Assembly (NCBI GenBank): GCA_030602615.1
Contig: JAUVZM010000001.1
Span: forward strand, 73,720 to 137,719
Direction of reading: 5' to 3'
DNA from: a bacterium
Lineage (GTDB): Bacteria; Armatimonadota; Zipacnadia; Zipacnadales; Zipacnadaceae
Length of the DNA stretch: 64,000 nucleotides
In this document: positions 1 through 64,000 of the stretch, one piece after another
How the letters are laid out: every line of letters begins with the position of its first letter
Position numbering within the stretch: the first letter of the stretch is position 1
Notes under the pieces: model-generated
Seen by the model: the letters and a program-made list of their open reading frames with translations, nothing else
What the model was told of the DNA's origin: nothing
Database searches by the model: none
Position numbers and translations under genes: made by a program

Positions 1-2
1 AG

Positions 3-446
3 GCAGGCAACGCGGCTTCGTCGTCGCTGCTGGCGGCGATTGATACTGCTATGCAGGCCCCGGCGCCGCTGGTGCCGGAAGTGGTGGACGCCGTCGAGCG
101 CGCCAAGGGCAAAGTGGACGATGAGCAGCTACAGCAGGGCGCCGAGCAGATAGTGGAAATACTGGACCAGCTTCGCGATGACGCCACCGTGAACTTACTG
201 GATAGCGCCAGCGGGAGCGTGCGCGGCGCCCAGGATGCGCTGCAGCGGACAGCCTGGCCGGTGCTGATTGCTGAACTGGACCAGCTCGAGGCGATGCTCA
301 GCCAGCTTCAGGAGAAGATTGGGGAGGAGACCACCGTAGTTGCTGCTGAGCAGGAGCCGACAGCAGCAGAAGATGCGGAAGCCGAGCCGGGCGAAGAGGC
401 CGAAGCTGAGATGCCAGAGCCGAGGCCGCAACCCGCTGAGGAGTAA
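3..446 (+). CDS. Hypothetical acidic protein, 3' part (frame is open to the window edge; the tool ORF starts at 51)
   Basis: Open frame from position 3 with no stop. C-terminus is Glu/Ala/Pro-rich (EAEAEMPEPRPQPAEE). No recognisable domain. Confidence 0.3.
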   Translation, partial: AGNAASSSLLAAIDTAMQAPAPLVPEVVDAVERAKGKVDDEQLQQGAEQIVEILDQLRDDATVNLLDSASGSVRGAQDALQRTAWPVLIAELDQLEAMLSQLQEKIGEETTVVAAEQEPTAAEDAEAEPGEEAEAEMPEPRPQPAEE

Positions 447-506
447 CCAAGCGGCAGCGGTATCGATCTCTCTGTCTTTGGCTAACTGGGGCCATGCAGG
501 TGTTGG

Positions 507-535
507 GGCAGGAATGCCCCTCCTACCGGTTTTGG
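507..535 (+). terminator. Intrinsic terminator-like hairpin
   Basis: GGCAGGA-atgcccc-TCCTACC followed by GGTTTTGG, immediately after the stop of ORF 3..446 and before dnaE. Confidence 0.45.
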
Positions 536-624
536 AACGCTTTCTAACAATAGACCACGGGTTTTGGAGCAGTCTCTACCGGTAAATCACAGTAAACTAC
601 ACACCAATACAAGGAAACCAGCCA

Positions 625-3600
625 ATGGCCGAGCAGTTTGCTCACCTCCACGTTCATACTGAGTACAGTCTACTGGACGGCGCCTGCCGTCTGGACCAGC
701 TAGCCCAGCGGGCTGCCGAGCTGGGTATGCCGGCGGTGGCGATGACTGACCACGGCGTGATGTATGGGGCGATTGATTTCTATAAGGCGTGCCAGGCCGT
801 CGGAGTCAAGCCGATTATTGGCTGTGAAATCTACGTGGCCTCTGACAGCCGATTTGAGCGGGCTCCCCGCCAGGGTCAGCGCACTCGGCATCTGACGCTG
901 CTGGCTGAGAATGAGGCCGGCTACCGCAATCTTCTCCAGATCGTCAGCCAAGCCCACCTGGAGGGTTTCTACTATCATCCTCGCGCCGACCTGGAGCTGC
1001 TCAGCGACCATGCAGAAGGGCTAATTGCACTCAGTGCCTGCAAGCAGGGGGCGATTGCCCGCGCGATTCTGGATGACAACTACGCCGCGGCCCGCCAGCA
1101 GGCCGAGGTAGCGCGTGAGGTGTTCGGGGAGGATAATTTCTATCTGGAGCTTATGGATCACGGCCTGCCCGGCCAGAAGAAGATTATCGCCGCTAAGGTG
1201 CAGCTTTCTGAGGAGCTGGGCATCCCCGTGGTGGCGACTAATGACGCTCACTACGTGCGCCAGGAAGACGCTGAGGCCCACGATGTCTTGCTCTGCATTC
1301 AGACGCAGGCCACCCTCTCCGATCTCAACCGGATGCGCTTTGAGACTGACGAGTTTTACCTGAAGTCGCCCGAAGAGATGGCAGAGCTGTTTGGGGAAGT
1401 TCCCGAAGCGCTGCGTAATACTGTGCAGATAGCGGAGCGCTGTAATCTTGAGTTAGACCTGGGGGCGGTGCGCTTGCCCCGTGTTGAGGTCGAAAACGGC
1501 TACGATGTGACCAGCTATCTGCGGCATCTGTGCGAGCAGAACACCGTCAGGCTGTACGGCGAAGATCGTCCGGATGTACGAAAGCAGTTGGACTACGAGC
1601 TGGATGTTATTGAAAGGGCGGACTACTCAGGCTACTTCCTGATTGTCGGTGACTTGATCCGCGAGGCGAAGAGTCGAGGCATTCTGATAGGACCGGGCCG
1701 AGGTTCGGCAACGGGCAGTATTGTCGCTTATCTGCTGGGCATTACCGATGTTGACCCCCTGGAGTATGACTTGATCTTCGAGAGAATGCTCAACCCCGAG
1801 CGGGCCAGCCCGCCTGATATTGACCTTGATTTCCCTGATGACCGCCGCGAGGAAATCATCGAGTATGTCAAGGAGAAGTATGGCCGCGACCACGTTGCCC
1901 AGGTGGCGACGTTCAATACGATGGGGGCGCGGGCGGCCATCCGTGACGTCGGGCGAGTTATGGGTGTGCCTTTGGATAAGGTTGACGCGCTGGCTAAGGC
2001 AGTACCGCCGGGCACCAGCCTGGAAGAGGCCTGTGAGCTGGTTCCGGAGTTGTCTGAAGCCCGCCAGGAAGATACCGAAATCGCACGCATGCTGGATATT
2101 GGCCAGCGCCTGGAAGGGCTGGCTCGCCACGCTTCGGTCCATGCCGCGGCGGTAGTCATCTCTGAGGGCCCGCTTACCGACTATGTGCCGCTGCGTGGAG
2201 AAAAGGATGGTATGGTGACCACCCAGTATCCGATGGGGCCGGTTGAGGAAGTCGGGTTGGTCAAGATTGACTTCCTGGGGCTCAAGACGCTGACGGCCTG
2301 TGCCCGCGCGCTGGAGGCTATACAGCGAAATCGACAGGTAGAGTTGGACCTACTGGCTATCCCCCGCGATGACCCCGAGACGTTCGGGTTGCTTTGCCAG
2401 GGAGATACGGCGGGTGTATTTCAGTTGGAAAGCGAGGGGATGCGCGGGCTAATGTGCAAGCTGCAACCCGATCGCTTCGAACATCTCATTGCCGCAGTGG
2501 CGCTATACCGGCCCGGCCCTATGCAGCATCTGGATGAGTTCTGCGAGGGCCGGCACGGAGCTGCAATTGAATACCTGCATCCAGACCTGGAGCCGATCCT
2601 GGAAGAGACCTACGGTGTGATCACCTACCAGGAGCAGGTTATGCAGATTGCGGTGAAGCTGGCTGGCTTTTCCATGCCCCAGGCTGAGATTATCATGCGA
2701 GCTATGGCCAAAAAACAACTCAAGAAGATGCAGCAGATGAAGCCAAAGTTCCTCCAGGGCTGCATAGACAACGGCGTAGCTGAGCGAATCGCGCAGGGGA
2801 TCTACTTGCGGATGGAGAGCTTTTCTTCGTACGGTTTCAATAAGTCCCACTCGGCGGCTTATGCGCTGGTAGCCTATTGGACGGCTTACCTGAAGGCTAA
2901 CTACCCCGGCGAATTTATGGCCGCGCACCTGTCCACGGTTATGGATAACAGCGAGGACGTCGGCAGGTATATGAATGAGTGTCGCCGCATGGGCCTGGAA
3001 GTGTGTGGGCCCACGGTCAATCGTAGCCTGGCACAGTTCACGGCCCGTGACGGAGAAGTTATCTTCGGACTGGCTGCTATCAAGAACCTCGGCTCACCGA
3101 CTGCTCAAGCAGTTGTTGCGGAACGCGAGGAAAACGGCCCCTATCAGGGGCTGGGTGATCTGTGCCGTCGCTTGCCCGGCAGCAAGGTTCCGCGCACAGC
3201 AGTCGAGCTGCTTATCAAGGCGGGGGCGTTGGACGAATTCGGTGAGCGTAATGCCTTGCTGGCGGGCCTGGATAGTCTCTACGCAGCCGGCCAGAAATAT
3301 CAACGGGATCAGGTCACCGGTCAAAACTCTTTGTTCGGTGAGGCGGGTTCAGGGGAAGTGCCGACGTTTGATGAGCAACTGCCTTGGGTACCGGAGATGC
3401 CGCAGTCGGAGCGCCTGCGCCTGGAGAAAGAGCTGCTCGGTCTGTATGTCTCCAGCCACCCGTTGATTGAGAAGCAAGAGCAGTTGGCCCAGCGGACCAC
3501 GGCTGAAATACGTGAGCTGGCAGAATTCGCTGACGGTACGCCGGTAATTGTGAGTGGGATCATCGGGCAGACCAAGCACTATGTCACTAACAGTGGCGCT

Positions 3601-4167
3601 CCTATGATGTTCTTGACGCTTGAAGGTTTGGGCAAGCATCTGGAGACAGTCGTGTTTCCGGATGCCTATGAGAAATACCGAGACAATATCAACGAAGGCG
3701 GAGTTGTAGTCGTCAAGGGCAAAATTGACCGAAAGGGCGCGCGCAGTGACGATAGCAACGAGGTGAAGTTACTGTGTGACTGGATCAAGCCACTGGCGGA
3801 GAGTGCGGCCGTCTCGGAGCAACAACGGAAGCAAACTGAGCAAGGCCGGCTGGAGGGTAGGCCGGCACAATCCGCGGGCGACCAGCAGCCCGAACCTGCG
3901 CCGCTGGACATCTCGACTCCGGCCCGAACCGTATTCATTGAAGTGGATGCGACTGATTGTGGTGAGCAATCACTGCGCCGAATCAAACAGGTCATCGAAG
4001 CGAATCGTGGCCAGCAGCCGGTTGTGCTGAAACTGACCGGAGGCAATGGGGCACGGCGCGTGGAACTGGGCGAAGGCTATACGGTTGACTGCAGCGAGCA
4101 GTTTCCCATTCAAATCCGGCACTGTCCTGCTGTAATAACCCTGTGGCAGCAGGAAGCTGATAGCTAG
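625..4167 (+). CDS. dnaE: DNA polymerase III alpha subunit
   Basis: 1180 aa. N-terminal PHP motif HLHVHTEYSLLDGA, polymerase core, OB-fold tail. Confidence 0.95.
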   Translation: MAEQFAHLHVHTEYSLLDGACRLDQLAQRAAELGMPAVAMTDHGVMYGAIDFYKACQAVGVKPIIGCEIYVASDSRFERAPRQGQRTRHLTLLAENEAGYRNLLQIVSQAHLEGFYYHPRADLELLSDHAEGLIALSACKQGAIARAILDDNYAAARQQAEVAREVFGEDNFYLELMDHGLPGQKKIIAAKVQLSEELGIPVVATNDAHYVRQEDAEAHDVLLCIQTQATLSDLNRMRFETDEFYLKSPEEMAELFGEVPEALRNTVQIAERCNLELDLGAVRLPRVEVENGYDVTSYLRHLCEQNTVRLYGEDRPDVRKQLDYELDVIERADYSGYFLIVGDLIREAKSRGILIGPGRGSATGSIVAYLLGITDVDPLEYDLIFERMLNPERASPPDIDLDFPDDRREEIIEYVKEKYGRDHVAQVATFNTMGARAAIRDVGRVMGVPLDKVDALAKAVPPGTSLEEACELVPELSEARQEDTEIARMLDIGQRLEGLARHASVHAAAVVISEGPLTDYVPLRGEKDGMVTTQYPMGPVEEVGLVKIDFLGLKTLTACARALEAIQRNRQVELDLLAIPRDDPETFGLLCQGDTAGVFQLESEGMRGLMCKLQPDRFEHLIAAVALYRPGPMQHLDEFCEGRHGAAIEYLHPDLEPILEETYGVITYQEQVMQIAVKLAGFSMPQAEIIMRAMAKKQLKKMQQMKPKFLQGCIDNGVAERIAQGIYLRMESFSSYGFNKSHSAAYALVAYWTAYLKANYPGEFMAAHLSTVMDNSEDVGRYMNECRRMGLEVCGPTVNRSLAQFTARDGEVIFGLAAIKNLGSPTAQAVVAEREENGPYQGLGDLCRRLPGSKVPRTAVELLIKAGALDEFGERNALLAGLDSLYAAGQKYQRDQVTGQNSLFGEAGSGEVPTFDEQLPWVPEMPQSERLRLEKELLGLYVSSHPLIEKQEQLAQRTTAEIRELAEFADGTPVIVSGIIGQTKHYVTNSGAPMMFLTLEGLGKHLETVVFPDAYEKYRDNINEGGVVVVKGKIDRKGARSDDSNEVKLLCDWIKPLAESAAVSEQQRKQTEQGRLEGRPAQSAGDQQPEPAPLDISTPARTVFIEVDATDCGEQSLRRIKQVIEANRGQQPVVLKLTGGNGARRVELGEGYTVDCSEQFPIQIRHCPAVITLWQQEADS

Positions 4168-4192
4168 GGCAACAGGGCACCGGGCCGGGAAG

Positions 4193-5503
4193 GTGGCATC
4201 ACTGATGGCACCAATCATAGACGTTATTGATGCACGGACTGGCGACAGTTCAGCCCTGCAAGCGCTGCGCCAGCGGTCACTGGCCGACCTGCCTGACCAC
4301 ATCGAGACCGATGTACGGCGCATCGTTGAAGATGTTCGGCGGCGCGGTGACGAGGCGCTGATAGACTATGAGCGTCAGTTTGATTGTTCGAACTTCACTG
4401 CCGAGCACTTGGTAGTTGGCTCCGAAGAGATTGAGGGGGCCTATGCGCAGGTCTCCTCGGCCCAGTTAGGAGCACTGCGACGGGCCCGGGAGAATGTGTA
4501 TGAGTTTCACCTACATGCCCGGCCTCGCTCGTGGCTTGACGAATTCGATGGCATGTGGCTGGGGCAGCGGGTTACCCCGGTAGATTCGGCCGGCATTTAC
4601 GTGCCTGCCAGAAGCGCCCCCCTGCCTTCCACTGTGTATATGTGTGCGATGCCCGCCAAGGTGGCGGAAGTGCCGCAGATCGCTATATGTTCGCCGCCGC
4701 GCAAGGACGGTTCGCTTGATGCCTTGACGCTGGTGGCTGCCGCCGAGTGCGGCGTAGACGAGATATATCGTCTGGGAGGTGCCCAGGCCATCGCTGCTCT
4801 GGCCTTTGGTACGGAGAGCGTCGCGCCAGTCAGCAAGATTGTCGGCCCGGGCAATCCCTGGGTGACGATGGCCAAGAAACACGTCTACGGTATAGTGGGC
4901 GTTGATTCGCTGGCCGGGCCCAGCGAGGTGTTGGTAATCGCTGATGCAACTGCCAAGCCGGCTACGGTTGCGGCTGATCTGGTAGCGCAGGCCGAGCATA
5001 CCGGGGATAATATGGCGGTATTGATCACGCCCAGCCAAGCGCTCGCCGAGCAGGTAACCGCCGAACTGCAACAGCAAGTTGCGGGGGCTGAGCGGGTCAC
5101 CAAGATTCAGGATTCGCTGAGCGAGTTCGGCGCGATTGTACTGGTGCGGGATTTGCACCACGCTGCCCGGCTGGCCAGCGACATCGCCCCCGAGCACTTG
5201 CAACTGTTGGTGGATGATCCTCTGGCGCTGTTGGCCGAGATTGACCACGCCGGGTGTGTGTGTCTCGGAGAGCTGACGCCTGTGCCCCTGGGCGACTATG
5301 CTGCCGGTCCCAGTCATGTCCTGCCGACTGGTGGCACGGCCCGCTTCGCTTCGGGACTGGCGGTGGATGACTTTGTGAAGAAGACGTCGCTAATCTCTGC
5401 AACGCGCCGCGGCTTAGATCGGCTGGCCCCTGATGTAATTGAGTTGGCTGAGGCTGAAGGGTTGGAGGCACACGCTCAGGCGGTGCAGCAGCGCCGTCAC
5501 TAA
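4193..5503 (+). CDS. hisD: Histidinol dehydrogenase
   Basis: 436 aa. HisD-family similarity along the whole length, including the AGPSEVLVIAD segment. Alternative start at ATG 4205. Confidence 0.9.
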   Translation: MASLMAPIIDVIDARTGDSSALQALRQRSLADLPDHIETDVRRIVEDVRRRGDEALIDYERQFDCSNFTAEHLVVGSEEIEGAYAQVSSAQLGALRRARENVYEFHLHARPRSWLDEFDGMWLGQRVTPVDSAGIYVPARSAPLPSTVYMCAMPAKVAEVPQIAICSPPRKDGSLDALTLVAAAECGVDEIYRLGGAQAIAALAFGTESVAPVSKIVGPGNPWVTMAKKHVYGIVGVDSLAGPSEVLVIADATAKPATVAADLVAQAEHTGDNMAVLITPSQALAEQVTAELQQQVAGAERVTKIQDSLSEFGAIVLVRDLHHAARLASDIAPEHLQLLVDDPLALLAEIDHAGCVCLGELTPVPLGDYAAGPSHVLPTGGTARFASGLAVDDFVKKTSLISATRRGLDRLAPDVIELAEAEGLEAHAQAVQQRRH

Positions 5504-5597
5504 GCGCGCGCCGCCTGCCGCCCTCGAAGAGAGTTGCCGGGATAATAGCATCGGCGGCTCCCCCGTCCTCCTGGAGTTAACAGGCATCCCAGCACAG

Positions 5598-5990
5598 TTA
5601 GCTGCCAGCATAGACCCTGGTAACGTCATCGAGGACGGTGGTCAATTCATTGATGTCGAAGGGCTTGTAGAGGCAGGGCTGACCGGAAAGCTCCACGAAG
5701 CGGTTGGTCCGGGTGCCCAGGTTGTCCCCCGTGACGAAGATAACCCGCTGGGCTAGCTCTGGCGACTGATGCTGCCAGATCCTGAACAATTCCATCCCAT
5801 TGAGGATTGGCATCAGCAGATCGCAGATGACCGCGGAGTAGCTACGCTGGGCGCCCATCTGCAGGGCTTTTTCTCCGTCAGCAGCTCGGTCGACGGCATA
5901 GCCCAAATGCTCCAGCAGAGCCTGCATTAGCCGGGCCAAGGTATCTTCGTCGTCAACAATCAGTATTCGCTGTCCGTTGGGCGTCTCCAC
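5598..5990 (-). CDS. Single-domain response regulator (CheY-like receiver)
   Basis: 130 aa. ILIVDDEDTLARL...DLLMPILNGMELF receiver signature, no output domain. GTG start sits directly after the TAA of the upstream kinase (TAAGTG). Confidence 0.8.
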   Translation of the reverse strand: METPNGQRILIVDDEDTLARLMQALLEHLGYAVDRAADGEKALQMGAQRSYSAVICDLLMPILNGMELFRIWQHQSPELAQRVIFVTGDNLGTRTNRFVELSGQPCLYKPFDINELTTVLDDVTRVYAGS

Positions 5991-7679
5991 TTACTTATTC
6001 ACACTCCCACGGCTAGATTTATGGCGCTTGACCTCTTCTTCATTGGCGGCAGGCAGTATTATCTTGACTAGCATTCCGCTCTCCTGGCGGTTGGGTGATA
6101 CCAATACTTGCCCGCCAGCTTGCTGGACTGTGCTATATACCACCGGCAGGCCCATGTCCATGAACTTGTCCTGACTCTCTTCAATGGGTTCAGTGCCTTT
6201 GAGCAGTTCGGGTACTTCTCCTGGCTCGGGGGAGGGGCCGGTACTGCGGAACCTGATCTCCACGGCCTCGAAGCGGCGCCGCGCCTCGATATGCAGTTTC
6301 CGTGGCCCCGGCCAGTCTTCCATAGTCTGCCATACATAGGTTATGATATTGATGAAGCTGTGATAAAGACTATGGCGATTGGCGTGAGCCAGCGGCAGGT
6401 TGGCAGGAATATCCTGCTCTAGTTCGACCCCCGTGATCATCAGTTGCGGCTGGGTCAGCACCAGTGCTTGCTCCATTACCTCGTTTACGTCGGAGACTGG
6501 GGTACTCTCATCCCGGCCAGCGACGTAGACCTCCAACCCTCTGATGGCTGCGTTGCAGCGGTCAAGCTGACGGATGATCTCATGCCAGTCCGGTTCTTCA
6601 CCTATCACTTCGGCTACCTGGATGCTCATGCGAATGATGGCCAGGGGATTGTTGAGAGTATGTCCGAGGCTGGTCAGGACATGACGCACCGCCACGAACT
6701 TCTCGAGGTGCTTGAGCTCCTGCTGGGTTTGACACAGTTCGGTAATATCACGAATGGCAACATTGATGGTGGTTATCTGACTTTCTTCGGCAATCGGCAG
6801 GGCGCTGAACAGCAGCGTGTGAGGCGTGCCGTTCCCGCCAGTAGTGGTCAGGGGGATTTCTGAGACACTCTCTCCTGCCAGAATCTGGTTCTGATAGGGC
6901 CTGAGGCCCTCGGGATGGCGCAACTGCAGTAGTTCCACCAGGTTCTTCCCCTCCAGGCGGGGTCCGTCGCCGTTCCCCAGCATCCTGGCAGCCGTGGCAT
7001 TGGCCTCCTGCACCTGCCAAGCTGGATCCACTATCAGCAGTGCGTCGTCAGATGACTCGGTCATCTCCCAGTACCGGCGGGCCTTGTGCCGGGCAGTATC
7101 GTGGGCTTGGTAAAGCTGGGTCATGTATTTGCTGACTATCCAGCTTATGGAAATCAGCAATATGCTGTGGCTGGCGAGGGTAAGCAGTACTGCACTGCTG
7201 GCCGTCCCCATCATCAGGGCCTGAGCAGATAACGCTATGACTGCTCCGCCTGTAACCAGTCCGGTCTGGGTACTGCTGGCGCAGATGGCATAAACGACTA
7301 CGACCAGATATAGCAATGGCAGTAATGGGCTGTTCAAATGGCCAGTGAATTGCAACGCGAACGCAATCCACGCTATGTGCATTAGGGCCACAGCGCCACT
7401 TATCAGCCAACTACTTTGCTGGGTGTCCATTGCGAAGCTGACGGCCACCAGCGCTATGAGAACCAGCGTCACAGCGATGAAGTAGGCAATTTCTGGGAGC
7501 ACGATATACAGGACGCAACCAGCCACCAGAGCTGCGCCCAGCAGTACCAGACGCATCTCCCAGCTTAGGCGTGTCCGGGCATCATCGGCCACTGCACGGT
7601 GAACGTTTGGTTCCTCAACGTCCAGAGGTCTGATGGAGCTGACTTCGCCTTCCAATTTAGGTTCTGTTAGTGTCATCAT
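5991..7679 (-). CDS. Membrane sensor histidine kinase (multi-TM N-terminus, PAS, HisKA, HATPase)
   Basis: 562 aa. About 6 predicted TM helices, a PAS-like region, H-box LGHTLNNPL, C-terminal ATPase region. Confidence 0.8.
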   Translation of the reverse strand: MMTLTEPKLEGEVSSIRPLDVEEPNVHRAVADDARTRLSWEMRLVLLGAALVAGCVLYIVLPEIAYFIAVTLVLIALVAVSFAMDTQQSSWLISGAVALMHIAWIAFALQFTGHLNSPLLPLLYLVVVVYAICASSTQTGLVTGGAVIALSAQALMMGTASSAVLLTLASHSILLISISWIVSKYMTQLYQAHDTARHKARRYWEMTESSDDALLIVDPAWQVQEANATAARMLGNGDGPRLEGKNLVELLQLRHPEGLRPYQNQILAGESVSEIPLTTTGGNGTPHTLLFSALPIAEESQITTINVAIRDITELCQTQQELKHLEKFVAVRHVLTSLGHTLNNPLAIIRMSIQVAEVIGEEPDWHEIIRQLDRCNAAIRGLEVYVAGRDESTPVSDVNEVMEQALVLTQPQLMITGVELEQDIPANLPLAHANRHSLYHSFINIITYVWQTMEDWPGPRKLHIEARRRFEAVEIRFRSTGPSPEPGEVPELLKGTEPIEESQDKFMDMGLPVVYSTVQQAGGQVLVSPNRQESGMLVKIILPAANEEEVKRHKSSRGSVNK

Positions 7680-7942
7680 TGATTTAGCTGCAACTGGCGA
7701 TAGTAGCTACTTGGTAGGCTGTCAGTTCAGGTTGCGGAAGGAAAGGCTCTAAGTTAAGGAGCGCCAGCGCATCCTCCTAACTCCAGATAGTTGAGCGAAC
7801 ATTGACTATTTGCTCGACATATACTTAGTATGTTCAAATCAACACATTCTTAAACATTAGTTTAGATAAACCCTTGAGTTTGTTTTGAGGTAGTAGGCGT
7901 GGTGGCCTCCTCCGGAGTACCTCGGTACAGTTAAGCTTTTCC

Positions 7943-7971
7943 TTGACCCTATCAGGGGTTTTGTTTATAAT
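7943..7971 (+). promoter_or_regulatory. Sigma70-like promoter
   Basis: TTGACC, 17-nt spacer, TATAAT. Located in an unusually AT-rich 7.7-8.0 kb intergenic stretch upstream of ORF 8029. Confidence 0.5.
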
Positions 7972-8028
7972 GAGTGGTGTGAGCGACAGCCCCCGAGCGC
8001 TGCACTCAACTCCAAGGAGGCCAGGCAG

Positions 8029-8421
8029 ATGGCAGACGAGCTTGACGATCTCCAGTACCCAGCGCAGGAAACCGAGCAGGACATTGAAGAGCAGGCTCTC
8101 CACCCCGCCAAGGCGATACCGGCGCGTAAGCCGGGCTGGCTGGCGCGCCTGGGCGAGCGGATAAGCAATCAAATCGCGCGCATTGGCCTGCCTGAGTGGG
8201 ACCTACGCAGCTTTCTATATGGGCTTGCCATATTGATCACGTTCATCCTGATTTGGCGCAACTGGGTTGATGTTCGGCTGGATGTGCTCGTCTGGCGATT
8301 CGATATTCCTAAGTCGATAGTCATCATTGCTGCAATATTACTGGGGGCAGGCTTGGTGCGCGCCTGGGATGCCTACCGCCGGCGCCAGGTGGACAGGACA
8401 GAGGAGTCTGAGGAAGCTTAA
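8029..8421 (+). CDS. Hypothetical membrane protein (acidic N-terminus, 2 TM)
   Basis: 130 aa. RBS AAGGAGG upstream. Hydrophobic segments ILITFILIW and IVIIAAILLGAGLV. Confidence 0.5.
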   Translation: MADELDDLQYPAQETEQDIEEQALHPAKAIPARKPGWLARLGERISNQIARIGLPEWDLRSFLYGLAILITFILIWRNWVDVRLDVLVWRFDIPKSIVIIAAILLGAGLVRAWDAYRRRQVDRTEESEEA

Positions 8422-8429
8422 CCGCGGCG

Positions 8430-9125
8430 ATGGGAGAGAAGAGCATGTGCTATAAGCGACAGGTGGTTCATCGGCGTACACCCGTGGTGGCGATGCTGGC
8501 CGCTGTGCCCTATCTGTTGTTGTCAGCCTCGCAGAGTGTGCAGTTGCGCACGGTCGTCAACCTTGACGGCTCAGGCTTGCGCCAGTATACGGTTGCCTGC
8601 CTGCCGGATCGCACTAAAGAGGTGCAGAAGCGCTTGCTCGAGCAAACCGCGGATTTTGACCACCAAAGCTGGCAACGCAAAGGTCCAGACCGGGTGGTCA
8701 CCCGCGACTGGCGCCCGGCCAATTTGGCCAAAGCGGTCATCGACCCAGACGCGGCGGCCTCGCTGCAGATTACTGACATAATCCAGAAGCCGTTTGATGT
8801 GTTTACCGAGTATCATTGGTCAGAGCAGCTTGAGATCTACCGCGAAACCGCTACCCCGATCGAGATCGTTGGCGAAGAGATAGCTATACTATCCTACAAG
8901 TTGAATATGCCGGGCAGAGTCATCGCCTCCAATGCGGATCGCACAGATGGGGGCAGCGCGTTCTGGGAACTGAGCGCGAACGTTGATACATATACTTTAG
9001 AGGCTACTTCCCGCCGCCTGCGCTGGGAGTATCTGCTGCTTCTGCTCTATGTAGTAGGGTTTGTTGTCTTTCAGGTTGTCGGCTACGTCACGCAGCTGGT
9101 TCGCAACCGTCCGCGCAAGATCTGA
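8430..9125 (+). CDS. Hypothetical secreted / membrane-anchored protein
   Basis: 231 aa. N-terminal signal-like segment and C-terminal TM (LLLLLYVVGFVVFQVVGYV). Probably co-transcribed with 8029. Confidence 0.45.
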   Translation: MGEKSMCYKRQVVHRRTPVVAMLAAVPYLLLSASQSVQLRTVVNLDGSGLRQYTVACLPDRTKEVQKRLLEQTADFDHQSWQRKGPDRVVTRDWRPANLAKAVIDPDAAASLQITDIIQKPFDVFTEYHWSEQLEIYRETATPIEIVGEEIAILSYKLNMPGRVIASNADRTDGGSAFWELSANVDTYTLEATSRRLRWEYLLLLLYVVGFVVFQVVGYVTQLVRNRPRKI

Positions 9126-9167
9126 GTCCGGCCAGGATTCGCTGCCGGCGATCCCTGCTAGCAAGTG

Positions 9168-9196
9168 AGCCGTGGAGGCCTCCACGGCTCTTTTAC
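9168..9196 (+). terminator. Rho-independent terminator
   Basis: Perfect palindrome AGCCGTGGAGG/CCTCCACGGCT followed by CTTTTAC. Confidence 0.7.
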
Positions 9197-9374
9197 ACGT
9201 CTATGTTGCGAAGGCTCAGTGGGCAAGGTGTCACCGCTGGCAACATACCGCTTAGCGCCGCTGTTAGGAGTTAGAATTGTGCCAACTGCAGCACCGTTCT
9301 GCCACCTGTCTGATCTGGCAGTTGGTTATATGGCATTATCGAGAACCTCGCTGATTGTCGTGGAGTGGTCATAG

Positions 9375-10562
9375 ATGTGGCAGCGTATCCGGGCACCTCG
9401 GCAGCGGCTGGTCGGCGCAGCCTTTGTTATGGATATGGCGAGCGGCTGTGCGATGCTGGCTGTGCAGTTCACGGGCGTGGCTTTGGGAGCTGGCCCCGGG
9501 CTGCTGGGGTTGCTGGGTGCTGTGGGTGGGGCTACTTATACCGTATCGTGCCTGGGTAGTGGGATGGTGGCAGATCGCTTCGGCCCCCGGCGCACCACTC
9601 GCCTGGCGGCTGCGTTGATGATTGTGATTTGGTTGGCACTGGCGGCGACCGGTCGCGTAGGGCTGTTGCTGGGGTTGGTAGTGGCCAGTGGCGCAGCTAT
9701 GGCGTTGTTTTGGCCCTCTATTATGGTATGGGTGGCCGATTTAAGTTCAGGACAGGCGCGGGGACTAGGGCGGGCACTGGGTGTGTTCAACATCTCCTGG
9801 TCGGCAGGTTTGCTGGTCGGGGCAGTGGTCGCGGGAGCTTTATGGGACTCGGTGGGTGGGGGTGCGTTTTACTTCTCGGTCGCCGCTGGGATAGTAATCC
9901 TGATATTGCTGCAACTTACCCCGGGCGGTGCCAGCCGAGGTGGTGAACACCCCTCTGACGAGCCTACTGCACTGCCGCGTGCTGCGCTGGGTCGTCGACT
10001 GCGCATTGCTGGCCGCGTTGGTGTCTTTGCCAGTTTCTTCTCGACTGCTATGATTCGGGCCTTGTTTCCCAAAGTCGGCGACACTCTGGGTTACTCCAGT
10101 GCGCTGGTTGGTTGGGCTGCTGGTATGCCCTACCTTAGCGCCATGGTCATATTTGCGCTGGCCCGAACCACCACTGGCTGGCAGTACCGCCCCTGGAAGT
10201 TGTGGCTGGCGATGCCAGCCGGGGTTGTGGGGATGGTGCTGGCGACATCGGCCCAGGTGCCCTGGCAGTTTTTGGTGGGCTTCTCCCTGGTCGGCTTCTG
10301 TGGGGGAATTTCCTACCTGTCCAGCCAGTTCTACGGACTGCATCAGCCCGAGCAGCGCCGTGCCGCCAGTATGCGCCATAACGAGGCTATGGTGGGGGCA
10401 GGGGTGGTGGCTGGCCCCCTGTTGGGCGGGTTGGTGGCTGACTACACCGGCCAGTTGCCGGCCGCCTTTGCCCTGGCCGCGAGCGCTATGGTCATTGCGG
10501 GGCTGGTCCAAATCGTGCTGTGGTGGGTTATGAGCAAGGCAGACGAAGGTTCTTCAGTCTGA
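9375..10562 (+). CDS. MFS transporter
   Basis: 395 aa, about 12 TM, MFS-like loop motif GMVADRFGPRRT. Confidence 0.8.
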   Translation: MWQRIRAPRQRLVGAAFVMDMASGCAMLAVQFTGVALGAGPGLLGLLGAVGGATYTVSCLGSGMVADRFGPRRTTRLAAALMIVIWLALAATGRVGLLLGLVVASGAAMALFWPSIMVWVADLSSGQARGLGRALGVFNISWSAGLLVGAVVAGALWDSVGGGAFYFSVAAGIVILILLQLTPGGASRGGEHPSDEPTALPRAALGRRLRIAGRVGVFASFFSTAMIRALFPKVGDTLGYSSALVGWAAGMPYLSAMVIFALARTTTGWQYRPWKLWLAMPAGVVGMVLATSAQVPWQFLVGFSLVGFCGGISYLSSQFYGLHQPEQRRAASMRHNEAMVGAGVVAGPLLGGLVADYTGQLPAAFALAASAMVIAGLVQIVLWWVMSKADEGSSV

Positions 10563-10621
10563 TGCGTAGACCGTGAACATACTGAATTCGGTGCCCTGCT
10601 CGCCGCTGCCCTTGACATTCT

Positions 10622-10885
10622 TTGGTTAACTGGGTACCTTTTGCTGCAGAGGCGAGGCTGATGGGACGTGGGCCAGGATCAAAGTGGGGTAGCCAGTTGC
10701 GCCTGTCCACCGTGGGTTTGACCTTGGCGATTGCCGTAGGCATTGGTGCAGTGGGCGGGCTGTATCTGGATGACTACCTGGGAACGGGGCCCTGGCTGAC
10801 GATCTTGGGCGTACTGCTGGGTAGCGCTGCCGGCTTCCATCAATTAGTCCGTGAGATTAAACAGTCCGCAGATCCCGATGACTGA
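10622..10885 (+). CDS. atpZ: AtpZ-like small membrane protein (ATP synthase gene-1 family)
   Basis: 87 aa, 2 TM. LAIAVGIGAVGGLYLDDYLGTGPWLTILGVLLGSAAGF is typical of the AtpZ/Atp1 family. Lies directly upstream of atpI; the true start may be an internal Met. Confidence 0.55.
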   Translation: MVNWVPFAAEARLMGRGPGSKWGSQLRLSTVGLTLAIAVGIGAVGGLYLDDYLGTGPWLTILGVLLGSAAGFHQLVREIKQSADPDD

Positions 10886-11282
10886 CCAGTTACAATCACG
10901 GTTCTTTGTCCGGGGCTATTTTGCTGCCGGGTTTGTCACTGCTCTGTTAGCTGGAGGGTTAGCTGTCAGCGGGCGTGGCAATGTGGCGTTGGGGGTGGTG
11001 GCGGGCGCGGCGGTTGCCCTGCTTATGATTCACGGCACAGTCAAGCTGGGTACTGCCCTTGTTGATCGGACTGGGAATGAAGCGCAAAAGGGGCGACGCT
11101 TTCGGCGCGCGCTGGCCTTTCAAATAAGTAAGTACATAGTGGCCATTGGCGCGCTGTTTCTGCTGGTTACCAGATGGGAAGTTGACCCGGTAGGACTGGC
11201 CGTCGGCTATGGCATACCCCTTGTGGTTTTGGTAGTGGCGGGCCTGAGGGCGCGAGGCGCCGGGCCTACGCAGGAAAGATGA
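10878..11282 (+). CDS. atpI: ATP synthase protein I
   Basis: 4-TM small protein, overlapping atpZ stop and atpB start (ATGA). Start chosen at ATG 10878; the tool ORF starts at 10851. Confidence 0.6.
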   Translation: MTDQLQSRFFVRGYFAAGFVTALLAGGLAVSGRGNVALGVVAGAAVALLMIHGTVKLGTALVDRTGNEAQKGRRFRRALAFQISKYIVAIGALFLLVTRWEVDPVGLAVGYGIPLVVLVVAGLRARGAGPTQER

Positions 11283-12067
11283 GTCCGAGTCGGGCTTCGG
11301 TAACTTGGATGGAAGAACATGCTGGTAGTTGGCTAAACCTGTTAGTAAACCTCGAGCCCCAGTGGCTGCGGCCCTATCTGCCGCTGGAAGTGGTCACTGG
11401 TTGGCTAGTGTTGATTCTGGTAGTGCTGGTGGCCTGGTACAGTGTCCGCCGCATGCAGCGAGTGCCCGCCTCCGGGTGGCAGACGATAGCTGAGTGGAGC
11501 TACGGACTGTGCGCTAGCTTCTCTCGGCAGATGATTGGCCCGGGCGGCGAGCGCTATGCCCCCCTGCTGGGCACGCTTTTTGTCTACATATTGATAATGA
11601 ACGTGGCCGGCCTGGTGCCGGGCCTGACCTCGCCTACTGCGACGCTGAACATGACACTGGCGCTGGCGATTACTGCAGTGGTGGGGGCAGCTATCTACGG
11701 AATAATGCAAAAAGGGTGGCGCTATCTGGAACATTTCGTGGATGGCCCGTGGCCTATATGGCCGCTTACGGCGCTGATCCATCTAATCGGGGAGCTTGCC
11801 CGCATTATGTCGCTGAGCTTCCGTCTATTTGGCAATATCTTCGCCAAGGAGACCGTCATTGCCCAGGTGCTACTGCTTTTGGGCAGTGTGCTAGCTGTTC
11901 AGCAGATTAGCCTGGTGCTACGGGCACCGACAGTACTGGCCGGCACAGCGCTGTTGCACTTGCCGTTGCTGCTGTTGGGACTATTGGTCAGCCTAATTCA
12001 GGCTTTGATATTTATGATGCTAACTGCTGCCTATATCCAGGGTGCGGTGGAGACGCATTCGGAGTGA
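11279..12067 (+). CDS. atpB: F0 ATP synthase subunit a
   Basis: 262 aa. Conserved LSFRLFGNIFAKE segment carrying the essential Arg. Confidence 0.9.
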   Translation: MSPSRASVTWMEEHAGSWLNLLVNLEPQWLRPYLPLEVVTGWLVLILVVLVAWYSVRRMQRVPASGWQTIAEWSYGLCASFSRQMIGPGGERYAPLLGTLFVYILIMNVAGLVPGLTSPTATLNMTLALAITAVVGAAIYGIMQKGWRYLEHFVDGPWPIWPLTALIHLIGELARIMSLSFRLFGNIFAKETVIAQVLLLLGSVLAVQQISLVLRAPTVLAGTALLHLPLLLLGLLVSLIQALIFMMLTAAYIQGAVETHSE

Positions 12068-12133
12068 CGCTAGCGAGCAGTTGATTTTGTGATCTATCCG
12101 AACCGGATCAAACTAAGATAGGAGGCACGAATT

Positions 12134-12394
12134 ATGTCATTTGCTGCGGTGTTTGCGGCTGTACTTGGATTAGCTGTACCCATAACAGCTGTGTTCGCGG
12201 CCACCGCTCAGGGTAAGGTAGGCGTCGCGGCGATGGAGGGCATCGCCCGCCAGCCGGAGGCGGCCGGCGATATCGGGCGCAACCTGATTATCACGCTGGC
12301 CCTGATTGAGGCGCTGGTGATCTACGCTCTGCTTACCTTCCTGGTGCTGTTTGGCAACATTCCTCCCTTGATCGAAAAACTCGGCCAGTTGTAG
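12134..12394 (+). CDS. atpE: F0 ATP synthase subunit c
   Basis: 86 aa hairpin. ARQPEAAG loop, ion-binding Glu in LIEALVIYAL. RBS TAGGAGG. Confidence 0.9.
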   Translation: MSFAAVFAAVLGLAVPITAVFAATAQGKVGVAAMEGIARQPEAAGDIGRNLIITLALIEALVIYALLTFLVLFGNIPPLIEKLGQL

Positions 12395-12419
12395 ATACTG
12401 CCAGTGAGGGCTGTCGTAT

Positions 12420-12956
12420 ATGGAATTCCTGCAGGGACTGCTGGGTGAGTTGCACATTGACCCGCCGGTAATTCTGGTGAATATTATCGGCTTTTTGATA
12501 TTGCTCGCCCTGATGCGCAAGTTCTTCTTTGGGCCAATCAGCCAGTTTTTCGCTGAGCGCCAGCAGGAGGTGGCCCAGCGGATAGAGAGCACAGAAAGCG
12601 CCCAGAAAGAGGCTGCTCAGGAGCTTTCCCGCATCCACGGCCAGCGCCAGGAGATGATTGACCAGGCCCAGCAGGAGGCCACCGAGCTGCACCAGCAGGC
12701 CCAGCAGCAGGCTGAGGGGTTGGTTGATGAGGCCCGCCGGCAGGCCCTGGAGCGGGAACAGCGTGCCGAAGAGCATATCCGCGACAGCCAGGAGCGGGCT
12801 TTGGCTGAGGCTCGTGGCGAGATTGCCCAGCTATCTACTCAGCTTGCCCGGCGGGCGTTGGGCGAGAGCCTCAAGGATGAAGAGCAGCAGCAACTGCTGG
12901 AGGCTGCTCTGCGGGATGTAGAAGAGATAGCCAGGCGCAACAGTGAGCAGGTGTGA
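12420..12956 (+). CDS. atpF: F0 ATP synthase subunit b
   Basis: 178 aa. N-terminal TM followed by a long charged coiled-coil. Confidence 0.85.
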   Translation: MEFLQGLLGELHIDPPVILVNIIGFLILLALMRKFFFGPISQFFAERQQEVAQRIESTESAQKEAAQELSRIHGQRQEMIDQAQQEATELHQQAQQQAEGLVDEARRQALEREQRAEEHIRDSQERALAEARGEIAQLSTQLARRALGESLKDEEQQQLLEAALRDVEEIARRNSEQV

Positions 12957-13498
12957 TTGTGGTGCTGGCTGCCAGTCAGAGCGGAAAGAAATATGTTCAG
13001 GGGCTGGTGCAGGCTGCTGTGGAGCGGGACAAGGTAGAGGAAGTTAAAGCAAGCCTGCGCAGACTTCAGGATACTGTTGAAAACGTGCCACAGTTGGTCG
13101 TCACCCTGAGCCACCCTGAGCTGGCCGATGGCGAGAAGCTACAGGTCCTGAACAGGGCGACCGGAGAAGACCGGCCGCCGCTGGTGGCGGGATTTATAGA
13201 CCTGATAGTCAGGGACGGGCAGACGGACGTTTTGCAGCACGTTGCTGACCTGTATGAGCAACTATATGACGAGGTGCGCGGCGTGCAGCGGGCCCTGGTC
13301 GAGACGCCGATCCCGCTCAGTGACTCGCAGAAGCAGCGCCTGCATACGGCCCTGGGAAAGATTGTCAGCGGTCAGGTCAGCCTGGAAGAGCAGATCAACC
13401 CACAGGTCCTGGGCGGGCTGCGTATTTCCCTGGGCCACAGAATCATAGATGCCAGCTTGCAGGGGCGGCTGGAGGGCCTCCGCCAGGCCGTCGGGTAG
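12953..13498 (+). CDS. atpH: F1 ATP synthase delta subunit (OSCP)
   Basis: 181 aa. Position between b and alpha. OSCP-like C-terminus. Confidence 0.8.
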   Translation: MIVVLAASQSGKKYVQGLVQAAVERDKVEEVKASLRRLQDTVENVPQLVVTLSHPELADGEKLQVLNRATGEDRPPLVAGFIDLIVRDGQTDVLQHVADLYEQLYDEVRGVQRALVETPIPLSDSQKQRLHTALGKIVSGQVSLEEQINPQVLGGLRISLGHRIIDASLQGRLEGLRQAVG

Positions 13499-13522
13499 AC
13501 TGCCAGAGGTGTTGGCCGCCGT

Positions 13523-15076
13523 TTGCCGTTTGTTGATGAGGTGAACCGGTTGCGGGCAAATGAAACTAACATAACATCTGTGCTTCGCGAGCGAATCGCC
13601 GCCTACGAGCAGGAGTTGAAGGTGGACGAACGCGGGACGGTGATTGCCGTCGGCGACGGCATCGCTCGGGTCTACGGCCTGGAGAAGGTTATGGCCCAGG
13701 AACTGGTGGAGTTCCCCGGCGACGTAATGGGGATTGCCCTGAATTTGGAGGAGGACACCGTTGGCTGCATCCTGATGGGCCCGGACGAGGATATCGTAGA
13801 AGGCGACGTTGTCCGCCGCACCGGTCGTATTGCTGAGACCCAGGTCGGCGCGGGGGTCTGGGGGCGGGTGATGACCCCGTTGGCCGAGCCGCTGGACGAT
13901 CCCGACCGGCCCATTGCGGGCGAAACCACTCGTCCGCTGGAAGTCAAGGCGCCGGGAGTTATCAAGCGCCAGCCCGTCAACGAGCCGCTGTATACCGGCA
14001 TTAAGGTCATTGATGCTCTAACGCCCATTGGGCGAGGCCAGCGCGAACTTATCATCGGCGACCGCCAAACCGGCAAGACCGCCCTTGCTGTTGATACCAT
14101 TATCAACCAGCGTGACAGCAACGTAAAGTGCATCTATGTGGCCATAGGACAGAAGATCTCCACAGTTCGGCGCATCGCTGCCATCTTAGAAGAGTATGGG
14201 GCGATGGAGCATACCTGTATCATCGCCGCCTGTGCCAGTGACCCGGCGGCGCTGCAATATATCGCTCCTTACGCCGGCTGTACCATAGGAGAGCACGAGC
14301 GCAACAACGGCCGCAACGCCCTAATTGTCTATGACGATCTGTCCAAACATGCCAAGGCCTACCGCGAGCTTTCCCTACTGCTGGAACGCCCGCCGGGTCG
14401 GGAGGCTTACCCGGGAGACATATTTAACCTCCATTCCCGCCTGCTGGAACGGGCGGCCAAGATGAGTGACGCAGAGGGCGGCGGGTCGCTCACCGCTCTG
14501 CCCATTGTGGAGACCCAGGAGGGCGACTTTTCGGCCTATATTCCCACCAATATAATCTCCATTACTGATGGGCAGATATATCTGCAGCCGGACCTGTTTC
14601 ACCAGGGAGTGCGTCCGGCAATTAACGTGGGTCTGAGCGTCTCCCGTGTGGGAGGCGCCGCCCAGCCGAGGATGATGCGCCAGGTGGCGGGGCAGTTGCG
14701 CTCGGACCTGGCTACGTACCGCGAGTCAGAGGCTTTCACGCAGTTCGCCGAGGAGCTTGACGCCCACACTCAGCAAATCCTGCGCCGTGGCCAGCGTATG
14801 GTCGAGGTGCTCAAGCAGCCCCAGTACGTCCCTCAGGCTGTCGAAGACCAGGTTATTGCAGTCTTTGCCGGCAGCGAGGGACATTGGGACGAGGCCCCAG
14901 CAGATGCCGTTGATGAGCTTGAAAACGAGCTGATTGAGTTCATTCACGAACAGCATCCTGAAATCATCGAAGAGCTGCGCAACAAGCAGGAACTTGAGGA
15001 AGCGGTGGCGCAGGCGTTGAGTGAGACCATTGAAAGGTTCAAAGCAGAAAGCCCTCACCTTGAAAAGGATGAGTAG
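13523..15076 (+). CDS. atpA: F1 ATP synthase alpha subunit
   Basis: 517 aa. P-loop GDRQTGKT and the canonical alpha-subunit blocks. Confidence 0.95.
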
Positions 15077-15107
15077 GACTGCTGCGTATGATACACAGGC
15101 AGGATAA

Positions 15108-15983
15108 ATGATGGCTCGTAGCCTGCGCGATTTGCGTCGAAAAATCAAGGGCGTCCGGCACATTCGCCAAATCACTCGGGCGATGAAGATGGTGGCCACG
15201 GCCAAGCTGAAGCGCATTCAGCGCACGGTCGAGAACAGCCGGCGCTATCAGGAGGAGTTGCGCTCCCTGCTGGCCGATGTGGCTAGAGCCAGTGTCGAGG
15301 TTGATCACCCCTACCTGCAAGCCCGCGAAGTCGAGCGGGTGGGGGTGATGATTGTCGGCGGCGACCGGGGCTTGTGTGGGGCATTCAATCGTCAGATAGA
15401 CGAGCAGGCGGTCGAGTTCATTGCTGGCCAGTCAGCGCCGGTCGAAGTTATTACGGTGGGCAGGCGCATGCGCCGGTATGCCGACCGGCACGGGCTGGAT
15501 GTCGTGAGCAGTCACGCGGCCGTGGAGCGTGCTGATGCCCCTGATATTGACCAGATCATCGGCGAGGTGCGCTCGTGGTATGAAAGTGGTCATGTGGATT
15601 TGGTGCAGGTGGTCTATGCCCGGTTTGACTCGCTCGTCCGTCACCCGGCAATCAGCGAGCAGCTCCTGCCGATGTCGCCGCAGGCCTTTGCGGAAGCCAC
15701 TGACGATGCCGCCCCCGTGCCTGTTGAATATATCTTTGAGCCGCCGGCTGCCCGGTTACTGGCAGAGCTGCTGCCCCGGGCGCTGGAGGTGGAGATTGCC
15801 CAGATATTGTTGACGACCCAGGCCTCCGGGCAAGCAGCACGCATGACCGCGATGAGTGCAGCTACCGACAACGCTGGCGATATGATCACTGACCTTACTC
15901 GTAGTATCAACCGTGCTCGCCAGGAGGAGATCACCGCTGAACTTCTGGACGTGGTCACCGGCGCGCGGGCCCTGCAGTCCTAA
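15108..15983 (+). CDS. atpG: F1 ATP synthase gamma subunit
   Basis: 291 aa. Conserved N-terminal ITRAMKMVATAKL and C-terminal helix. Confidence 0.9.
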   Translation: MMARSLRDLRRKIKGVRHIRQITRAMKMVATAKLKRIQRTVENSRRYQEELRSLLADVARASVEVDHPYLQAREVERVGVMIVGGDRGLCGAFNRQIDEQAVEFIAGQSAPVEVITVGRRMRRYADRHGLDVVSSHAAVERADAPDIDQIIGEVRSWYESGHVDLVQVVYARFDSLVRHPAISEQLLPMSPQAFAEATDDAAPVPVEYIFEPPAARLLAELLPRALEVEIAQILLTTQASGQAARMTAMSAATDNAGDMITDLTRSINRARQEEITAELLDVVTGARALQS

Positions 15984-16022
15984 GTGGCCGGCAGCCGAGC
16001 ATTTAAGGGACGAACGATATAG

Positions 16023-17411
<1,389 letters not shown>

Positions 17412-17443
17412 CTTACCCCTGGGGGAATGGGCAGGTTAAGCGT

Positions 17444-17866
17444 ATGGCGTCTGCGCCTGCATTTGTCACCACAATCGTCACCCGCAATGGGGAGTTGTTC
17501 GCGGGTGATGCAATAAGCACAATTGCCCCCGGCCAGGAGGGGTACTTCGGCGTGAAGGCCAATCACGCCCCGTTTATGGTCGCGCTGGGCATAGGTGAGC
17601 TCCGAGTCACTACCCCGGACAACCAAAATCACTATTTCGCCATTGCTGGTGGGGTAGCTGAGGTGCAGGACAACGCCTTGGTGGTGCTGGCCGATACTGG
17701 CGAGCGAGCGCTGGATATTGATGTCGCTCGGGCCGAAGAGGCCGCCGAGCGGGCGCGGACACGCCTATTCGGTGAAGGACCCGAAGAAGAGGTAGAACTC
17801 ACCCGGGCGGAGGTGGCTCTAACCCGGGCCATGAATCGCCTGCGCGTCGCCCGCCACGGGCGGTAG
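17444..17866 (+). CDS. atpC: F1 ATP synthase epsilon subunit
   Basis: 140 aa. Beta-sandwich plus helical hairpin. Last gene of the operon. Confidence 0.9.
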   Translation: MASAPAFVTTIVTRNGELFAGDAISTIAPGQEGYFGVKANHAPFMVALGIGELRVTTPDNQNHYFAIAGGVAEVQDNALVVLADTGERALDIDVARAEEAAERARTRLFGEGPEEEVELTRAEVALTRAMNRLRVARHGR

Positions 17867-17897
17867 TTGCATCGTTGTAGTGCTCCTTGTTTGTCGC

Positions 17898-17925
17898 GGC
17901 AGGAATGCCGCTCCTACCGGTTTGG
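17898..17925 (+). terminator. Intrinsic terminator after the atp operon (same hairpin sequence as 507..535)
   Basis: GGCAGGA-atgccgc-TCCTACC then GGTTTGG. Identical at 27 of 28 nt to the hairpin at 507..535. Confidence 0.5.
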
Positions 17926-18060
17926 CAATAGTTTCGTTCTGTTCATCTTGCCGGCAACAAATAGACCCCTGAGAAGGAGATAGGGCGCAGCTTAGAGAAG
18001 GGGCTATTGTGGCTTGGAATATCACTGCGAAGGCTAAAGCCTGTATAAGGGGGTTCCAAC

Positions 18061-18876
18061 ATGCAATGGGGACTTGAAAACCGTTTGGCGCAGATTATTC
18101 GACCGGAGACGGGCCGAACCGTGATGCTGGCTATTGACCACGGTTACTTCCAGGGGCCGACTACCGGCCTGGAGGAACCGGGAAAAACCGTCGCACCGCT
18201 TCTGCCCTATTGTGACGCGCTCAGCCCGACCAAGGGGATACTCCAATACTGTATCGATCCGCTGACCGCTCCCCCGATTATCCTGCGGGTCTCGGGCGGC
18301 AACAGTATGGCCCGGCGCGACGAGTTGGACGATGAAATCCTCACCTGCACCATTGAGCAGGCTGTTGCGCTTAATGCCGTCGGGGTATCAATCTCGATAT
18401 ACGTCGGTACCGAGCATCAGCGCCAGACAATACAGAATCTGGCGACAATGGCCGACGAGGCCCACAAGTACGGCCTGGTGGTCCTGGGGATCAGTGCAGT
18501 TGGCGCGAGCCTGGGCGAGTTGCGCGAGCCGGGCAAGGAGCAGGAGTTCGCCCGCTATTTGGCCCTGGCCAGCCGCATCGCCGCCGAACACGGTGCTGAC
18601 ATCTCCAAGACTTACTACGTGCCCGGCCATTTTGATAAAGTGGTGGGCGGCTGTCCTATCCCTATTGTGCTCGCCGGCGGCAAGAAAGTGCCGGAGGCCG
18701 AGGCGCTTGAATTCTCCTACAACGCCATTCAAGACGGTGCCTCCGGCGTTGACATGGGCCGCAATATCTTCCAGGCGGAATCACCGGTGGCTATGATCCA
18801 GGCCGTCCGCGCTGTTGTGCACGAGGGCAAGGCATCCGAGGAAGCCTACGAATTGTACCAGAGCCTGGCCAAATAG
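18061..18876 (+). CDS. Class I aldolase of the DhnA/LsrF/FbaB (DeoC-LacD) family
   Basis: 271 aa. LAIDHGYFQGP signature, with a TIM-barrel aldolase Lys region. Confidence 0.65.
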   Translation: MQWGLENRLAQIIRPETGRTVMLAIDHGYFQGPTTGLEEPGKTVAPLLPYCDALSPTKGILQYCIDPLTAPPIILRVSGGNSMARRDELDDEILTCTIEQAVALNAVGVSISIYVGTEHQRQTIQNLATMADEAHKYGLVVLGISAVGASLGELREPGKEQEFARYLALASRIAAEHGADISKTYYVPGHFDKVVGGCPIPIVLAGGKKVPEAEALEFSYNAIQDGASGVDMGRNIFQAESPVAMIQAVRAVVHEGKASEEAYELYQSLAK

Positions 18877-18892
18877 CTGCCAGGAGCAGGAT

Positions 18893-19936
18893 ATGGTCAG
18901 AGGAAACTCTATGAAAGTGGGGATGTACTACAACAATCGCGATGTGCGTGTCGAGCAGATGCCGATTCCGCAGATTGGTCCGGGCGAGCTGCTTATGGAG
19001 GTCAGGGCCAGTGGGATCTGCGGCAGCGACGTTATGGAGTGGTATCGCATTAAGAAAGCCCCCCTGGTTTTGGGCCACGAGGTCACCGGCGATGTTGCTG
19101 AGGTCGGGCAGGCCGTTACTGACTATCAGGTCGGCGACCGCATCTTTGTTACCCATCACGTGCCCTACAACACCTGCCACTATTGCCTGAGTGGGCATCA
19201 TACTGCCTGTGAGACGCTGCATACTACCAACTTCTACCCCGGCGGCTTTGCCCAATATGTGCGTGTACCCCCGATCAATGTGGATCGGGGCACACTGCGT
19301 TTGCCCGCAGAGGTTTCCTATGAGGACGGCTCGTTTATCGAGCCGCTGGGCACGGTAGTGCGCGGCCAGCGCAATGCTGGTGTTGGCCCGGGCGACAGCG
19401 TGCTGGTGCTGGGCTGTGGCATCGCTGGCCTGCTGCATGTCAAGCTGGCCCAGGCACTGGGGGCCAGCCGGATTATGGCTACTGACATTGATGACTACCG
19501 AATGGCAGCCGCGCGCAAGTTGGGGGCCGACAGTGTTGCTGATGCCGCCGAAGACATCCCTGACTTCGTTCGCCAGGCCAACGAGGGCCGACTGGCTGAT
19601 AAGGTGATAGTCTGCGCCGGAGCAGTGGCGGCATTCGGGCAGGCCCTGGAGTCGGTTGACCGCGGTGGCGTGGTGCTGTTCTTTGCTGTGCCCAGGCCCG
19701 GCGAGACGGTGGCCGTTGATTTCAATCGCTTTTGGCGCGACGACATATCCTTTATGCCCAGCTACGCGGCGGCGCCCCAGGATAATGCCACTGCTCTGGA
19801 GCTTATCAGGTCGGGGCGAGTGGTAGTTAATGATATGATCACCCACCGATTGAGCCTGGAGGAAATCGGCGAGGGCTTCCGCCTGGCCAGCGCCGCTGAC
19901 CACTGTCTTAAGGTGATAATACAGCCAAATGGCTAA
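18893..19936 (+). CDS. Zn-dependent medium-chain dehydrogenase (sorbitol / threonine-DH-like)
   Basis: GHEVTGDVAEVG catalytic-Zn motif, Cys-rich structural Zn loop, Rossmann GCGIAGLL. Start moved to ATG 18893, after AGGAGCAGG. The tool ORF at 18815 overlaps the aldolase. Confidence 0.8.
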   Translation: MVRGNSMKVGMYYNNRDVRVEQMPIPQIGPGELLMEVRASGICGSDVMEWYRIKKAPLVLGHEVTGDVAEVGQAVTDYQVGDRIFVTHHVPYNTCHYCLSGHHTACETLHTTNFYPGGFAQYVRVPPINVDRGTLRLPAEVSYEDGSFIEPLGTVVRGQRNAGVGPGDSVLVLGCGIAGLLHVKLAQALGASRIMATDIDDYRMAAARKLGADSVADAAEDIPDFVRQANEGRLADKVIVCAGAVAAFGQALESVDRGGVVLFFAVPRPGETVAVDFNRFWRDDISFMPSYAAAPQDNATALELIRSGRVVVNDMITHRLSLEEIGEGFRLASAADHCLKVIIQPNG

Positions 19937-20046
19937 GCTGCCCGCTAGTTGGCGATGTGGTGTCGTCTGTTATTGTGCCTTCGCGGCTTGACAGCAGCCG
20001 TCAACTCTGGGAAAATGGAATAGGAAACAATAGCTTTGGCAGGAGG

Positions 20047-21453
20047 ATGGTTCAAGTGACGAGATGGATGAGAATTGCGGTAGTATTGCTCGCTGCAGCA
20101 GTAGTGGCCGGCTGCGGGGGCGGCCCGAGCTCCTCTCGACAGACCAGTCGCCAGCAGCTCACCATTCGCGGCACCAGCTTTCCGCAACAGCTAGAGCCAG
20201 CCAGCCAGGTGAGCGTCTATGAAGACGACTACAACGGCTGGCCAGCGCTGTTTATGAAGAATGGTCTGGTCACGGTAGTGGCAGTGCCGGCCATCGGCGG
20301 TCGGATTATGGAGTACAACCTGGGCACTCACCCCTTCCTGTGGGTCAACGACGCTGAATTTGGTAAGACCTATGACCCACCCAAGACAGAGGAAGAGCGA
20401 CGGTGGCACAACTATGGTGGGTACAAAGTGTGGCCGGCCCCAGAGAGCCGCTGGGACGGGCCGCCTGATCCGTTGGGCTCGGCTCTGGATGGCGGAAAGT
20501 GGACTGGCGAGATCACTGCCCACGGTGGCCAGATTGGGGAGATTGAGCTGGTCAGTCCCGCTGACGAGAACGTGACGGGTTTGCAGATTAAGCGGAGAGT
20601 ACAGATGTTTGCTGGTACTACCCAGGTAGTGGTTACCGAGACCTTCGAAAACGTAAGCGCCGAGCCGATTGAATGGAGTATCTGGGGAGTCACCCAGGTC
20701 CGCGGCTCGCTGTCCAGCAGCGAAAAGTTCAGTGAACAGGCCCGCATCTACTTCCCGCTGAATCCCGACAACCGTGCCTCGAAGGGCTTCTGGTATTTGA
20801 CCAAAGGTCCGTCGGATCAATTTCAACTGCTCGACGATGGGAAGCTGATGCAGGTCTCTTACGGCTTTGAGACCAGCAAAATCGGCGCAGACGTAGCTGA
20901 CGGCTGGATGGCTTACGTTGACGATATTCACCAGTATGCTTTTGTCCAGCGTTTTGAGGAGCGGAGCTTGAGCGAATATCCCGACCAGGGCGCGAACGTG
21001 GAGGTATATACCTCGGGTGAAGAGTTCGCCCATATGGAGATGGAGACACTCAGCCAGTTATACACCCTCCAGCCCGGCGAGACGAAATCCTACTCTCAAC
21101 AGTGGTATGCCACCAGCTTGCCAGGACCGGTTCGCGATACCACCGAGCTGGCGGCTATCCGCGAGCCGTTGCGCCTGGAAAGTGTGGAGGCGGGATTGCA
21201 GCTTACTGGCGAGCTGGGCATATTTGCGCCAGGAACCCTTGAGGTCGTCCTGACTGACAGTGCAGGGAGACCTATGGGCGAGCCGGTGGCTGCGATCACA
21301 GTCAGCCCAGCACAGACAGTGGTGTTGGACCAGATTGTAACGCCGCAGCCAGAGGCGTCGGCACTGGTCCTGAGACTGGTCAACGACTGGGACACACCGC
21401 TGGGCGAGGTAGCCAGCGTCTCGTTGGCGACCCAGACCGCGCAGGCCCCCTGA
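20047..21453 (+). CDS. Secreted lipoprotein, possibly DUF4380 / mutarotase-like fold
   Basis: Lipobox LLAAAVVAGCGG after an AGGAGG RBS. GGRIMEYNL motif and a beta-rich sequence. No catalytic assignment possible. Confidence 0.45.
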   Translation: MVQVTRWMRIAVVLLAAAVVAGCGGGPSSSRQTSRQQLTIRGTSFPQQLEPASQVSVYEDDYNGWPALFMKNGLVTVVAVPAIGGRIMEYNLGTHPFLWVNDAEFGKTYDPPKTEEERRWHNYGGYKVWPAPESRWDGPPDPLGSALDGGKWTGEITAHGGQIGEIELVSPADENVTGLQIKRRVQMFAGTTQVVVTETFENVSAEPIEWSIWGVTQVRGSLSSSEKFSEQARIYFPLNPDNRASKGFWYLTKGPSDQFQLLDDGKLMQVSYGFETSKIGADVADGWMAYVDDIHQYAFVQRFEERSLSEYPDQGANVEVYTSGEEFAHMEMETLSQLYTLQPGETKSYSQQWYATSLPGPVRDTTELAAIREPLRLESVEAGLQLTGELGIFAPGTLEVVLTDSAGRPMGEPVAAITVSPAQTVVLDQIVTPQPEASALVLRLVNDWDTPLGEVASVSLATQTAQAP

Positions 21454-21635
21454 ATCCGATGGTAAAGACCCGCATTTACCATTTGTCACTGGGAGGTAAG
21501 AGAGCTGGATGAGGCCCTGGGCTTGACCGAGTTAACGGGGCTTACGCCGGTAGCGGGTGACTATGCCCTTACTGCGGCGAAGGATCGGTGGTGTTGCGTA
21601 TGCCCAGGCGGGATTGTCTCTGCTATCGCCCCAGC

Positions 21636-21669
21636 GCTGTCATACTTGTTCAATTCGGGGCAGAATCCC
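21636..21669 (+). promoter_or_regulatory. Conserved promoter module (copy A): CTGTCA, 18-nt spacer, CAGAAT
   Basis: 31 of 34 nt identical to 30322..30355, and matches the inverted copy at 26741..26771. RBS GAGGTGG and ATG 21683 follow. Confidence 0.55.
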
Positions 21670-21682
21670 AGAGGTGGACGAA

Positions 21683-24304
21683 ATGTACAATGCCAAAGCA
21701 ACAGTGTTTTTGGCAACTCTGATGTGTGCAGTAGGACTGACAATATGTGAGGCGTACACCGAGAGCTTCCCCGGGGGGATCTTGGGGCCACGGCAATCAC
21801 AGATCCCGGCGGCGCAGTGGACGAAGGCCGAGTTAGACAAGGGGTACGTGGTCTTCACGCATAGCACCTTGGAGGGCCTTCAACCCGACTACGTGCCCGC
21901 GCGGAGAGCGGTCGTCGGCAAGGTATCCTGTGCCCTGGCCCAGGGTGAGTACAAGTCCGTGCAGATCGGCGTCCACTCGCTGACCGGAGGCCTTCAGAGC
22001 GTGCGCCTGGAGCTTGAATCGGACCTGGAGGCCAGGATATACCGCTCCATTGACGGGGAGACGAGGAAGCTGCTTCTGGGATATGAGAACCCCGTGCCTG
22101 ACTCGATCCATGCCGTGTGTCTGGACGAGTCGAGCCGGATCGCCTCGATCGAGAAAGGGAGCACCTCCTTTTTCTGGGTGACCCTTCATGCAGAGGAGAA
22201 CGCCACTGCAGGCAAGCACCGTGGCAAGATGCTTATCCGACCCGCGGGCAGGCCTGCCACGGAACTGGATCTGGAGGTGACCGTAAGGCCCTTCAAACTC
22301 CAGCGCGCCAGAATTGCCTACGCTCCGTTCTTCTACGTGGAGTGGAAGCCGGGGGCGCTCCCCAAGTTCGCCCAGACCGACGAGTGGATCGGCGCCTTCT
22401 TCCGCGACATGGCCGAGCACTCGCACACCTCCGTCATCATACACGGCGCGGGATTCGTGGACTTCTCCAGGCTCCCCCCTCCGGAGAACCGGTACTTCTC
22501 TACGCTGCTCCCTCTGGCCAAGCAGGTGGGTCTGACCAGCCCCGGCATCCCCATCATCGTTATGGACCACAACATGGCCCGGAGGCAAGACCAAGGCGGG
22601 ATGGAGACCGTGGAGCAGAGGAATGCGGCTATGGACTGGTACGAGGCAGAACGGCGCAAGCACGGCTGGCCGGAGATCGCCGCTTATGGCCAGGATGAAC
22701 CATCTTATCCGCATCCTGTTGTTCGGAGGAACTGGGAGTGGTTCCGCGATGTACGGATGCGGCTAGCCACCGCGTTGTTTGCCCCGGCAGCGTACGGGTT
22801 CGGAGATTTCCACGATATCTGGATTGTGATTGGGGGAAGTATCACGCAGGAGATGGTCGCGGAGGCCGAGCGGATGGGCGCGGAAGTGTGGACCTACATC
22901 TGTACGCCCATGTCCAACAATCCCCTGCACGAACGCCACTATGCAGGCCTGTACGTCTGGGCATACGGATTGAAAGGTCATACCACGTGGCATCACTATG
23001 ACGGGGGCGAGTTCAAGCTCGTGTGGATGCGGGAAGGCGACCAGCGCCCGATGCCGCTGGTCGGGTGGGAGACCCGTCGCGAAGGCGTTGACGACTACCG
23101 TTATCTGCAGATGCTGGAGGACTGCGTTGCGGCCCAGCCGGGCAATCCCCTGGCCGCTGAGGCGAAGAAGTGGATAGCCGGCCTGCGCGCCCGAATCGTC
23201 ACAGCGGATCCCTACATCCGAAACGTTCCTGGAAAGCCTTTGGCCCTGGATGAGTATGACCGTATCCGCGAGAAAGCGGCGGGGTACATCCAAAGGTTGG
23301 GTCCAGTACCGGCGGACCGGATTCCCCCGAGTCCACCCACACGCCTGAAAGACGAGGCGAAGCTCTTCCGAGGCAAGCCCGTGCAAGAGTGCATCGCCGG
23401 CCTCAGGAGCACGCAGGCCTCCACCCGTCGCGCGGCAGCATGGGCTCTGTTCGAAAAAGGCTGGCAGGCCGCCCCGGCTGTGCCAGCTCTGACGGACTTG
23501 CTGGACGACACCGATGTGCGCATACCGGCGTTGCGGGCGCTGGAGGCGATCGGGCATGAGAGCCGCCCGGCCCTGCCGAAACTGACAGCGCTCCTGAAAC
23601 ATCCGGACGGGTTCGTGCGACTGGGCGCCATTCACGCCCTGGGCGCCATCGGAGCACCTTCCATTCATGCGCTGATGCAAGCGACGGGAGACGAGTATTG
23701 GCCAGCCAAGTGCCGTGCCGCGAACTACATGCCGTGGATGGCAGGACAAGCAGCTCTGCGATCGGCGATGCCCGCCGTGCTGCCGGTCCTGATCAAGCTA
23801 CTCGACGATCCTAGCCCGAATGTGTGGACGTCGACTTTGTGGGCCTTCGAGCTCATCGGCCCGGAAGCTGCGCCCGCCGTGCCGCACATCATCAGGCTCA
23901 TACAGGGAGTTGTCCCAACTACCCGTCTCCGCTACCATAAACGCTGGACCGATGCACTGGCAGCCATCGGACCCGGAGCGGCGCAAGCCGTACCCATGTT
24001 GGAGGAGTTCCGCAAGGACCACGGCTCTTCAGATCCGCTCGCGGAAGCCTATGCGTTAAACGCGCTGTACAGAATCAGGGGCTCGCCGGAGGACCTCCAC
24101 GCGCTCGTCGCCCTGATCAGCGGCGCCGGAGAGGGACCGATAGACGCATCCGCGGCCCTGCAAAAGCTGGAGGAACTGGGCAGCGAGGCGAGAGACGCCG
24201 CGCCCCAGATCCGGGAGCTGATCGCTCAGGGCGGCCTGAGCGACGACGTGAAGAAGCGGCTTGAGGCAGTCCTCGATTCGATAGCCGCCCCGGCCGGCGA
24301 GTGA
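21683..24304 (+). CDS. Secreted GH123-like (DUF4091) putative beta-N-acetylhexosaminidase fused to C-terminal HEAT/PBS-lyase-like repeats
   Basis: Signal peptide MYNAKATVFLATLMCAVGLTICEA. Central region is paralogous to ORF 26984, sharing the G.DEPS motif, WTY.C block and REGV(D/E)DYR(Y/L)L motif. The C-terminal ~300 aa are repeated AAPAVPALTDLLDD / ALRALEAIG HEAT-like units. Start set to ATG 21683; the tool ORF starts at 21557. Confidence 0.6.
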   Translation: MYNAKATVFLATLMCAVGLTICEAYTESFPGGILGPRQSQIPAAQWTKAELDKGYVVFTHSTLEGLQPDYVPARRAVVGKVSCALAQGEYKSVQIGVHSLTGGLQSVRLELESDLEARIYRSIDGETRKLLLGYENPVPDSIHAVCLDESSRIASIEKGSTSFFWVTLHAEENATAGKHRGKMLIRPAGRPATELDLEVTVRPFKLQRARIAYAPFFYVEWKPGALPKFAQTDEWIGAFFRDMAEHSHTSVIIHGAGFVDFSRLPPPENRYFSTLLPLAKQVGLTSPGIPIIVMDHNMARRQDQGGMETVEQRNAAMDWYEAERRKHGWPEIAAYGQDEPSYPHPVVRRNWEWFRDVRMRLATALFAPAAYGFGDFHDIWIVIGGSITQEMVAEAERMGAEVWTYICTPMSNNPLHERHYAGLYVWAYGLKGHTTWHHYDGGEFKLVWMREGDQRPMPLVGWETRREGVDDYRYLQMLEDCVAAQPGNPLAAEAKKWIAGLRARIVTADPYIRNVPGKPLALDEYDRIREKAAGYIQRLGPVPADRIPPSPPTRLKDEAKLFRGKPVQECIAGLRSTQASTRRAAAWALFEKGWQAAPAVPALTDLLDDTDVRIPALRALEAIGHESRPALPKLTALLKHPDGFVRLGAIHALGAIGAPSIHALMQATGDEYWPAKCRAANYMPWMAGQAALRSAMPAVLPVLIKLLDDPSPNVWTSTLWAFELIGPEAAPAVPHIIRLIQGVVPTTRLRYHKRWTDALAAIGPGAAQAVPMLEEFRKDHGSSDPLAEAYALNALYRIRGSPEDLHALVALISGAGEGPIDASAALQKLEELGSEARDAAPQIRELIAQGGLSDDVKKRLEAVLDSIAAPAGE

Positions 24305-24528
24305 GAAATCAGCAAAATAATCTTCCAGATGGTGGAGGTGGCAGTATCCAGGGAGCTCTTTGAGCAAGTATTGGGACGAATCTGGGCCTTAACGCCCGGC
24401 ACTGGGTGACAGTGCCGTCGGCGACGGGATTATTGATAGTTAGTGTCTGGCGCAGGCCAGCCCTCACTGGAACGTGGGCTAAGTGCGATAGTGGCGCTTG
24501 AATTCTGTGACTATCTTGTTAAAACCAC

Positions 24529-26613
24529 TTACTCTCCCGCTACTGGCATCCACACGCGCATTGCGGAATCGGCGCGATTAGCCCAGGCATAATAGGGAAT
24601 AGCCGTCACCAGGACTTTGTCCCTACGCATTGTGGGTCGCGTACCTAGCGGATGATAGAGGGGACTGTTCTCCGGGGCATAGCAAACTGGCAAGGCCCGC
24701 CGGCGCAGGACGGTCACGCCGCCCAGCAGGTCGGGCTGCCACTCAGGCCGGAAGCCGCCCTCCGGGTCTGGCGTCTCGAAGACCAAGGCCAGGTCAGCCA
24801 GAACCGTGTCGGGATTATCTACACTCTCAAAGCAGTAGACTAACGGGCCACGCTGCAACGCCACACAGCCCCGGTTCTCCGCCACACGTGGATGGCTTTC
24901 CATTATTCGCACCGGCATTGGTAACTGCAGGCGGACCGTATCTCCGGGCCGCCACCGGCGTGTAAGCTTTAGATAATTGCCAGGCTCAATGGCCGCAGAC
25001 AATGGCTCATCATTCACCGCTGCCGCGGCTCCTGCTGCCCAGCCCGGAATGCGGAGGAAGAGAGTGAACTGTGCAGGTTGTTGCAAATCTAACGCGATTT
25101 CAATCTCGCCCTCCCCCGGGTACTTAGTGTCCATCTTCAGTGTGACTCGGGGGCCGTCGGGTACAGGGAGCGTGGCCTGGCAGGTATCGTAAAGGTGCAC
25201 CCAGAGGCCCTGGCGGCTGGTACTGAAGAGGTAACCGGGAACAGCCGCCAGCGTACGGTGGATGTTGGGGGGGCAGCAGTTGCACGGGAACCAGGACTGC
25301 CGCTGGTAGCCGCCGTCCGAGGCCAGCGGGTTGCCGTAGAAGTATTTGCTCCCGTCCAGAGATACGCCGGACAGAAAGCCATTGTATAGAATCGTCTCCA
25401 TCACATCCGCATACTGGGCCTCGCCCGTCAGCAGCAACATGCGCCAGGCCCACATTGCGTGCGCGATCTGTGCACAGCTCTCGGCATAGGCCCAGGTGAG
25501 TTCGTTATAGTGCGCCCGCGGTCCAGGGAAATACCCCCATCGTCCCCCGTGTTGTGAAGGCCGTGTACCGGTGGTGTCGGCCCAGGCGTTAGGCAGCTCG
25601 TACCGCTCACCGAAAGACTCGCCGCGAGCCCCCATGCCACCAGTGATGTAGATCTTACCTCCGACTAAGTCCTGCCACAAGGACTGCAGGTTGGCCCACA
25701 TCTGCTCGTCGCCAGTTTCAGCATAATAGTCAGCTCCGCCACAGCAGAGATAGCCGGACCGGACGGCGTGACCTACCACGATGCGATTGTTTAGATATTG
25801 GGACTGGCCCAAGAAGAAGGCAGCGAGGTCCCAATAGCGCGTCCTACCGGTGGTGCGGTACAGTTCGATCAGGGCCATTTCCACCTCGGGATGTCCGGGG
25901 GCGGCCTCGATTTTTCCGGGGCCAAACTCCTGGCATATATAATCAGCGAGGCGGCAGGCCACTTGCAGCAAACTGTCCTGGCCGGTGGCCCGGTAGTAGG
26001 CAATCGCCGCCTGCACTAGATGCCCGGCGCAGTACAGCTCATCGGGGCAAGTGTTGAGGAACAAGCGGCCGTCTTCGCCCTGGGCGGCTGCGATGTCGTC
26101 AATAATTGCTGCCACCGTTTGCCGCAGTTCAGGCAGATCCTGCGACTGGAGAGCCCAGGAGACCCCCTCCAGCCACTTATACAGGTCAGATTCGCTGCCG
26201 TAAGAAGCGTCCCGGAATTCAACCTGCTTGCGTCCGGACAGGCGCCGGAAATTATCCACCACCCCATGCTCCTCCATTAGACGTAGGAAAGTGGGCATTC
26301 CCTCCTTGGCATTGGCCTCCATTCGCGGCCGCCAAAAGCCTGGCCCCATTGCTACCGCCCGGATCGGCACCGATTGCAACCGAAACTGCGACCCCCGGCG
26401 GGTATCGACAACGCCGCCTTGTTGCCACTGGTCCTCCGGTTGTAGTTCCCTATCTTCGACAATGCCGCCGTTGGGGTCAAAACCTGTGCGTGCCACGACA
26501 CCCTCAGGCACCGGTCTGAAGGCTGGTTTAGCTTTTCCTGCACGAATCACGCTAACAAGCAATGCGCAAACACCAACTAGCACCAACAAGTCAGACAGTC
26601 TCATGTTCTTCAC
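24529..26613 (-). CDS. GH127 (DUF1680) beta-L-arabinofuranosidase-like glycoside hydrolase
   Basis: 694 aa. N-terminal signal anchor. GH127-type GFWRPRMEANAKEGMPTFLRLMEEHGVVDNFRR block and Cys-rich catalytic region. GTG start. Confidence 0.75.
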   Translation of the reverse strand: MKNMRLSDLLVLVGVCALLVSVIRAGKAKPAFRPVPEGVVARTGFDPNGGIVEDRELQPEDQWQQGGVVDTRRGSQFRLQSVPIRAVAMGPGFWRPRMEANAKEGMPTFLRLMEEHGVVDNFRRLSGRKQVEFRDASYGSESDLYKWLEGVSWALQSQDLPELRQTVAAIIDDIAAAQGEDGRLFLNTCPDELYCAGHLVQAAIAYYRATGQDSLLQVACRLADYICQEFGPGKIEAAPGHPEVEMALIELYRTTGRTRYWDLAAFFLGQSQYLNNRIVVGHAVRSGYLCCGGADYYAETGDEQMWANLQSLWQDLVGGKIYITGGMGARGESFGERYELPNAWADTTGTRPSQHGGRWGYFPGPRAHYNELTWAYAESCAQIAHAMWAWRMLLLTGEAQYADVMETILYNGFLSGVSLDGSKYFYGNPLASDGGYQRQSWFPCNCCPPNIHRTLAAVPGYLFSTSRQGLWVHLYDTCQATLPVPDGPRVTLKMDTKYPGEGEIEIALDLQQPAQFTLFLRIPGWAAGAAAAVNDEPLSAAIEPGNYLKLTRRWRPGDTVRLQLPMPVRIMESHPRVAENRGCVALQRGPLVYCFESVDNPDTVLADLALVFETPDPEGGFRPEWQPDLLGGVTVLRRRALPVCYAPENSPLYHPLGTRPTMRRDKVLVTAIPYYAWANRADSAMRVWMPVAGE

Positions 26614-26771
26614 TTCTTCTTTCAGCGAGATTTCCCAGATGCTTTGTTGCTGCCTGTAGCATCCTCTGTTTACTGCACTGCTTCCTCCCGATGCGGATCA
26701 TTTAGCTAGAAAAACTCCAGATTAGAACACTTCTGACGAAGATTCTACCCCGAATTGAACAAGTTTGACAA
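26591..26771 (-). promoter_or_regulatory. Conserved promoter + leader + uORF cassette (copy C, oriented with GH127)
   Basis: On the minus strand: TTGTCA, 18 nt, TAGAAT (plus coordinates 26741..26771). Leader CGTCAGAAGTgTTCTAATCT...GCATCGGGAGGAAGCAGTGCAG follows. A 23-codon uORF (26591..26662, MLQAATKHLGNL...) overlaps the GH127 start in the +1 frame. Confidence 0.55.
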
Positions 26772-26876
26772 CTTTTGGACCGATGGCAAAGACAGTCCCG
26801 CTTGGGCATAAACCCAATCACCATTGCTACAGAATAATGGTTCAACTGCTACCTATAATTCTAACACAACTGTCCC

Positions 26877-26905
26877 TTGATAGCAAGCCCCCCGTGTGCT
26901 ATAAT
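26877..26905 (+). promoter_or_regulatory. Sigma70-like promoter for ORF 26984
   Basis: TTGATA, 17 nt, TATAAT in the divergent intergenic region. Confidence 0.45.
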
Positions 26906-26983
26906 AGGAAGGTAACTTTCGCAACAGTCTCAAACAAGTAAGAGCCAAATGCTAAATCTCGATGAGAAGGAAAGGATGCTGCC

Positions 26984-28765
26984 ATGAGAATGATTGCCAA
27001 CGACTTGCGGTGTTATGTCATATGGATGCTGGCGGGTGTCTGGTGCGTGGCACTGATGACAAGCGCGTTCGCGGCGGCTGAGCAAGCCGACCGGGTCATG
27101 AACTGGCGCCAATATCCCACTCCTTACGGGACGCCCGCCACGGCCCGCCCGCCGGACGAGGCGTTCTTGAAGGTCATACCGCCCTTGAAGACACTGGGTA
27201 CCATCAGTGACGAGGCGAAGGAGTTGGGGGTCGCCGTCTGGTGGGCCGACTACGGGCAGAATGTCTTTTGCGAGCAGCCGCCGACCGACGAGGACCTCGC
27301 GCGCAAGGGCGCAATCCGCACGAGCGCGGGCGAGGACGAGCCGTTGGTCCTGGCGCTGTGGGGGCTCGACGACGTGGGCAATGCGACGCTTAGCGCGAAC
27401 GCCCCGGTCTTCCCGGTCACGATCCGCAAAGTGGAGTTTGAGCCCCGGTACATCCCGGGCGACTACCGGGACTATCACATCGACGGTGGGCGCAAGGTGG
27501 GCATTCCCACGTATCTGCCGGAAGAATCGAGCGTCGTGGTGAAGGCTGGCGAGAACGCGCCGTTCTGGGTGACGGTGTCCGTGCCCGAGGACGCCGCGCC
27601 CGGGACTTACGAGATTCCGTTCCGGTTGATCCTCACGGACGCGAACAAGGCCGTGACGCTCGCGGTCACGGTCGAGGTGCTGCCGTTCGAGCTGCCGCGG
27701 GCGAAGATCGCCTACGGTATGTATTTTCGCCCCTCGGCGAAGACGCTCGAGAACCCGCGCGACCGCACGCCGGAGCGGCTGCGTTTCTACTGGCGAGATA
27801 TGGCACGTCATGGCATGACAAGTGCGACCCTCTACAACTACACTCGCCTGCACGATCCTGAGGGGAATCTCAATCTCCACACCGTGCCGGTGCTGGGGTG
27901 GCTTGAGGAGATGATCGAGGAAGGGCTCGTCACGCCGGACGTGCCCGTCATGTACCTGGACGGCGGCGGGATCGACCTGGCGAACCCCAAGACGCCGGAG
28001 ATCCTCGCCTCGCTCAAGGAGGAGATCGCCGAGCGCGGCTGGCCGGAATTCCTCTACTACGGGCCCGACGAGCCGTCGGTCAATGACAAGGGCTGGGCGG
28101 ATTTCGAACGCCTGCAGCCCTTGCGCGAGTATTTTCGCGTCGTCACCGCGATCGGCGATCACGCGGTAAACGCGTATGCGGATTTTCTGGATGTTTATAT
28201 CGTGAACGCCGGTTGCACGAGCCCGGAAATGTACAAGCTGGCTGCCGACAAGGACGCGGAGCTGTGGACCTACACATGTCACAATCGAGGGCGAAGCAAT
28301 GCGCCGTTCCAGCGATACTACGCGGGCATTTTCACGTGGGCGCTGCGCCTGAAGGGAAACTTCATGTGGGCTTACACCGAGAACTATACGCGGGAAAAGG
28401 GTCAGTATCTTCCCTGGTCTCCGCTGTACTGTTACGTGGTTCCCAGCGACGAAGGAGCGATCCCGTCGATCGCCTGGGAAGTCCGCCGGGAGGGTGTGGA
28501 GGACTATCGCCTGCTTACGCTCCTGGAAGAACAGATAGCGAAGAATCCTGACAACACGGTCGCTGCCGAAGCGAGAGACTGGCTGGAGCAACTGCGCGGG
28601 CGCGTTGACTGGTATATCGCGCGCGACATGCCACCGTCGCTGTATCCGTGGGACGGTCCAGAACTCTATCCGCTCTGCCCGAACTTCGAACCGGCGGAGT
28701 TCTCGAAGATCCGGGCCAAGGTGATCGATTACATTCTTCAGTTGAGCAGCGCCGCCGGCGGCTAG
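26984..28765 (+). CDS. Secreted GH123-like (DUF4091) protein, paralogue of 21683
   Basis: 593 aa. Signal peptide. Shares the LPRAKIAYG, YGPDEPS, WTYTC and REGVEDYRLL blocks with the 915-aa protein. Confidence 0.6.
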   Translation: MRMIANDLRCYVIWMLAGVWCVALMTSAFAAAEQADRVMNWRQYPTPYGTPATARPPDEAFLKVIPPLKTLGTISDEAKELGVAVWWADYGQNVFCEQPPTDEDLARKGAIRTSAGEDEPLVLALWGLDDVGNATLSANAPVFPVTIRKVEFEPRYIPGDYRDYHIDGGRKVGIPTYLPEESSVVVKAGENAPFWVTVSVPEDAAPGTYEIPFRLILTDANKAVTLAVTVEVLPFELPRAKIAYGMYFRPSAKTLENPRDRTPERLRFYWRDMARHGMTSATLYNYTRLHDPEGNLNLHTVPVLGWLEEMIEEGLVTPDVPVMYLDGGGIDLANPKTPEILASLKEEIAERGWPEFLYYGPDEPSVNDKGWADFERLQPLREYFRVVTAIGDHAVNAYADFLDVYIVNAGCTSPEMYKLAADKDAELWTYTCHNRGRSNAPFQRYYAGIFTWALRLKGNFMWAYTENYTREKGQYLPWSPLYCYVVPSDEGAIPSIAWEVRREGVEDYRLLTLLEEQIAKNPDNTVAAEARDWLEQLRGRVDWYIARDMPPSLYPWDGPELYPLCPNFEPAEFSKIRAKVIDYILQLSSAAGG

Positions 28766-29082
28766 TGCGCCCCAACCGGGATCGTCAGCTTTGAGACGTT
28801 TGGGCCTGCATTATAGAGAGCGCACAACTTGCCCGGCCGCCAGCGCGGACGGGAGCCATAGACCTTGAGCCTGAAGATGTCCTCCTCAACTCGGTAGCAA
28901 GACGTAGCCAGCAGCTCGCCGCCGGGCAACAGTGCTACGGAGGTTTTATAGATGTCCCGCTGCCCGATGCGAACCCGCATGGCCGGTTGAAGGGTCCAGT
29001 GGACCACCTGCTGCAAGTCGAAGCCAGTAAAGCCAGCCATCCCTTCCGGGTACTGGGCATAGTCTGGCTCTTCGGCGAACAC
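28762..29082 (-). CDS. Short hypothetical ORF, possibly a gene remnant
   Basis: 106 aa from a GTG start. The stop overlaps the convergent GH123-like gene. No domain recognised. Its upstream end runs into leader copy 1. Confidence 0.2.
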   Translation of the reverse strand: MFAEEPDYAQYPEGMAGFTGFDLQQVVHWTLQPAMRVRIGQRDIYKTSVALLPGGELLATSCYRVEEDIFRLKVYGSRPRWRPGKLCALYNAGPNVSKLTIPVGAH

Positions 29083-29111
29083 CGGCGCCGTAGCCGGCTC
29101 GATTGGCGCCG

Positions 29112-29289
29112 CCCCGTCAGAAGTCTTCTAATCTCGGGTCTTTCTAGCTAATTGATTCGCATCCGGAGGAATTAGTGCAGGAAATAGAGAATGTCAAACG
29201 TAGTAACAAACGATATGAGAGACCCCAGTTCACTGTCATCCAGGCATTCCTGGTGCTCTGGCTCGACTAAGGGGGAAAGGAATAACGCT
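29112..29289 (+). promoter_or_regulatory. Conserved leader + uORF cassette (copy 1, lacks the -35/-10 module)
   Basis: CCCCGTCAGAAGTCTTCTAATCTCGGGTCTTTCTAGCTAATTGATTCGCATCCGGAGGAATTAGTGCAGGAAATAGAGAATG, about 90 % identical to copy 2. The uORF ATG at 29191 (MSNVVTNDMRDPS...) runs in frame into the PIG-L gene. Confidence 0.55.
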
Positions 29290-30198
29290 ATGTCTAAAAG
29301 ACCGCTCGTAGTCGAGAATATTCTGCCGGACGAAAACATTAACATCCTGGTCGTTGGTGCGCATCCGGCTGATGCGTTTGATGATATCGGCGGCACGCTG
29401 GCCCATCACGCGGCCCGGGGCGATCACATCACCGCCTTAATCCTGACACACGGAGCGCGTGTCCACGATGTGGTCTTGACCGATGAGGTGGGCCAGCGCG
29501 AGCGCGCTCCCACCCGCGAGGAACTGGAGCCCATCATCGAGGAGCGCACGAGCGTGAAGCACCAGGAAGTCCTGGAAGCCTGCCAGATTCTAGGGTTCTC
29601 CGACTTGCGCTTCCTCACCTACGACGACAGCGTCCTGACCCTAAAAGAGGAGCTCATGCAGAGGATCGCTAAAGTCATTCGAGAGGTGCAGCCGCATCTC
29701 CTCATTACTCACTATCCCCTCGAAAGCGGAGGCATCGCCAGCCACCATGCTATCACGGGCCAACTGGTCCTCAATGCCGTGGGGTCGGCCTCCAGAGTCT
29801 CGCCTGAAGACCCTAACCCCCCATGGGGGGTGCCCGAGGTCTATTTCAAGGCCATCCATACGGCACTGGCGAGGCCAGACGTGCTGAGTCACGCTACTGC
29901 AGGCTTTGCCAATGTCTATGTGGACGTCACCGACGTCATCGAACTCTTAGTCAAGGCTCTGGACAAGATGAAGAGCCAACAGTACAACGGTGCCTGGGCC
30001 CGTAAATCCCGCGAGGTGTACGAGGGCGTCTTTGGCCTCAATGTCGGTGTCGCCTACGCCGAAGCGTTCATCCGCCTTAGGGCACAAGTCTGCGATTACC
30101 TGCCCCTCTCACACTATGCCATGGCAAGGGCTAACGAGCTTGAAGCCACTGAGCACCGTCGCCAGAACCTCCTAGTGTGCCATACAGTGCCTGAATAG
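29290..30198 (+). CDS. PIG-L / LmbE-family N-acetylglucosaminyl deacetylase
   Basis: ILVVGAHPADAFDDIGGTLAHH (HPDD-type motif) and the H..H zinc region. RBS AAGGGGGAAAGGA before ATG 29290. The tool ORF starts at the upstream in-frame ATG 29191. Confidence 0.7.
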   Translation: MSKRPLVVENILPDENINILVVGAHPADAFDDIGGTLAHHAARGDHITALILTHGARVHDVVLTDEVGQRERAPTREELEPIIEERTSVKHQEVLEACQILGFSDLRFLTYDDSVLTLKEELMQRIAKVIREVQPHLLITHYPLESGGIASHHAITGQLVLNAVGSASRVSPEDPNPPWGVPEVYFKAIHTALARPDVLSHATAGFANVYVDVTDVIELLVKALDKMKSQQYNGAWARKSREVYEGVFGLNVGVAYAEAFIRLRAQVCDYLPLSHYAMARANELEATEHRRQNLLVCHTVPE

Positions 30199-30321
30199 TC
30201 GTACAGTGGTCTTTATGTTGTCAACTGTATCAGTATGCGGGTGGATATGGCAGGTGCACCAAGCGGCGGTTGTTCTGTCTGATGTTGCCAAGGCAGGAGT
30301 GTCTCTGCCCTGGGCCCGCAA

Positions 30322-30508
30322 GCTGTCATACTTGTTCAGTTCGGCGCACAATCCCCGTCAGAAGTCTTCTAATCTCGGGTCTTTCTAGCTAATTAATCCG
30401 CATCGGAGGAATTAGTGCAGCAAACAGAGAATATGAGTAGTCCCAGATTAGTGCAGGAAACAGAGAATGTTGAACGTACTGGCAAAGCATATGAGAAATC
30501 CCAGCTAA
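30322..30508 (+). promoter_or_regulatory. Conserved promoter + leader + uORF cassette (copy 2)
   Basis: CTGTCA, 18 nt, CACAAT module, then the same ~80-nt leader with an internal 22-nt duplication (ATTAGTGCAGcAAACAGAGAAT repeated). 13-codon uORF at 30467..30508 (MLNVLAKHMRNPS). Located upstream of the MttB-like gene. Confidence 0.55.
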
Positions 30509-30554
30509 CCAAAACCCCAAGCCGACGAGTTAGCCTACCATTGTAGGGAGATTA

Positions 30555-31979
30555 TTGGAATTGATTACTTTCCGCCTCGACGGTGGGTTCACGGAAGCCC
30601 AACTGGATCAGGTATACAGCGAAACTTTCCAGGTACTTGAGGAAATCGGCGTGGAGGTCGGCGACGACGAGATTCGTCAGTATCTGGGAGAGTTACCGGG
30701 CATCTCCGTGCGAGGCACACGGGTCTGCTATGCCCCCAGCCTGGTGAAAGAATGGATCGAAGTCATCAAAGAGGACAATCTTGAGTACGCTTACAACCGC
30801 AAAGACGGCCGCATCCGGATGGTCGGACCGTACATGGGACAGTACTATCACGACCCAGACACCGACGAGGTGCGGCTAGCGACCGGGGCGGATATGAGCC
30901 TTGCGGTGAAGCTGTGCGACGCCCTTGACTTCTACGGTCCCTCGCCGATCCACCTGCAGACCGTCCCTCCACCTGTTCGCCAAGTGACGACCTTCAAGAT
31001 CTGTGTGGAGAACAGCCGAGAAGTCGGTGGCTGGGGGCCGGCGGCCACCGAGAAGGACGGATACTGGCTGTGCCAGATTGGTGAAGCGGCAGGGCGCCAG
31101 CCTCCGCACTGCTGTATGGAGATCCCCATCAGCCCCCTGCGGCTCAACCACAAGGCTCTACGGATGATTTACAATCGCCGTAATCAGGATGATCAACTGA
31201 CCGGCATGGTACTGGGCGGCGGGGTTGTGCCGATGCCTGGAGCAACGGCGCCCATCTTTGCGCCAGCCTGCTTTATCCAGAGCATGGCCGAGGCCCTGGC
31301 CGCCTACATCACCCCTCAGTTAATTGATCCCCGAGTGCAGGGGTACTGCTCGTTCGGCGGTAAGCTGTTCGATCTGCGGCGTATGACCCCAAGTATTATG
31401 TTTCCCGAGACTGCCCTGTACACCAGCTTGGTCCGGCAGGTCATTCAGCGTTTCTTAGGTGAGACGATGGGCGGTCAACTCGCCGATGTGGGTATCATGA
31501 AAAGATTCGAAGACTACAGTGTGGACGGGTTTGGCAGCCCACAGGCCACCCTTGAGTTGGGCTTCCGCATAGCCCTGGACATCCTGGCCGGTGCGCGCAC
31601 CTTCCTGGGAGTAGGTGGGTACGGTGATGGCTTCTGTCCCGTGACGGCGGTTATTGAGGCCGACCTGGTGAACCACTTTACTAAATTCATTGCTGGCTGC
31701 GCATACCGTTATGAACCCGGGATCAATCTACGCACTATGACCGAGGCCCTGGAGGACAAAAACTACCTGGCGCATCCCACGACGCTAGAGTATCGTGAGC
31801 TGTATCTAATCCCAGAGTTGGTCTTCAGGCATGACACGCGCCCGGAACTGGTCGCCGCCGCTTGGGAGAAGGCCCAACAGATAGTCGCCGAGCACGACTA
31901 TGCGCTGCCCGAGGACGTACAGCGCAACGTCACAGAAGTCTACGAAGCGGCGTGTGCAGACCTACTGGAAGGGAAGTAG
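30555..31979 (+). CDS. MttB-superfamily methyltransferase, non-pyrrolysine member (quaternary-amine:corrinoid methyltransferase-like)
   Basis: 474 aa, TTG start after GGGAG. PMPGATAPIFAPACFIQSMAEALAAYIT resembles the MttB GATAP...AGxL block. No in-frame amber codon. Confidence 0.55.
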   Translation: MELITFRLDGGFTEAQLDQVYSETFQVLEEIGVEVGDDEIRQYLGELPGISVRGTRVCYAPSLVKEWIEVIKEDNLEYAYNRKDGRIRMVGPYMGQYYHDPDTDEVRLATGADMSLAVKLCDALDFYGPSPIHLQTVPPPVRQVTTFKICVENSREVGGWGPAATEKDGYWLCQIGEAAGRQPPHCCMEIPISPLRLNHKALRMIYNRRNQDDQLTGMVLGGGVVPMPGATAPIFAPACFIQSMAEALAAYITPQLIDPRVQGYCSFGGKLFDLRRMTPSIMFPETALYTSLVRQVIQRFLGETMGGQLADVGIMKRFEDYSVDGFGSPQATLELGFRIALDILAGARTFLGVGGYGDGFCPVTAVIEADLVNHFTKFIAGCAYRYEPGINLRTMTEALEDKNYLAHPTTLEYRELYLIPELVFRHDTRPELVAAAWEKAQQIVAEHDYALPEDVQRNVTEVYEAACADLLEGK

Positions 31980-31982
31980 ACC

Positions 31983-32930
31983 ATGGGGCTGCAAATCAGA
32001 GATTTCGCGCCTGTGGGTGCTGATCTGGCGACCATCTGCCACATCTGGAACGAAGCGGTGGCCCCAGAATCAGAATTGTATCTGCATATGACGCCAGAGT
32101 TGCTGGCCGAGCGGCTTGCCGGTCGCTCTGGTACACCTAGGCGCATCTGCCTACTGGCGCAAGCCCAGGGCGAAGCCATAGGGCTGGCCGTAGGGACGGT
32201 GACGCCAGCGGCAGCCCCTGAAGCGGCCAATCTGGCCTGTGTAGCAGTGTTGCCGCAGGCCCGGTGGCATGGTATCGGCTCAGCCCTACTAGCTGAAATT
32301 GAGGAAAGAAGCCGGGCCGCCGGCTGCACCAAGTTGAAGGTGGGCTCTGCTTCCCAGGTCCGGCTGGCCCACGGCGTTGCCCCGACTACACCCGGCCATC
32401 TGTGGCTGCTGCACAAAGGCTTTCGCGTCGCCAAAGACGAATTGTTCATGCGCATGGCATTCGGCACATGGCAAATGCCAGGGCAGATCCAGCAAATAAT
32501 CGAGGGCCTCTGCGCTCAGGGCGTTGACTTTCGCATAGCGACAAAGGGTGACCTGCCTGGGCTTATGGCCACTGCCCGAGAGTTTAGCGACCATCTACCC
32601 CAGATATTCCAGGATAACGTGGCGGGAGCCAAGGGCGCACCGGTGCTGATTGCAGTAGAGGGTGGACAGGTGGTGGGGTTCGTCGGCCCGCTGACGGTAT
32701 CGAAGTGCGGCTTTGCCGACTTCGCTTTTATAGGTGTTTCTGAGACTTACCGGGGTCGGGGGATCGGCAAGGCGCTGTTCTATCTTTGCTTGGACAATTT
32801 CCAGGAACGCGGCGCCCGCGCTTTTGAGCTGGTGACCGACTCGACCAACCCTGCGCAGAAATTGTATCTGGACGCGGGCATGCGCCTGGTGACTGTGTTA
32901 TTACATCTTGAGAAGCGTCTGGGCCACTGA
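31983..32930 (+). CDS. Tandem-GNAT N-acetyltransferase
   Basis: 315 aa with two acetyl-CoA binding cores (VLPQARWHGIGSALL and VSETYRGRGIGKALF). ATG lies 4 nt after the MttB stop. Confidence 0.7.
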   Translation: MGLQIRDFAPVGADLATICHIWNEAVAPESELYLHMTPELLAERLAGRSGTPRRICLLAQAQGEAIGLAVGTVTPAAAPEAANLACVAVLPQARWHGIGSALLAEIEERSRAAGCTKLKVGSASQVRLAHGVAPTTPGHLWLLHKGFRVAKDELFMRMAFGTWQMPGQIQQIIEGLCAQGVDFRIATKGDLPGLMATAREFSDHLPQIFQDNVAGAKGAPVLIAVEGGQVVGFVGPLTVSKCGFADFAFIGVSETYRGRGIGKALFYLCLDNFQERGARAFELVTDSTNPAQKLYLDAGMRLVTVLLHLEKRLGH

Positions 32931-33338
32931 GGTCACGCCATAGGGCGTCGGCCCCCTCCGAGGCTTGTCAAGTCCAAGGCAGAATACGTCCAATACAGAG
33001 GTTAGGCGAGCCCAAGACGCCACAGGAGGAGAACGACGAGTTGGAAGATACTTGTCCAACTCAAGGCAGCCTCAGCCTGTGGCGTAATCATTACGACCGC
33101 CTCTACAGAACACTGAGCAATTCAACACATATCTTCGCCGTCAAGTCCCAAATAGGAGGCTCGTCTCCCCACCGGGGCAGGAATATCGTTCAATACCCAA
33201 AGAGTTAGGCGGATCTAAAGGCTCCGGTCTGGCTAGGCCAGAGCATTTCTTGTGTAGCACTCGCATAGTGACCACAGGGCTGAGAGGAATCTATGCACTC
33301 ATCGCTGGCAAATTCCTCCGTCACTGCTTTCTGGCCGG

Positions 33339-34739
33339 CTACCCCAGTCCGACTACGTTGACGAGCAGCAGGCTCAATCCGAAGTAGATAAGTAGCGCGA
33401 AGCTGTCATTGAGGGTGGTCACCAGTGGGCCGGAGGCGACGGCGGGATCGATATTCCAGCGGTTGAACAGGAGGGGCATAACGGCTCCCACCATCGAGGC
33501 CCAGACGACTGCGCAGAACAGGGCTGTCCCGATCAGCGGAGCGTAGGCCATCTCGCCAGTGAGCAGCCCGGCGCCCAAGCCGGCCAGCACTGCGCAACTC
33601 AGGCCCACCAGTACGGCAATCAGCAACTCGCGGACCAGCATTCGGTATAGACCCACCCGGCCGATCAAGCCCAGAGCCAGCCCGCGTACGACGATAGTCG
33701 ATGATTGCAGTCCGCTGTTGCCACTCGTTGCGTTAATGACAGGGATAAAGGCCGCCAGGGCGATAAGCGGTCCCAGCAGGCTGGCGGTGAACAGGCGGAT
33801 AACGGCTGCCGAGACAAAGGTCCCGGCCAGACAGATAATCAGCCAGGGCAAGCGCAGGCGGGCGATGCGGAAGCTGGAGCCGGTGGCTAGCGCCTCAGCG
33901 CGGGTGCCGCCCAGCCGGCTGATGTCCTCGGTGTGTTCAGCTTGCATTGCGTCAATAACGTCGTCAATAGTTACGACACCCAATAATCTATCGTCCTCGT
34001 CAACGACCGGCAGGGCCATCAAGTCGTACTTGTCCACCAGGCGCACTGCCTCAGTCCGATCGCTATCTGGACTTATTGTCACCACATCGGTGACCATGGT
34101 CTCAGCCAGGGGCTTATGAGGCGGCGCGGTGACCAGCTCGGGTATGTCCACCACGCCCAGCAACCGCCTGCTCTCTTCGTCCACCACATAGATGTAGCTG
34201 AGCACCTGCGCCTCCACCTGCTGGCTGCGCAGGTGGGCGATAACATCTGCTGGAGTGAGGTCAGGTGGCGCGTAGACCAGCTCGGAGGTCATCAAGCCGC
34301 CCGCGGTCTCCGGGCCAAACTGCAGCAGTCCTCGTAGTTCCTCCGACTCTTCATCAGGAATGCGCTCCAGGACACGGTGGGCGGTCTGCTCGTCAAGTTG
34401 GCTGACCATATCACTACCGGCATCGGGGGGCATAGCGTCGATGATTTCGGCCAGTTCGGCCTCTTCGGTGGCCTCGGCCAGGTCGGCGCTTATCTCGTCG
34501 TCAACCTCTTCCAGAACTACCCCGGCCTCGGCGCTGTCGAGCAGGCGGAACAGGACCTCGCGCTCGTCGGGGTCCAGCTCGCGCATAGCAAAGGCGATAT
34601 CAATCGGGTGATAGCCGCTGATGAGTCCTTCCAGCGCACCGGGCACCTGGCTGCGGGCGGCGGCGCGAATCGCTGCTGCCACATCCTCCGGATGCTGGGC
34701 CCGCGGGAATTGGTTGTCGGAGTGTTGCGTATCCGTCAC
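33339..34739 (-). CDS. mgtE: Magnesium transporter MgtE
   Basis: 466 aa. MgtE N-domain, CBS pair, 5-TM C-terminal domain. Confidence 0.9.
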   Translation of the reverse strand: MTDTQHSDNQFPRAQHPEDVAAAIRAAARSQVPGALEGLISGYHPIDIAFAMRELDPDEREVLFRLLDSAEAGVVLEEVDDEISADLAEATEEAELAEIIDAMPPDAGSDMVSQLDEQTAHRVLERIPDEESEELRGLLQFGPETAGGLMTSELVYAPPDLTPADVIAHLRSQQVEAQVLSYIYVVDEESRRLLGVVDIPELVTAPPHKPLAETMVTDVVTISPDSDRTEAVRLVDKYDLMALPVVDEDDRLLGVVTIDDVIDAMQAEHTEDISRLGGTRAEALATGSSFRIARLRLPWLIICLAGTFVSAAVIRLFTASLLGPLIALAAFIPVINATSGNSGLQSSTIVVRGLALGLIGRVGLYRMLVRELLIAVLVGLSCAVLAGLGAGLLTGEMAYAPLIGTALFCAVVWASMVGAVMPLLFNRWNIDPAVASGPLVTTLNDSFALLIYFGLSLLLVNVVGLG

Positions 34740-34898
34740 TGTCTCTAACTCCTGGCTAACTGGACATAATCAGAGGCTTCCTACCAACTTTCGTCATGTA
34801 CATTGGCAGTTGAGGGCGCGTTATCTCCAGGCACCAGCCTGTTTTACAGAAAGTTCGAGTGACTGCTTACCTGCGCGTATCTTCCCTGCAGGTCCCGC

Positions 34899-35573
34899 TC
34901 AGGCCTGCGCATTGAGAAATTCTTCCTGCTCCTGGCGCATCCGGGCGATGCTGGTCATCACCTGGTGGGTAACTTCCTGGAGCTGTTCTTTGTGCAGGCG
35001 GCGACTCTCGAACTTATCGAAGGTGATTGGTTCACCGAAGCTGACCTGTACGATGCCCCGATGCAGGTACCAGGCTCCGCGCGGCAGGACCTGGTCGGTA
35101 CCACTGAGGGCGCAGGGGATTATGGGGACGCCGGCGCGGGAGGCGATCAGAGCTGCTCCAACCTTGCCTTCTTCCAGCTTGCCGTCGGCGCTGCGCCCGC
35201 CCTCGGGAAAGACGAGCAGTAGCTCACCAGCTTGTAGCAGCCTAATAGCATGGCGAAAGGCAGCTATATCGCTGATCTCTCGATCCACGGGGAAGGCGTA
35301 GCACTTGCGAATAATCCATCCGAAAATTGGTATCTCAAAGAGTTCCTTCTTGGCGAAAGAGTACGCCCGGCGGGGCAATGCGCTACCGACCGCCGGCGGG
35401 TCCAGATACGAGACGTGATTAGGTGCAATTGCTGCGCCACCAGTCTCCGGCACATTGTCCCGTCCCACCACCCGCCAGCCGCCCAGCAGCCGCAGCAGCC
35501 CGGGCAGAAACACGTGCAACGCCTGGTAATGCGGCCAGGTCCAGGAGCGAATTGGCTCAGGTGCCTTGTGCAT
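34899..35573 (-). CDS. plsC: 1-acyl-sn-glycerol-3-phosphate acyltransferase
   Basis: NHVSYLD (HX4D) and FPEGGRS motifs. Start set to ATG 35573, downstream of the cmk stop. Confidence 0.8.
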   Translation of the reverse strand: MHKAPEPIRSWTWPHYQALHVFLPGLLRLLGGWRVVGRDNVPETGGAAIAPNHVSYLDPPAVGSALPRRAYSFAKKELFEIPIFGWIIRKCYAFPVDREISDIAAFRHAIRLLQAGELLLVFPEGGRSADGKLEEGKVGAALIASRAGVPIIPCALSGTDQVLPRGAWYLHRGIVQVSFGEPITFDKFESRRLHKEQLQEVTHQVMTSIARMRQEQEEFLNAQA

Positions 35574-36276
35574 CGGTCCCCCCGCGGGCCAGCGCATCTT
35601 GCAGCCAGCTTTCCAGTACGTCCACAACCTGCTGGACAGTCAGTTCATCAGTAACCAGTTCACGGGCATCTTCGGCTGGGCGCAACGGTGCCACTGCCCG
35701 CGAGCTGTCGCGCTTATCCCGCTCGAGCTGGTCGCGCAGGACCTGCTCGTAGTCTTCGATAATGCCCTGCTCCTGGAGCTGCCGCCAGCGGCGCCGCGCC
35801 CGCTCTCCGGCTGTTGCAGTCAGAAAAACCTTCAGATCCGCATCGGGCAGTACCACCGTTCCGATATCGCGCCCTTCCATAATCACGCCGCCCGGAGCAG
35901 CCATCTGCCGCTGGGCGGCGACCAGATGCTCGCGCACCGCGGGGATGGCTGAGACCGGCGAGGAAAGATTGCCCACCTCCACGCTACGAATCACCTCTTC
36001 GACGTCTTCACCGTCCCCGAACAGGTGCTGCTCATCACCGACTTGCTGGAACTCGAAGGTAAGCTCTCCTGCTAGATTGCCAATCTCTTGGGCATCTCTC
36101 TCCGCGTCCAATCCTGCTTGGCTTGCCCGATACGCCACCGCCCGGTACATTGCCCCACTGTCAACGTAGATATAGCCCAGCCGCCGGGCCAGCATCTGGG
36201 CGACGGTGCTCTTACCGCAACCCGCCGGGCCGTCAATGGCCACTACACCTTTGCCTTTGGCCAGGGATTCAGTCAT
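35557..36276 (-). CDS. cmk: Cytidylate kinase
   Basis: P-loop AIDGPAGCGKST and Cmk-family similarity throughout. Confidence 0.9.
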   Translation of the reverse strand: MTESLAKGKGVVAIDGPAGCGKSTVAQMLARRLGYIYVDSGAMYRAVAYRASQAGLDAERDAQEIGNLAGELTFEFQQVGDEQHLFGDGEDVEEVIRSVEVGNLSSPVSAIPAVREHLVAAQRQMAAPGGVIMEGRDIGTVVLPDADLKVFLTATAGERARRRWRQLQEQGIIEDYEQVLRDQLERDKRDSSRAVAPLRPAEDARELVTDELTVQQVVDVLESWLQDALARGGTDAQGT

Positions 36277-37591
36277 TGTGCGCCTCATCCGGTGATATAT
36301 TGCTGCCTAACTGAGCAAGTGCATCAGCAAATCCCGGAAACGACGTATCAATGCAGACTGTATCCTCCACGACACTCTGACCCACTGCAATCAAGCCCGC
36401 TACCACTGCCGTCATAGCGATGCGATGGTCGCCGTAGCTGTTTACGGTGGCTCGGTGCAACCGGGTAGGTCCGGTGATGACCAGTCCGTCCGGCCGCTCT
36501 TGGACATCGCCGCCGAAGGTCTGCAATACCTGCGCGGTTGTTGCCAGGCGATCGGATTCCTTCACGCGCAGTTCGGCGGCGTCGCGAATAACTGTCTGCC
36601 CCTTGGCCTGAGTGGCAACAAGCGCCAGGATCGGCACCTCGTCAAGCATCCGGGGTATCTCGTCACCGCCTACCTCGGTGGCAACAGGCTCGCTGGTGCG
36701 TGCGGTGATATCGCCCCGTTCTTCGCTGCCGACCTGCCGGCGATCTGTCACTTCCACGTCACCACCCATTCGCTGCAGGATGTCCAGCAGGCCAGTGCGC
36801 GTCGGATTCAGCAGAACATTACGCACGGTCACCTGTGAGTCGGGCGCAAGCAGGGCAGCAGCCAGCAGGAACGCCGCCGACGAGATGTCGCCAGGTACCA
36901 CTATCTCCGCGCCACGCAGCTTGGGCGAGCCAATCACGCTGACCTGCAGTTCGTCAACTGTAATCTCAGCGCCGCAGGCCGCCAGCATGCGCTCGGTGTG
37001 GTCGCGCGAAGGCCCCGGCTCAATCACTGTAGTGATCCCTTCGGCATAAAGCCCGGCCAGCAGCACTGCTGACTTGACCTGCGCGCTGGCCGTCGGCGTA
37101 TGGTAGGTGATGGCCTCAGGCTGACCGCCGCATACGGTAACCGGCGGCGTGCAGCGCTCTCCCTGGCCGGTAACCTCTATGCCCATCTGTCCCAGGGGGA
37201 TGGCGATGCGATCCATAGGCCGGCGGCGCAGTGATTCATCGCCGGTCAGCGTAGTGGTAAAATCCTGGCCGGCCAGCACCCCCATCAGCAGCCGCATACC
37301 AGTGCCGGAGTTGCCCAGGTCCAGCGGCTTGCCCGGGTCACGCAGCCCTCTCAGCCCCACGCCGTGCACTACCATATCGTCCTGACCCAGGTTGTCAATC
37401 TTTACACCCATTGCGACGAGGGCCTGGGCGGTTTTGCGGCAGTCGGCGGCGTCCAGGAAGCCGCTAATTTGGGTTCTGCCCTCGGCCAGGGCTCCGAGAA
37501 TTATTGACCGGTGGGAGATGGACTTGTCGCCGGGCACGGTCAACTCGCCACGCAGGCCAGTCACCGAGCCACGCACGCGCAGGGCGGTCAT
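36269..37591 (-). CDS. aroA: 3-phosphoshikimate 1-carboxyvinyltransferase (EPSP synthase)
   Basis: LTVPGDKSISHRS N-terminal motif. Start chosen at ATG 37591 (MTALRV...) abutting the tyrA stop. The tool ORF extends to 37645. Confidence 0.9.
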   Translation of the reverse strand: MTALRVRGSVTGLRGELTVPGDKSISHRSIILGALAEGRTQISGFLDAADCRKTAQALVAMGVKIDNLGQDDMVVHGVGLRGLRDPGKPLDLGNSGTGMRLLMGVLAGQDFTTTLTGDESLRRRPMDRIAIPLGQMGIEVTGQGERCTPPVTVCGGQPEAITYHTPTASAQVKSAVLLAGLYAEGITTVIEPGPSRDHTERMLAACGAEITVDELQVSVIGSPKLRGAEIVVPGDISSAAFLLAAALLAPDSQVTVRNVLLNPTRTGLLDILQRMGGDVEVTDRRQVGSEERGDITARTSEPVATEVGGDEIPRMLDEVPILALVATQAKGQTVIRDAAELRVKESDRLATTAQVLQTFGGDVQERPDGLVITGPTRLHRATVNSYGDHRIAMTAVVAGLIAVGQSVVEDTVCIDTSFPGFADALAQLGSNISPDEAHND

Positions 37592-38454
37592 CGGCCCGTC
37601 AGCCTCCGGCGCGCCTGGCGAGCTTCGATCAGCAGCCGCTCGCACGCATCGGAGTCTGCCTCATGCAATGCCGCTGCCAGGGCCTGCAATGCGGCGATCA
37701 ATTCCTCCACGCTATCTCCTAGATTGTCGGCATTGCTCATAAGGATGTCGCGCCATATCTCGGGCGACCCCTCTGCCAGGCGCGTAGTGTCGGTAAACCC
37801 CGTGCCCAGGAAATTGCCGAGTTCTTTGTGGCCACTTGTCAAGCGGTGTACGGTACCAGCCAGGGCCGCTGCGGCCAAGTGGGGGAGATGACTCGTCGCT
37901 GCCATCAGCCGATCATGATAGTCTGCCGCTTTCACGTCGGGGCGGGCCCCCAGTACTCGGACGAGCGCTAGCATGTGGTCCAATTCGTCTTGCGTTGTAG
38001 CCTCGCTTGGGGTGAGGTAGTACGCTGCGCCCTCGAAGAGGTCCGCCCGCGCCGCCCGCACTCCCGACTGTTCGGAGCCGGCCATGGGATGGCCGCCGAT
38101 GAAGGCAACCTGGTCAGGCAGCAGTTCGGCAGCGGCCTGCATCACCTCGCGCTTGGTGCTGCCGGCGTCGGTGACCAATGCTCCTGGCTCCAAGACATCA
38201 CGAATCTGCTCGAAGACGCTGCGGGTAGCGCCCACCGGCACTGCGATATAGACCAGATCGGCTCCCCGCACCGCCTGGGCGGGATCAGTAGTAACTTCGT
38301 CGGCTGCGCCAATCTCCAGCGCTGCCTGCAGCGTCTCGTCCGAGCGCGCCACGCCCACCACTGTCTCAACGATTCCGGCACGCTTAGCCGCCAGCGCGAA
38401 CGACCCGCCGATAAGACCGATACCAATTATTGCTGTGCGTTTGTATTTCACCAA
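37588..38454 (-). CDS. tyrA: Prephenate / arogenate dehydrogenase
   Basis: Rossmann IAIIGIGLIGGS N-terminus and the TyrA C-terminal domain. Confidence 0.85.
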   Translation of the reverse strand: MVKYKRTAIIGIGLIGGSFALAAKRAGIVETVVGVARSDETLQAALEIGAADEVTTDPAQAVRGADLVYIAVPVGATRSVFEQIRDVLEPGALVTDAGSTKREVMQAAAELLPDQVAFIGGHPMAGSEQSGVRAARADLFEGAAYYLTPSEATTQDELDHMLALVRVLGARPDVKAADYHDRLMAATSHLPHLAAAALAGTVHRLTSGHKELGNFLGTGFTDTTRLAEGSPEIWRDILMSNADNLGDSVEELIAALQALAAALHEADSDACERLLIEARQARRRLTGR

Positions 38455-38468
38455 ATCTCCTCAGTCGG

Positions 38469-39488
38469 CTACAGTTCTTTGCCGATCGCCTGGGCCACCG
38501 CTCGTAGGTCGTTCATCAGCCGATGGAAGCTGGCCGGCGTCAGCGACTGTGGCCCGTCGGACAGGGCCTGGTCGGGATGCGGATGCACCTCAACGATTAG
38601 CCCGTCGGCACCGGCGGCGATGGCCGCTAGCGCCATCTGCGGGACCAGTTCGTGCATGCCCATACTGTGGCTGGGGTCGGCGATAACTGGCAGATGTGTC
38701 TCAAGCTGGGCGGCAGCCATCCCGCCTAAATCAAGCGTGAAACGGGTCTGGGTCTCGAAGCTGCGGATGCCCCGCTCACACATTATCACCCGCAGGTTCC
38801 CCGCCGCCGCGATATACTCTGCTGCACGCAGCCAGTCCTGGACCGTCGCCGCAAAGCCTCGCTTGAGCAGAACCGGCTTGTCGGTCTGGCCGACAGCGCG
38901 CAGCAGGTCGTAGTTCTGCATATTGCGGGCGCCGACCTGCAGCACATCAGCCGCCGCCAGCAGCTCCACCTGCCGGGGGTCCATCACTTCGGTGACGATG
39001 GGCAGCCCGGTCTCTTCGCGAGCGGCCAGCATTAGTTCCAAGCCCTTTTCCCCCAGGCCCTGGAACGAGTACGGCGAGGTGCGGGGTTTGTACACTCCGC
39101 CGCGCAGCGCGCAGGCCCCGGCCGCCTTCACCGCGCGAGCTGCCTCCAGAATCTGCTCCTCCGACTCAACTGCACAGGGGCCGGCGATTACCCCAATCTG
39201 AGAACTGCCAAATTCAACATCGCCTACCTTTACTTGGGTCGTCTGCGCTTGTGACTCGCGGCTGACCAGCTTATAGGACTTGAGAATGGGGACGACGCGG
39301 TCCACGTTGGGGAAACGCGACAGTTGCTCAGCGATGCTCTCCTTCTCACCCTCGGGCGCGCCCACTGCCCCGATGAGCGTGCGCTCGACGCCCCGCGAGA
39401 TGTGCGAATCATAGCCCCATTCCTTGAGCTTATCAGAAACGCGCTGGATGTCTTCCTCTGTGGCCTCTGGTCCCATTACGATGATCAT
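38469..39488 (-). CDS. DAHP synthase, class I-beta, with N-terminal ferredoxin-like regulatory domain
   Basis: 339 aa. KDSA-like TIM barrel (LLKRGFAATV, ADPSHS) preceded by a ~90-aa regulatory domain. Confidence 0.85.
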   Translation of the reverse strand: MIIVMGPEATEEDIQRVSDKLKEWGYDSHISRGVERTLIGAVGAPEGEKESIAEQLSRFPNVDRVVPILKSYKLVSRESQAQTTQVKVGDVEFGSSQIGVIAGPCAVESEEQILEAARAVKAAGACALRGGVYKPRTSPYSFQGLGEKGLELMLAAREETGLPIVTEVMDPRQVELLAAADVLQVGARNMQNYDLLRAVGQTDKPVLLKRGFAATVQDWLRAAEYIAAAGNLRVIMCERGIRSFETQTRFTLDLGGMAAAQLETHLPVIADPSHSMGMHELVPQMALAAIAAGADGLIVEVHPHPDQALSDGPQSLTPASFHRLMNDLRAVAQAIGKEL

Positions 39489-39531
39489 CGTTGTTTCTCA
39501 GTCCTCCGGACTATTTCACCTGTCAGCATCG

Positions 39532-39822
39532 TTACTCTTGGCCTCTACGATGGCGGATTCTTTGTACCACGGCATATACGCCGGCTGCGAGAATCGCCAG
39601 CGGTAGCACAGCCGAGGCCGTATGTGCCACAATCTGCCAGCCATTCAATTCCTTTGCGCTGCCCTCGCCCATCCATTCCAGCAATGCGGTACCAATGCCC
39701 AGTGCTCCTGAGATAACCAGGATCACACCGATGGCCACTTGAACTGCGGGTCTCAGCTTATGAAAGCTTAGACCAGTTGAGCCGTCCTCGGCTCTTGCCG
39801 AATTGTGATTTATGCTTTGCAA
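39532..39822 (-). CDS. Small hypothetical membrane protein
   Basis: 96 aa with 2 hydrophobic helices. Confidence 0.3.
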   Translation of the reverse strand: MQSINHNSARAEDGSTGLSFHKLRPAVQVAIGVILVISGALGIGTALLEWMGEGSAKELNGWQIVAHTASAVLPLAILAAGVYAVVQRIRHRRGQE

Positions 39823-39848
39823 ATCGATATACGTGCCTCCAGCCTAAC

Positions 39849-40946
39849 TCAGTTCAACACATCCCGCAACGCCTCGATGAACTTGCGGTTCTGCTCCATT
39901 GTCCCTATCGTCACTCGTATGTACGTCGGGCGGCCGAAGATATCGCCGGTGCGGACGGTAACGCTCCGTCGCATCAGCTCATCAAAGCATTTCCGGGAAT
40001 CAATCCCCACATCCACAAAAATGAAATTGGCCTGCGTCGGAACATAGCTCAGGCCCATCTGCTCGAATTGCTCGTACAGGTACTGCTTGCCATCCTGAAC
40101 GAGTTGAAAGCTGCGCTGGACCTGATTGGGATCGGCCAGGCTGGCCAGCGCCGCCGCCTGGGCGATGCTGCTGATGTTAAACGGCTCGCGCACTTGCTTG
40201 AGCGCTGTGGCCACTTCCGGCGGCGCGATACCGTAGCCGATGCGCAGTCCGGCCAGGCCATACGCCTTCGAGAAGGTCCGCAGCACCACCGCCTTACGCC
40301 CCTTGCGGACATAGTCGAGGCAGTTAGGATAGTCTGGGTCGTCTACATATTCACAATAGGCTTCATCGAAACCCACGATGACGTAGTCGGGAATAGCGTC
40401 CATGAACTCGGCAACCTGCGGGGCGGTTACGATCGTTCCGGTCGGATTGTACGGATTGCTGATGAAGACCAGCTTGGTCTTGTCGGTGATTGCCGCCGCC
40501 ATTGCCTCCAGGTCGTGCGTGAAATCACGGCACGGTATCACCACCGGCTGCCCGTCCATGATCGCCGTTGTCATTGGGTAGAGTGCAAATGGTGGGTCAC
40601 AGTAGATGATCTCCTCGCCGGGATTGACGAAGGCCAGCCCCATCATATGGATAATCTCATCCGAGCCGCGCCCCACCAGGATCCCATCAGGATCAACATC
40701 CCACTTCTCAGCCAAGGCCGCGGTCAAATCTCGGCAGAGTGGATCGGGATAAAAATAGACCTCCGCTGCCGCCTGCTGCATGGCTGCGACGGCCTGTGGG
40801 CAGGGCCCCAGTGGATTCTCGTTGGAGGCCAGCTTGACAATTTCGGCCAGGCCCAACTCTTCTTTAACCTCGCGGGACGATTTCCCCGGCGAATAAGGAG
40901 TTATCTGCTTAATACTATCGCGAACCAGGTCAGATATATCAGACAA
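39849..40946 (-). CDS. hisC: Histidinol-phosphate / aromatic aminotransferase
   Basis: 365 aa. LASNENPLGP motif and a PLP-lysine region. Confidence 0.85.
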   Translation of the reverse strand: MSDISDLVRDSIKQITPYSPGKSSREVKEELGLAEIVKLASNENPLGPCPQAVAAMQQAAAEVYFYPDPLCRDLTAALAEKWDVDPDGILVGRGSDEIIHMMGLAFVNPGEEIIYCDPPFALYPMTTAIMDGQPVVIPCRDFTHDLEAMAAAITDKTKLVFISNPYNPTGTIVTAPQVAEFMDAIPDYVIVGFDEAYCEYVDDPDYPNCLDYVRKGRKAVVLRTFSKAYGLAGLRIGYGIAPPEVATALKQVREPFNISSIAQAAALASLADPNQVQRSFQLVQDGKQYLYEQFEQMGLSYVPTQANFIFVDVGIDSRKCFDELMRRSVTVRTGDIFGRPTYIRVTIGTMEQNRKFIEALRDVLN

Positions 40947-41055
40947 TAGCTTTTCCTCCTATCTGAGTTGCTCAGTAGCTATACTTTTAACACAAATCGC
41001 CGCTGCTGGCAACCGTTCGGAGGTGTTTGGAGTTGCGTCGCGGGCAGCACTTGAG

Positions 41056-42243
41056 TCAGTCTTCCGGCTGACTGTCGGTTGAATCCTCGTCCACCAGGCG
41101 GGCGCGCTGGACGCTGGTGGTCCCAAACCGCTCCCGAACGGCGTCCATCGCCCTGTCAACCTCTGACTCGCGGGAGTTGGCGGTGGCCAGCAACTGGGGC
41201 TGCTGGCCGGTGTCCAGATTGCTCACCGCTACACCCACCAGGCGGACCTTGCGCCGGGCCAGGTTGACTGCGTCCAGCAGACCGCCGACTGATCGGTATA
41301 TCTGCCGGTCGGAGTTGGTCGGCTCGGTCAAAGTGGTACTGCGGGTTATAGTATGAAAATCGGAAAAGCGCAGTTTGAGGGTCGCAGTTCTGCCTTTAAA
41401 CTGGCCAGAACGCAATCGGTGGCCGACCCGCTCCGACAGTTCCAGCAGCTTGCTACGCAGAAACTGTCTATCTCTGGTATCTTCGGCGAAAGTTTGTTCG
41501 TGGCTGACCGATTTGCGCTCCCGGTGGGTCTGGATGGGGCTATCGTCCTGGCCTCGGGCAAGCTCGGCCAGCCGCCGGCCGTGCTTGCCAAACTGGGCAA
41601 GCAGTTCATCAACATTGCACTGCTGGAGCTGACCAATGGTGGTGAATCCCAGCCGGTGCAGCTTGCCGGCAGTGGTCTCCCCCACTCCCCACAGCGCAGC
41701 AACTGGCAGCGGGGCGAGAAACTCACAGACCTGGTCGGGTTCGATCGCCAGCAGACCATCGGGCTTAGCCTGCTCGGAAGCAAGCTTGGCGACAAACTTG
41801 TTCGGGCCGATGCCTACCGACGCAGTCAACTGGAAATCGTGGCTGATGCGCTGGCGAATCTGCTGGCCGATATGCGTGGCGCTGCCATGCAGCCGTAAGG
41901 AGCCGGTCACGTCCAGGAAGGCTTCGTCTACTGACACTTGCTCGACTAGCGGCGTATACTCAGCCAGCAGCGCCATTATCTGCTCGGAGAAGCGGCGATA
42001 TTTGGTATGGTCAGGAGCCACGATGATCAGCTCCGGGCAGCGCTGCTGGGCCTCAGCGGTGGGCATGGCCGAGCGGATGCCATAGCGCCGGGCCTCATAG
42101 GAAGCCGCGGCGACCACCCCTCGGCTTTCCGCAGAGCCGCCCACTGCAACCGGCTTGCCCCGTAAGTTGGGGTTATCGCGCTGCTCGACAGCCGCAAAGA
42201 ACGCATCCATGTCCACGTGGAGTATAGTACGCTGGTTCGCCAT
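41056..42243 (-). CDS. dinB: DNA polymerase IV (Y-family)
   Basis: ILHVDMDAFFAAVE catalytic N-terminus. Confidence 0.9.
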   Translation of the reverse strand: MANQRTILHVDMDAFFAAVEQRDNPNLRGKPVAVGGSAESRGVVAAASYEARRYGIRSAMPTAEAQQRCPELIIVAPDHTKYRRFSEQIMALLAEYTPLVEQVSVDEAFLDVTGSLRLHGSATHIGQQIRQRISHDFQLTASVGIGPNKFVAKLASEQAKPDGLLAIEPDQVCEFLAPLPVAALWGVGETTAGKLHRLGFTTIGQLQQCNVDELLAQFGKHGRRLAELARGQDDSPIQTHRERKSVSHEQTFAEDTRDRQFLRSKLLELSERVGHRLRSGQFKGRTATLKLRFSDFHTITRSTTLTEPTNSDRQIYRSVGGLLDAVNLARRKVRLVGVAVSNLDTGQQPQLLATANSRESEVDRAMDAVRERFGTTSVQRARLVDEDSTDSQPED

Positions 42244-42431
42244 AGGGGTTGGTTATCCTCGGATAGCTGACATTGCCACGGCTTCGCCTGCAGCAAAGCT
42301 GCGCTGCTATGGCCTAAGAATTGCGGACGGGTATGGTTGCTGACCTGACAGGTGACGGTTCGCGCAATATCGGCTTTTTCCTCCAGCGGTTAATTCGTCG
42401 GTCTTGCGGGTATAGGTATACAGGCTGTCGG

Positions 42432-42460
42432 TTGATTTTCAGGCCCATATGTGGTAGAAT
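42432..42460 (+). promoter_or_regulatory. Sigma70-like promoter for ORF 42496
   Basis: TTGATT, 17 nt, TAGAAT. AAGGAGG RBS 9 nt before GTG 42496. Confidence 0.5.
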
Positions 42461-42495
42461 TAGGTATGCGCTGATAGAGCAAGGAGGTTTGTGTA

Positions 42496-43011
42496 GTGTC
42501 GGGCAGGCCACAGGACAACGGTCTAGAAAGAGTAAGAACCGGCGTAGAACATCTGATCAATTCTTGTACCATGGTTGAAGAACAGCGTATAGGGTATGGT
42601 AATCTGCGCTGCCAGTGTTCGGACTGGGATCGAGGGGGCCAGACGATTACCAACATAGCAGTCATCTATGAAACTCCCGGCGGCTCAACTTGCCAAGTCA
42701 ACGTGGAGTACGATCATCGAAGCGCTGAGTTCGGTTTCCTGGGAGATGGACTGGAAACAACTGTAGTAACTGATGAACCTCAGCAGGTCCTCGCGATGGT
42801 GGATAGCCATGTACGGGCGATTCCGCGAAGGCGACTACAACAACTTCAGCAGCAGATCGATTCGTGGGTAGCAGAGGGCAAAACGCGCAGCCAACTGTTT
42901 AGTGAATTCAACAAGCTGCTGCAAGCTGAATTTCTCGGCGGGCGCATCAGTACCAATGAACTGAAGAAGGGCATCCAGTATGCCATAGACCACTTTCCCT
43001 CGCCCGATTAA
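42496..43011 (+). CDS. Hypothetical protein (no recognisable domain)
   Basis: 171 aa, GTG start with strong RBS and promoter. Divergent from dinB. Confidence 0.45.
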   Translation: MSGRPQDNGLERVRTGVEHLINSCTMVEEQRIGYGNLRCQCSDWDRGGQTITNIAVIYETPGGSTCQVNVEYDHRSAEFGFLGDGLETTVVTDEPQQVLAMVDSHVRAIPRRRLQQLQQQIDSWVAEGKTRSQLFSEFNKLLQAEFLGGRISTNELKKGIQYAIDHFPSPD

Positions 43012-43321
43012 GATCCGCGCAGCCCTTGCTCTAATCCTGTAATCTCTCTATTGTGTATACCTATTGTGCCCCCTGCCGTGTTGTGCGTCTGTGGAGCATT
43101 AACTGTCCCTTTGTCCGCTCTGTCCTATCTGGCGAATGTATGTTCTATTGCCTGGTTGCCCGCCGAGGCATAGACACCGGGGCCTGATTAGAGAATGTGC
43201 TCTAGCCAGCAGGCTGCTTAGAAGCCTGTGCCATCCCAGTGTTATCGGACGTATGTTCTAACCCTTGTCGGCCCGATAGCCTCCTGGTGGCGTCTGCGGC
43301 AGGCTCCAGTACTCCCAATAC

Positions 43322-44431
43322 CTATAGGTTGGAAATGATGTCCTCAATCTCCCCTATCTCCGTCTGGTTGGTCAGGACTCCAATCTCCAGATTGTAGTTT
43401 CGCGACTGCTGCGGGCCGATCGTAATCATACGCCCACTTTCGCGTTCTCCAGGCCGGTCGCCGCCTTGGCCGGTGGCTGGCTCGATACCTGTTACGTACG
43501 CCTGCGCCCCGGGCATCTTCCACTGCAGCAACCACGGCATCTGCTCGAGATTGAACTTGAAGTATAGGCCCAGTCCCTGGGCTGCATTGAACTTACGGTT
43601 CACGAAGGCAACATAGGTGGTCCCGTCTGGGTTCCCCCGCAGGCGGTGATAGTAACATAGCTCCTCCTGGTGGGGATTGGGAGCCGCGAACTTGTCCCAC
43701 TGCTCAGCACATTCGTCAGCCAACTCTGTGACAGGGATCGCTTGCTCGGAGGCGAATAGGTATTCGCTGTGCTCATCGGCTACCGGGAAGCCGATGTTGC
43801 AGTGATACATCAACATATGCTCCTGCTCGCGGGATCCCTCGTTGGTAACTTCATCATCGATCCAGATTCGATTCTCGCCCAGGCGGGTCCAGACTTTGCG
43901 CTCCAGAAGCAAATTGGGCCCAAATATCATCGTCTCCCGCATTTTGCCCTGCGCCCACATCGTGTATTCATCCCCCTCCCACGCACCGTCTACATAGAGA
44001 TTCTCGGCTGGGATGTGGGTAATTCTGCCGTGCAGGCCCAGGCCACTATGTGCCTCTACCCCACCAGCGGGATCCTCGTGCGGTGCGCCAAGCCAAGTCA
44101 TACCACAAGTCACTAACAAACCCCCAAAGAAGCTGCGTAGCCACCCCAGTCCCTCCGGCTCAAAGTAAGCCGGATGAACAACTCCGCACGGTGCCTCCCA
44201 GCATAGCGAAGCACCGCAATACGCGGCTGAACAGATATCCAGGGCGCGGTCGGCGAGGGCAGTGAAGCGCAGACCGGTTCCCGTGCAGAATTCGACGGCG
44301 CGGGTGGCGCGGGCCTTCCCGTCGGCCAGGGTAATCTGGCGGACGCCACCAAGTTGATCGACCCTCCCCACCTTCTGCAACAACTCATCACGCGAGTACT
44401 GCCGGCCAAAAAGCTTGGGCATTCTCAACAC
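43322..44431 (-). CDS. Aldose-1-epimerase-like (DUF4432-type mutarotase fold) protein
   Basis: 369 aa, beta-rich, with a GLHGRITHIPAENL..E..H pattern reminiscent of galactose-mutarotase-like proteins. Confidence 0.4.
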   Translation of the reverse strand: MLRMPKLFGRQYSRDELLQKVGRVDQLGGVRQITLADGKARATRAVEFCTGTGLRFTALADRALDICSAAYCGASLCWEAPCGVVHPAYFEPEGLGWLRSFFGGLLVTCGMTWLGAPHEDPAGGVEAHSGLGLHGRITHIPAENLYVDGAWEGDEYTMWAQGKMRETMIFGPNLLLERKVWTRLGENRIWIDDEVTNEGSREQEHMLMYHCNIGFPVADEHSEYLFASEQAIPVTELADECAEQWDKFAAPNPHQEELCYYHRLRGNPDGTTYVAFVNRKFNAAQGLGLYFKFNLEQMPWLLQWKMPGAQAYVTGIEPATGQGGDRPGERESGRMITIGPQQSRNYNLEIGVLTNQTEIGEIEDIISNL

Positions 44432-44791
44432 CTCCGTTGTTGTTAGTACTCTTATTTGTGCCCGGTTGATATCCGGGCGGGAGCAGTTTATTATACATTC
44501 TCCACTCTTGGCCCTTTCCCTTCTGTTTGTTAGAACAGCCGGGCATCTTTCAGACTATGGCCTACACCAGGGGTCATATTGCTAGCCGCGAGCGACTTGA
44601 GGAGCATTGTATAGCAATGGGGCTATTCCTTGTAATTTCTTGTACTTTCCTCCATTTTTTCATAATCAGAGCTGCGGCCTTGCATTTAGCGGCAGTTTGT
44701 GCTATACTATTCATTAGTGCTGTCAGATGTTTCATGTGAAACCTACTTGTGCTAACATATAGCTGTTGATCAGAGCCCGGAGCTGTTTCAC

Positions 44792-45439
44792 GTGAAACCA
44801 CTGCCCATATCGGGTTACCAACAATTTGCTGACTATGCCCAGGCCCAGGGTTGGTCACTATCCGACGACCAGCAGCAACGTATTGCTGACTTAGCTCAAT
44901 GGCTGACAGAAAGGGCACCACCCCTGGGACTGTCCAAGTATGCCGATCTACCCAGCGTTCTCTCGTACGCCATGGCGCCAGCATTGGTGATATCCGACCT
45001 TATCGAACCGAGTGAGGTCAGGCGAGTTGTTGATTTGGGAGCAGGCTCGGGAGCTTTGGGCTTGACCCTGAGTATCATCCAGTCCGGCTGGGAAGTAACC
45101 TTGATGGATCGCAGCAGCAATACAGCCACCTTTCTGGAGTGGACTGTTCAGTGGTTAGGGGTAGAGAATGTCACGGTCCGGCACGAGGACGCCGCCGCGG
45201 CGGCCACGGGTGGCGTTGCCCGGTACGATTTGGTCTGCTTGCGGGCGGTGGCTTCGGCCCAGCAGGCGTTGCAACTGGCTGGGCCATTGGCTGGACCTGG
45301 TGGATATGTAGTGGCCTGGCACCAGGCCGAGGATGAAGGCTTCTGCTCTCCCCAATCCCCATTGCCCTACACGGCCACCACCCCGACAGTTGTACCGGGT
45401 CTGGTGGCATCACTGTATAGGCCTCAAATAATGAGTTGA
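44792..45439 (+). CDS. rsmG: 16S rRNA (guanine527-N7)-methyltransferase
   Basis: SAM motif VVDLGAGSGALGL. Located upstream of parAB, as in many genomes. Confidence 0.85.
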   Translation: MKPLPISGYQQFADYAQAQGWSLSDDQQQRIADLAQWLTERAPPLGLSKYADLPSVLSYAMAPALVISDLIEPSEVRRVVDLGAGSGALGLTLSIIQSGWEVTLMDRSSNTATFLEWTVQWLGVENVTVRHEDAAAAATGGVARYDLVCLRAVASAQQALQLAGPLAGPGGYVVAWHQAEDEGFCSPQSPLPYTATTPTVVPGLVASLYRPQIMS

Positions 45440-45489
45440 GAATGGTTTGCCCGCCAGCCGCTGGCCAAGACGCTGCCGGAGGTGCGCTA

Positions 45490-46266
45490 ATGGCTTTGTC
45501 CTATGCAGTGGTTAATCAGAAGGGCGGTGTCGGCAAGACGACCACCGCGGTCAATCTCGCTGCCTGTGCGGCTCTGGACGGCCATAAAGTGCTGCTGGTA
45601 GACGCCGACCCGCAGGGCAACGCCACCAGTGGCTGCGGTATCGATCGCTCGATACTGGACGAATGCATCTATGATCTCCTCACCGCCACTGCGGAGGATC
45701 CCGCGCAATTGTTTCCGGAGGTAGTGACGCCCACATCGGTTGATAACCTTTCGGTGGTACCGGCTACTATTAATCTGGCAGGGGCTTCTATAGCCCTGGC
45801 CACTGCCATTGCCCGGGAGACGAGACTACGGCGGGCCTTAGAAAATGCTTACGAGCGCTACGATCTCATCATTGTTGATACAGCTCCCTCGCTGGGGCTG
45901 CTGACGATGAATAGCCTTACTGCTGTCCAGCAGATACTTATCCCTATTCAGTGCGAATACTATGCGCTGGAGGGGCTAACCCAGTTGTTGGAGGTCATTC
46001 AGCTCGTCCAGAGCCAACTCAACCCCAGCTTGCGCCTCAGCGGTGTGGTGCTGACGATGTATGATGCGCGCACCAACCTGGCCGCTGAGGTTGAGCAGGA
46101 GGTCCGCTCGAACTTCCCGGGGCGAGTCTACGGGACAGTTATTCCCCGCAACGTGCAGTTGGCGGAGGCGCCCTCCTATGGGCTCCCCGCTGTGCTTTAC
46201 GATAAATACTGTGCCGGCAGTCGAGCATATTGGCGACTTTACGAGGAGGTATTCCCCCATGAGTAG
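45490..46266 (+). CDS. parA: Chromosome partitioning ATPase ParA / Soj
   Basis: Deviant Walker A NQKGGVGKTTT. Start at ATG 45490. Confidence 0.9.
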   Translation: MALSYAVVNQKGGVGKTTTAVNLAACAALDGHKVLLVDADPQGNATSGCGIDRSILDECIYDLLTATAEDPAQLFPEVVTPTSVDNLSVVPATINLAGASIALATAIARETRLRRALENAYERYDLIIVDTAPSLGLLTMNSLTAVQQILIPIQCEYYALEGLTQLLEVIQLVQSQLNPSLRLSGVVLTMYDARTNLAAEVEQEVRSNFPGRVYGTVIPRNVQLAEAPSYGLPAVLYDKYCAGSRAYWRLYEEVFPHE

Positions 46267-47140
46267 ATCCCGCCTTGGACGCGGTCTCAGTCAGCTTATT
46301 TCCAGCAATGCCCTGTCGCAAAGCCGTGCAGTGATAGAGGTAACCCCGGATCGGCTTCAGCCCAATCCCTTCCAGCCTCGGCGCGGCTATGATGTTGCGA
46401 CACTTGATGAACTAGCCGAATCAATTCGCCAGCAGGGGATACTCCAGCCGCTATTGGTGCGACCTGCCGGCGACAACTACCAGATCGTCCTTGGTGAGCG
46501 CCGCTGGCGAGCTGCCCAGCAGGCCGGTCTGGAGACTGTCCCATGCATTGTTCAGGAAGTGGAGGACCGGCAGGCTCTGGAGATGGCATTGATCGAGAAT
46601 CTTCATCGCGAAGACCTCAATGCTGTGGAAAGAGCGCGCGCCTATCAGCAGCTAATTGATGACTTCGATTTCACTCACGAAGAGCTGGCTCAGCATATCG
46701 GCAAGAGTCGTTCCGCCATCACTAACACACTCCGACTGCTGCAACTGCCTGAAGAGGTGCTGGCCAGCCTGGCGGAGGGCAATATCAGCGAGGGCCACGG
46801 CCGTGCATTGCTCAGCCTGGAAGACGCCCCGGATTCGCTTCGAGATGTGTGGCGAACTGTCGAGAACGAAGAACTGTCCGTTCGTGCCACCGAGGAACTG
46901 GTGCGGGAGGTGTTGGGACGGGATGAGCCGCCTGCGCAGGCCCGCCGGTCACCCCGGGTCGCGCCACCGCCACCAGATCCTCACCTGATGGCGCTTAGTG
47001 AGCATCTGCAGGAGACCCTAGCCACTGAAGTCAGGCTGCAGCCCAGGAAAGGCGGCGGGGGAACGATCCTTATTCGGTTCAGCGACTCCGAGGAGCTCCA
47101 ACGAATCGTAGAGCACATTGCCCCGGGGGACTATCTTTAA
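46259..47140 (+). CDS. parB: Chromosome partitioning protein ParB / Spo0J
   Basis: N-terminal MSRSRLGRGLSQLI, ParB box GERRWRAA, HTH. Overlaps the parA stop by 8 nt. Confidence 0.9.
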   Translation: MSRSRLGRGLSQLISSNALSQSRAVIEVTPDRLQPNPFQPRRGYDVATLDELAESIRQQGILQPLLVRPAGDNYQIVLGERRWRAAQQAGLETVPCIVQEVEDRQALEMALIENLHREDLNAVERARAYQQLIDDFDFTHEELAQHIGKSRSAITNTLRLLQLPEEVLASLAEGNISEGHGRALLSLEDAPDSLRDVWRTVENEELSVRATEELVREVLGRDEPPAQARRSPRVAPPPPDPHLMALSEHLQETLATEVRLQPRKGGGGTILIRFSDSEELQRIVEHIAPGDYL

Positions 47141-47670
47141 GCTGGCCACCCTCTGAAGGACCCTGGCAAATAACTATTGGCGGCTAGTAATAATCAGCCG
47201 CCCAATGGGCGAGACCGTAGTGCTGCGCGCGGGCTGTGCTTCTGGTCTGTGCAAGAGTCTACATCCAACGGTTTGCGGCGGCAGGGACATTTCGCCGTCG
47301 TGTCGAACATATGTTCTATTCATCCTGGCTTCACAGGTTGCCCAAGTCAACATACCTGGGTAGTTATGCTGCAGACGACTACGCAAGATGCTCGGCGGGT
47401 AAACTCTCGCGTACGACAGAAGAACCCCACTATTCCGTTGTGTTCTCGTAGGGAGGAGAGCTCTGGGGGGTTGCGGACTAGTGAGGGCTGACAGCCTGGC
47501 TGAGTCGTCACGGAGTTGTTTTGATTAGCGGTTGTTTGGTATGGAAGAACGTAAGCACTTGCGCCAACCTGGTACTGCTTCGGGGTGTTGACGAAGCGAG
47601 CACGGAGTGGGGGAGAACATCATGGGTAGAAGCCAGGACGGGCTGCCCAGGCACCGAACAGCCTGACAGG

Positions 47671-47740
47671 TTGACAGGTACTGGCTAATATGCTACGATA
47701 GATACGCCTCCCACGCGGGAGGCTATCTTATTCAGGAGGT
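47671..47740 (+). promoter_or_regulatory. Promoter (TTGACA, 17 nt, TACGAT) plus a stable leader hairpin and RBS upstream of the S5-like gene
   Basis: Hairpin AGATACGCCTCCC-acgc-GGGAGGCTATCT at 47700..47730 lies immediately 5' of the AGGAGG RBS. Confidence 0.4.
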
Positions 47741-47749
47741 TGGATTGTA

Positions 47750-48556
47750 TTGGCCACAGTATCAGAGCGTGAGAAGTTGGAAGCAGAAGAGCTAGAGGAT
47801 CGAGTAATCCGGATTGACCGCACTCGCAAGACCGTAGCGGGCGGGCGGTTATCGAGTGCCCGCGTTGTAGTTGCTGTTGGCGATAATCGGGGGCACATCG
47901 GTCTGGGGATAGGCAAGGCCCGTAATGTTCCGGAGGCGATTTCTAAGGGAATTCGTAGAGCGAAGAAGAACATGATTGACATCCCACTGGATGGATACAC
48001 CATTCCTCATGTAACCCAGGCCAAAGTTGGCGGTGCCGTCATTCTGCTCAGGCCGGCCTCACGGGGTACCGGTATCGTCGCTGGTGGTGCAGTCCGGCAA
48101 CTGATCGAGATCAGCGGTATCCGCGACATACTGACCAAGTCGCTGGGCAGCGGCAATGTGATGAACCGCGCCAAGGCCTGTTTTAAGGCGCTGTCGGAGT
48201 TGCGAAATCCCCACGAAGTTGCCGAACGGCGGGGCATAGCCGTCGAGGAGATGATGGACCGCGAGATTGTCAATCCGTATGATGAAGAGGAAGTTGAGGA
48301 AAAGGAGGAAGCGGCCGAGGCTATAGAGGGCGGACAGGAAGCACCTGCGGAGACAGTCGCGGCTGCTGCCGATGCCCAACCCGAACCGGAGGCCGAAGAG
48401 GCAGAAGAAGTCGGGGCGGCTGAAGCTGAAGAAGAGGTGCTCGCCGAGGGTGGCGAAGAGGCAGAAACTGAGGTCGTGGCCGCGGCCATCGAGGCTTCCA
48501 GCGAACAGGCAGAGCAAGACGCTGAACAGCAACAAGCTGGCGACGAGCAAGAATAG
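47750..48556 (+). CDS. rpsE: Ribosomal protein S5 homologue with long acidic C-terminal extension
   Basis: TTG start. Residues 1-165 align with bacterial S5 (KTVAGGR, VVVAVGD..G.IG.G.GKA, PASRGTGIVAGG). The last ~100 aa are Glu/Ala-rich low complexity. Confidence 0.8.
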   Translation: MATVSEREKLEAEELEDRVIRIDRTRKTVAGGRLSSARVVVAVGDNRGHIGLGIGKARNVPEAISKGIRRAKKNMIDIPLDGYTIPHVTQAKVGGAVILLRPASRGTGIVAGGAVRQLIEISGIRDILTKSLGSGNVMNRAKACFKALSELRNPHEVAERRGIAVEEMMDREIVNPYDEEEVEEKEEAAEAIEGGQEAPAETVAAAADAQPEPEAEEAEEVGAAEAEEEVLAEGGEEAETEVVAAAIEASSEQAEQDAEQQQAGDEQE

Positions 48557-48610
48557 GCTGGCTGGGTCCCGGGCGGTCTGGAGTTGGAGATTGTAGCAAC
48601 TGGAGTGTTG

Positions 48611-48669
48611 AGCCGGCTTGTCACTTGGCAAGCCGGCTTTTGGTAAGCCCGCCTCCTTTTCGGCGGGCT
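48611..48669 (+). terminator. Tandem terminator hairpins after the S5-like gene
   Basis: AGCCGGCTTG-tcacttgg-CAAGCCGGCT followed by TTTTGG, then AGCCCGCC-tccttttc-GGCGGGCT. Confidence 0.65.
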
Positions 48670-49237
48670 ACCTCCCAATCATCCCCCCATTGTCTCCGCC
48701 TCGCCGGCTAGTACGGAGGCCGTCGTTGCTTCTGGCTTACCTAGTGGGTGTCGGATGGTGAGGTATTCCCCTGTGGCAAAGTGGTCTTTGCTGGAGACCG
48801 GCCACATGCGCTGCGCAGTCAGTGTTGATAAGTCAGGGAGTTGCACCTGCCTGTGGAAAGATGAGAAGGTGAGCAGGGGGGCGTGCTGGGCAAAGGAAAC
48901 AGCGAGACGCCCAGTGGGTGTGGCATGTGAAGGAGGGAGGGTGGAACCTTCTCATGACCTGGCTATCCCGCAGGTGCGGGTGATTGGGCGCCTCGCTTGT
49001 TTTGTGCAATAGTATAGACGTTTCCCGCTATGAAAAGGTTCCCTTGCCCTTGATTACTTCGGCTTTTTCAGGGAATTCTGAAGGCTCCGCTGAGCTTGCT
49101 ATTGGCCAATAATAGGCCATCTTTCCACATTTACAGGCGAAATGCACCTGTTATCAACTGACTTTTCCACAATTCTACGTCACTGCCAAGGACTCATCTG
49201 GAGCCCGTCGTTAGTTGTCCAGTTGAAGATGTCCTGC

Positions 49238-50293
49238 CTAAAGTTGGTCATAGGGTAACAGCGGCAGGCTGGAGAATACGTCCATATCCAGCTCAGAAGG
49301 GCCCTGGCGCTGAGCTTGGAAGTATCCGGCCGCGGCGACCATTGCAGCGTTGTCGGTGCATAGATCGAGCGGCGGAAAGGCCACGGGAATTCCCTGAGAT
49401 TGACCGACCTCGAATAGCCTCCGTCGCAGAAGCTGATTGGCGGCGACGCCCCCAGCCATTATCAGTTGCTCGGCCTTGTGCTCCCGCGCGGCGGCAGGTA
49501 GGTTGTGGATGAGCGTCTCCACCACGGCCTGCTGAAAGCTGGCAGCCAGATCCGCAACTTGCTGGGCAGCTTGTGGGGGAGTTTCGCGCACCTGGCGGGC
49601 CAGCGCCGTCTTGAGACCGGCGAAACTGAAGTCATAGCTGTCCTCAATACGAGGCCGCGGCAGGTCCACGGCGTTGGGATCGCCCTGGGCGGCGGCCTGC
49701 TCAATAGCTGGTCCGCCCGGATAGCCTAGCTCCAGCAGGCGGGCGGCCTTGTCGAGAGCTTCTCCGGCGGCGTCATCGCGAGTTTCGCCCAGCGATTGGC
49801 AGTCACCGAACTGTTGCATCAAGATGAGACTGGTATGCCCGCCCGACGCCAGCAGACACACGGTAGGGAAGAGCTGCTGTGCTGGCGGGTGTTGGCCGGG
49901 CGGCGCGATGAAGTTGGACATAACGTGAGCCTTCAGATGATTGACGCCCACCAGAGGGATGCCGCTGGCGGCGGCGTAACCCTTGGCGGCGCTGACTCCG
50001 ACAAGCAGCGAGCCGATCAGGCCGGGGCCCTGGGTGGCGGCCACCAGATCAATTTCAGCCAGTGACACCTGAGCCTGGTGCAGGGCTTTGTGTGTGATCA
50101 GGGTAATGACCTCGGTGTGACGGCGGGAGGCAATCTCCGGCACTACTCCGCCAAAGACAGCGTGGAGATCATCCTGGGTCGCGACGACATTCGAGAGAAT
50201 CTGTCGCCCGCCACGCACCACTGCTGCGCTGGTCTCGTCGCAGGAGGTTTCAATGCCCAGAACCAGAGCGTCAGAGTTGCCCTGCCATCTCAT
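49238..50293 (-). CDS. tsaD: tRNA N6-adenosine threonylcarbamoyltransferase
   Basis: LVLGIETSCDETS N-terminus and the Kae1/TsaD metal-binding H..H region. Confidence 0.9.
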   Translation of the reverse strand: MRWQGNSDALVLGIETSCDETSAAVVRGGRQILSNVVATQDDLHAVFGGVVPEIASRRHTEVITLITHKALHQAQVSLAEIDLVAATQGPGLIGSLLVGVSAAKGYAAASGIPLVGVNHLKAHVMSNFIAPPGQHPPAQQLFPTVCLLASGGHTSLILMQQFGDCQSLGETRDDAAGEALDKAARLLELGYPGGPAIEQAAAQGDPNAVDLPRPRIEDSYDFSFAGLKTALARQVRETPPQAAQQVADLAASFQQAVVETLIHNLPAAAREHKAEQLIMAGGVAANQLLRRRLFEVGQSQGIPVAFPPLDLCTDNAAMVAAAGYFQAQRQGPSELDMDVFSSLPLLPYDQL

Positions 50294-50574
50294 AGAAATC
50301 CGTCTCCAACAAACGTTCTAAAGACCTTCTCCGTCATGGATCTTTCTCAGACCCGACGACTTGGTAGTTCGCGGCGAAGCGGACGTCCTCCTGCTACCTT
50401 GCAGCGGATAGTGAGCGCAGCCCACTGGTAGCAGGAGTAATATAGATAGGAAACTTTTTGCCCGCTCAAACCGTCATAGAGAGACAGTAGCGAGGCGATC
50501 GCGCAAGAACCGGTCGCCTCGTCGTTGAGTTAGCACTATAAGTAGGTAGTGTCCTTGCCGACAGGAGTGATTCG

Positions 50575-51201
50575 ATGAGTATCAGCAAATATCGGCAGCG
50601 TCGGGTGAAGTCTGGCAGATTGTTTGGGGCAGTATTTGCTTGGGTAATGCTGGCGCTGGTAGCATTGCTTACCACCGGCCTCGCTACGGGACGTGAAGAC
50701 AATAACGCGTCGTCTGAGAAGTCGGCGACAGCAGACACTGGCCGGAGGGACGATGTGGATAATAATGACGGAAAACAACTACCAGCGAATCCAGTTCAGA
50801 GAGTGGCTCACAAGGCCCTGAAGGGCGAGTACGGCAAGCTGGAAGACTGGCAGTATAAGGCGTATAAGTATGCTCTGATCCAGGAAGCTAGTGTTAACGG
50901 AGTGGCCTGGGTCACCAGTTACGGCCCCTGGGAAGGCTTTATGTTCGGCGAGGCTTGCGCCTTCGGCTATGGCTGTAGTGACTCGACTGCCGCCGCTAAC
51001 CTGATCCCCTCACATTATTATGTCCTCATAGAGCTGCCCGAAGGCTGGGAAGCGCGGCGCATTGAAGACTGTGGCGCCAAGCGCAATGACTTTGTGGCCC
51101 GCCGCAAGGGCGCGCAGGTGTGGATTGACCGCTGGGTGCGAACCAATGAGGGCAGCTACCTCACCCGCTACGCCTCCATCCGCGCCTTCAAGACCTGGTA
51201 G
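50575..51201 (+). CDS. Hypothetical secreted / membrane-anchored protein (possible 3D / DPBB-like C-terminus)
   Basis: 208 aa, N-terminal TM. Cys- and Gly-rich C-terminal domain. The 3D/DPBB domain assignment is speculative. Confidence 0.35.
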   Translation: MSISKYRQRRVKSGRLFGAVFAWVMLALVALLTTGLATGREDNNASSEKSATADTGRRDDVDNNDGKQLPANPVQRVAHKALKGEYGKLEDWQYKAYKYALIQEASVNGVAWVTSYGPWEGFMFGEACAFGYGCSDSTAAANLIPSHYYVLIELPEGWEARRIEDCGAKRNDFVARRKGAQVWIDRWVRTNEGSYLTRYASIRAFKTW

Positions 51202-51249
51202 TAAGCCCCTGCTCCGCAAATGACCTCGCGTAGTCTTCCGCCGCCTTAC

Positions 51250-51390
51250 GGAAAGAGCCCCAGGTAGCTGATTGCTCCGCCAATCGCGCGGGAGTCGGTC
51301 AGCGTCAGGTCCACCCGCCAGGAACGGTCGGGAGCCGCGCGCAGCCCGTAGTTGAACCAGTCGGTGTCGTATTCCCCGATTACTGCCAGG
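51250..51390 (-). pseudogene. Duplicated 3'-terminal fragment (about 47 codons plus stop) of the YjbH-like gene at 52444..54708
   Basis: About 94 % nucleotide identity to 52447..52589. The frame is intact and encodes ...VIGEYDTDWFNYGLRAAPDRSWRVDLTLTDSRAIGGAISYLGLFP*. Confidence 0.6.
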
Positions 51391-51442
51391 CCCTGGGAGG
51401 TAATGAGATATCGGACGGAGAACCTCAGGCACAGTAGGAGGT

Positions 51443-52324
51443 ATGTCGCAAATCTGGACTAAAAGGTGGTTCCTGGATATGTGCCAGTTCTGCGTCAAAC
51501 ATGGTGAAGGCAAGAAATGGTATCTGCAGGCAAAGAACTATGCTGAGGACCTGCTGAGCGATCTGCGGCGACGCAATGTCATCACCAATTTTTTTGGTCA
51601 TCCCGAGCACTTGGCCGAGGACTCCACCCGGCTGGCAAGCCTCGCCCGGGCACCGGCTCTTGTGCGACGCGCAATCAGCGGACTAGTGACTCGCCGGATG
51701 AAGAAACAGCATTTTGGCCAGGTGCTGCCGCTGGAAGACATCGAGGTCATCTTCGGATTTGTCAATTCCATTGTGCGGGTGCCATGCATCTGCCGCCACA
51801 TCATACTTGGCCGCGAAGTAGGATACTGCTATGGTATCTCAATGGGCCCGGGTGGTGGTGCGTTTGGTGACTTGCTGAAGAACCTGGACGATAGCTTCTT
51901 GTTCGGCCCAGATACTTCCGAGTTCGAAGAGCTGAATGCTCAGGAGGCGCTGGAGGCATTCGCCGACCACGAAAAGGAAGGTCTCTGCCACAGTGTCTGG
52001 ACCTTTGTGACTCCTTTCATTGGCGGGATATGCAACTGCGACCGAGTTGATTGTATGGCCATGAGAGCCACAGTGGTACATGATGTGAAGGTGATGTTTC
52101 GGGCGGAGTATGTCGCTGAGGTGAATCCCGACCTGTGTACGGGCTGCCGTTCCTGCATGCGTGTTTGTCAGTTCGGGGCACTTGTCTACAGTGCTGCCGA
52201 CCAGAAGGCCTCCGTAGACCAGACGGCCTGCTATGGTTGTGGCGTCTGTCGCAGCGCCTGTCCCAATGACGCCCTCGAACTGAAGCCGCGTGCGGAAGTG
52301 CCGGTTGTGGCTAACTTGTGGTAG
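51443..52324 (+). CDS. 4Fe-4S dicluster domain protein (ferredoxin-like C-terminus, Cys-rich N-terminus)
   Basis: CTGCRSCMRVC and CYGCGVCRSACP motifs, plus N-terminal CQFC and CICRH cysteines. Strong RBS GGAGG. Confidence 0.6.
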   Translation: MSQIWTKRWFLDMCQFCVKHGEGKKWYLQAKNYAEDLLSDLRRRNVITNFFGHPEHLAEDSTRLASLARAPALVRRAISGLVTRRMKKQHFGQVLPLEDIEVIFGFVNSIVRVPCICRHIILGREVGYCYGISMGPGGGAFGDLLKNLDDSFLFGPDTSEFEELNAQEALEAFADHEKEGLCHSVWTFVTPFIGGICNCDRVDCMAMRATVVHDVKVMFRAEYVAEVNPDLCTGCRSCMRVCQFGALVYSAADQKASVDQTACYGCGVCRSACPNDALELKPRAEVPVVANLW

Positions 52325-52443
52325 TTTTCGTCTAGCTTGCTGTTCCGCACTACTGGAGAAAAGGGTCGGCTTTTCGCGGATCCCCGGTGTGACTTTCTGG
52401 TGCGGTCTCACCGCCGCTCCTGGGGCCGGAATTGCCCACTTGT

Positions 52444-54708
52444 CTAGGGAAAGATGCCCAGGTAGCTGACCGCGCCGCCAATCGCGCGGGAATCGGTCAG
52501 CGTCAGGTCCACCCGCCAGGAACAGTCGGGAGCCGCGCGCAGCCCGTAGTTGAACCAGTCGGTGTCGTATTCCCCGATTACCGCCAGGGTTGGGGAAAGG
52601 CGGTATTCCGCCCCGCCGAACAGCCCACTAAGCCGCTTCGTGCCTCTGCCCAGGTGTACGCGGAGGTCACCCAGTTGCTGCGTTGCCACGATGTATTCGG
52701 CACGGCCGACGACCTCAGCGTCATCGCGGAAGCTGATGTCCTGGGCACCAATGGCAACAGCCGGGACATTGCCGTGCTGCGGCCAGAGCTGATAGTGGGC
52801 AAATACGCTGCGGTCAGTGCTGTAGTCCCAATTGGGAAAGTGGAGTGGTTCGATATCGGGAAATATGCTCAGGCGGAAGCCCAGCTCCAGGCCAGGAAGC
52901 AGCCCCACGTTGACAAAGGTGGGAATCATATCGCTGCGGTCGGCATGGGCTCCCCTGGTGTAGTCGGAATCTATGAAGCTAGCACCGACCCGATAGCTGC
53001 CATCGGGGATCACATTGGCCGTCGGTATGCGGATCAGGCCAGAAATGCCCTCGTGGGAGGGCCCCGGGATCCAGCTTTGCTTGGACATATCCCGGCGCTG
53101 GCTTGCCTGACGGCGAGAGTCAGCCGTCAGGTATGGCCCACTCAATTCGCCGCGGAAGGCGCGCAAGTCATGATCTCCCCGTAACATCTCTGTCCCTGGC
53201 GTCCCCCTATCGGTGAAGTAATCAAGAGCCAGGTAGTCAGAGGTGCGCAACCGCAAGGGCGCGGGATCATCAACCCGGCGCGGGCCAAACGGTACGGTCA
53301 CCCGCACGATTCCTTCACGCACTGGTGAGTGAACTGTTATGCCCGCCCTGAGAGTGCTCTCACCGAAACGCCGGTCCAGCTCCACCAGGCCAGTGGGGTC
53401 TATGTAGTCGGCGAACTGGCCCGCCGTGGCTCGGATGGTCAGTCCGAGGTTGCCAAACTCGTGTTCGTAGTATCCCAGCCACATGGGAATGTCAAGGTCC
53501 CAGTCGTCACGGCCCACTCGGGCCAGGCGCACACCGGCCCGCCCGTCGCCCAACTCTAATTGGGCCTCGCCAAAGGCTCCGCGCAGGCGGGTGTCGAATC
53601 GGCCCGCGCTGGCAGTCCAAAGCACTCGACCACCCATGAGTCGTCCGGTCCTGGTCAGCAAGGCGTGACTTAAGTGTGCGCCTGGGTTGTCGGCTTGCAG
53701 GCTGCCCTGCAGCGACATGCGCCAGCCCGGTGCGATGGTGGTGCTAAGCTGGGGCAGCACGAACCAGTCGGTAATGATCGGACGACGCCAGTTACCGATC
53801 TCGTAGTCCAGGGCTGGGCGGAAGCTCAGATCAAAGCGCCCAAAGCTTTCGTTGAGCAGCCCACTGCTGTCGGCCACCGCGCCATCGGGCGCCGTCGGAC
53901 GAGTTTCCCTCAGTCCCTCCGGAACAGCGCCGGGCTTTGGCAATTGCTGAGATTTGTCGGCTTTGGTGGTGACGGTGATAACGGGCACGTCGTCGCGCTT
54001 GGCCGTCAGATACAAAACCGTGCCTGCCGAACAATGCTGAGAAGCAATCTGCGCTGCTATGCCCAGTGCCTCTGTATCGCTGCGGTAGGTACGGTTTTCA
54101 TATTCTATAGCTATGTGGCCGGATTCGAGCAGGCTTACTGCGACGTTTTCCAGTCCGGCCCCGACAAGGGCCTGTCCTATCTTTGAGGCGAAGCCAGGCT
54201 GCAGGCTCGGTGGCTTGGTGGTTGTGGGGCGTGGGGCAGGCTCTGCCTGGAGCGTTTGGTATCCGGGTTCACCGGGTTGCCCAATCTGCGGTGCGCCTGT
54301 GGCGGCTGCCGCTTGCTGCAGGAGCCTGCCGGCCTCCGCCATAGCCTCGGATCCGGCATTTCTCTCGGCGAAATGCATAAGGCCAGAGGGGCTGGTGGAA
54401 AACTCGAGAAAGTGCCGGCCCTCGCGCCGGGCGATGACACAGACTTTGTCGCAGCCACCGATGATATCCTGGGTGCCAACAGCGATTAGGGCAAGTGCTA
54501 GCTTATCCGAGAACTGTTTGCTGAAGGCGTATGTGATGGATAGCTCGTTGTTCTGACGCTCGAAGCTGACTTCCTGCAATCCGCAGGCAACAAGTAGCTG
54601 CTTGCCCTCCTGCTGGGCAGTGCCGCCTTCAGCGTACCCGGCAACGGCGACTAGGCCACATACGAGCATCCATGCAACGATACGCCATTCAGAACGTCGC
54701 ACCAGCAT
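52444..54708 (-). CDS. YjbH/GfcD-family-like putative outer-membrane beta-barrel protein (polysaccharide-export associated)
   Basis: 754 aa. Signal peptide. SGLIRIPTANVIPDGSYRVGASF resembles the YjbH GLL.mPtAr.. motif. Beta-rich with alternating aromatic residues, C-terminal aromatic end. Confidence 0.4.
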   Translation of the reverse strand: MLVRRSEWRIVAWMLVCGLVAVAGYAEGGTAQQEGKQLLVACGLQEVSFERQNNELSITYAFSKQFSDKLALALIAVGTQDIIGGCDKVCVIARREGRHFLEFSTSPSGLMHFAERNAGSEAMAEAGRLLQQAAAATGAPQIGQPGEPGYQTLQAEPAPRPTTTKPPSLQPGFASKIGQALVGAGLENVAVSLLESGHIAIEYENRTYRSDTEALGIAAQIASQHCSAGTVLYLTAKRDDVPVITVTTKADKSQQLPKPGAVPEGLRETRPTAPDGAVADSSGLLNESFGRFDLSFRPALDYEIGNWRRPIITDWFVLPQLSTTIAPGWRMSLQGSLQADNPGAHLSHALLTRTGRLMGGRVLWTASAGRFDTRLRGAFGEAQLELGDGRAGVRLARVGRDDWDLDIPMWLGYYEHEFGNLGLTIRATAGQFADYIDPTGLVELDRRFGESTLRAGITVHSPVREGIVRVTVPFGPRRVDDPAPLRLRTSDYLALDYFTDRGTPGTEMLRGDHDLRAFRGELSGPYLTADSRRQASQRRDMSKQSWIPGPSHEGISGLIRIPTANVIPDGSYRVGASFIDSDYTRGAHADRSDMIPTFVNVGLLPGLELGFRLSIFPDIEPLHFPNWDYSTDRSVFAHYQLWPQHGNVPAVAIGAQDISFRDDAEVVGRAEYIVATQQLGDLRVHLGRGTKRLSGLFGGAEYRLSPTLAVIGEYDTDWFNYGLRAAPDCSWRVDLTLTDSRAIGGAVSYLGIFP

Positions 54709-54801
54709 AAGGCTGCCCCCCTTCCAGTTGGACGGAAATGCGCTGATCTATGCCGCGCGACCTGTCTCAAGTCCGGGACACTAGCTATGCCCAGGCAAGC
54801 T

Positions 54802-55209
54802 CTAATCGCCACCTTCACTGTGGCCGGTGCCCCAGGTGGTTTCCCCAGCTGCGATCGTTATCGTCACCGCTATGTCCACTACCCCGTCGTCGTCTATGTC
54901 AACTTCCAGTTCGTACTCGCCCGGCGGCAAATCACTGAGCACATAGAATCCCAGTGAGTTAGTGATGGCGAGTTCCTCACCGAGAGTAACCACCGCACCG
55001 ACAGCGGGCACATAGCCTTCCGGCGGCGTCGGGCTGGCACTGATGATTATGGGAGGTGCCACCGCAACGCCAGGGGCACCCACATCGAGCTCGTACACAT
55101 ATCCCTTCGCCGTCCCGACGTTGGCCCCCTCTCCACCACATCCTACCAATCCCACCACAAGACCAACAACCACCACCACTATTATGGTACTACCGACTAG
55201 TCGCATCAT
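54802..55209 (-). CDS. Lipoprotein with carboxypeptidase-regulatory-like (CarbopepD_reg / Cna-B-like) domain
   Basis: Lipobox VVGLVGCGG. GAVVTLGEE..TNSLGFYVLSDLPPGEYELEV is typical of the beta-sandwich regulatory domain. Confidence 0.45.
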   Translation of the reverse strand: MMRLVGSTIIVVVVVGLVVGLVGCGGEGANVGTAKGYVYELDVGAPGVAVAPPIIISASPTPPEGYVPAVGAVVTLGEELAITNSLGFYVLSDLPPGEYELEVDIDDDGVVDIAVTITIAAGETTWGTGHSEGGD

Positions 55210-55723
55210 TCCAACTGCACCTCCGTTCAAGTTGTAGGTTCCTGGGCAGGGTGCTTCGCAGTACAGCTGGGCGCTGCTGGCGGGCCAGCCCCTTCTGCTC
55301 TGCGTGCCATTGGCGAAAGTTGTGGCCTCTTCTCAGCTATCCTCCACCTGAGCAGGCCACATTCTCATCTGTATCGCCAATGTCCCTGCACCACCCTATC
55401 TGCAATTGGTGTGCCAGACTTCTCACCCTACAGGAATCTCCCACCACGACAGCGCATTTTTCTGGCGTACTCGGGTTTAGGTTGACAATTTATGGGTAAT
55501 ATATTGACATTCTTGCCACAATTGACAGATAACTGCCAAACTGGCTAGCAGGCAGTTCTTGGAACTGCCATCAAAGCAGCCTTAGGCCAGTTTGAAACTA
55601 CAGTTTATGCCGTCTGGGGGGCAGGCGCAACACGCGCCGCTCCCCAGGCGGCATTTTCTTTTGTGCAAGCAAATCGCCGTGATGACAAGCTGCATAGCGC
55701 AAGTGAACATTAGGAGGTACATG

Positions 55724-56650
55724 ATGAGAAACTATCAGCAACGCAGTGTAATTCTTGTAGGAGTGTTGGCGTTCATTCTGTTGGTTACTGGATGTGGCGG
55801 AGGCCCTTCCATGGCCCCGGGAGTAGGTAATGCTCCCTCCCCCGTAACCGGTAAGATCGCCTTCTGCACCACCCGTGACGGTAACCATGAGATCTATTTG
55901 ATGGATACCGACGGCAGCGGCCAGACCAATCTTACCAACAATCCGGCCCTGGACGCAACCCCGGCGTGGTCGCCCGACGGCAGCAAGATTGCCTTCCGAA
56001 GCGATCGCGACGGCAACTCTGAGATCTACGTGATGGGTGCCGATGGCAGCAACCCAACCCGGCTCACCAATAACTCGGCGTTGAACTCAGCGCCAGCCTG
56101 GTCGCCCGACGGCACTAAGATTGCCTTCCAGAGCGACCTCACCGGCCAGTATGAGATCTGGGCGATGAACGCCGATGGCACCGGACAAGTCAATCTTACC
56201 AACGACTCGGCGCGGGACTTGTACCCGGCCTGGTCTCCCGATGGCGCCGAGATTGCCTTCACCAGCGAACGCGACGGGGACGCTGAGATCTACGTAATGG
56301 GTGCCGATGGTACCAGTCCAACCCGGCTTACCAACAGCTCAGCGGTGGAATCGGCTCCGGCCTGGTCGCCTGATGGTACTAGGATTGCCTTCAGCAGGAG
56401 AGAAGCCGACAGCTACTATTACGATGTCTATGTGATGAACGCTGACGGCAGTGACCAAGTCAATCTTACAAACGGAGCCCCTCCGTCGGATTTGACCCCA
56501 ACGTGGTCGCCCGATGGCACCAGGATTGCCTTCCAGAGCAGCCGGGTGGCACCGTACGAAATCTACGTGATGAACGCTGACGGCACTGGGCGAACCAATC
56601 TTACCAATACCTCGGCCAAGGAGTCCTGGCCGGTGTGGTCGCCGCATTGA
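55724..56650 (+). CDS. TolB-like beta-propeller lipoprotein (PD40 / WD40-like repeats)
   Basis: AGGAGG RBS, lipobox LLVTGCGG, and seven IAF.S.RDGN.EIYVM.ADGS...LTN repeats. Start set to ATG 55724; the tool ORF starts at 55592. Confidence 0.75.
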
Positions 56651-56825
56651 CTGCCGACAGCAACCCGACGGGAAGCTGCCAGGCGGCGGCCGGCCTACGA
56701 CCAATACCGTCATATTACTGACGGCAACTGATTGACTGTGTTGTCGGGCGGCCCGTTTTTGGGTGATGATAGGAGCGGTATGGAATGACGAAGCGATAGC
56801 ACGCAATGGTCTGCTATCGGCAGAG

Positions 56826-57830
56826 TCACAACCAGTTCAGCGCCAGTGGTGCTCCCTGGACCATGCTCTGATTGGCGAACGGTCGGTAGCGGTGCGCCTG
56901 GGAGAGTTTGTCAATTCGCTCGATGTCCTCAGAGTCTATCTCCACCTCCACTACATCCCACAGCGCCTCATAGTGCTCGGCACGGCTGCCGCCCATTATC
57001 GCTGAGGTCACATACGGCTTGGCCAGCAGCCAGGCATAAGCAAGCTCTGTCAGTTCTATCCCATACTGGCCTGCAATCTCCTCTAACTCATCGAGAATTT
57101 CGAAAAAATCCTGGCCGAACTCCTGTTTTCTTGCAGACTCCGATCGCTCGAAGCGGGCGCCTTCGGGAGGCGGCTTGTCTCGCTGGTACAGGCCGGTCAG
57201 CAGGCCACCGCACAGCGGGCCGTAGGTCATAGTCGCGATGTTGAACCGCTGGCAGAAGGGGACAGTCTCATTCTCGATGGCTCGGTCAATAATGTTGTAA
57301 CGGCATTGAATGGACACCAACGGCTCCCAGTTATGCAGGGTGCTGACCCCGAGCATATGGGCCATCTGCCAGGCATAGTGGTTGCAGACTCCGATATAGC
57401 GCACTTTGCCCTGCTTCACCAGCGTGTCCAGTGTGGAAAGCGTCTCTTCAACGGGCGTCTTGGGGTCGGGATGATGGAGCATATACAGGTCAATATGGTC
57501 GGTCTGCAGCCGCCGCAGGCTGTCCTCAACAGCCTGCATAATGTGCAGGCGCGAGCAGCCCCCGGTGTTTGGTCCCTCCCCCATTCGCACCCAGAACTTG
57601 GTGGCCAGTACCACGTCGTCCCGGCGCCCCTGCAAAGCCCGCCCCAGAACTTCCTCACCATAGCCTTGGCCATAGGCATCGGCGCAGTCAATGAAGTTTA
57701 TGCCATGATCCAGCGCCGCGTGGACTACGCCGATAGCTTCGTCTTCCTCAACTCGATTGGGCAGATCCATAAAGCCTAGACAGAGCCGAGAGACCTGCAT
57801 ACCGCTGTTCCCAAACTTGACGTATTCCAT
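56826..57830 (-). CDS. Aldo-keto reductase
   Basis: 334 aa. AKR catalytic tetrad region DCADAYG...GRRDDVVLATK. Confidence 0.85.
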   Translation of the reverse strand: MEYVKFGNSGMQVSRLCLGFMDLPNRVEEDEAIGVVHAALDHGINFIDCADAYGQGYGEEVLGRALQGRRDDVVLATKFWVRMGEGPNTGGCSRLHIMQAVEDSLRRLQTDHIDLYMLHHPDPKTPVEETLSTLDTLVKQGKVRYIGVCNHYAWQMAHMLGVSTLHNWEPLVSIQCRYNIIDRAIENETVPFCQRFNIATMTYGPLCGGLLTGLYQRDKPPPEGARFERSESARKQEFGQDFFEILDELEEIAGQYGIELTELAYAWLLAKPYVTSAIMGGSRAEHYEALWDVVEVEIDSEDIERIDKLSQAHRYRPFANQSMVQGAPLALNWL

Positions 57831-57881
57831 AGTCCTTTGCTTGCCTCCTGTTCAGAGATATCTGATTAGCCAGTAACGGCA

Positions 57882-58982
57882 CTATTCACCGAGCGCAGCG
57901 TGACTCTCTTTCAGCCGCTCGATGATGGGGATATCCTGGGGGCATTTCTCCTCGCATTCTCCACACTCTACGCAGGCGGAAGCGTTCATCTTGCCCTCTT
58001 TGTTGTCGGGCCCCAATCTCCGATAGAGTTGTTTCGCATGTGCGGTCAGGCCCCACACCCTGTGGTGGTTCATTGCCACGAAGATGTCCGGAATCGCCAC
58101 GCCTTGCGGACAAGGAATGCAGTAGTTGCAGCCCGTGCAGTAGAGTTCTGCTAGGCGCTTGTTCTCTTCCAGAGCACTCTGAATGGCTTGCATCTCTTTA
58201 TTGGAAAGCGGCGCTTCTCGGGAGGCAACGGCACAATTCTCTTCCACTTGGGCGCGGGTGTTCATACCGGAGAAAGCAATCGTAACGTTGGGGTTTGCCA
58301 ACACGAATCGCAGGGCGAGCTCCGGCGTGCTGCTGACCCCTGGAACCATCGATTCGACGCGCTCGGAAGCCATACCCAAGCGCCCTCCGCCCACCGGGCC
58401 CATGATCTCGACACCCGTCCCAGATTCGTGGGCATGGGCGATGACTTCCTCGTTAGCCCGATCCAACAGGTTATACTGAAGCAGAATGCCTTCAAAAACG
58501 CCGGTATTGATGAGCTTGGTCATGTTTTCTGGGCTATCATGACAGGAGAAGACCAAGTGGCCGATAATACCCTGGTCACGCGCCTTTAGTGCTTTTTTGT
58601 GCAGTTTCGGCTCGTAGACGCGAGTGTAGACGTCCCAGGTGAGGCCATGGATGACCTTGTAGAAGTCTATGTGATCGGTTTGGAGGCGTTCCAGTTGGGT
58701 TTCAAGCCGCTGCCACCACCCGGCCACCGTCTCGTCGTGCAGCGGGTTTTTGGTGGCGATATAGACCTGATCACGGCGGTCTTTGATCGCTTGGCCGACG
58801 TATTTTTCGCTGCGCCCTTCCCCGCCGTATCCGTAAGCAGAATCTACGTAGTTGACGCCGAGATCCATGCCCAGCCTCAACAGAGCTACAGATTCTTCCG
58901 GGTCATCAAAAGGCAGACGCATAGCGCCGTATCCTAGTGCTGATACTATCTTGCCCGTGTTGGCGTACTCACGGTATTGCAT
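57882..58982 (-). CDS. Aldo-keto reductase fused to a C-terminal 2x[4Fe-4S] ferredoxin domain
   Basis: AKR N-terminus (DSAYGYG, ATK) followed by CTGCNYCIPCP and CVECGECEEKCP. Confidence 0.8.
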   Translation of the reverse strand: MQYREYANTGKIVSALGYGAMRLPFDDPEESVALLRLGMDLGVNYVDSAYGYGGEGRSEKYVGQAIKDRRDQVYIATKNPLHDETVAGWWQRLETQLERLQTDHIDFYKVIHGLTWDVYTRVYEPKLHKKALKARDQGIIGHLVFSCHDSPENMTKLINTGVFEGILLQYNLLDRANEEVIAHAHESGTGVEIMGPVGGGRLGMASERVESMVPGVSSTPELALRFVLANPNVTIAFSGMNTRAQVEENCAVASREAPLSNKEMQAIQSALEENKRLAELYCTGCNYCIPCPQGVAIPDIFVAMNHHRVWGLTAHAKQLYRRLGPDNKEGKMNASACVECGECEEKCPQDIPIIERLKESHAALGE

Positions 58983-59039
58983 ACGCTTTTTCCTCCTTGT
59001 AGGCACGAACTTGCAATGACTCGACGCACTTCGCAGACT

Positions 59040-60161
59040 TTAGTAGTATCCTTCGGGGATTGTGCCGGCCTTCATCTGGACTTGTCGCAGTTCGCTGCCT
59101 TTTTGCACGGTCAGTTTTATAATGTCGCCAATTTTGTGGCTGCGGATCTGCTTCTGGAGTTCGTCTGTGTCCGTCACGACCTGGCTGTCAACCTCCAGAA
59201 TCACATCGCCCGGCTCAATCCCAGCTCGCGCAGCGGGGCTGGCTTCGGCCACGGCTATCACCACCAGGCCCCTATTGGTGCCTAGCTGAAGGTAGTGAGC
59301 CAGCCCCTGACTGTTCTTTTGCACATTGAGCAGGCCGACCCACGGCCCGCGATTTACCAGGAAGTACATCATCTCCTTGGCCTGGTTTATGGGAATGGCA
59401 AAGCCGATACCCAGACTGGTTTTGGTGGGGCTGAAAATGGCGAAGTTAATACCGATAACGTTGCCACCTAAATCCACCAGCGGCCCGCCGCTGTTGCCCG
59501 TGTTGATGGCCGCGTCGGTCTGAATGACCTCGCGCCTCTTATCTCGTATCTCGCGGGGGCCTTTGGCGCTGACAATACCAGCAGTAACTGTATTCTCGAA
59601 ATCAAAGGGATTGCCCACAGCGATGACTTTCTGCCCGACTCGCACCTGGGCCGAATTGCCCAGCGGCAAGGCTGTGAGCGCCCTGGGGGCATCAACCGGC
59701 TCGATTACTGCAATATCGTTGGCGGGGTCGGCTCCTAGCTTTTTGGCCTCGAACTGATCGCCGTCCACGGTCTTCACAACCAGTCGCTCTGCCCCGCCGA
59801 TGACATGGGTATTGGTCAGGATCAACTTTTTCCCGCCATATTCGAAGACAAAGCCCGACCCTACCCCTTTCTGCTCACGGGGAGGCAGCCGGAAAAAGAA
59901 GCCAGGAGGTTCAATCAGGTGGGTGGAAATGATCTTGACGACGCCCCGGCTGACCTTCTGGGCTGCCTCAATCACAGCCTCGTCTTCGGAGATCACCTTG
60001 ACAGGTTGTGGCTGGGGCGGTGGCGGCTGGGGGCTTGGCGGAATCGCCGACGGCATACTATTCATAACCACATACGTCCCGATGCCGCCGCCGATCAGGC
60101 CAAAGATCAGCGCCACCACAACCACAGCTAACACGCTCAAACCTCTACTGCGTGCCACCAC
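59040..60161 (-). CDS. HtrA/DegP-family serine protease with PDZ domain
   Basis: N-terminal TM. Catalytic TNTHVI, D, and GNSGGPL. C-terminal PDZ. Confidence 0.85.
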   Translation of the reverse strand: MVARSRGLSVLAVVVVALIFGLIGGGIGTYVVMNSMPSAIPPSPQPPPPQPQPVKVISEDEAVIEAAQKVSRGVVKIISTHLIEPPGFFFRLPPREQKGVGSGFVFEYGGKKLILTNTHVIGGAERLVVKTVDGDQFEAKKLGADPANDIAVIEPVDAPRALTALPLGNSAQVRVGQKVIAVGNPFDFENTVTAGIVSAKGPREIRDKRREVIQTDAAINTGNSGGPLVDLGGNVIGINFAIFSPTKTSLGIGFAIPINQAKEMMYFLVNRGPWVGLLNVQKNSQGLAHYLQLGTNRGLVVIAVAEASPAARAGIEPGDVILEVDSQVVTDTDELQKQIRSHKIGDIIKLTVQKGSELRQVQMKAGTIPEGYY

Positions 60162-60170
60162 AACGCCTCC

Positions 60171-60641
60171 TTAGTCGGGTATTGACTTGAGCGCATTTAC
60201 CTGCTCGATGGCGGTGAGAGCCGCCTCGAAGCCGCGGTTGGGCAGCTTGGTGCCAGCCCGTTCGATGGCCTGTTCGATGGTCTCGGCGGTCACCACGCCA
60301 AAGATGACTGGTACGCCCGTCTGCAAGCCTGCTTGAGCGACGCCCTTGGCGCATTCGCTGGCAACGAACTCAAAGTGCGAGGTCGCGCCGCGAATCACCG
60401 CCCCAACTGCAATGACTGCGTGGTAGCGGCCCGACTGAGCCATCTTCAAACAAGCCAGTGGTATCTCGAACGAACCGGGCACATAGAGCGTGGCAATGTC
60501 TTCGTCGGCTGCTCCATGGCGGCTGAGGCCATCTATGACGCCCTCAACCAAGTGCTTGGTGATGAAGCTGTTGTAACGGCTGACCACAATAGCAAACTTC
60601 AGACTGGTCGCATCCAGCTTGCCTTCGATTACCTGACCCAT
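60171..60641 (-). CDS. ribH: 6,7-dimethyl-8-ribityllumazine synthase
   Basis: 156 aa. Lumazine synthase signature [18 protein letters not shown]. Confidence 0.9.
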
Positions 60642-60661
60642 AATCTTCTCCTTCTCCGGCT

Positions 60662-61879
60662 CTATGGTTCATCCTGCTCAACAGCACTAATCAGATGCCC
60701 CATCTTCTCTTTTTTGGTCTGGAGATACTTTTCATTATACTCGGTAGGGCGAGACTCCAGCGGTACCCGTTCGACCACCCGCAGACCGTAGCCTTCCATA
60801 GCGGCATACTTCTGCGGATTATTCGTCATCAGCCGCATCTCGGTAATGCCCAGGTCAGCCAGCACCTGCGCGCCAATACCGTACTCCCGCATATCGGCCG
60901 GAAAGCCGAGTGCTTCGTTAGCCTCCACCGTATCGTAGCCTTCCTCCTGAAGGTGGTAGGCCTTAATCTTGTTGGCCAGGCCGATGCCGCGCCCCTCCTG
61001 GCTGGCGACGTACACCACCACGCCGCAGCCTTCGTCTTCAATCTTCCCGAGCGCTGCCGCTAACTGCCAGCCACAGTCACAACGCAGCGAGCCCAGCACA
61101 TCACTGGTAACACAGCCCGAGTGAACTCGCACCAGCGGCGCCCGTTCGTAACTGGCTAGATCGCCCTTAATGACTGCCAGATAGTCGGTGCTGTCCAGTA
61201 GCGAGGTATAGATAACCACATGAAAGTTACCGTATTTACTGGGCAGCTCGGCCTCCGCCTTCCTCTCAATAAGCTTTTCGGTCCGCCGGCGATACTCAAT
61301 CAGATCAACAATCGTAACCAGCCCGATGCCGTGGACTCGACTGAACTGGGCAAGTTGGGTCATATCTGCCGCCTGGCCCTGCTCGTCCAGGATCGTTGAT
61401 ATCACTCCGGCTGGATACAGCCCCGCCATAAGGGCCAGATCAACCGCTGCCTCGGTGTGCCCGGTACGCCGCAGCACTCCTCCGTCGGCGGCACGAATGG
61501 GGGAGATGTGGCCGGGGCGGACCAGATCCTCCGGCCCTGTCTTCGGGTCAGTTAGCGTAGCAATGGTAGTGGTGCGGTCGGCCGCAGAATCGCCGGTGGT
61601 AACACAGGTCTTGGCATCAACTGAGATCGTGAAGGCGGCGCGTTGGTCATCGCTAGGTTCGATGACCATCAGAGGCAGATTGAGCTGCTCCAGGCGCTCG
61701 CCGGTCATCGCCACTCCCATCAACCCGCGGGCCTGCTGCATCATAAAGTTCAGCCGCTCGGCAGTGACGTGCTCAGCGGCCAGCACCAGATCGCCGGTGC
61801 TGGGCCCCTCAGGCTGGTCCACCACGATGAGAAACTGCCCGGCTTTCATCTGCTCGATTGCTTGTTCTATGCTAATCAT
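60662..61879 (-). CDS. ribBA: Bifunctional DHBP synthase / GTP cyclohydrolase II
   Basis: 405 aa. RibB N-half (DDEDRENEGDL-like) and RibA C-half with a Zn Cys cluster (CDCGWQ). Confidence 0.9.
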
Positions 61880-61889
61880 AAGTGAACAG

Positions 61890-62537
61890 TCAGTAAAAGC
61901 CGTGCTCGGTCAGAAACTCTTTCGTAATTGTACTTTCGGGAGATTCGTCGCTCGGGTTTAGCATATTGTAGACGTATTTGGCGATGATATCAACCTCGAG
62001 ATTGACCTGAGCGCCCACGGAAAGCTGCGCCAGGTTGGTATGCTCAAGCGTATAGGGAATGATGGCTACTGAAAAACCTTCCTTAGTTACCTCGGTGACC
62101 GTCAGGCTTATTCCGTCAACGGCGATGCTGCCCTTCTCGGCGACGAACGGGCACCACGGGGCCGGCAGTGCGAAGGTGAAGTAGACAGTCTCAGCCGGAG
62201 GGTCGCGCTTTATCAGCTCGCCGACGCAGTCCACATGGCCCTGCACGAAGTGTCCGCCCATGCGCTGGCCGGTAGCGCGCGCGCGCTCCAGATTAACTGG
62301 TGTACCCGCCTGCCAGCCGGCCGCCGTGCTGCGCTGGACGGTCTCGGCACCGACGTGGAACTGGAGCCGACTGCCGGTCACCTGCTCGACAGTCAGGCAG
62401 ATGCCGTTGATGGCCACGCTGTCGCCGACCACACATTCCGCGCCAATGGTGGGTGCCTCAATCAGCAGACTCAGCTCCTCGTCGGCCGACGAGATCACTG
62501 CTACCTGGCCAACTTCTTCAATTAGTCCGGTGAACAT
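61890..62537 (-). CDS. ribE: Riboflavin synthase alpha chain
   Basis: MFTGLIEE N-terminus and duplicated lumazine-binding barrels. Confidence 0.85.
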
Positions 62538-63652
62538 AGGTATGCAGTCACCAGTATATCTGCGCCGATCTGCTCGACGCGATGAATACGGACACTGTGA
62601 GCATCGGAAATGTTCGCTACTTTCATCCCACTAATCGCACTGAGCGCCTGCTCGTCGCCCAGAAGCTTAGGCGCGTAGAAGAAGAGCAACTTATCAACCA
62701 ACCCCTCTTCCAACAGCCCTCCAACCAGGCGCGAGCCGCCCTCTACCAGCACTGACATAATGTCGCGGCTGCCCAGTTGGCGCATTAGCTCTCTCAGGTC
62801 TACTCTGCCCTCTTTTTCCGGCACTAAGATAATCTCCGCACCGGCCTGCTGCAATTTTGCTGTCCGCCTTTGCGCTTCATTGTCGCCTACCTCCGCCTCA
62901 GCCACCGCGATTAGGCAGGGAGCGTCACTTTCCACACCAATCACCTGGGCGGTGGGCGGCGTCTGCGCGCGGGTATCTACCACCACTCGCACTGCGTCGC
63001 GGCTGTCGGGTCGGTCTGTACGCGTGGTCAGGGCCGGGTCGTCGGCCGCCACCGTTCCCCGGCCGACCATAACTGCATCGCTGCGACCGCGCAGGATATG
63101 AACAAACTCCCGCGCTTCTTTGCCTGTTATCCACCGAGCATCGCCGCTGCGGGTGGCGATTTTGCCATCCAGTGTGCAGGCCAGTTTGACCGTTATAAAA
63201 GGGTATCCAGTGTTTTTGTGTTTGAAGAAGGCTTCATTAAGCTGGCGCGCTTCGTTTGCCAGCGGCCCAGCCAGAGTCTCAATCCCCGCAGCCGACAGTA
63301 TCTGGTCAGCGCGACCGGAGTTAGCTGGATCACAGTCTTCGCATGTATAAACCACGCGGCTGATTCCGGCGGCAATTATGGCATCGGTGCACGGGGGAGT
63401 TCTGCCCTCAGTTGAGCAGGGCTCGAGTGTGACGTACAGTTCGGCTCCCGCAGCCCGCTCGCCCGCCTCCTCGAGGGCTAAGATCTCGGCATGGGGCTGT
63501 CCTGCAGCTCGATGAAAGCCCTCTCCTACTACCTTATCACTGACAACAACCACCGCCCCGACCACGGGATTAGGGGAAGTCCGCCCCAGACCCCGCTCGG
63601 CCAGCTCTAGGGCTCGCCGCATATATTTCAAATCGCGAGCAGCGGTAGTCAC
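62522..63652 (-). CDS. ribD: Bifunctional pyrimidine deaminase / reductase
   Basis: CMP/dCMP-deaminase zinc motif HAEILAL...PCSTEG and a C-terminal RibD reductase domain. Confidence 0.9.
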   Translation of the reverse strand: MTTAARDLKYMRRALELAERGLGRTSPNPVVGAVVVVSDKVVGEGFHRAAGQPHAEILALEEAGERAAGAELYVTLEPCSTEGRTPPCTDAIIAAGISRVVYTCEDCDPANSGRADQILSAAGIETLAGPLANEARQLNEAFFKHKNTGYPFITVKLACTLDGKIATRSGDARWITGKEAREFVHILRGRSDAVMVGRGTVAADDPALTTRTDRPDSRDAVRVVVDTRAQTPPTAQVIGVESDAPCLIAVAEAEVGDNEAQRRTAKLQQAGAEIILVPEKEGRVDLRELMRQLGSRDIMSVLVEGGSRLVGGLLEEGLVDKLLFFYAPKLLGDEQALSAISGMKVANISDAHSVRIHRVEQIGADILVTAYLCSPD

Positions 63653-63942
63653 GACTCAGTCTCAATGTCCTGCTCGGTCTTATCCTGGCTCTGTTTGGCT
63701 TTCGTAAGCTCCTCTATCTCCTGGCGCATATCGGCAAGACGCTGATACAGCTCACCGCGCGCCCGCTGTTGAGCGGCCATGACCTGCCGCAAATCCAGCA
63801 GCGCCAGCACCACTACTGCAACAATCATCACAAGCCCCAGGCCGATTCCGACGGCCAGAGCTGTTGGCTCCCGGTTTTCGCTGCTCAGATAGACCTTCCC
63901 CCAGAAACCGAGCCCGATAATGCCGAGCAGCAGCACGGCCAT
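63649..63942 (-). CDS. Hypothetical TM + coiled-coil protein
   Basis: 97 aa, 2 TM then a charged helix. Overlaps the ribD start by 4 nt. Confidence 0.35.
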   Translation of the reverse strand: MAVLLLGIIGLGFWGKVYLSSENREPTALAVGIGLGLVMIVAVVVLALLDLRQVMAAQQRARGELYQRLADMRQEIEELTKAKQSQDKTEQDIETES

Positions 63943-64000
63943 GACCAGACGCAGCAGAAGCTGGCGGCCAGAGATTATCGTCTGGCCCCGGAAGTACTTG

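What the first reader, a model, noticed from the sequence alone, without database searches (positions are those of the whole stretch)
26591..30508. Short uORF embedded in each leader copy; in one copy it fuses in frame to the PIG-L gene
Each leader ends in ...AGAGAATG, and that ATG opens a short ORF.
- Copy 2: MLNVLAKHMRNPS*, 13 aa.
- Copy C: MLQAATKHLGNLAERRSEEHETV*, 23 aa, overlapping the GH127 GTG start in the +1 frame.
- Copy 1: MSNVVTNDMRDPSS... continues for 33 codons straight into the PIG-L ORF, which has its own good RBS and ATG at 29290.

The shared pattern is M-[SL]-[NQ]-[VA]-x-[TA]-[NK]-[DH]-[ML]-x-[DN]. The GGAGGA in the leader lies 20 nt upstream of the uORF ATG.

This could be a leader peptide for attenuation or translational coupling. 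Alternatively the peptide similarity is only a by-product of nucleotide conservation; the sequence alone does not decide between these.
Basis: partly seen in the sequence, partly recalled or inferred. Interest (0 to 1): 0.6.

Follow-up and report, generated by a model that had tools for sequence, protein, structure and literature searches.

The report
Chance mini-ORF in copied promoter-leader cassette
The three short "upstream ORFs" are real in the sequence, but they look like an accidental reading frame inside a promoter-plus-leader DNA cassette copied in front of several unrelated sugar-processing genes, not a conserved regulatory peptide.

Summary
ATGs at 29191, 30467 and 26662(-) open the three ORFs exactly as described. 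They lie in the 3' third of a ~115-nt leader module. That module is the downstream half of a ~190-230-nt cassette with a sigma-70-like promoter, placed before non-homologous genes (GH127, PIG-L, MttB-like). A fourth copy, promoter only, precedes a HEAT-repeat gene.

I recovered eight more copies from close, probably Armatimonadota, relatives (L003, L013, L014, L046). Seven cover the start-codon position.
- The start is lost in 2 of the 10 copies that cover it: ATG to ATA, and a 14-nt deletion.
- The whole leader is missing before the window's HEAT gene but present in three relatives.
- ORF ends vary: 13, 17, 23 or 48 codons, or fusion to PIG-L.
- A column-permutation test finds no excess of synonymous or conservative changes (P=0.73, 0.39).
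- The ORF part is less conserved than the untranslated part upstream (73% against 80% pairwise identity).
- There is no attenuator, no Rfam hit and no conserved fold.

The peptide similarity is a by-product of nucleotide identity in a propagated promoter-leader cassette. Sequence-independent translation of the mini-ORF is not excluded.

The parts
26591..26662 (-). Mini-ORF of copy C (23 codons plus stop). It overlaps the GH127 start codon (ATG 26604) out of frame.
26624..26738 (-). Leader module of copy C: the inferred 5' UTR from about the transcription start to the end of inter-copy similarity.
26741..26811 (-). Promoter part of copy C. It holds -35 TTGTCA (26771-26766), an 18-nt spacer and -10 TAGAAT (26747-26742).
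   Evidence: The consensus scan gives 10 of 12 matches. The part is shared with copy 2, copy 4 and L003.
29112..29230 (+). Leader module of copy 1. It has no promoter part upstream.
29191..29289 (+). Mini-ORF of copy 1: 33 codons read in frame into the PIG-L coding sequence.
29290..30198 (+). PIG-L family deacetylase gene with its own SD (GGGGGAAAGGA).
30262..30352 (+). Promoter part of copy 2. It holds -35 CTGTCA (30323-30328) and -10 CACAAT (30347-30352).
   Evidence: The hexamers were assigned by alignment to copy C.
30353..30505 (+). Leader module of copy 2. It includes a truncated extra 36-nt unit (30411-30446) and a complete 3' unit (30447-30505).
   Evidence: (D7, D8, D9)
30467..30508 (+). 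Mini-ORF of copy 2 (13 codons plus stop).
30433..30546 (+). Second small ORF (37 codons) opened by the truncated unit. It overlaps the 13-codon ORF in another frame.
21554..21669 (+). Promoter-only copy 4, with -35 CTGTCA (21637-21642) and -10 CAGAAT (21661-21666). It has no leader, and the HEAT-repeat gene ATG follows at 21683.
   Evidence: (D15, I4)

Best explanation
The mini-ORFs are an incidental open frame in the 3' third of a shared 5' leader. That leader is the downstream half of a propagated promoter-plus-leader cassette.

The cassette has these parts:
- An upstream block of about 70-115 nt containing a sigma-70-like promoter: -35 TTGTCA or CTGTCA, an unusually conserved 18-nt spacer ACTTGTTCAATTCGGGG, and -10 TAGAAT or CAGAAT.
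- A leader of about 115 nt that starts at the inferred transcription start. It opens with a small palindrome (AGAAG-T-CTTCT). It continues as a purine-rich, essentially unstructured stretch containing GGAGGA and ...CAGGAAACAGAGAATG.... It ends with a second small palindrome, TGGGAAATCCCA.

Copies of the cassette, whole or truncated, sit in the sense orientation 18-240 nt upstream of non-homologous genes of one glycan-processing cluster. The copies have been reshuffled by recombination and gene conversion between them.

Shown here:
- the repeat and its orientation;
- the non-homology of the genes served;
- loss of the ATG or of the whole leader in relatives;
- absence of a coding signature and of a conserved RNA fold;
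- a recombination breakpoint inside the leader.

Inferred:
- the upstream block fires transcription and carries a shared operator;
- the leader is a 5' UTR that gives these genes common expression properties;
- the ATG-initiated peptide has no sequence-specific role.
For: 1. Repeat structure.
- Three leader copies plus one promoter-only copy lie in the window.
- A Logan contig carrying PIG-L breaks in the repeat at both ends, and the L046 contig starts inside a leader.

2. Promoter.
- The consensus scan picks TTGTCA-18-TAGAAT immediately upstream of leader C.
- In copy 4 the same block is followed 16 nt later by an ATG with a GAGGTGGA SD. It therefore works as a stand-alone upstream region without the leader.

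3. Genes served.
- GH127, PIG-L, MttB-like and HEAT-repeat genes in the window.
- GFO/IDH/MocA and an unknown protein in L013.
- A Cu_amine_oxidN1 protein in L003/L018, whose other genes are unrelated to the window.

4. More copies.
- Found at L013 9751-9930, 12917-12992, 16713-16531(-), 18953-19131 and 20190-20357; L014 2260-2445 and 5287-5469; L003 8627-8444(-); L046 1-30.
- Every copy is in the sense orientation of the next gene.

5. Fate of the ORF in these copies.
- The ATG is ATA in L003, confirmed in L018 and L019.
- A 14-nt deletion removes it in L013 20190-20357.
- The leader is absent before the window's HEAT gene but present before its 90-92% identical orthologues.
- Where the ATG is kept, ORF length is 13, 13, 17, 17, 23, 23 or 48 codons, or the ORF is fused to PIG-L (twice). 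The L003 frame also stops after 13 codons.

6. No coding signature.
- The synonymous fraction is 0.144 against a null of 0.181 (P=0.73).
- Mean BLOSUM62 of changed codons is 0.35 against 0.20 (P=0.39).
- Frame +2 and two antisense frames are equally free of stops.
- All six nucleotide differences between orthologous mini-ORFs of the window and L013 are nonsynonymous. The adjacent PIG-L gene has 10 synonymous and 13 nonsynonymous differences.

7. Conservation.
- The ATG triplet is kept in 8 of the 10 aligned copies, and 38% of all leader triplets do at least as well.
- Pairwise identity is 0.80 for the untranslated part and 0.73 for the ORF part.

8. No attenuator and no fold.
- Fold z-scores are +0.37, -0.26, +1.63 and +0.62.
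- The RNAalifold consensus is -6.5 kcal/mol with a covariation term of -0.29.
- No terminator-like site lies in or just after a leader.
- Rfam gives nothing.

9. Recombination.
- Window-to-L013 identity stops inside leader 2 at 30430, and different genes follow.
- Orthologous leaders differ in dense patches (12 of 40 nt, 8 of 25 nt) set in flanks that differ by 1-3%.
Against: - The ATG and the AGAGAATG block are present in 8 of the 10 copies that cover the start, and the first 13 codons carry no frameshift in any of them.
- Codon 14 is a stop in 3 copies (TAA, TAA, TGA) and one substitution away from TAA in four more (TCA twice, GAA twice). This fits an ancestral 13-codon ORF ending where the repeat ends.
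- Codon 2 is Leu through four different codons (TTG, TTA, CTA, CTG).
- A weak SD-like AGGA sits 8-9 nt upstream in most copies, with duplex energies of -2.9 to -6.6 kcal/mol.
- The coding test has low power: 12 codons and 10 related sequences.
- Promoter activity, the transcription start and the existence of the 5' UTR are inferred from consensus matches only.
- All copies come from a narrow clade. Some conservation may therefore be recency rather than constraint.
Confidence: 0.7

Rival explanations
1. The mini-ORF is translated and this matters, but independently of the peptide. Ribosomes loaded near the 5' end at the GGAGGA or AGGA sites and the ATG would protect the transcript from 5'-end-dependent decay, keep the leader unfolded, or deliver ribosomes to the downstream start. 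The last would be termination-reinitiation in the GH127 copy, and an N-terminally extended product in the PIG-L copy.
For: - The ATG is kept in 8 of the 10 copies that cover it.
- A weak SD lies at a workable spacing.
- The leader is purine-rich and unstructured.
- The GH127 start has the weakest SD of the cluster (-2.4 kcal/mol), and the mini-ORF ends 11-14 nt past it.
- A peptide-independent role predicts exactly the dN/dS of about 1 that was observed.
- Precedent: ribosome binding or short leader ORFs near the 5' end stabilise the ermC, ompA, gsiB and aprE mRNAs (review PMC7509114).
Against: - Two copies have lost the start.
- One gene has lost the whole leader, with no sign of decay in its coding sequence.
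- The ATG is no more conserved than its neighbours.
- The AGGA is replaced by GTAA, GCAA or GGCC in four copies.
- The distance and frame relative to the downstream start differ in every copy.
Confidence: 0.17
2. The mini-ORF is a classical regulatory leader peptide. It would act either as an attenuation sensor (trpL or hisL type) or as a nascent arrest peptide (ErmCL, TnaC or MgtL type) whose sequence is selected.
For: The copies share the peptide pattern M-L-[NQD]-[VA]-[AV]-T-[KND]-[HD]-[MLIV]-[GR]-[ND]-P-S.
Against: - There is no excess of synonymous or conservative change.
- There is no run of codons for one amino acid.
- No alternative hairpins or U-tract terminator occur downstream.
- Start loss and a frameshifting deletion are found in relatives.
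- ORF length is variable.
- Pfam and NCBIfam give no family hit.
- The downstream genes share no common metabolite logic.
Confidence: 0.03
3. The conservation reflects a structured cis-regulatory RNA or a protein-binding element in the leader. The second half of the mini-ORF (codons 9-13, ATGGGAAATCCCAG) would be conserved because it forms a small hairpin or palindrome, paired conceptually with the palindrome at the 5' end.
For: The two 4-bp terminal hairpins are paired in 94% of cells. They show two compensatory changes: A-U to G-C in L014, and G-C to C-G in L003. Only 20-58 of 500 shuffles reach the observed values, and slid controls fall to 28-58% paired.
Against: - The stems are only 4 bp long.
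- The tool's own false-positive rate for related sequences is 5-25%.
- The overall consensus fold is negligible.
- The long-range helix seen in the copy 1 and copy 2 folds has no covariation: 333 and 424 of 500 shuffles do as well.
- The CTAATT/AATTAG hairpin is not kept in copy C or L003.
- Rfam gives no hit.
Confidence: 0.1

Closest known systems
Propagated or 'putative mobile' promoters (PMPs; Matus-Garcia, Nijveen and van Passel 2012, PMC3488235)
   Same: Upstream regions of at least 50 nt with at least 80% identity sit in front of non-homologous coding sequences, both within one genome and between related genomes. They show no IS or MITE hallmarks.
   Different: - Here the unit is long (190-230 nt) and bipartite, a promoter block plus a 115-nt leader.
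- At least five copies are packed into one cluster of about 12 kb rather than dispersed.
- The copies are visibly mosaic, with recombination breakpoints inside the leader.
Attenuation leader peptides (trpL, hisL, pheL and similar)
   Same: A short ORF lies in a 5' leader upstream of the regulated gene.
   Different: There are no tandem regulatory codons, no terminator/antiterminator pair and no U-tract. The ORF is also not conserved in relatives.
5' mRNA stabilisers of Firmicutes and E. coli: the cryIIIA STAB-SD (recalled from Agaisse and Lereclus 1996, own knowledge); the ermC leader ORF and the ompA 5' stem-loop (review PMC7509114)
   Same: An SD-like GGAGGA lies far from the gene's start, a small hairpin sits at the extreme 5' end, and a short translatable ORF lies near the 5' end.
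   Different: - GGAGGA is degraded to GCAGGA in three copies.
- The hairpin has only 4 bp.
- Nothing is known about RNA decay in this lineage.
Translationally coupled overlapping upstream ORFs (termination-reinitiation)
   Same: In the GH127 copy the mini-ORF stops 11-14 nt downstream of the gene's ATG, and that gene has a weak SD.
   Different: The arrangement holds for that copy only. In the other copies the ORF ends 20-130 nt before the gene or is fused in frame to it.

Membership tests
Propagated / putative mobile promoter (PMP) | Upstream regions align over at least 50 nt at 80% identity or more | tested here: met
   The arms are 106-121 nt at 79-80% identity. The first 52 nt of copies 1 and 2 are 96% identical. 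L003 is 86% identical to copy C over 183 nt.
Propagated / putative mobile promoter (PMP) | Downstream coding sequences are not homologous | tested here: met
   The genes served have different Pfam families: GH127, PIG-L, MTTB, HEAT, GFO_IDH_MocA and Cu_amine_oxidN1. Outside the cassette, blastn finds no L003-window match and tblastx only short low-scoring ones of 33 bits or less.
Propagated / putative mobile promoter (PMP) | Upstream neighbouring coding sequences are not homologous (the whole gene was not duplicated) | tested here: met
   The upstream neighbours are GH123-like, an unassigned 106-aa ORF, PIG-L and DUF4380.
Propagated / putative mobile promoter (PMP) | The sequence actually promotes transcription | not testable with these tools
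   There is only a consensus match: TTGTCA-18-TAGAAT scores 10 of 12 in copy C. The other copies score 8 of 12 by my count.
Attenuation leader peptide | Terminator and antiterminator hairpins with a U-tract between the leader ORF and the gene | tested here: not met
   No terminator-like site lies near any leader. The folds are no better than shuffles, and the consensus fold is -6.5 kcal/mol.
Attenuation leader peptide | A run of codons for the sensed amino acid | tested here: not met
   The peptides, for example MLNVLAKHMRNPS and MLQAATKHLGNLAERRSEEHETV, have no tandem repeats of any residue.
Attenuation leader peptide | The ORF (start, frame, stop) is conserved in homologous leaders | tested here: not met
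   One copy has ATA for ATG and another a 14-nt deletion. The stop falls after 13, 17, 23 or 48 codons, or is absent where the ORF fuses to PIG-L.
Regulatory nascent arrest peptide (ErmCL, TnaC, SecM, MgtL type) | The peptide sequence is under purifying selection | tested here: not met
   Permutation test P=0.73 for the synonymous fraction and P=0.39 for BLOSUM62. None of the six orthologous differences is synonymous. Power is low.
Structured cis-regulatory RNA / riboswitch | Match to a curated RNA family | tested here: not met
   The Rfam gathering search of the window gave 0 hits. The E-value search of 26500-30650 gave only two chance hits inside the GH123-like gene (26984-28765), none in a leader.
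Structured cis-regulatory RNA / riboswitch | A conserved secondary structure supported by covariation | tested here: inconclusive
   No global structure was found. Two 4-bp terminal hairpins have weak support.
5' mRNA stabiliser (STAB-SD or 5' stem-loop type) | A strong SD-like sequence in the 5' UTR that is not used by the main gene | tested here: inconclusive
   GGAGGA or GAGAGGA occurs in 8 of 11 copies and GCAGGA in 3.
5' mRNA stabiliser (STAB-SD or 5' stem-loop type) | An effect on mRNA half-life | not testable with these tools
   This needs rifampicin-chase or reporter experiments.
MITE or IS-derived element | Terminal inverted repeats and target-site duplications at fixed ends | tested here: not met
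   The copies share no terminal inverted repeat. The copies are truncated at different internal points: promoter only, leader only, or the 3' half only.

The most novel reading that the evidence does not exclude
The cassette is a modular 'ribosome-loading' expression unit of an uncultured Armatimonadota clade. It would combine a promoter, a 5'-terminal hairpin, a stand-by GGAGGA and a sequence-independent 13-codon mini-ORF ending at the module's 3' palindrome. Together these would stabilise and prime the mRNA. Homologous recombination would move the unit from gene to gene within glycan-utilisation clusters, rewiring which genes are expressed.
Probability: 0.1. Interest if true: 0.5.

Novelty: new member of a known kind. 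Interest (0 to 1): 0.22.

Why it matters
For the scan, this removes a candidate leader-peptide regulator. The resemblance between the peptides carries no information beyond the DNA repeat.

What remains is a clear natural example of promoter and 5'-leader reuse. One cassette is wired in front of at least seven different genes in a little-studied phylum. Presence/absence polymorphism and a recombination breakpoint inside the leader separate genomes whose orthologous cluster genes are 95-98% identical.

This bears on how glycan-degradation clusters are co-regulated and rearranged. It also warns gene callers: one relative's copy was called as a 48-aa gene, and the PIG-L ORF can be over-extended by 33 codons.

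Tried and rejected
- Rfam at the gathering threshold on the window, and at an E-value threshold on 26500-30650, gave nothing relevant.
- The genome-contig scan with TTCTAGCTAANTNATNCGCATC gave only a chance hit in an AT-rich Firmicutes MAG.
- The metagenome-contig scan gave 7 loci, of which only L003 is a true homologue.
- Contexts of GH127 homologues at 61-64% identity (L010-L012) hold no cassette.
- HEAT homologues at 65-68% identity (L015-L017) hold none either. The family is therefore confined to a narrow clade.
- A search with the L003 downstream protein returned only the protein itself.
- Two viral-contig scans gave 0 and 26 matches, all chance.
- blastn of the cassette against plasmids and phages gave no match.
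- A look-up of the window's DnaE, to extend beyond the window, found no record.
- The long-range helix CUCGGGUCUUUCU with AGAGACCCCAG, predicted in the copy 1 and copy 2 folds, was rejected for lack of covariation.
- The CTAATT/AATTAG hairpin is not conserved.
- I compared the -35 region by eye with the sigma-54 (TGGCAC-N5-TTGC) and ECF consensus motifs. It fits neither.
- A MITE reading was rejected.
- Pfam and NCBIfam scans of the peptides found nothing beyond one chance-level Pfam match, EBNA2_N at E=0.021.

Full report
**Observation**

- Copy 1: an ATG at 29191 runs in frame for 33 codons into the PIG-L start at 29290, and the ORF ends at 30198.
- Copy 2: an ATG at 30467 opens MLNVLAKHMRNPS*, ending at 30508.
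- Copy C: on the minus strand, an ATG at 26662 opens a 23-codon ORF ending at 26591. It overlaps the GH127 start (ATG 26604) out of frame.

All three ATGs end the same ...AGAG(A/G)ATG block of a leader repeat. The repeat is far beyond chance. A degenerate 23-mer core matches 3 times against 0 expected, and the arms are 106-121 nt at about 80% identity.

Three details were missed.
- In copy 2 a truncated 36-nt leader unit (30411-30446) is inserted. GGAGGA is therefore 56 nt from the ATG there, not 20 nt. The inserted unit also opens a second, overlapping 37-codon ORF in another frame.
- The repeat continues upstream as a promoter-like block in copies 2 and C, but not in copy 1.
- A fourth copy at 21554-21669 has the promoter block only. 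It is followed at once by GAGGTGGA and the ATG (21683) of a HEAT-repeat gene.

**Anatomy of the repeat**

The consensus scan finds TTGTCA-18-TAGAAT (10 of 12 matches) ending 4 nt before leader C. By alignment, copies 2 and 4 carry CTGTCA-18-CACAAT and CTGTCA-18-CAGAAT. The inferred transcription start therefore falls at the first bases of the leader (CGTCAGAAG).

From 5' to 3', the leader has these features:
- a palindrome, AGAAG-T-CTTCT;
- the block TCTAATCTCGGGT(C/T)TTTCTAGCTAA;
- GGAGGA;
- ATTAGTGCAGGAAACAGAGAATG;
- about 36 nt ending in TGGGAAATCCCAG, where similarity between copies stops.

The genes served are unrelated: GH127, PIG-L, an MttB-family protein and a HEAT-repeat protein. The window itself is ordinary chromosome, carrying dnaE, hisD, ATP synthase genes, aroA, dinB and ribBA. 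The best named GH127 homologues are from Armatimonadota.

**Related sequences**

Pattern scans of the genome and metagenome collections gave one true homologue, L003. It is 86% identical to copy C over 183 nt, and its flanking genes are unrelated to the window.

Contexts of GH127 homologues at 61-64% identity and HEAT homologues at 65-68% identity contain no cassette.

HEAT-protein homologues at 90-92% identity led to three loci:
- L013, a syntenic 21.6-kb contig;
- L014 (GCA_029821545.1);
- L046.

An nhmmer profile finds five copies in L013, two in L014 and one in L003. L046 begins inside a leader. All copies are in the sense orientation, 18-240 nt upstream of a start codon.

The window and L013 are very close in this cluster, at 95-98% nucleotide identity with dS of 0.03-0.10.

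**Fate of the mini-ORF**
- L003 has ATA instead of ATG, in three assemblies.
- The L013 leader that shares its 5' part with window copy 2 has a 14-nt deletion that removes the ATG.
- The window's HEAT gene has no leader at all, while L013, L014 and L046 have one.
- Where the ATG is kept, the ORF ends after 13, 13, 17, 17, 23, 23 or 48 codons, or is fused to PIG-L (twice). It simply runs into whatever unique DNA follows. The L003 frame, which lacks the ATG, also stops after 13 codons.

**Coding and conservation tests**
- A column-permutation test used 10 copies and 12 codons. It shows no excess of synonymous differences (0.144 against 0.181, P=0.73). It shows no excess of conservative replacements either (mean BLOSUM62 0.35 against 0.20, P=0.39).
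- Frame +2 and two antisense frames are just as open.
- All six nucleotide differences between the orthologous mini-ORFs of the window and L013 change the amino acid.
- The ATG is kept in 8 of the 10 aligned copies, and 38% of all triplets in the leader are kept at least as well.
- The ORF part is less conserved than the untranslated part (0.73 against 0.80 mean pairwise identity).

**Points that still favour the ORF**
- The first 13 codons carry no indel in the nine copies that align without a gap there.
- Leu-2 is encoded by four different codons.
- Codon 14 is a stop in three copies.
- A weak AGGA sits 8-9 nt upstream, with duplex energies of -2.9 to -6.6 kcal/mol against mostly -5 to -8.5 for real genes.
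- In the GH127 copy the ORF ends just inside a gene with a poor SD (-2.4 kcal/mol).

Peptide-independent translation therefore cannot be excluded.

**RNA structure and attenuation**
- Single-sequence folds are no more stable than shuffles, with z-scores from -0.26 to +1.63.
- The RNAalifold consensus is -6.5 kcal/mol with a covariation term of -0.29.
- The long-range helix predicted for copies 1 and 2 has no covariation.
- No terminator-like site follows any leader.
- Rfam finds nothing.
- Only the two 4-bp terminal hairpins, or palindromes, have weak support. They are paired in 94% of cells, show two compensatory changes, and are matched by 20-58 of 500 shuffles.
- The 3' hairpin covers codons 9-13 of the mini-ORF. 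This gives a non-coding reason for the conservation there.

**Dynamics**
- Pairwise alignment of the window with L013 shows identity through PIG-L and the 5' two-thirds of leader 2. It stops at 30430, inside the leader.
- After that point the window has the truncated unit, a 3' unit and the MttB-like gene. L013 has a different 3' unit and an unrelated gene.
- L013 also has an extra GFO/IDH/MocA gene, preceded by only the 3' half of a leader.
- Orthologous leaders differ in dense patches (12 of 40 nt, 8 of 25 nt) within flanks that differ by 1-3%. Identity matrices are mosaic. This pattern is what gene conversion between paralogous copies would produce.
- There are no shared terminal inverted repeats.
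- There are no matches in plasmid, phage or viral collections.

**Comparison with known systems**

The cassette fulfils the operational definition of propagated 'putative mobile promoters' (PMC3488235): upstream regions of at least 50 nt with at least 80% identity before non-homologous coding sequences, with non-homologous neighbours.

It fails the defining features of attenuation leader peptides, arrest peptides, riboswitch-like RNAs and MITEs (see the membership table).

Its layout resembles 5' mRNA stabilisers, which combine a 5' hairpin, a remote SD-like sequence and a short translatable ORF (review PMC7509114). That resemblance is a lead only and has not been tested.

**Verdict**

The headline interpretation, a leader peptide, is not supported.

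What is really there is a propagated promoter-plus-leader cassette serving a glycan-processing gene cluster in a narrow Armatimonadota-like clade. It is a new member of a known kind and of modest interest.

Noticed in passing
window 30430 / L013 about 20330: Synteny between the window and its close relative L013 breaks inside leader copy 2. The 5' two-thirds of the leader are shared, and then different 3' units and different genes follow (MttB-like against an unknown 418-aa protein). The leader acts as a recombination junction.
   Followed up: partly
window 24305-24528 against L013 12917-14325: L013 carries an extra GFO/IDH/MocA oxidoreductase gene between the HEAT and GH127 genes, preceded by only the 3' half of a leader. 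The mini-ORF there was called as a 48-aa gene. The window lacks this gene.
   Followed up: partly
window 21554-21683 against L013 9751-10001, L014 2260-2542 and L046 1-100: The HEAT-repeat gene has a full leader in three relatives, but in the window only the promoter block and a roughly 10-nt 5' UTR. The window's promoter block resembles the L003 and L014_b type rather than the orthologous L013 one.
   Followed up: partly
window 26709-26747 and 29140-29165: Differences between the window and L013 are concentrated in short patches of the leaders (12 of 40 nt and 8 of 25 nt), while the flanks differ by 1-3%. This suggests gene conversion between paralogous leader copies.
   Followed up: partly
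window 21683-30198 (cluster genes) against L013: pN/pS between the window and L013 is unusually high in the cluster: about 0.9 for the GH123-like gene and 0.4-0.55 for HEAT, GH127 and PIG-L. The neighbouring DUF4380 gene has a much higher dS (0.45 against 0.03-0.10), which hints at a recent transfer or sweep of the cluster.
   Followed up: no
L018 44-4632 (same contig as L003): The only cassette copy found in the L003 organism sits next to phage-integrase, resolvase/recombinase and pentapeptide-repeat genes, a setting that looks like a mobile element.
   Followed up: no
L001 both ends; L046 5' end: Short-read (Logan) contigs break inside the leader repeat. This independently indicates that it is multi-copy in these genomes.
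   Followed up: yes
window 28762-29082 (-): A 106-codon minus-strand ORF fills the gap between the GH123-like gene and leader copy 1. It has no Pfam hit, but it was called as a 114-aa gene in L013. Whether it is real bears on how PIG-L is transcribed, since copy 1 has no promoter block.
   Followed up: partly
window 55829-56643: Five to six tandem 132-nt (44-codon) repeats at 62-81% identity lie inside the ORF 55592-56650. This is probably a repeat-domain (propeller-like) protein.
   Followed up: no
window 51247-51390 and 52445-52588: A 144-nt direct repeat at 94% identity, with copies 1.2 kb apart.
   Followed up: no
window 501-544 and 17892-17935: A 44-nt repeat at 82% identity contains a GC-rich hairpin (GGCAGGAATGCC). 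It lies upstream of dnaE and of a DeoC-like gene, and may be another small intergenic repeat family.
   Followed up: no

Follow-up and report, generated by a model that had tools for sequence, protein, structure and literature searches.

To our knowledge, every characterized enzyme of the MttB superfamily removes a methyl group from trimethylamine or from a small quaternary amine, and most members of the superfamily, as far as we know, have no assigned substrate. The characterized members that do not contain pyrrolysine (Pyl) all act on quaternary amines (PMC13080624, PMC8604678). In Eubacterium limosum, the genes for MtpB, MtcB, and MtyB lie apart from that of their common corrinoid protein, MtqC, and from MtqA/RamQ (PMC8604678); hence, the initial annotation of the locus described here overstated the case in presuming that the partner genes of such enzymes normally lie next to them. 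This locus holds a genuine yet very divergent member of the MttB family (Table 1), which belongs to a small uncharacterized clade. In several phyla, members of this clade lie in gene clusters for sugar degradation, mostly next to an acetyltransferase gene and never next to a gene for a B12 carrier. Hereafter, the window denotes the whole 64-kb stretch of DNA that was analyzed.

Table 1 Features of the MttB-like locus and its surroundings in the window.
Feature	Position	Strand	Basis
Third copy of the 20-nt motif, 5' end of the HEAT-repeat ORF (21557-24304)	21639-21658	+	Pattern search
GH127 β-L-arabinofuranosidase-like hydrolase	24529-26613	-	Pfam GH127 catalytic, middle, and C-terminal domains
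Copy of the 20-nt motif upstream of the GH127 gene	26750-26769	-	Pattern search
GH123-like glycoside hydrolase	26984-28765	+	Pfam GH123_cat, 36.2 bits; hydrophobic N-terminus
Second leader copy, 5' of the PIG-L gene	29112-29233	+	Repeat analysis
PIG-L/LmbE (CE14-type) de-N-acetylase	29290-30198	+	Pfam PIG-L, 78.6 bits
Leader/regulatory block of the probable MttB-like/GNAT operon	30322-30509	+	Repeat analysis, pattern search
MttB-like gene	30555-31979	+	474 codons (474 aa); TTG start, TAG stop
MttB-like product	30555-31979	+	MttB-superfamily TIM barrel, member of a rare glycan-locus clade; cytoplasmic by prediction
Tandem GNAT N-acetyltransferase	31983-32930	+	315 aa; two Acetyltransf_1 stretches

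The MttB-like gene has a GGGAG ribosome-binding site 5 nt 5' of its start codon. Residues 13‒411 of its product match the Pfam profile MTTB (PF06253) with an E-value of 7e-13 and 47.8 bits, against a gathering cut-off of 25 bits. The AF2 model (pLDDT 86, pTM 0.85) finds its top PDB folds in Foldseek among MtgB (9yce/2qne), MttB (7xcl), and 4yyc, with TM-scores of 0.71‒0.73 and E-values of 1e-16 to 5e-20, and MtmB follows as the next fold class at an E-value of 4e-4. The protein combines the TIM barrel, the N-terminal subdomain, and the C-terminal extension with the core motifs of the superfamily, while its identity to the characterized members is 16‒24%. The initial annotation had taken it for an MttB-family methyltransferase homologue and had allowed that it might lack the fold; both the profile search and the AF2/Foldseek comparison recover the MttB fold.

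The reading frame contains no internal TAG, and the column of Pyl334 of MttB falls on a variable, low-confidence loop of the model (residues ~303‒324). Tyr364 of MttB is replaced by Leu351 in the profile alignment, Met249 corresponds to Val225, and TIGR02369, the equivalog of Pyl-type MttB, scores the protein at 78.8 bits, where 525 is the cut-off. With no in-frame UAG, Tyr364 replaced, and a sub-equivalog score, the protein is not a Pyl-type MttB, and its designation as non-pyrrolysine stands. The carboxylate ligands of MtgB, R312 and H348, align with E303/T304 and G352 in the profile alignment, and a glycine betaine methyltransferase is rejected on the absence of these ligands. In the sequence alignment, the invariant Y93 and the near-invariant F360 lie 1 and 3 positions away from the cation-π residues Y97 and F356 of MtgB.

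The kept core residues are S193-P-L195, P226, G229, P233, A245-E246, P284-E285, G346, G354, and F360, which are conserved at 65‒100% among 122 distant family members; S-P-L, G229, P233, A-E, P-E, G346, and G354 reach 80‒100%. G357 aligns with Gly372 of MttB, which hydrogen-bonds the corrin (PMC9842639). The polar residues H133, E189, D258, C265, D370, H374, N75, N81, and R82 are invariant and specific to the clade, and the window copy keeps 56 of the 56 invariant columns of the clade alignment (A1). These alignments show the superfamily core motifs retained and the substrate pocket remodeled.

The arrangement of a three-component corrinoid system, with genes for a cognate corrinoid protein, an MT2, and an activase near that of the MT1, is found neither in the window nor in the clade loci. 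Among the 44 main ORFs of the 64-kb window (43 checked via Pfam, AroA recognized by eye), none matches the B12-binding (PF02310/PF02607), RACo/RamA (PF14574), or Pterin_bind (PF00809) profiles. A six-frame scan of the window for the cobalamin motif DxHxxG..SxL..GG and a tblastn search of it, for which one genuine corrinoid protein, one URO-D, and two RamA sequences served as queries, gave no match, whereas both recovered the partners in the canonical control locus (L023), where the corrinoid protein, URO-D, and RamA lie within 6 kb. The Pfam, six-frame, and tblastn results agree with the earlier claim that the window has no B12-binding protein, RamA-like activase, or MtgA homologue. In the window together with ~285 kb of clade and sister loci, a single activase, in L028, was the only partner seen; corrinoid proteins and pterin-binding methyltransferases were absent. 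The possibility, raised at the outset, of a degenerate paralogue near a canonical mtgBCA locus is contradicted by the lack of mtgBCA nearby and by the retention of all clade-invariant residues.

The clade of the window protein comprises ~30 sequences with 43‒91% identity and occurs in at least 7 of 185,579 GTDB species (genomes DPJP01, JALGTD01, JAZDKG01, MNUO01, JAZDPL01, JBDRQI01, and CAIUPP01), in Armatimonadota, Planctomycetota, Omnitrophota, and Desantisbacteria. Pattern scans listed at least 7 genome loci and at least 4 metagenome loci, and the size of the clade is better judged from the ~30-sequence set. It is surrounded by genes for glycoside hydrolases, for oxidoreductases/isomerases of sugars, and for LacI-type regulators: in ~11 lineages, the neighbors include GH2, GH3, GH42, GHL6/10, DUF4838, BNR sialidase, AP_endonuc_2, GFO_IDH_MocA, 2-Hacid_dh, and Zn-ADH genes, and L026 and L027 each have a LacI/GntR regulator immediately upstream. 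A corrinoid gene is near the clade members in none of these lineages. In 6 or 7 lineages, a GNAT is encoded at most four genes away; it belongs to one of three types unrelated to each other (double type A, double type B, and a single 158‒167-aa type), and a sister locus has a fourth, Eis-like type. No GNAT lies within reach in four lineages (L013/L024, L004-6/L014, L003/L017, and L015), and in L003 a CN_hydrolase occupies the GNAT position. The gene is therefore not the isolated orphan of the initial annotation, since the rule in the clade is a glycan locus with a GNAT nearby and no adjacent corrinoid gene. The dN/dS between clade lineages is 0.13‒0.14, and that of the closest pair, the window and L012 (5% nucleotide divergence), is 0.61.

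In the window, the GNAT gene begins 3 nt past the MttB-like stop codon, and therefore the two genes probably form a single operon; L012, L010/L011, L009, and L016 show this arrangement too. Acetyltransf_1 (PF00583) covers the GNAT product in two stretches (83.7 bits), and the acetyl-CoA motif R-x-x-G-x-G can be read in both halves, as RWHGIG and RGRGIG. This fold match and the R/Q-x-x-G-x-G/A motif assign the protein to the GNAT family, its two domains are intact, and the tandem GNAT noted earlier behind the MttB-like gene is real. The best PDB matches of the GNAT have E-values of only ~1e-3, and its score on TIGR03448 (mycothiol synthase MshD), 32.3 bits, is below the equivalog cut-off of 163. 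Thiol biosynthesis (mycothiol or bacillithiol), which the PIG-L and double-GNAT genes might suggest, is rejected on scores far under the equivalog cut-offs and on the catabolic context. The MttB-like gene stops with TAG, and the GNAT follows in the same frame, one codon further. TAG is the most frequent stop in the window (18 of 44 genes), and the in-frame layout is missing in L010, L009, and L016, so that an amber read-through fusion of the two proteins is rejected and the frame match taken as a coincidence.

A block of ~120 nt 5' of the MttB-like gene recurs 5' of the PIG-L gene, with 96% identity over 52 nt and 81% over 63 nt, which bears out the earlier suggestion that the gene sits under a glycan-island leader. 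The MttB-side leader includes the motif GTCATACTTGTTCAGTTCGG at 30325-30344, a 52-nt block at 30353-30404, and a tandemly duplicated 36-nt unit at 30412 and 30448. The 20-nt motif occurs three times, against 0 occurrences expected by chance. A search of the whole window against Rfam at gathering thresholds gave no family, positions 28900-30600 gave none even at E ≤ 1, and a known riboswitch in the repeated leader is thereby rejected. The counts of a promoter/terminator scan were the same as in shuffled sequence. The mechanical ORF start of the PIG-L gene, 29191, falls inside the leader, and its true start is likely the ATG at 29290 (MSKRPLVV). The GH123-like hydrolase is probably secreted, judging from its N-terminus.

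The next branch out, P0183 and P0041, is 31‒32% identical to the window protein and scores 352‒359 bits on the clade profile, versus 90 bits for a canonical member. Both proteins share N75, Y78, N81, H133, Q143, GGGxxP, and G-Y-C with the clade. The genes of P0183 and of a 612-aa RACo/RamA activase are divergent neighbors that lie between GH36, GH3, and PcRGLX genes of a glycan locus, and no corrinoid protein is encoded within 21 kb. Among the surveyed clade and sister loci, RamA occurs only in this out-branch (L028). E189, D258, D370, and H374 of the core clade are not kept in the RamA-linked branch, so that its chemistry could differ as well. URO-D-like genes of the MT2 superfamily flank L022, L015, and L003; they are very divergent, and their best PDB match, MtaA, reaches an E-value of only 7e-4. 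A DUF2284 gene adjoins that of P0041 (L021), and the literature gave no useful lead on DUF2284.

The best explanation is that the window gene represents a distinct uncharacterized clade of the MttB superfamily that was recruited into the cytoplasmic steps of glycan catabolism. Since the clade lies in sugar clusters, usually with an acetyltransferase and never with a B12-carrier neighbor, its substrate is probably derived from a sugar rather than being a betaine. We give about an even chance to a cobamide-dependent methyltransferase with a glycan-derived, amine-bearing methylated sugar as its putative substrate, whose carrier and activase are encoded elsewhere and whose product is acetylated by the GNAT. 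The comparative evidence thus favors both readings offered initially, a new glycan-derived substrate and partners encoded elsewhere, which are not mutually exclusive.

In such a pathway, secreted GH127 and GH123-like hydrolases would free oligo- or monosaccharides for import, and the CE14-type PIG-L enzyme would expose an amine. The MttB-like barrel would then bind a cationic, methylated, amine-bearing sugar or cyclitol, for which an N-methylamino sugar seems the simplest fit and an O-methyl substrate is conceivable. The methyl group would be presented to Co(I) of the cobamide on a corrinoid protein whose gene would lie in another part of the genome, as would that of the RamA-type activase maintaining it in the active state. 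The co-translated double GNAT may finally N-acetylate the demethylated amine, so that the product could enter ordinary N-acetyl-hexosamine catabolism. Double-GNAT enzymes (MshD) and CE14 deacetylases (MshB, BshB, and diacetylchitobiose deacetylase) act on the amines of amino sugars.

This cobamide-dependent model is supported by the MttB fold and family, the kept core motifs, the corrin-contacting Gly, and the dN/dS between lineages, as well as by the glycan loci, the LacI/GntR regulators, and the leader and motif common to the PIG-L and GH127 genes. Further support comes from the amine chemistry nearby (four unrelated GNAT types, the CN_hydrolase of L003, and the PIG-L deacetylase of the window), RamA beside P0183, the URO-D-like genes at L022/L015/L003, and the dispersed partners in E. 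limosum. Against it count the partners missing locally, the non-conservation of R312/H348 of MtgB and Pyl334/Tyr364 of MttB, the residue differences of the RamA branch, the four lineages without a GNAT, and the strong divergence of the URO-D-like neighbors. Also weighing against the model is the activation that methyl ethers and secondary or primary methylamines, unlike quaternary amines, would need.

It is possible, though on balance unlikely, that the MttB barrel has been re-used on an amino sugar or aminocyclitol independently of corrinoids, with no methyl transfer to cobalt; it might serve in isomerization, deamination, or lyase chemistry, for instance, or as a binding subunit, and would form a two-enzyme module with the GNAT. 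The core clade is wholly without genes for a corrinoid protein, activase, or THF-methyltransferase in ~11 lineages, whereas all of these cluster within 6 kb at the canonical control locus, and the tightest partner of the clade is a GNAT rather than a methyl-transfer protein. In addition, the clade-specific invariant polar residues resemble a sugar- or metal-binding catalytic site more than a betaine cage, and the loop equivalent to Pyl/R312 is variable and of low confidence in the model. On the other hand, the superfamily motifs, the corrin-contacting Gly, and the C-terminal dimerization extension are kept, three lineages have URO-D-like neighbors, and a RamA activase accompanies, in a glycan locus, the nearest out-branch, in which the pocket signature is partly preserved. 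Among the solved structures matched by Foldseek, no MttB-fold protein has a non-methyltransferase activity.

A somewhat more doubtful proposal is that the clade operates without a dedicated corrinoid protein, either using free or self-bound cobamide or having abandoned cobalt chemistry, so that the MttB-like protein and the GNAT form a self-contained module of two enzymes that turns a methylated amino sugar or aminocyclitol of glycan origin into an N-acetylated product. If so, Armatimonadota, Planctomycetota, and Omnitrophota would have a means of demethylating or processing sugars independently of oxygen, and the MttB fold would gain a new activity.

We consider it improbable that the enzyme is an ordinary quaternary-amine methyltransferase for glycine betaine, choline, carnitine, or a similar osmolyte, with trans-encoded MtgC/MtgA-like partners and only incidental glycan neighbors. 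The substrates of all characterized non-Pyl members and the positions of Y93 and F360 near the cation-π residues of MtgB would be consistent with such an enzyme, and dispersed partner genes have a precedent (PMC8604678). However, R312 and H348 are not conserved, R312 being conserved in MtcB/MtpB/MthB/MtyB, and the identity to any characterized member is low. The operon leader is common to the PIG-L and GH127 genes, and the LacI regulators directly upstream in L026 and L027 are of the sugar type. Chance adjacency does not account for a setting of glycan and GNAT genes that reappears in unrelated phyla and with unrelated GNAT types. Despite the fairly high dN/dS against L012, a decaying or non-functional paralogue left after the loss of an mtgBCA-type locus is largely refuted and very improbable, given the intact ORF with its good ribosome-binding site, the complete set of clade-invariant residues, the low dN/dS at greater distances, and the conservation of the clade and its partners over four phyla.

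The association of the clade with glycan and GNAT genes, in poorly known phyla of largely anoxic habitats, points to an unrecognized substrate class, for which methylated amino sugars, aminocyclitols, or methyl sugars are candidates, and to oxygen-independent methyl removal during polysaccharide breakdown, a step that no paper we found describes. The annotation "trimethylamine methyltransferase family", and inferences of methylamine cycling drawn from it in metagenomes, are unsafe for this branch of MttB.

The window protein has the same TIM barrel and C-terminal extension as MtgB of Desulfitobacterium hafniense (2qne/9yce; PMC13080624; Foldseek E-value 5e-20, TM-score 0.73), which is also non-pyrrolysine and has the SPL, G..P, AE, PE, and LxG motifs in common with it. 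The identity is only 18%, however, and the glycine betaine ligands of MtgB are replaced; mtgB sits with mtgC and mtgA, whereas the clade never has them adjacent and has glycan genes and a GNAT instead. The Pyl-containing trimethylamine methyltransferase MttB of Methanosarcina barkeri (7xcl/7xcn; PMC9842639) shares the fold (TM-score 0.73), and the profile alignment spans residues 178‒459, including the dimerization extension, with the Gly372 equivalent kept; the window protein differs in lacking the Pyl codon, in the exchanges of Tyr364 and Met249, and in having no adjacent mttC/ramA. MtpB, MtcB, and MtyB of E. limosum are functional "orphans" by gene order, similar to the layout of the window gene (PMC8604678), but they use betaine substrates in an acetogen with 42 paralogues and have neither a GNAT partner nor a glycan context. 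Non-Pyl MttB homologues in unconventional corrinoid modules also occur outside the classical anaerobic methylotrophs, in MtgBCD of Ruegeria pomeroyi (PMC12478193) and the MttB/split-MetH clusters of Ca. Electryoneota (PMC9324843); their clusters encode a cobalamin-binding protein, whereas those of the window clade do not. The window GNAT shares its two-domain architecture with MshD and other double-GNAT enzymes, although its low TIGR03448 score comes with no sign of a thiol-biosynthesis pathway. Among the CE14 deacetylases, the closest solved relative of the window PIG-L protein is diacetylchitobiose deacetylase (E-value 1.4e-9).

The MttB-like protein is predicted to adopt the MttB fold. Pfam MTTB aligned with residues 13-411 at 47.8 bits (curated threshold 25, E 7e-13), and the AlphaFold2 model, calculated from an alignment of 29 clade members (close relatives of the window protein), shows a pLDDT of 86 and a pTM of 0.85 with a single poorly modelled loop (312-324). 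The top Foldseek matches in the PDB all belong to the MttB superfamily (MtgB 9yce/2qne, MttB 7xcl/7xcn, and the Sinorhizobium homologue 4yyc; E 5e-20 to 4e-16, TM ~0.73, identity 16-20%), and the first match outside it is MtmB at E 4e-4. These results confirm the family assigned in the initial annotation, and its "non-pyrrolysine" label also holds, since the ORF is uninterrupted and the protein scores only 78.8 bits against the pyrrolysine-type MttB equivalog TIGR02369 (cut-off 525). Amber read-through to a 791-aa MttB-GNAT fusion, suggested by the GNAT ATG lying in frame one codon after the TAG (31977-31985), was considered and rejected. This arrangement is probably a coincidence: 18 of the 44 window genes end in TAG, more than in any other stop codon, and other lineages lack the in-frame layout.

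Positions of the features discussed (window coordinates unless a locus of a relative is named)
Feature	Position	Strand	Details
MttB-like ORF	30555-31979	+	474 codons, uninterrupted, TTG start after GGGAG, TAG stop
Tandem GNAT ORF	31983-32930	+	315 codons; 3 nt after MttB-like ORF
Leader copy upstream of PIG-L gene	29112-29233
Leader copy upstream of MttB-like gene	30322-30509
20-nt motif copy at HEAT-repeat gene	21639-21658
20-nt motif copy upstream of GH127 gene	26750-26769	-
DUF4380 protein	19957-21453
HEAT-repeat protein	21557-24304		915 aa
Antisense ORF opposite GH123-like gene	26930-28591	-	553 aa
MttB-like gene of closest relative	L012 697-2121
IS630-like HTH+DDE_3 transposase pair	L016 9463-10493 (= L025)		Desantisbacteria locus
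TraG-like P-loop protein with AAA ATPase	L007 15843-19770 (= L008)
FTHFS (formate-tetrahydrofolate ligase) gene	L001 19491-21185	-	Omnitrophota locus
NifU_N-like fragment ORF	L004 9787-9981		64 aa; also L005, L006, L014

The gene had been described as an orphan, which does not hold in the sense of a lone case: it has ~30 relatives, with a recurring neighbourhood, that share 43-91% identity with it according to a word-indexed search of 5.8 billion proteins; beyond them, identity falls sharply to ~25%. When 1.84 billion cluster representatives were scanned in full with HMMER, the core clade comprised three clusters (at 50% identity) that scored above 700 bits; a few sister clusters reached 276-444 bits, with a continuum beneath. 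The clade occurs in at least 7 of 185,579 GTDB species representatives; among the matches listed, the carriers are two Armatimonadota (closest to the window protein, at 65-69%), two Planctomycetota, two Omnitrophota, and one Desantisbacteria. This patchy cross-phylum distribution, which fits with nearby mobile-element genes, suggests horizontal transfer. In L016 and L007/L008, the MttB-like cluster is followed by such genes at a distance of a few kb. In the closest pair, the window and L012 genes (95% nucleotide and 91% amino-acid identity), dN/dS is 0.61 for the MttB-like gene and 0.33 for the adjacent GNAT gene, against 0.13-0.14 in more distant MttB-like pairs; the value of 0.61 may stem from relaxed or diversifying change in the recent past, or from noise in metagenome assembly.

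The window gene is located in a sugar island (~18-33 kb) with genes for a DeoC-type aldolase, Zn-ADH, DUF4380, HEAT-repeat, GH127, GH123-like, PIG-L deacetylase, and GNAT proteins. The DUF4380 and HEAT-repeat genes both lie upstream of GH127. Upstream of the MttB-like gene is that for the CE14-type PIG-L deacetylase, a protein best matched, among solved structures, by diacetylchitobiose deacetylase. Gene context was readable in ~11 clade lineages after duplicate removal. Clade loci repeatedly contain glycoside hydrolases or GH-like proteins (GH2, GH3, GH42, GHL6/GHL10, DUF4838+CBM9, and BNR sialidases), to which the window adds GH123-like and GH127, as well as sugar oxidoreductases and isomerases (GFO_IDH_MocA, Zn-ADH, 2-Hacid_dh, and AP_endonuc_2). 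LacI/GntR-type regulators are directly upstream in L026 and L027. In the Omnitrophota locus, an FTHFS gene ~8 kb away from the MttB-like gene hints weakly at C1-THF metabolism in the host.

The most specific partner of the clade genes is a GNAT. As initially annotated, the GNAT of the window is a tandem one, with two Pfam GNAT domains and an acetyl-CoA loop motif in each. The window, L012, L010/L011, L009, and L016 encode a double GNAT directly 3' of the MttB-like gene. In L019, L001, and L007, a single GNAT of 158-167 aa is encoded immediately before that gene or 1-3 genes upstream, and the sister protein P0037 has an Eis-like GNAT. In L003, where GNAT is missing, a CN_hydrolase occupies its position. 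The Ca. Zipacnadia lineage (L004/L005/L006/L014) has no GNAT; its MttB-like gene is preceded, at a distance of 20 nt, by a NifU_N-like fragment ORF and followed by a conserved ORF of 95-100 aa. These GNATs belong to at least four unrelated types (for instance, the double GNATs of L016 and the window share only 22% identity). The pairing therefore arose repeatedly, an argument that N-acetylation meets a functional need.

The PIG-L and MttB-like genes are each preceded by a copy of a ~120-nt leader, and a 36-nt unit is tandemly duplicated within the MttB-side copy. The 20-nt motif GTCATACTTGTTCARTTCGG, with 0 copies expected by chance, is common to the MttB-like operon and the GH127 and HEAT-repeat genes. 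The leader matched no Rfam family. Judged from sequence, leader and motif resemble a promoter, operator, or 5'-UTR element that genes of the glycan island have in common, and their sharing with PIG-L, and with GH127 and HEAT-repeat, respectively, points to co-regulation of the MttB-like operon with the glycan genes. The mechanically called PIG-L start (29191) falls inside the repeated leader; the true start is probably the ATG at 29290 (MSKRPLVV), after GGGGGAAAGGAA.

We consider with moderate confidence, as the most likely reading, that the MttB-like protein is a cobamide-dependent methyltransferase adapted to a methylated sugar or cyclitol that carries an amine and comes from glycan. It would perform the MT1-type step, GNAT would then acetylate the demethylated amine, and the corrinoid carrier and activase would be supplied from elsewhere in the genome. 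We found no paper on the clade or on corrinoid-dependent sugar demethylation.

No B12-binding, RACo/RamA, or pterin-binding domain was found in the 44 main window ORFs (43 scanned with Pfam, AroA recognised by eye), whose housekeeping genes include DnaE, HisD, F-type ATP synthase, aromatic amino-acid, ParAB, and riboflavin genes. Neither a six-frame scan of the window for the DxHxxG..SxL..GG cobalamin motif nor tblastn, for which the queries were an authentic corrinoid protein, a URO-D, and two RamA proteins, gave a match. Both methods succeed on the control locus of the canonical non-pyrrolysine homologue P0035 (L023), where a corrinoid protein, MtmB, URO-D, CobW, and a RACo activase are encoded within 6 kb, and the reported absence of partner genes from the window is upheld. 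Long antisense ORFs (150-550 aa) opposite well-supported window genes, such as that opposite the GH123-like gene, are typical high-GC artefacts and were not counted as genes.

Corrinoid protein, RamA, and pterin-binding methyltransferase genes are likewise not found nearby in the ~11 lineages with readable context, as expected if the MttB barrel had acquired a new, corrinoid-independent activity. We regard this alternative as unlikely in view of the next branch out, P0041/P0183, whose members are 31-32% identical to the window protein, score 352-359 bits with the clade profile versus 90 bits for P0035, and carry part of the pocket signature (N75, Y78, N81, H133, Q143, GGGxxP, and G-Y-C). P0183, on a 175-kb contig, divergently adjoins a 612-aa Fer2-RACo activase, which has 32% identity to RamA of the control locus, in a locus with GH36, GH3, and two PcRGLX-type genes; no corrinoid protein is encoded within 21 kb. 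MT2 enzymes such as MtaA belong to the URO-D superfamily. URO-D-like genes lie on both sides of sister P0038 (L022, a locus that also has AP_endonuc_2 and heparinase II/III) and two genes downstream in L015, and a URO-D-like C-terminal fragment is immediately upstream in L003; since these proteins are very divergent, they are only a hint of a link to corrinoid chemistry. In E. limosum, partner genes are dispersed (PMC8604678). Given the RamA beside P0183, the URO-D-like neighbours, and this precedent, partners encoded elsewhere are the more economical reading, and the non-adjacency of corrinoid genes is not evidence for corrinoid independence.

Profile alignments to solved structures were compared with the published active sites of MtgB (including R312, H348, and cation-pi residues; PMC13080624) and MttB (including Pyl334, Tyr364, and Met249, with Gly372 contacting the corrin; PMC9842639). 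Clade-specific invariants (N75, Y78, Y80, N81, R82, Y93, H133, Q143, E189, GGG221-223, D258, G-Y-C-S-F-G-G 263-269, F283, D370, and H374) are rare among 122 distant members, and several are at the C-terminal ends of predicted barrel strands in the AlphaFold2 model. This polar mixture seems to fit a sugar or amino-sugar ligand, not betaine. R312 and H348 of MtgB are lost, their columns being E303/T304 and G352, and an ordinary enzyme for quaternary amines that merely happens to lie among these genes is accordingly improbable. A decaying paralogue is hardly credible, as dN/dS of 0.13-0.14 between lineages and the retention of all 56 invariant clade columns in the window copy indicate a functional gene. 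Near the cation-pi residues of MtgB are invariant Y93 and near-invariant F360, with the alignment 1-3 positions off. Relative to MttB, the Pyl334 column is a variable loop, and Tyr364 and Met249 are replaced by L351 and V225, whereas the superfamily core motifs are kept and Gly372 has an aligned Gly in the window protein.

What the first reader, a model, noticed from the sequence alone, without database searches (positions are those of the whole stretch)
47671..48669. Stand-alone ribosomal protein S5 homologue with ~100-aa polyacidic tail, its own promoter, leader hairpin and terminator
S5 (rpsE) is normally embedded in the spc ribosomal-protein operon between L18 and L30/L15. Here a clear S5 homologue sits alone between parB and tsaD as a monocistronic unit. 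It has a TTGACA-N17-TACGAT promoter, a 12-bp leader hairpin abutting the RBS, and a strong terminator.

It also carries a C-terminal extension of about 100 residues made almost only of E, A, Q, V and G. Either rpsE has been relocated in this lineage, with the hairpin as a possible autoregulatory site, or this is a second, divergent paralogue. If it is a paralogue, it could be an alternative ribosome component or a moonlighting protein.
Basis: partly seen in the sequence, partly recalled or inferred. Interest (0 to 1): 0.55.

Follow-up and report, generated by a model that had tools for sequence, protein, structure and literature searches.

The report
Relocated, acid-tailed ribosomal protein S5 gene
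This is the ordinary ribosomal protein S5 gene of an Armatimonadota bacterium; in this lineage it sits outside the usual ribosomal-protein operon as a self-contained unit, with a conserved promoter and 5' RNA hairpin and a long acidic tail, and it is almost certainly not an extra copy.

Summary
Window 47750-48556 (+) encodes a 268-aa uS5. It has both S5 domains, passes the rpsE equivalog cut-off (178 vs 164 bits), and aligns without gaps to B. subtilis uS5. It stands alone between parB and tsaD.

- **Signals.** There is a TTGACA-17-TACGAT promoter, a hairpin at the predicted 5' end of the mRNA, an AGGAGG ribosome-binding site with a TTG start, and a 12-bp terminator.
- **Tail.** The 91-aa C-terminal tail has a net charge of about -35.
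- **Lineage.** Relatives are Armatimonadota. All 25 loci of this S5 type are stand-alone, and all 25 aligned homologues carry acidic tails of 29-106 aa.
- **Operon.** A taxon-blind DNA pattern for "L18 directly followed by L30" found 11 metagenome contigs. Further lookups found four named Armatimonadota assemblies with otherwise intact S10-spc-alpha clusters that lack rpsE. Other Armatimonadota keep S5 in the operon.

It is the single, relocated rpsE, not a paralogue. The window's own genome could not be checked.

The more interesting residue is the leader. The promoter plus hairpin is conserved in 17 of 20 distinct S5 loci, and three of its seven base pairs show compensatory changes. I read it as a 5'-terminal mRNA stabiliser. 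S5 autoregulation is not excluded.

The parts
47671..47699 (+). Sigma-70-type promoter: -35 TTGACA (47671-47676), 17-nt spacer, extended -10 TGcTACGAT (47691-47699).
   Evidence: 10 of 12 consensus positions, with TG before the -10. A TTGAC[ACT]-N17/18-TAnnnT promoter sits at the same place in 16 distinct S5 loci and in 17 of 20 overall.
47700..47728 (+). Leader stem-loop. The core 7-bp stem is GCCTCCC (47706-47712) paired with GGGAGGC (47717-47723), with loop ACGC. An outer 5 bp, AGATA/TATCT, has a bulged C at 47705. The predicted transcription start is near 47706, so the core stem would lie at the very 5' end of the mRNA.
   Evidence: -18.5 kcal/mol, z = -4.3; unique in the window; conserved position; 97.6% of cells paired, 3 of 7 pairs with compensatory changes, and G.U wobbles.
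47734..47739 (+). Shine-Dalgarno sequence AGGAGG, 10 nt upstream of the TTG start codon.
   Evidence: Read directly from the sequence. Aligned SD-like runs are present in relatives.
47750..48280 (+). rpsE core, aa 1-177: the N-terminal dsRBD-like S5 domain, the S5 C-terminal domain, and the canonical C-terminal helix region ending ...REIVNPY.
   Evidence: Pfam, TIGR01021; ungapped alignment of aa 14-169 to B. subtilis uS5 residues 8-163, E 3e-44; 80 invariant columns in the 11-sequence core alignment.
48281..48556 (+). Polyacidic, low-complexity C-terminal tail (aa 178-268, net charge about -35) plus the TAG stop codon (48554-48556).
   Evidence: composition and charge. AlphaFold2 pLDDT below 50 for aa 192-253; tails of 29-106 aa and 25-62% D+E in all 25 aligned homologues, with no conserved sequence; no real tandem repeat in the DNA.
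48611..48642 (+). Intrinsic terminator: a 12-bp stem (48611-48622 paired with 48627-48638), loop ACUU, then a U-run.
   Evidence: the centroid structure contains it; region z = -3.8.
48646..48669 (+). Second GC-rich hairpin (AGCCCGCC / GGCGGGCT, 8-nt loop) with no U-run. It could back up the terminator or protect the 3' end.

Best explanation
This is the functional, and almost certainly only, rpsE (uS5) gene of an Armatimonadota bacterium.

**How it came to be here.** In one sub-clade of that phylum (MAGs labelled Armatimonadia, Zipacnadia, 'WS1' and Armatimonadota), rpsE no longer lies between rplR (L18) and rpmD (L30). The rest of the S10-spc-alpha cluster is intact. The gene now lives elsewhere as a monocistronic unit.

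**How it works.**
- A near-consensus sigma-70 promoter with an extended -10 drives transcription.
- The transcript begins with a GC-rich stem-loop within a few nucleotides of its 5' end.
- A strong Shine-Dalgarno sequence and a non-ATG start follow, and a strong intrinsic terminator ends the transcript.

**Role of the hairpin (inferred).** The most likely role is as a 5'-terminal stem-loop that protects the mRNA from 5'-end-dependent decay. That would give a detached ribosomal-protein gene the high, stable expression it formerly had as part of a large operon. It may also serve as an operator for S5 feedback.

**Role of the tail (inferred).** The tail is a disordered polyanion appended to a normal, basic uS5 core. 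A shorter version exists in Armatimonadota that keep S5 in the operon, so the tail predates the relocation. It would project from the solvent side of the 30S body. Plausible roles are shielding the basic RNA-binding surface of free S5 or tuning electrostatics near the mRNA entry side.

**Shown versus inferred.** Shown: the identity of the protein, the anatomy of the unit, its conservation, and rpsE-less operons in relatives. Inferred: single-copy status in this particular genome, the transcription start, and the roles of the hairpin and tail.
For: **Identity.** Both S5 domains are present. TIGR01021 scores above its cut-off. The core aligns end to end without gaps to solved uS5 structures. The closest named homologues are '30S ribosomal protein S5 [Armatimonadota/Armatimonadia bacterium]'.

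**Stand-alone arrangement across the clade.** All 25 loci of this S5 type have no S10/spc/alpha-cluster gene within 10 kb, across at least five different neighbourhoods. By contrast, 60 of the 63 loci from other phyla retrieved in the same scan show L18 upstream of S5 with L30/L15 downstream; the other three are contigs cut short beside S5. L007 keeps the same gidB-parA-parB-S5-tsaD synteny as the window.

**Operons without S5.**
- A DNA pattern requiring the L18 C-terminus, a stop, at most about 80 nt, then the L30 N-terminal motif found 11 metagenome contigs. All carry L18 directly followed by L30, with L6, L15 or SecY where the contig reaches them, and no S5.
- The SecY proteins of two of these contigs have named homologues that are almost all Armatimonadota.
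- Four NCBI assemblies show an otherwise complete cluster running from L2 or L22 to S9, with L18 next to L30: GCA_964528605.1, GCA_053939465.1, GCA_046483205.1 and the assembly carrying P0234.
- There is no S5-like sequence anywhere in 123 kb of these loci.

**Possible same-genome link.** S5 MFO7945514.1 and SecY MFO7948163.1 (from an rpsE-less cluster) have accession numbers 2,649 apart.

**Tail.** It is present in all 25 aligned homologues. Operon-embedded Armatimonadota S5 proteins of 199-204 aa also end in A/E-rich tails.

**Leader.**
- The promoter and hairpin sit at the same position in 17 of 20 distinct S5 loci.
- In 441 kb of Armatimonadota DNA only 37 sites match the strict promoter. 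Of these, 19 are followed by a hairpin, and 17 of those 19 are the S5 genes.
- Covariation: UA/CG at one pair (10:8) and CG/GC at two pairs, plus G.U wobbles that pair only on the sense strand. The covariation score is 0.41 against 0.19 in shuffles, reached by 0 of 500.

**Context.** Armatimonadetes genomes are described as 'disorganized', with operon genes dispersed (PMC4959169). In this window hisD sits alone after dnaE.
Against: **Single copy is not shown for this genome.** The window's own genome, and the nearest assembly JAUWYY01, could not be searched for a second rpsE or for their spc operon. The same-assembly link rests only on accession proximity.

**Orthology by descent is not shown.** Stand-alone S5 proteins are no closer to operon-embedded Armatimonadota S5 (mean 48% identity) than to S5 of other phyla (52%). 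Simple translocation by vertical descent is therefore not demonstrated. Faster evolution or replacement by a foreign copy would look the same.

**The gene is somewhat divergent.** The TIGR01021 score is only 14 bits above the cut-off.

**Hairpin caveats.**
- The transcription start is predicted, not measured.
- For many relatives the hairpin's z-score against shuffles is weak (-0.1 to -2.2), because these G/C-run sequences fold well even when shuffled.
- I trimmed the covariation alignment to the predicted hairpins myself, which favours pairing.
- Three S5 loci (L012, L021, L024) lack the promoter and hairpin.
Confidence: 0.85

Rival explanations
1. Autoregulatory operator. Free S5, whose N-terminal domain has a dsRBD-like fold (from general knowledge), binds the 5' hairpin and represses its own translation or destabilises its mRNA. 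This would replace the S8-mediated control it lost on leaving the spc operon. It concerns only the role of the hairpin and is compatible with the single-copy reading.
For: - The hairpin is essentially specific to S5 genes in the sampled Armatimonadota DNA: 17 of the 19 promoter-plus-hairpin sites.
- It is maintained by compensatory changes.
- It lies 5-25 nt upstream of the Shine-Dalgarno sequence.
- Starts are often non-ATG: TTG or GTG in 11 of the 15 leaders read through to their start codon.
- In one relative (L006) the minimum-energy fold pairs the CCUCC arm with the true SD.
- Stand-alone ribosomal-protein genes are commonly autoregulated through their leaders (general knowledge).
Against: - S5 is not a known translational repressor in any organism.
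- No Rfam family matches, even at E = 1.
- No similarity to a 16S rRNA S5 site could be tested, because there is no rRNA in the window.
- The SD-like and anti-SD-like sequence of the stem is lost in the CCCCCGG/CCGGGGG class. Any switch based on the SD is therefore not general.
- A plain GC hairpin offers little specificity.
Confidence: 0.2
2. Second, divergent S5 paralogue that coexists with a canonical operon copy, acting as an alternative ribosome component or a moonlighting protein.
For: - The score is only just above the equivalog cut-off.
- The tail is unusual.
- The location is outside the operon.
- The clade is no closer to operon-embedded Armatimonadota S5 than to outgroups.
- The window's own spc operon was not seen.
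Against: - rpsE-less spc operons exist in Armatimonadota, and operon-embedded and stand-alone S5 were never seen together.
- The genome scan returned one locus per genome. Its patterns were clade-specific, so this is weak evidence.
- The core is full length, collinear with solved uS5, and highly constrained.
- NCBI annotates these proteins simply as S5.
Confidence: 0.05
3. Xenologous displacement rather than translocation. A foreign or strongly diverged rpsE was acquired at a new site, and the operon copy was then deleted cleanly. The outcome is the same (one functional S5), but the history differs.
For: - Stand-alone S5 proteins are 48% identical to operon-embedded Armatimonadota S5 and 52% identical to S5 of other phyla.
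- They form a single clade in a neighbour-joining tree.
- The L18-L30 junction in rpsE-less operons is a clean 11-65 nt spacer with no remnant.
Against: - No donor lineage stands out; the best outgroup identity is 61%.
- A neighbour-joining tree of 166 residues cannot resolve deep branches.
- The name 'Armatimonadota' covers very deep lineages. SecY is only 54-56% identical between the two groups.
- The A/E-rich tail is shared with operon-embedded Armatimonadota S5, which favours common descent.
Confidence: 0.12
4. Leader attenuator. The hairpin plus the following U-rich tract (UAUCUUAUU) acts as a premature intrinsic terminator that is regulated in some way.
For: The terminator scan flags 47706-47723 plus TATCTTATTC.
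Against: - The U-rich tract is not conserved: L005 has CCAUCACAUUU, L006 has GAGCUUACUC, L015 has AUGAAUAAC.
- The hairpin would form within about 25 nt of the start.
- No alternative anti-terminator structure is evident.
Confidence: 0.05

Closest known systems
Bacterial ribosomal protein uS5 (rpsE; TIGR01021, PF00333 + PF03719), for example B. subtilis uS5 in PDB 3j9w and 6htq
   Same: It has the same two-domain core. It aligns without gaps over aa 14-169, passes the equivalog cut-off, and keeps the KTV-GGR loop region and the C-terminal RG..VEE motif.
   Different: The gene is not between rplR and rpmD. It is monocistronic, with its own promoter, leader hairpin and terminator. The protein carries a 91-aa polyacidic tail that turns a basic protein (core pI 10.1) into an acidic one (pI 4.6).
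Lineage-specific uS5 extensions in Actinobacteria (Cutibacterium acnes and Mycobacterium uS5; PMC10085706)
   Same: A conserved uS5 core with clade-specific terminal extensions. These lie near the solvent side and the mRNA-entry region and have been proposed to modulate initiation.
   Different: The actinobacterial extensions include an N-terminal extension, only partly visible in the structures, and a short helical C-terminal extension, and the gene stays in the spc operon (general knowledge). Here the extension is long, purely acidic, predicted to be disordered and hypervariable.
Ribosomal-protein leader cis-regulators of stand-alone r-protein genes (for example the S15, S20, L20 and S4 leaders; Rfam 'r-protein leader' families)
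   Same: A conserved structured element in the 5' UTR of a detached ribosomal-protein gene, maintained by compensatory substitutions.
   Different: No Rfam match. The element is a single simple hairpin. S5 is not a known repressor. No rRNA mimicry or protein binding has been shown.
5'-terminal stabilising stem-loops, such as the E. coli ompA 5' UTR hairpin and Bacillus 5' stabilisers (from general knowledge, not checked in a paper here)
   Same: A stable hairpin that begins within about 0-5 nt of the predicted mRNA 5' end, upstream of and separate from the ribosome-binding site.
   Different: The transcription start and any effect on half-life are unmeasured. The element is tied to one orthologous gene across a clade rather than being a generic feature. 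Other promoter-like sites in the window lack it.
The conserved S10-spc-alpha gene order (L18-S5-L30-L15-SecY)
   Same: In S5-relocated Armatimonadota the rest of the cluster keeps the canonical order, running from L2 or L22 to S9.
   Different: rpsE alone is missing, and L18 abuts L30. An EF-G-like gene is also inserted in the cluster.

Membership tests
Bacterial uS5 / rpsE (TIGR01021 equivalog) | N-terminal S5 (dsRBD-like) domain, PF00333 | tested here: met
   aa 15-79, full profile 1-65, E 1.2e-22.
Bacterial uS5 / rpsE (TIGR01021 equivalog) | C-terminal S5 domain, PF03719 | tested here: met
   aa 92-161, profile 2-71 of 71, E 8e-26.
Bacterial uS5 / rpsE (TIGR01021 equivalog) | Whole-protein score above the curated equivalog cut-off | tested here: met
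   178 bits against 164.05. The margin is small.
Bacterial uS5 / rpsE (TIGR01021 equivalog) | Collinear, full-length similarity to uS5 proteins seen in solved ribosomes | tested here: met
   Ungapped alignment of aa 14-169 to B. subtilis uS5 residues 8-163, E 3e-44. 167 PDB uS5 sequences match.
Bacterial uS5 / rpsE (TIGR01021 equivalog) | Gene lies between rplR (L18) and rpmD/rplO in the spc operon. This is the typical context, not a defining feature of the protein. | tested here: not met
   The gene lies between parB and tsaD. No spc gene is in the window or within 10 kb in any of the 25 related loci.
Bacterial uS5 / rpsE (TIGR01021 equivalog) | It is the only S5 gene of the genome | tested here: inconclusive
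   Relatives have spc operons without rpsE, and one S5/SecY pair has near-adjacent accession numbers. The window's own genome was not available.
Bacterial uS5 / rpsE (TIGR01021 equivalog) | Physically part of the 30S subunit | not testable with these tools
   Needs ribosome proteomics or cryo-EM.
Alternative ribosomal-protein paralogues (duplicated r-protein genes used under special conditions) | Coexists with a canonical copy in the same genome | tested here: not met
   Stand-alone S5 and operon-embedded S5 were never seen together. The lineages split into operon-with-S5 (L100, L101, L107) and operon-without-S5 (L091, L102-L106, L111, L112). This was tested only in relatives.
Ribosomal-protein leader (autoregulatory cis-element) | Conserved RNA structure in the 5' UTR, supported by covariation | tested here: met
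   Present in 17 of 20 distinct loci. 97.6% of cells are paired and 3 of 7 pairs show changes on both sides. The score is 0.41 against 0.19 in shuffles, reached by 0 of 500. Caveat: I trimmed the alignment to the predicted hairpins.
Ribosomal-protein leader (autoregulatory cis-element) | Match to a described Rfam leader family | tested here: not met
   No hit at gathering threshold or at E <= 1.
Ribosomal-protein leader (autoregulatory cis-element) | Mimics the protein's rRNA site, is bound by the protein, and gives feedback repression | not testable with these tools
Binding and regulation need experiments.
5'-terminal mRNA-stabilising stem-loop | Stem begins within a few unpaired nucleotides of the transcript's 5' end | tested here: inconclusive
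   The stem base lies 3-12 nt after the -10 hexamer in 18 loci, which means 0-5 nt from a predicted start. The start itself was not mapped.
5'-terminal mRNA-stabilising stem-loop | Lengthens mRNA half-life | not testable with these tools
   Needs decay measurements with stem-disrupting and compensatory mutants.

The most novel reading that the evidence does not exclude
The conserved 5' hairpin is a previously undescribed S5-responsive leader. Free uS5 would bind it through its dsRBD-like N-terminal domain and throttle its own synthesis. This control would have arisen when rpsE escaped S8-mediated control of the spc operon. The polyacidic tail would act as an intramolecular RNA mimic that sets the binding threshold or chaperones unassembled S5. 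That would make uS5 a new autoregulatory ribosomal protein, and a natural experiment in how stoichiometric control is rebuilt after a gene leaves the spc operon.
Probability: 0.15. Interest if true: 0.6.

Novelty: new variant of a known kind. Interest (0 to 1): 0.35.

Why it matters
The S10-spc-alpha cluster has one of the most conserved gene orders in prokaryotes, and S5 is normally made stoichiometrically as part of it. Here one internal gene is missing from an otherwise untouched cluster in a sub-clade of Armatimonadota. It has acquired its own conserved expression signals elsewhere.

- **Gene-order marker.** The arrangement is a clean synapomorphy for that sub-clade.
- **Annotation.** It warns against synteny-based annotation and binning checks that expect rpsE next to rplR.
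- **Experimental handle.** It offers a tractable case for asking how a ribosomal protein keeps its dosage after losing operon coupling.
- **Unstudied features.** The tail and the leader hairpin are cheap to test experimentally. I found no description of either in the literature searched.

It does not point to a specialised ribosome or a new protein function.

Tried and rejected
1. **Fimbriimonas genome paper.** I looked in its supplement (PMC4072686) for Armatimonadetes ribosomal-protein sequences or locus-tag order. The stored table is truncated before the relevant rows. The Chthonomonas ISME J paper is not held.
2. **MAFFT plus RNAalifold on whole leaders.** Variable loop lengths put the stems out of register, giving a meaningless 3-pair consensus. 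I replaced this with per-sequence folds and an alignment of the trimmed hairpins.
3. **Rfam.** There are no hits at gathering threshold on the whole window or at E <= 1 on 47100-49300.
4. **First junction pattern.** I re-wrote it with a DTG start codon between the gaps.
5. **Same-assembly proof.** None of the SecY contigs I looked up belonged to an assembly for which I also had the S5 locus. Only the accession-number proximity MFO7945514/MFO7948163 was obtained. All look-up caps are now used.
6. **SD/anti-SD switch.** I considered the CCUCCC arm pairing alternately with the real SD. I rejected it as a general mechanism because half the clade has CCCCCGG/CCGGGGG stems.
7. **Tail from repeat expansion.** Only one 2.2-copy 9-mer was found.
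8. **Aldo-keto reductase remnant.** L007 has this gene between S5 and tsaD. No remnant is present in the window.
9. **Minus-strand ORF 48007-48678 (223 aa).** It overlaps the tail and has no Pfam hit. It is a by-product of the GC-rich low-complexity sequence.
Full report
**1. What is in the sequence**

The ORF at window 47750-48556 (+) encodes 268 aa from a TTG start. An AGGAGG ribosome-binding site lies at 47734-47739. Pfam finds the S5 N-terminal domain at aa 15-79 and the S5 C-terminal domain at aa 92-161. NCBIfam TIGR01021 (rpsE_bact, an equivalog model) scores 178 bits against a cut-off of 164. Against solved structures, aa 14-169 align without a gap to residues 8-163 of B. subtilis uS5 (E 3e-44), and 167 PDB uS5 sequences match.

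The flanking genes are rsmG/gidB, parA and parB upstream and tsaD convergent downstream. The larger ORFs of the window were scanned against Pfam. They include dnaE, a lone hisD, an ATP-synthase operon, aromatic amino-acid genes, dinB and riboflavin genes. No other gene of the S10/spc/alpha cluster is present.

**2.

- **Promoter.** TTGACA (47671), 17 nt, TACGAT (47699), preceded by TG. It matches 10 of 12 consensus positions. Three promoter-like sites were found in the 2.2-kb region against 0.7 expected.
- **Hairpin.** It spans 47700-47728. The core is GCCUCCC-ACGC-GGGAGGC and the outer stem is AGAUA/UAUCU with one bulged C. Free energy is -18.5 kcal/mol, z = -4.3, and 0 of 200 shuffles fold as well. 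The core motif is unique in 64 kb, against 0.11 expected.
- **Terminator.** A 12-bp stem at 48611-48638 is followed by UUUU, and a second hairpin lies at 48646-48669. The region's z-score is -3.8.
- **Tail.** Residues 178-268 contain 32 E, 24 A, 8 Q, 6 V, 6 G, 4 D, 1 K and no R. The net charge is about -35, on a core with pI 10.1 and a charge near +9. AlphaFold2 gives pLDDT below 50 for residues 192-253. The DNA is not a tandem repeat.

One refinement applies. With a -10 hexamer ending at 47699, transcription should start near 47706. The outer 5 bp of the '12-bp' hairpin are then probably not in the RNA, and the 7-bp GC core would sit at the very 5' end of the transcript.

**3. Lineage and conservation**

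The closest proteins are 66-97% identical. Wherever a source names them, they are '30S ribosomal protein S5' of Armatimonadota or Armatimonadia MAGs, with lengths of 193-289 aa.

In an alignment of 25 homologues, the 166-aa core is colinear in all but one sequence, which carries a 20-residue duplication. In an 11-sequence core alignment 80 columns are invariant. Every sequence continues into an acidic tail that cannot be aligned, 29-106 aa long and 25-62% D+E. The acidic tail is therefore the norm in the clade.

**4. Genomic context in relatives**

Look-ups of five homologues, plus a scan of one genome per GTDB species with a clade alignment, gave 25 loci carrying this S5 type, 21 of them distinct. 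In tblastn searches with a full set of S10/spc/alpha proteins, the only hit in any of them is S5 itself.

The neighbourhoods differ between loci:
- after ilvD/ilvB in L002;
- after a MazG-like gene in L006;
- near an inverted gidB-parA-parB in L005;
- the same gidB-parA-parB-S5-tsaD order as the window in L007.

So the gene moves as a single unit. In the same scan, 60 of the 63 loci from other phyla (Chloroflexota, Bacillota and others) show L18 upstream of S5 with L30/L15 downstream. The other three are contigs cut short beside S5.

**5. Is there another rpsE in the operon?**

I had no Armatimonadota L18 sequence to use as a query. I therefore wrote a taxon-blind degenerate DNA pattern: the L18 C-terminal motif (YHGR[VI]...[AS]R..GL.F, then a stop), 1-31 nt, a start codon, 18-48 nt, then the L30 motif (S.IG......[RK].T...LG[LF]). 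A match requires that no S5 gene lie between L18 and L30.

Across 241 million metagenome records it matched 11 contigs. All have L18 directly followed by L30, and where the contig reaches them they also carry L6, L15 and SecY, with no S5. In L091, L18 ends at 2285 and L30 starts at 2301.

SecY from L091 and from L098 retrieves homologues whose named members are Armatimonadota or Armatimonadetes, with a single exception. Context look-ups then showed two kinds of Armatimonadota.

- **Group A** keeps L18-S5-L30-L15-SecY: L100, L101 (GCA_023511795.1) and L107-109 (GCA_035686805.1).
- **Group B** has an otherwise complete cluster, running from L2 or L22 to S9, in which L18 is followed directly by L30. 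This group comprises L102/L103 (GCA_964528605.1), L104, L105/L106 (GCA_053939465.1), L111 (SecY P0234) and L112 (GCA_046483205.1).

No S5-like sequence exists anywhere in 123 kb of group-B and pattern-hit loci.

I could not place a stand-alone S5 and an rpsE-less operon on the same assembly by direct look-up. The nearest evidence is an accession pair. The tailed S5 MFO7945514.1 and the SecY of the rpsE-less cluster L112, MFO7948163.1, are 2,649 accession numbers apart, which is what one expects within a single MAG submission. The window's own genome could not be examined.

By inference it is met for this genome too. I put the paralogue reading at about 5%.

**6. History**

The 21 distinct stand-alone S5 proteins form one clade in a neighbour-joining tree. 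Their mean identity is 72% to each other, 48% to group-A S5 and 52% to S5 of other phyla. Vertical descent with acceleration and replacement by a foreign copy therefore cannot be told apart here.

Group-A S5 proteins (199-204 aa) already end in short A/E-rich tails. The tail therefore predates the relocation and argues for common descent.

The literature describes the two Armatimonadetes isolate genomes discussed there, Chthonomonas calidirosea and Fimbriimonas ginsengisoli, as 'disorganized', with operon genes dispersed (PMC4959169). The lone hisD in this window fits that picture. What is unusual is that here the rest of the ribosomal-protein supercluster is intact and only rpsE has left.

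**7. The leader**

In 16 distinct loci a TTGAC[ACT]-17/18-TAnnnT promoter is followed 3-12 nt later by a GC-rich hairpin, then 10-25 nt, then the SD and the start codon.

Across 441 kb of Armatimonadota DNA only 37 sites fit the strict promoter. Of these, 19 have such a hairpin, and 17 of those 19 are the S5 genes. Within the window, the S5 leader has the most stable post-promoter hairpin of 25 promoter-like sites.

The stems fall into sequence classes: GCCUCCC/GGGAGGC, GCCCCCGG/CCGGGGGC, GCCCGC/GCGGGC and others. On an alignment of the hairpins:
- 97.6% of cells are paired;
- three of the seven pairs show changes on both sides (UA/CG 10:8, CG/GC 16:2, CG/GC 10:6);
- the covariation score is 0.41 against 0.19 in shuffles, reached by 0 of 500;
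- sliding the partner columns drops pairing to 50-67%.

G.U wobbles that would be C.A mismatches on the other strand point to an RNA structure on the sense strand rather than a DNA palindrome.

Three caveats apply. I trimmed the sequences to the predicted hairpins. The sequences are related. Single-sequence z-scores are weak for many relatives. Three loci (L012, L021, L024) lack the design and share a different leader. No Rfam family matches.

**8. Mechanism**

*Shown.* A self-contained unit made of promoter, hairpin, SD, CDS and terminator, conserved across a clade.

*Inferred.* The hairpin lies at the 5' terminus of the mRNA. The best-supported reading is a 5'-terminal stabilising stem-loop of the ompA type (from general knowledge). 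It would give high, steady expression to a gene that lost operon coupling. I put this at about 50% for the hairpin's role.

The main rival is an operator for S5 feedback, at about 20%. The evidence that bears on it is as follows:
- it fits the element's specificity for S5 genes, its nearness to the SD and the frequent non-ATG starts;
- it lacks any precedent for S5 as a repressor;
- an SD/anti-SD switch cannot be general, because one stem class lacks those sequences.

An attenuator is unlikely, because the U-tract is not conserved.

The tail is predicted to be a disordered polyanion. Its function is unknown. Shielding of the basic surface of free S5, or electrostatic effects on the solvent or mRNA-entry side of the 30S subunit, are guesses. 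Lineage-specific uS5 extensions near the mRNA entrance are known in Actinobacteria (PMC10085706), but those are not acidic tails of this kind.

**9. Verdict**

This is an ordinary, essential ribosomal protein gene in an unusual place.

As far as my searches show, the clade-wide loss of rpsE from an otherwise intact spc operon, its dedicated covarying 5' hairpin and the polyacidic tail are undescribed. They are of moderate interest to people who study ribosomal-protein operon evolution and regulation.

Noticed in passing
L100 3028-5109; L101 3021-5105; L102 2395-4473; L105 2232-4316; L112 3081-5165: A full-length EF-G-like gene (about 692-694 aa) sits inside the S10-spc cluster of Armatimonadota. 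It lies between L5 and S14 in lineages that keep S5 in the operon, and between S17 and L14 in lineages that lost S5 from it. That is an unusual place for a fusA-like gene, and its position differs between the two groups.
   Followed up: no
window 47230-47660 (parB-S5 spacer), compared with L007 9499-9956: The 610-nt spacer between parB and the S5 promoter is 79% identical to that of a relative whose S5 core is 95% identical. Mismatches show no codon periodicity (16/18/18 in a 202-nt block), and no frame stays open with conserved protein sequence. No Rfam hit was found. It could be a conserved non-coding RNA or a regulatory region.
   Followed up: partly
window 4193-5503 (+): hisD (histidinol dehydrogenase) stands alone directly after dnaE, with no other his genes nearby. 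This fits the 'disorganized genome' described for Armatimonadetes.
   Followed up: no
L012, L021 and L024, upstream of S5: Three S5 loci lack the consensus promoter and hairpin. They share a different leader ending in ...GCAAACGAGAGGGA(N7-10)ATG. A sub-clade may have replaced the expression signals or may co-transcribe S5 with an upstream gene.
   Followed up: no
P0010 (S5 homologue), core residues about 137-176: One homologue carries an exact internal 20-residue duplication (LSELRNPYEVAERRGITVEE, twice) at the end of the S5 core. It could be a real duplication or an assembly artefact.
   Followed up: no
L013, L025; P0061, P0080, P0091: Some stand-alone S5 proteins also have N-terminal extensions of about 20-40 aa. 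In L013 the promoter and hairpin lie about 200 nt upstream of the core. Start-codon calls may be wrong, or this may be a second lineage-specific extension.
   Followed up: no
window 48680-49237, compared with L007 10863-11855: The close relative L007 has an aldo-keto reductase gene between S5 and tsaD. The window has a 680-nt gene-free gap with no remnant of it. From about 48889 onward the window aligns to L007 at 86% identity.
   Followed up: partly
window 50575-51201 (+); L007 13690-14316: A 208-aa ORF next to tsaD has no Pfam match but is conserved in position in L007 and L008. It is a clade-specific protein of unknown function.
   Followed up: no
SecY hits: SecY length tracks the two groups. 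It is about 417-430 aa in lineages with S5 in the operon (L100, L101, L107) and about 439-450 aa in rpsE-less lineages (L091, L102, L105, L111, L112). This suggests the relocation marks a deep split within the phylum.
   Followed up: partly
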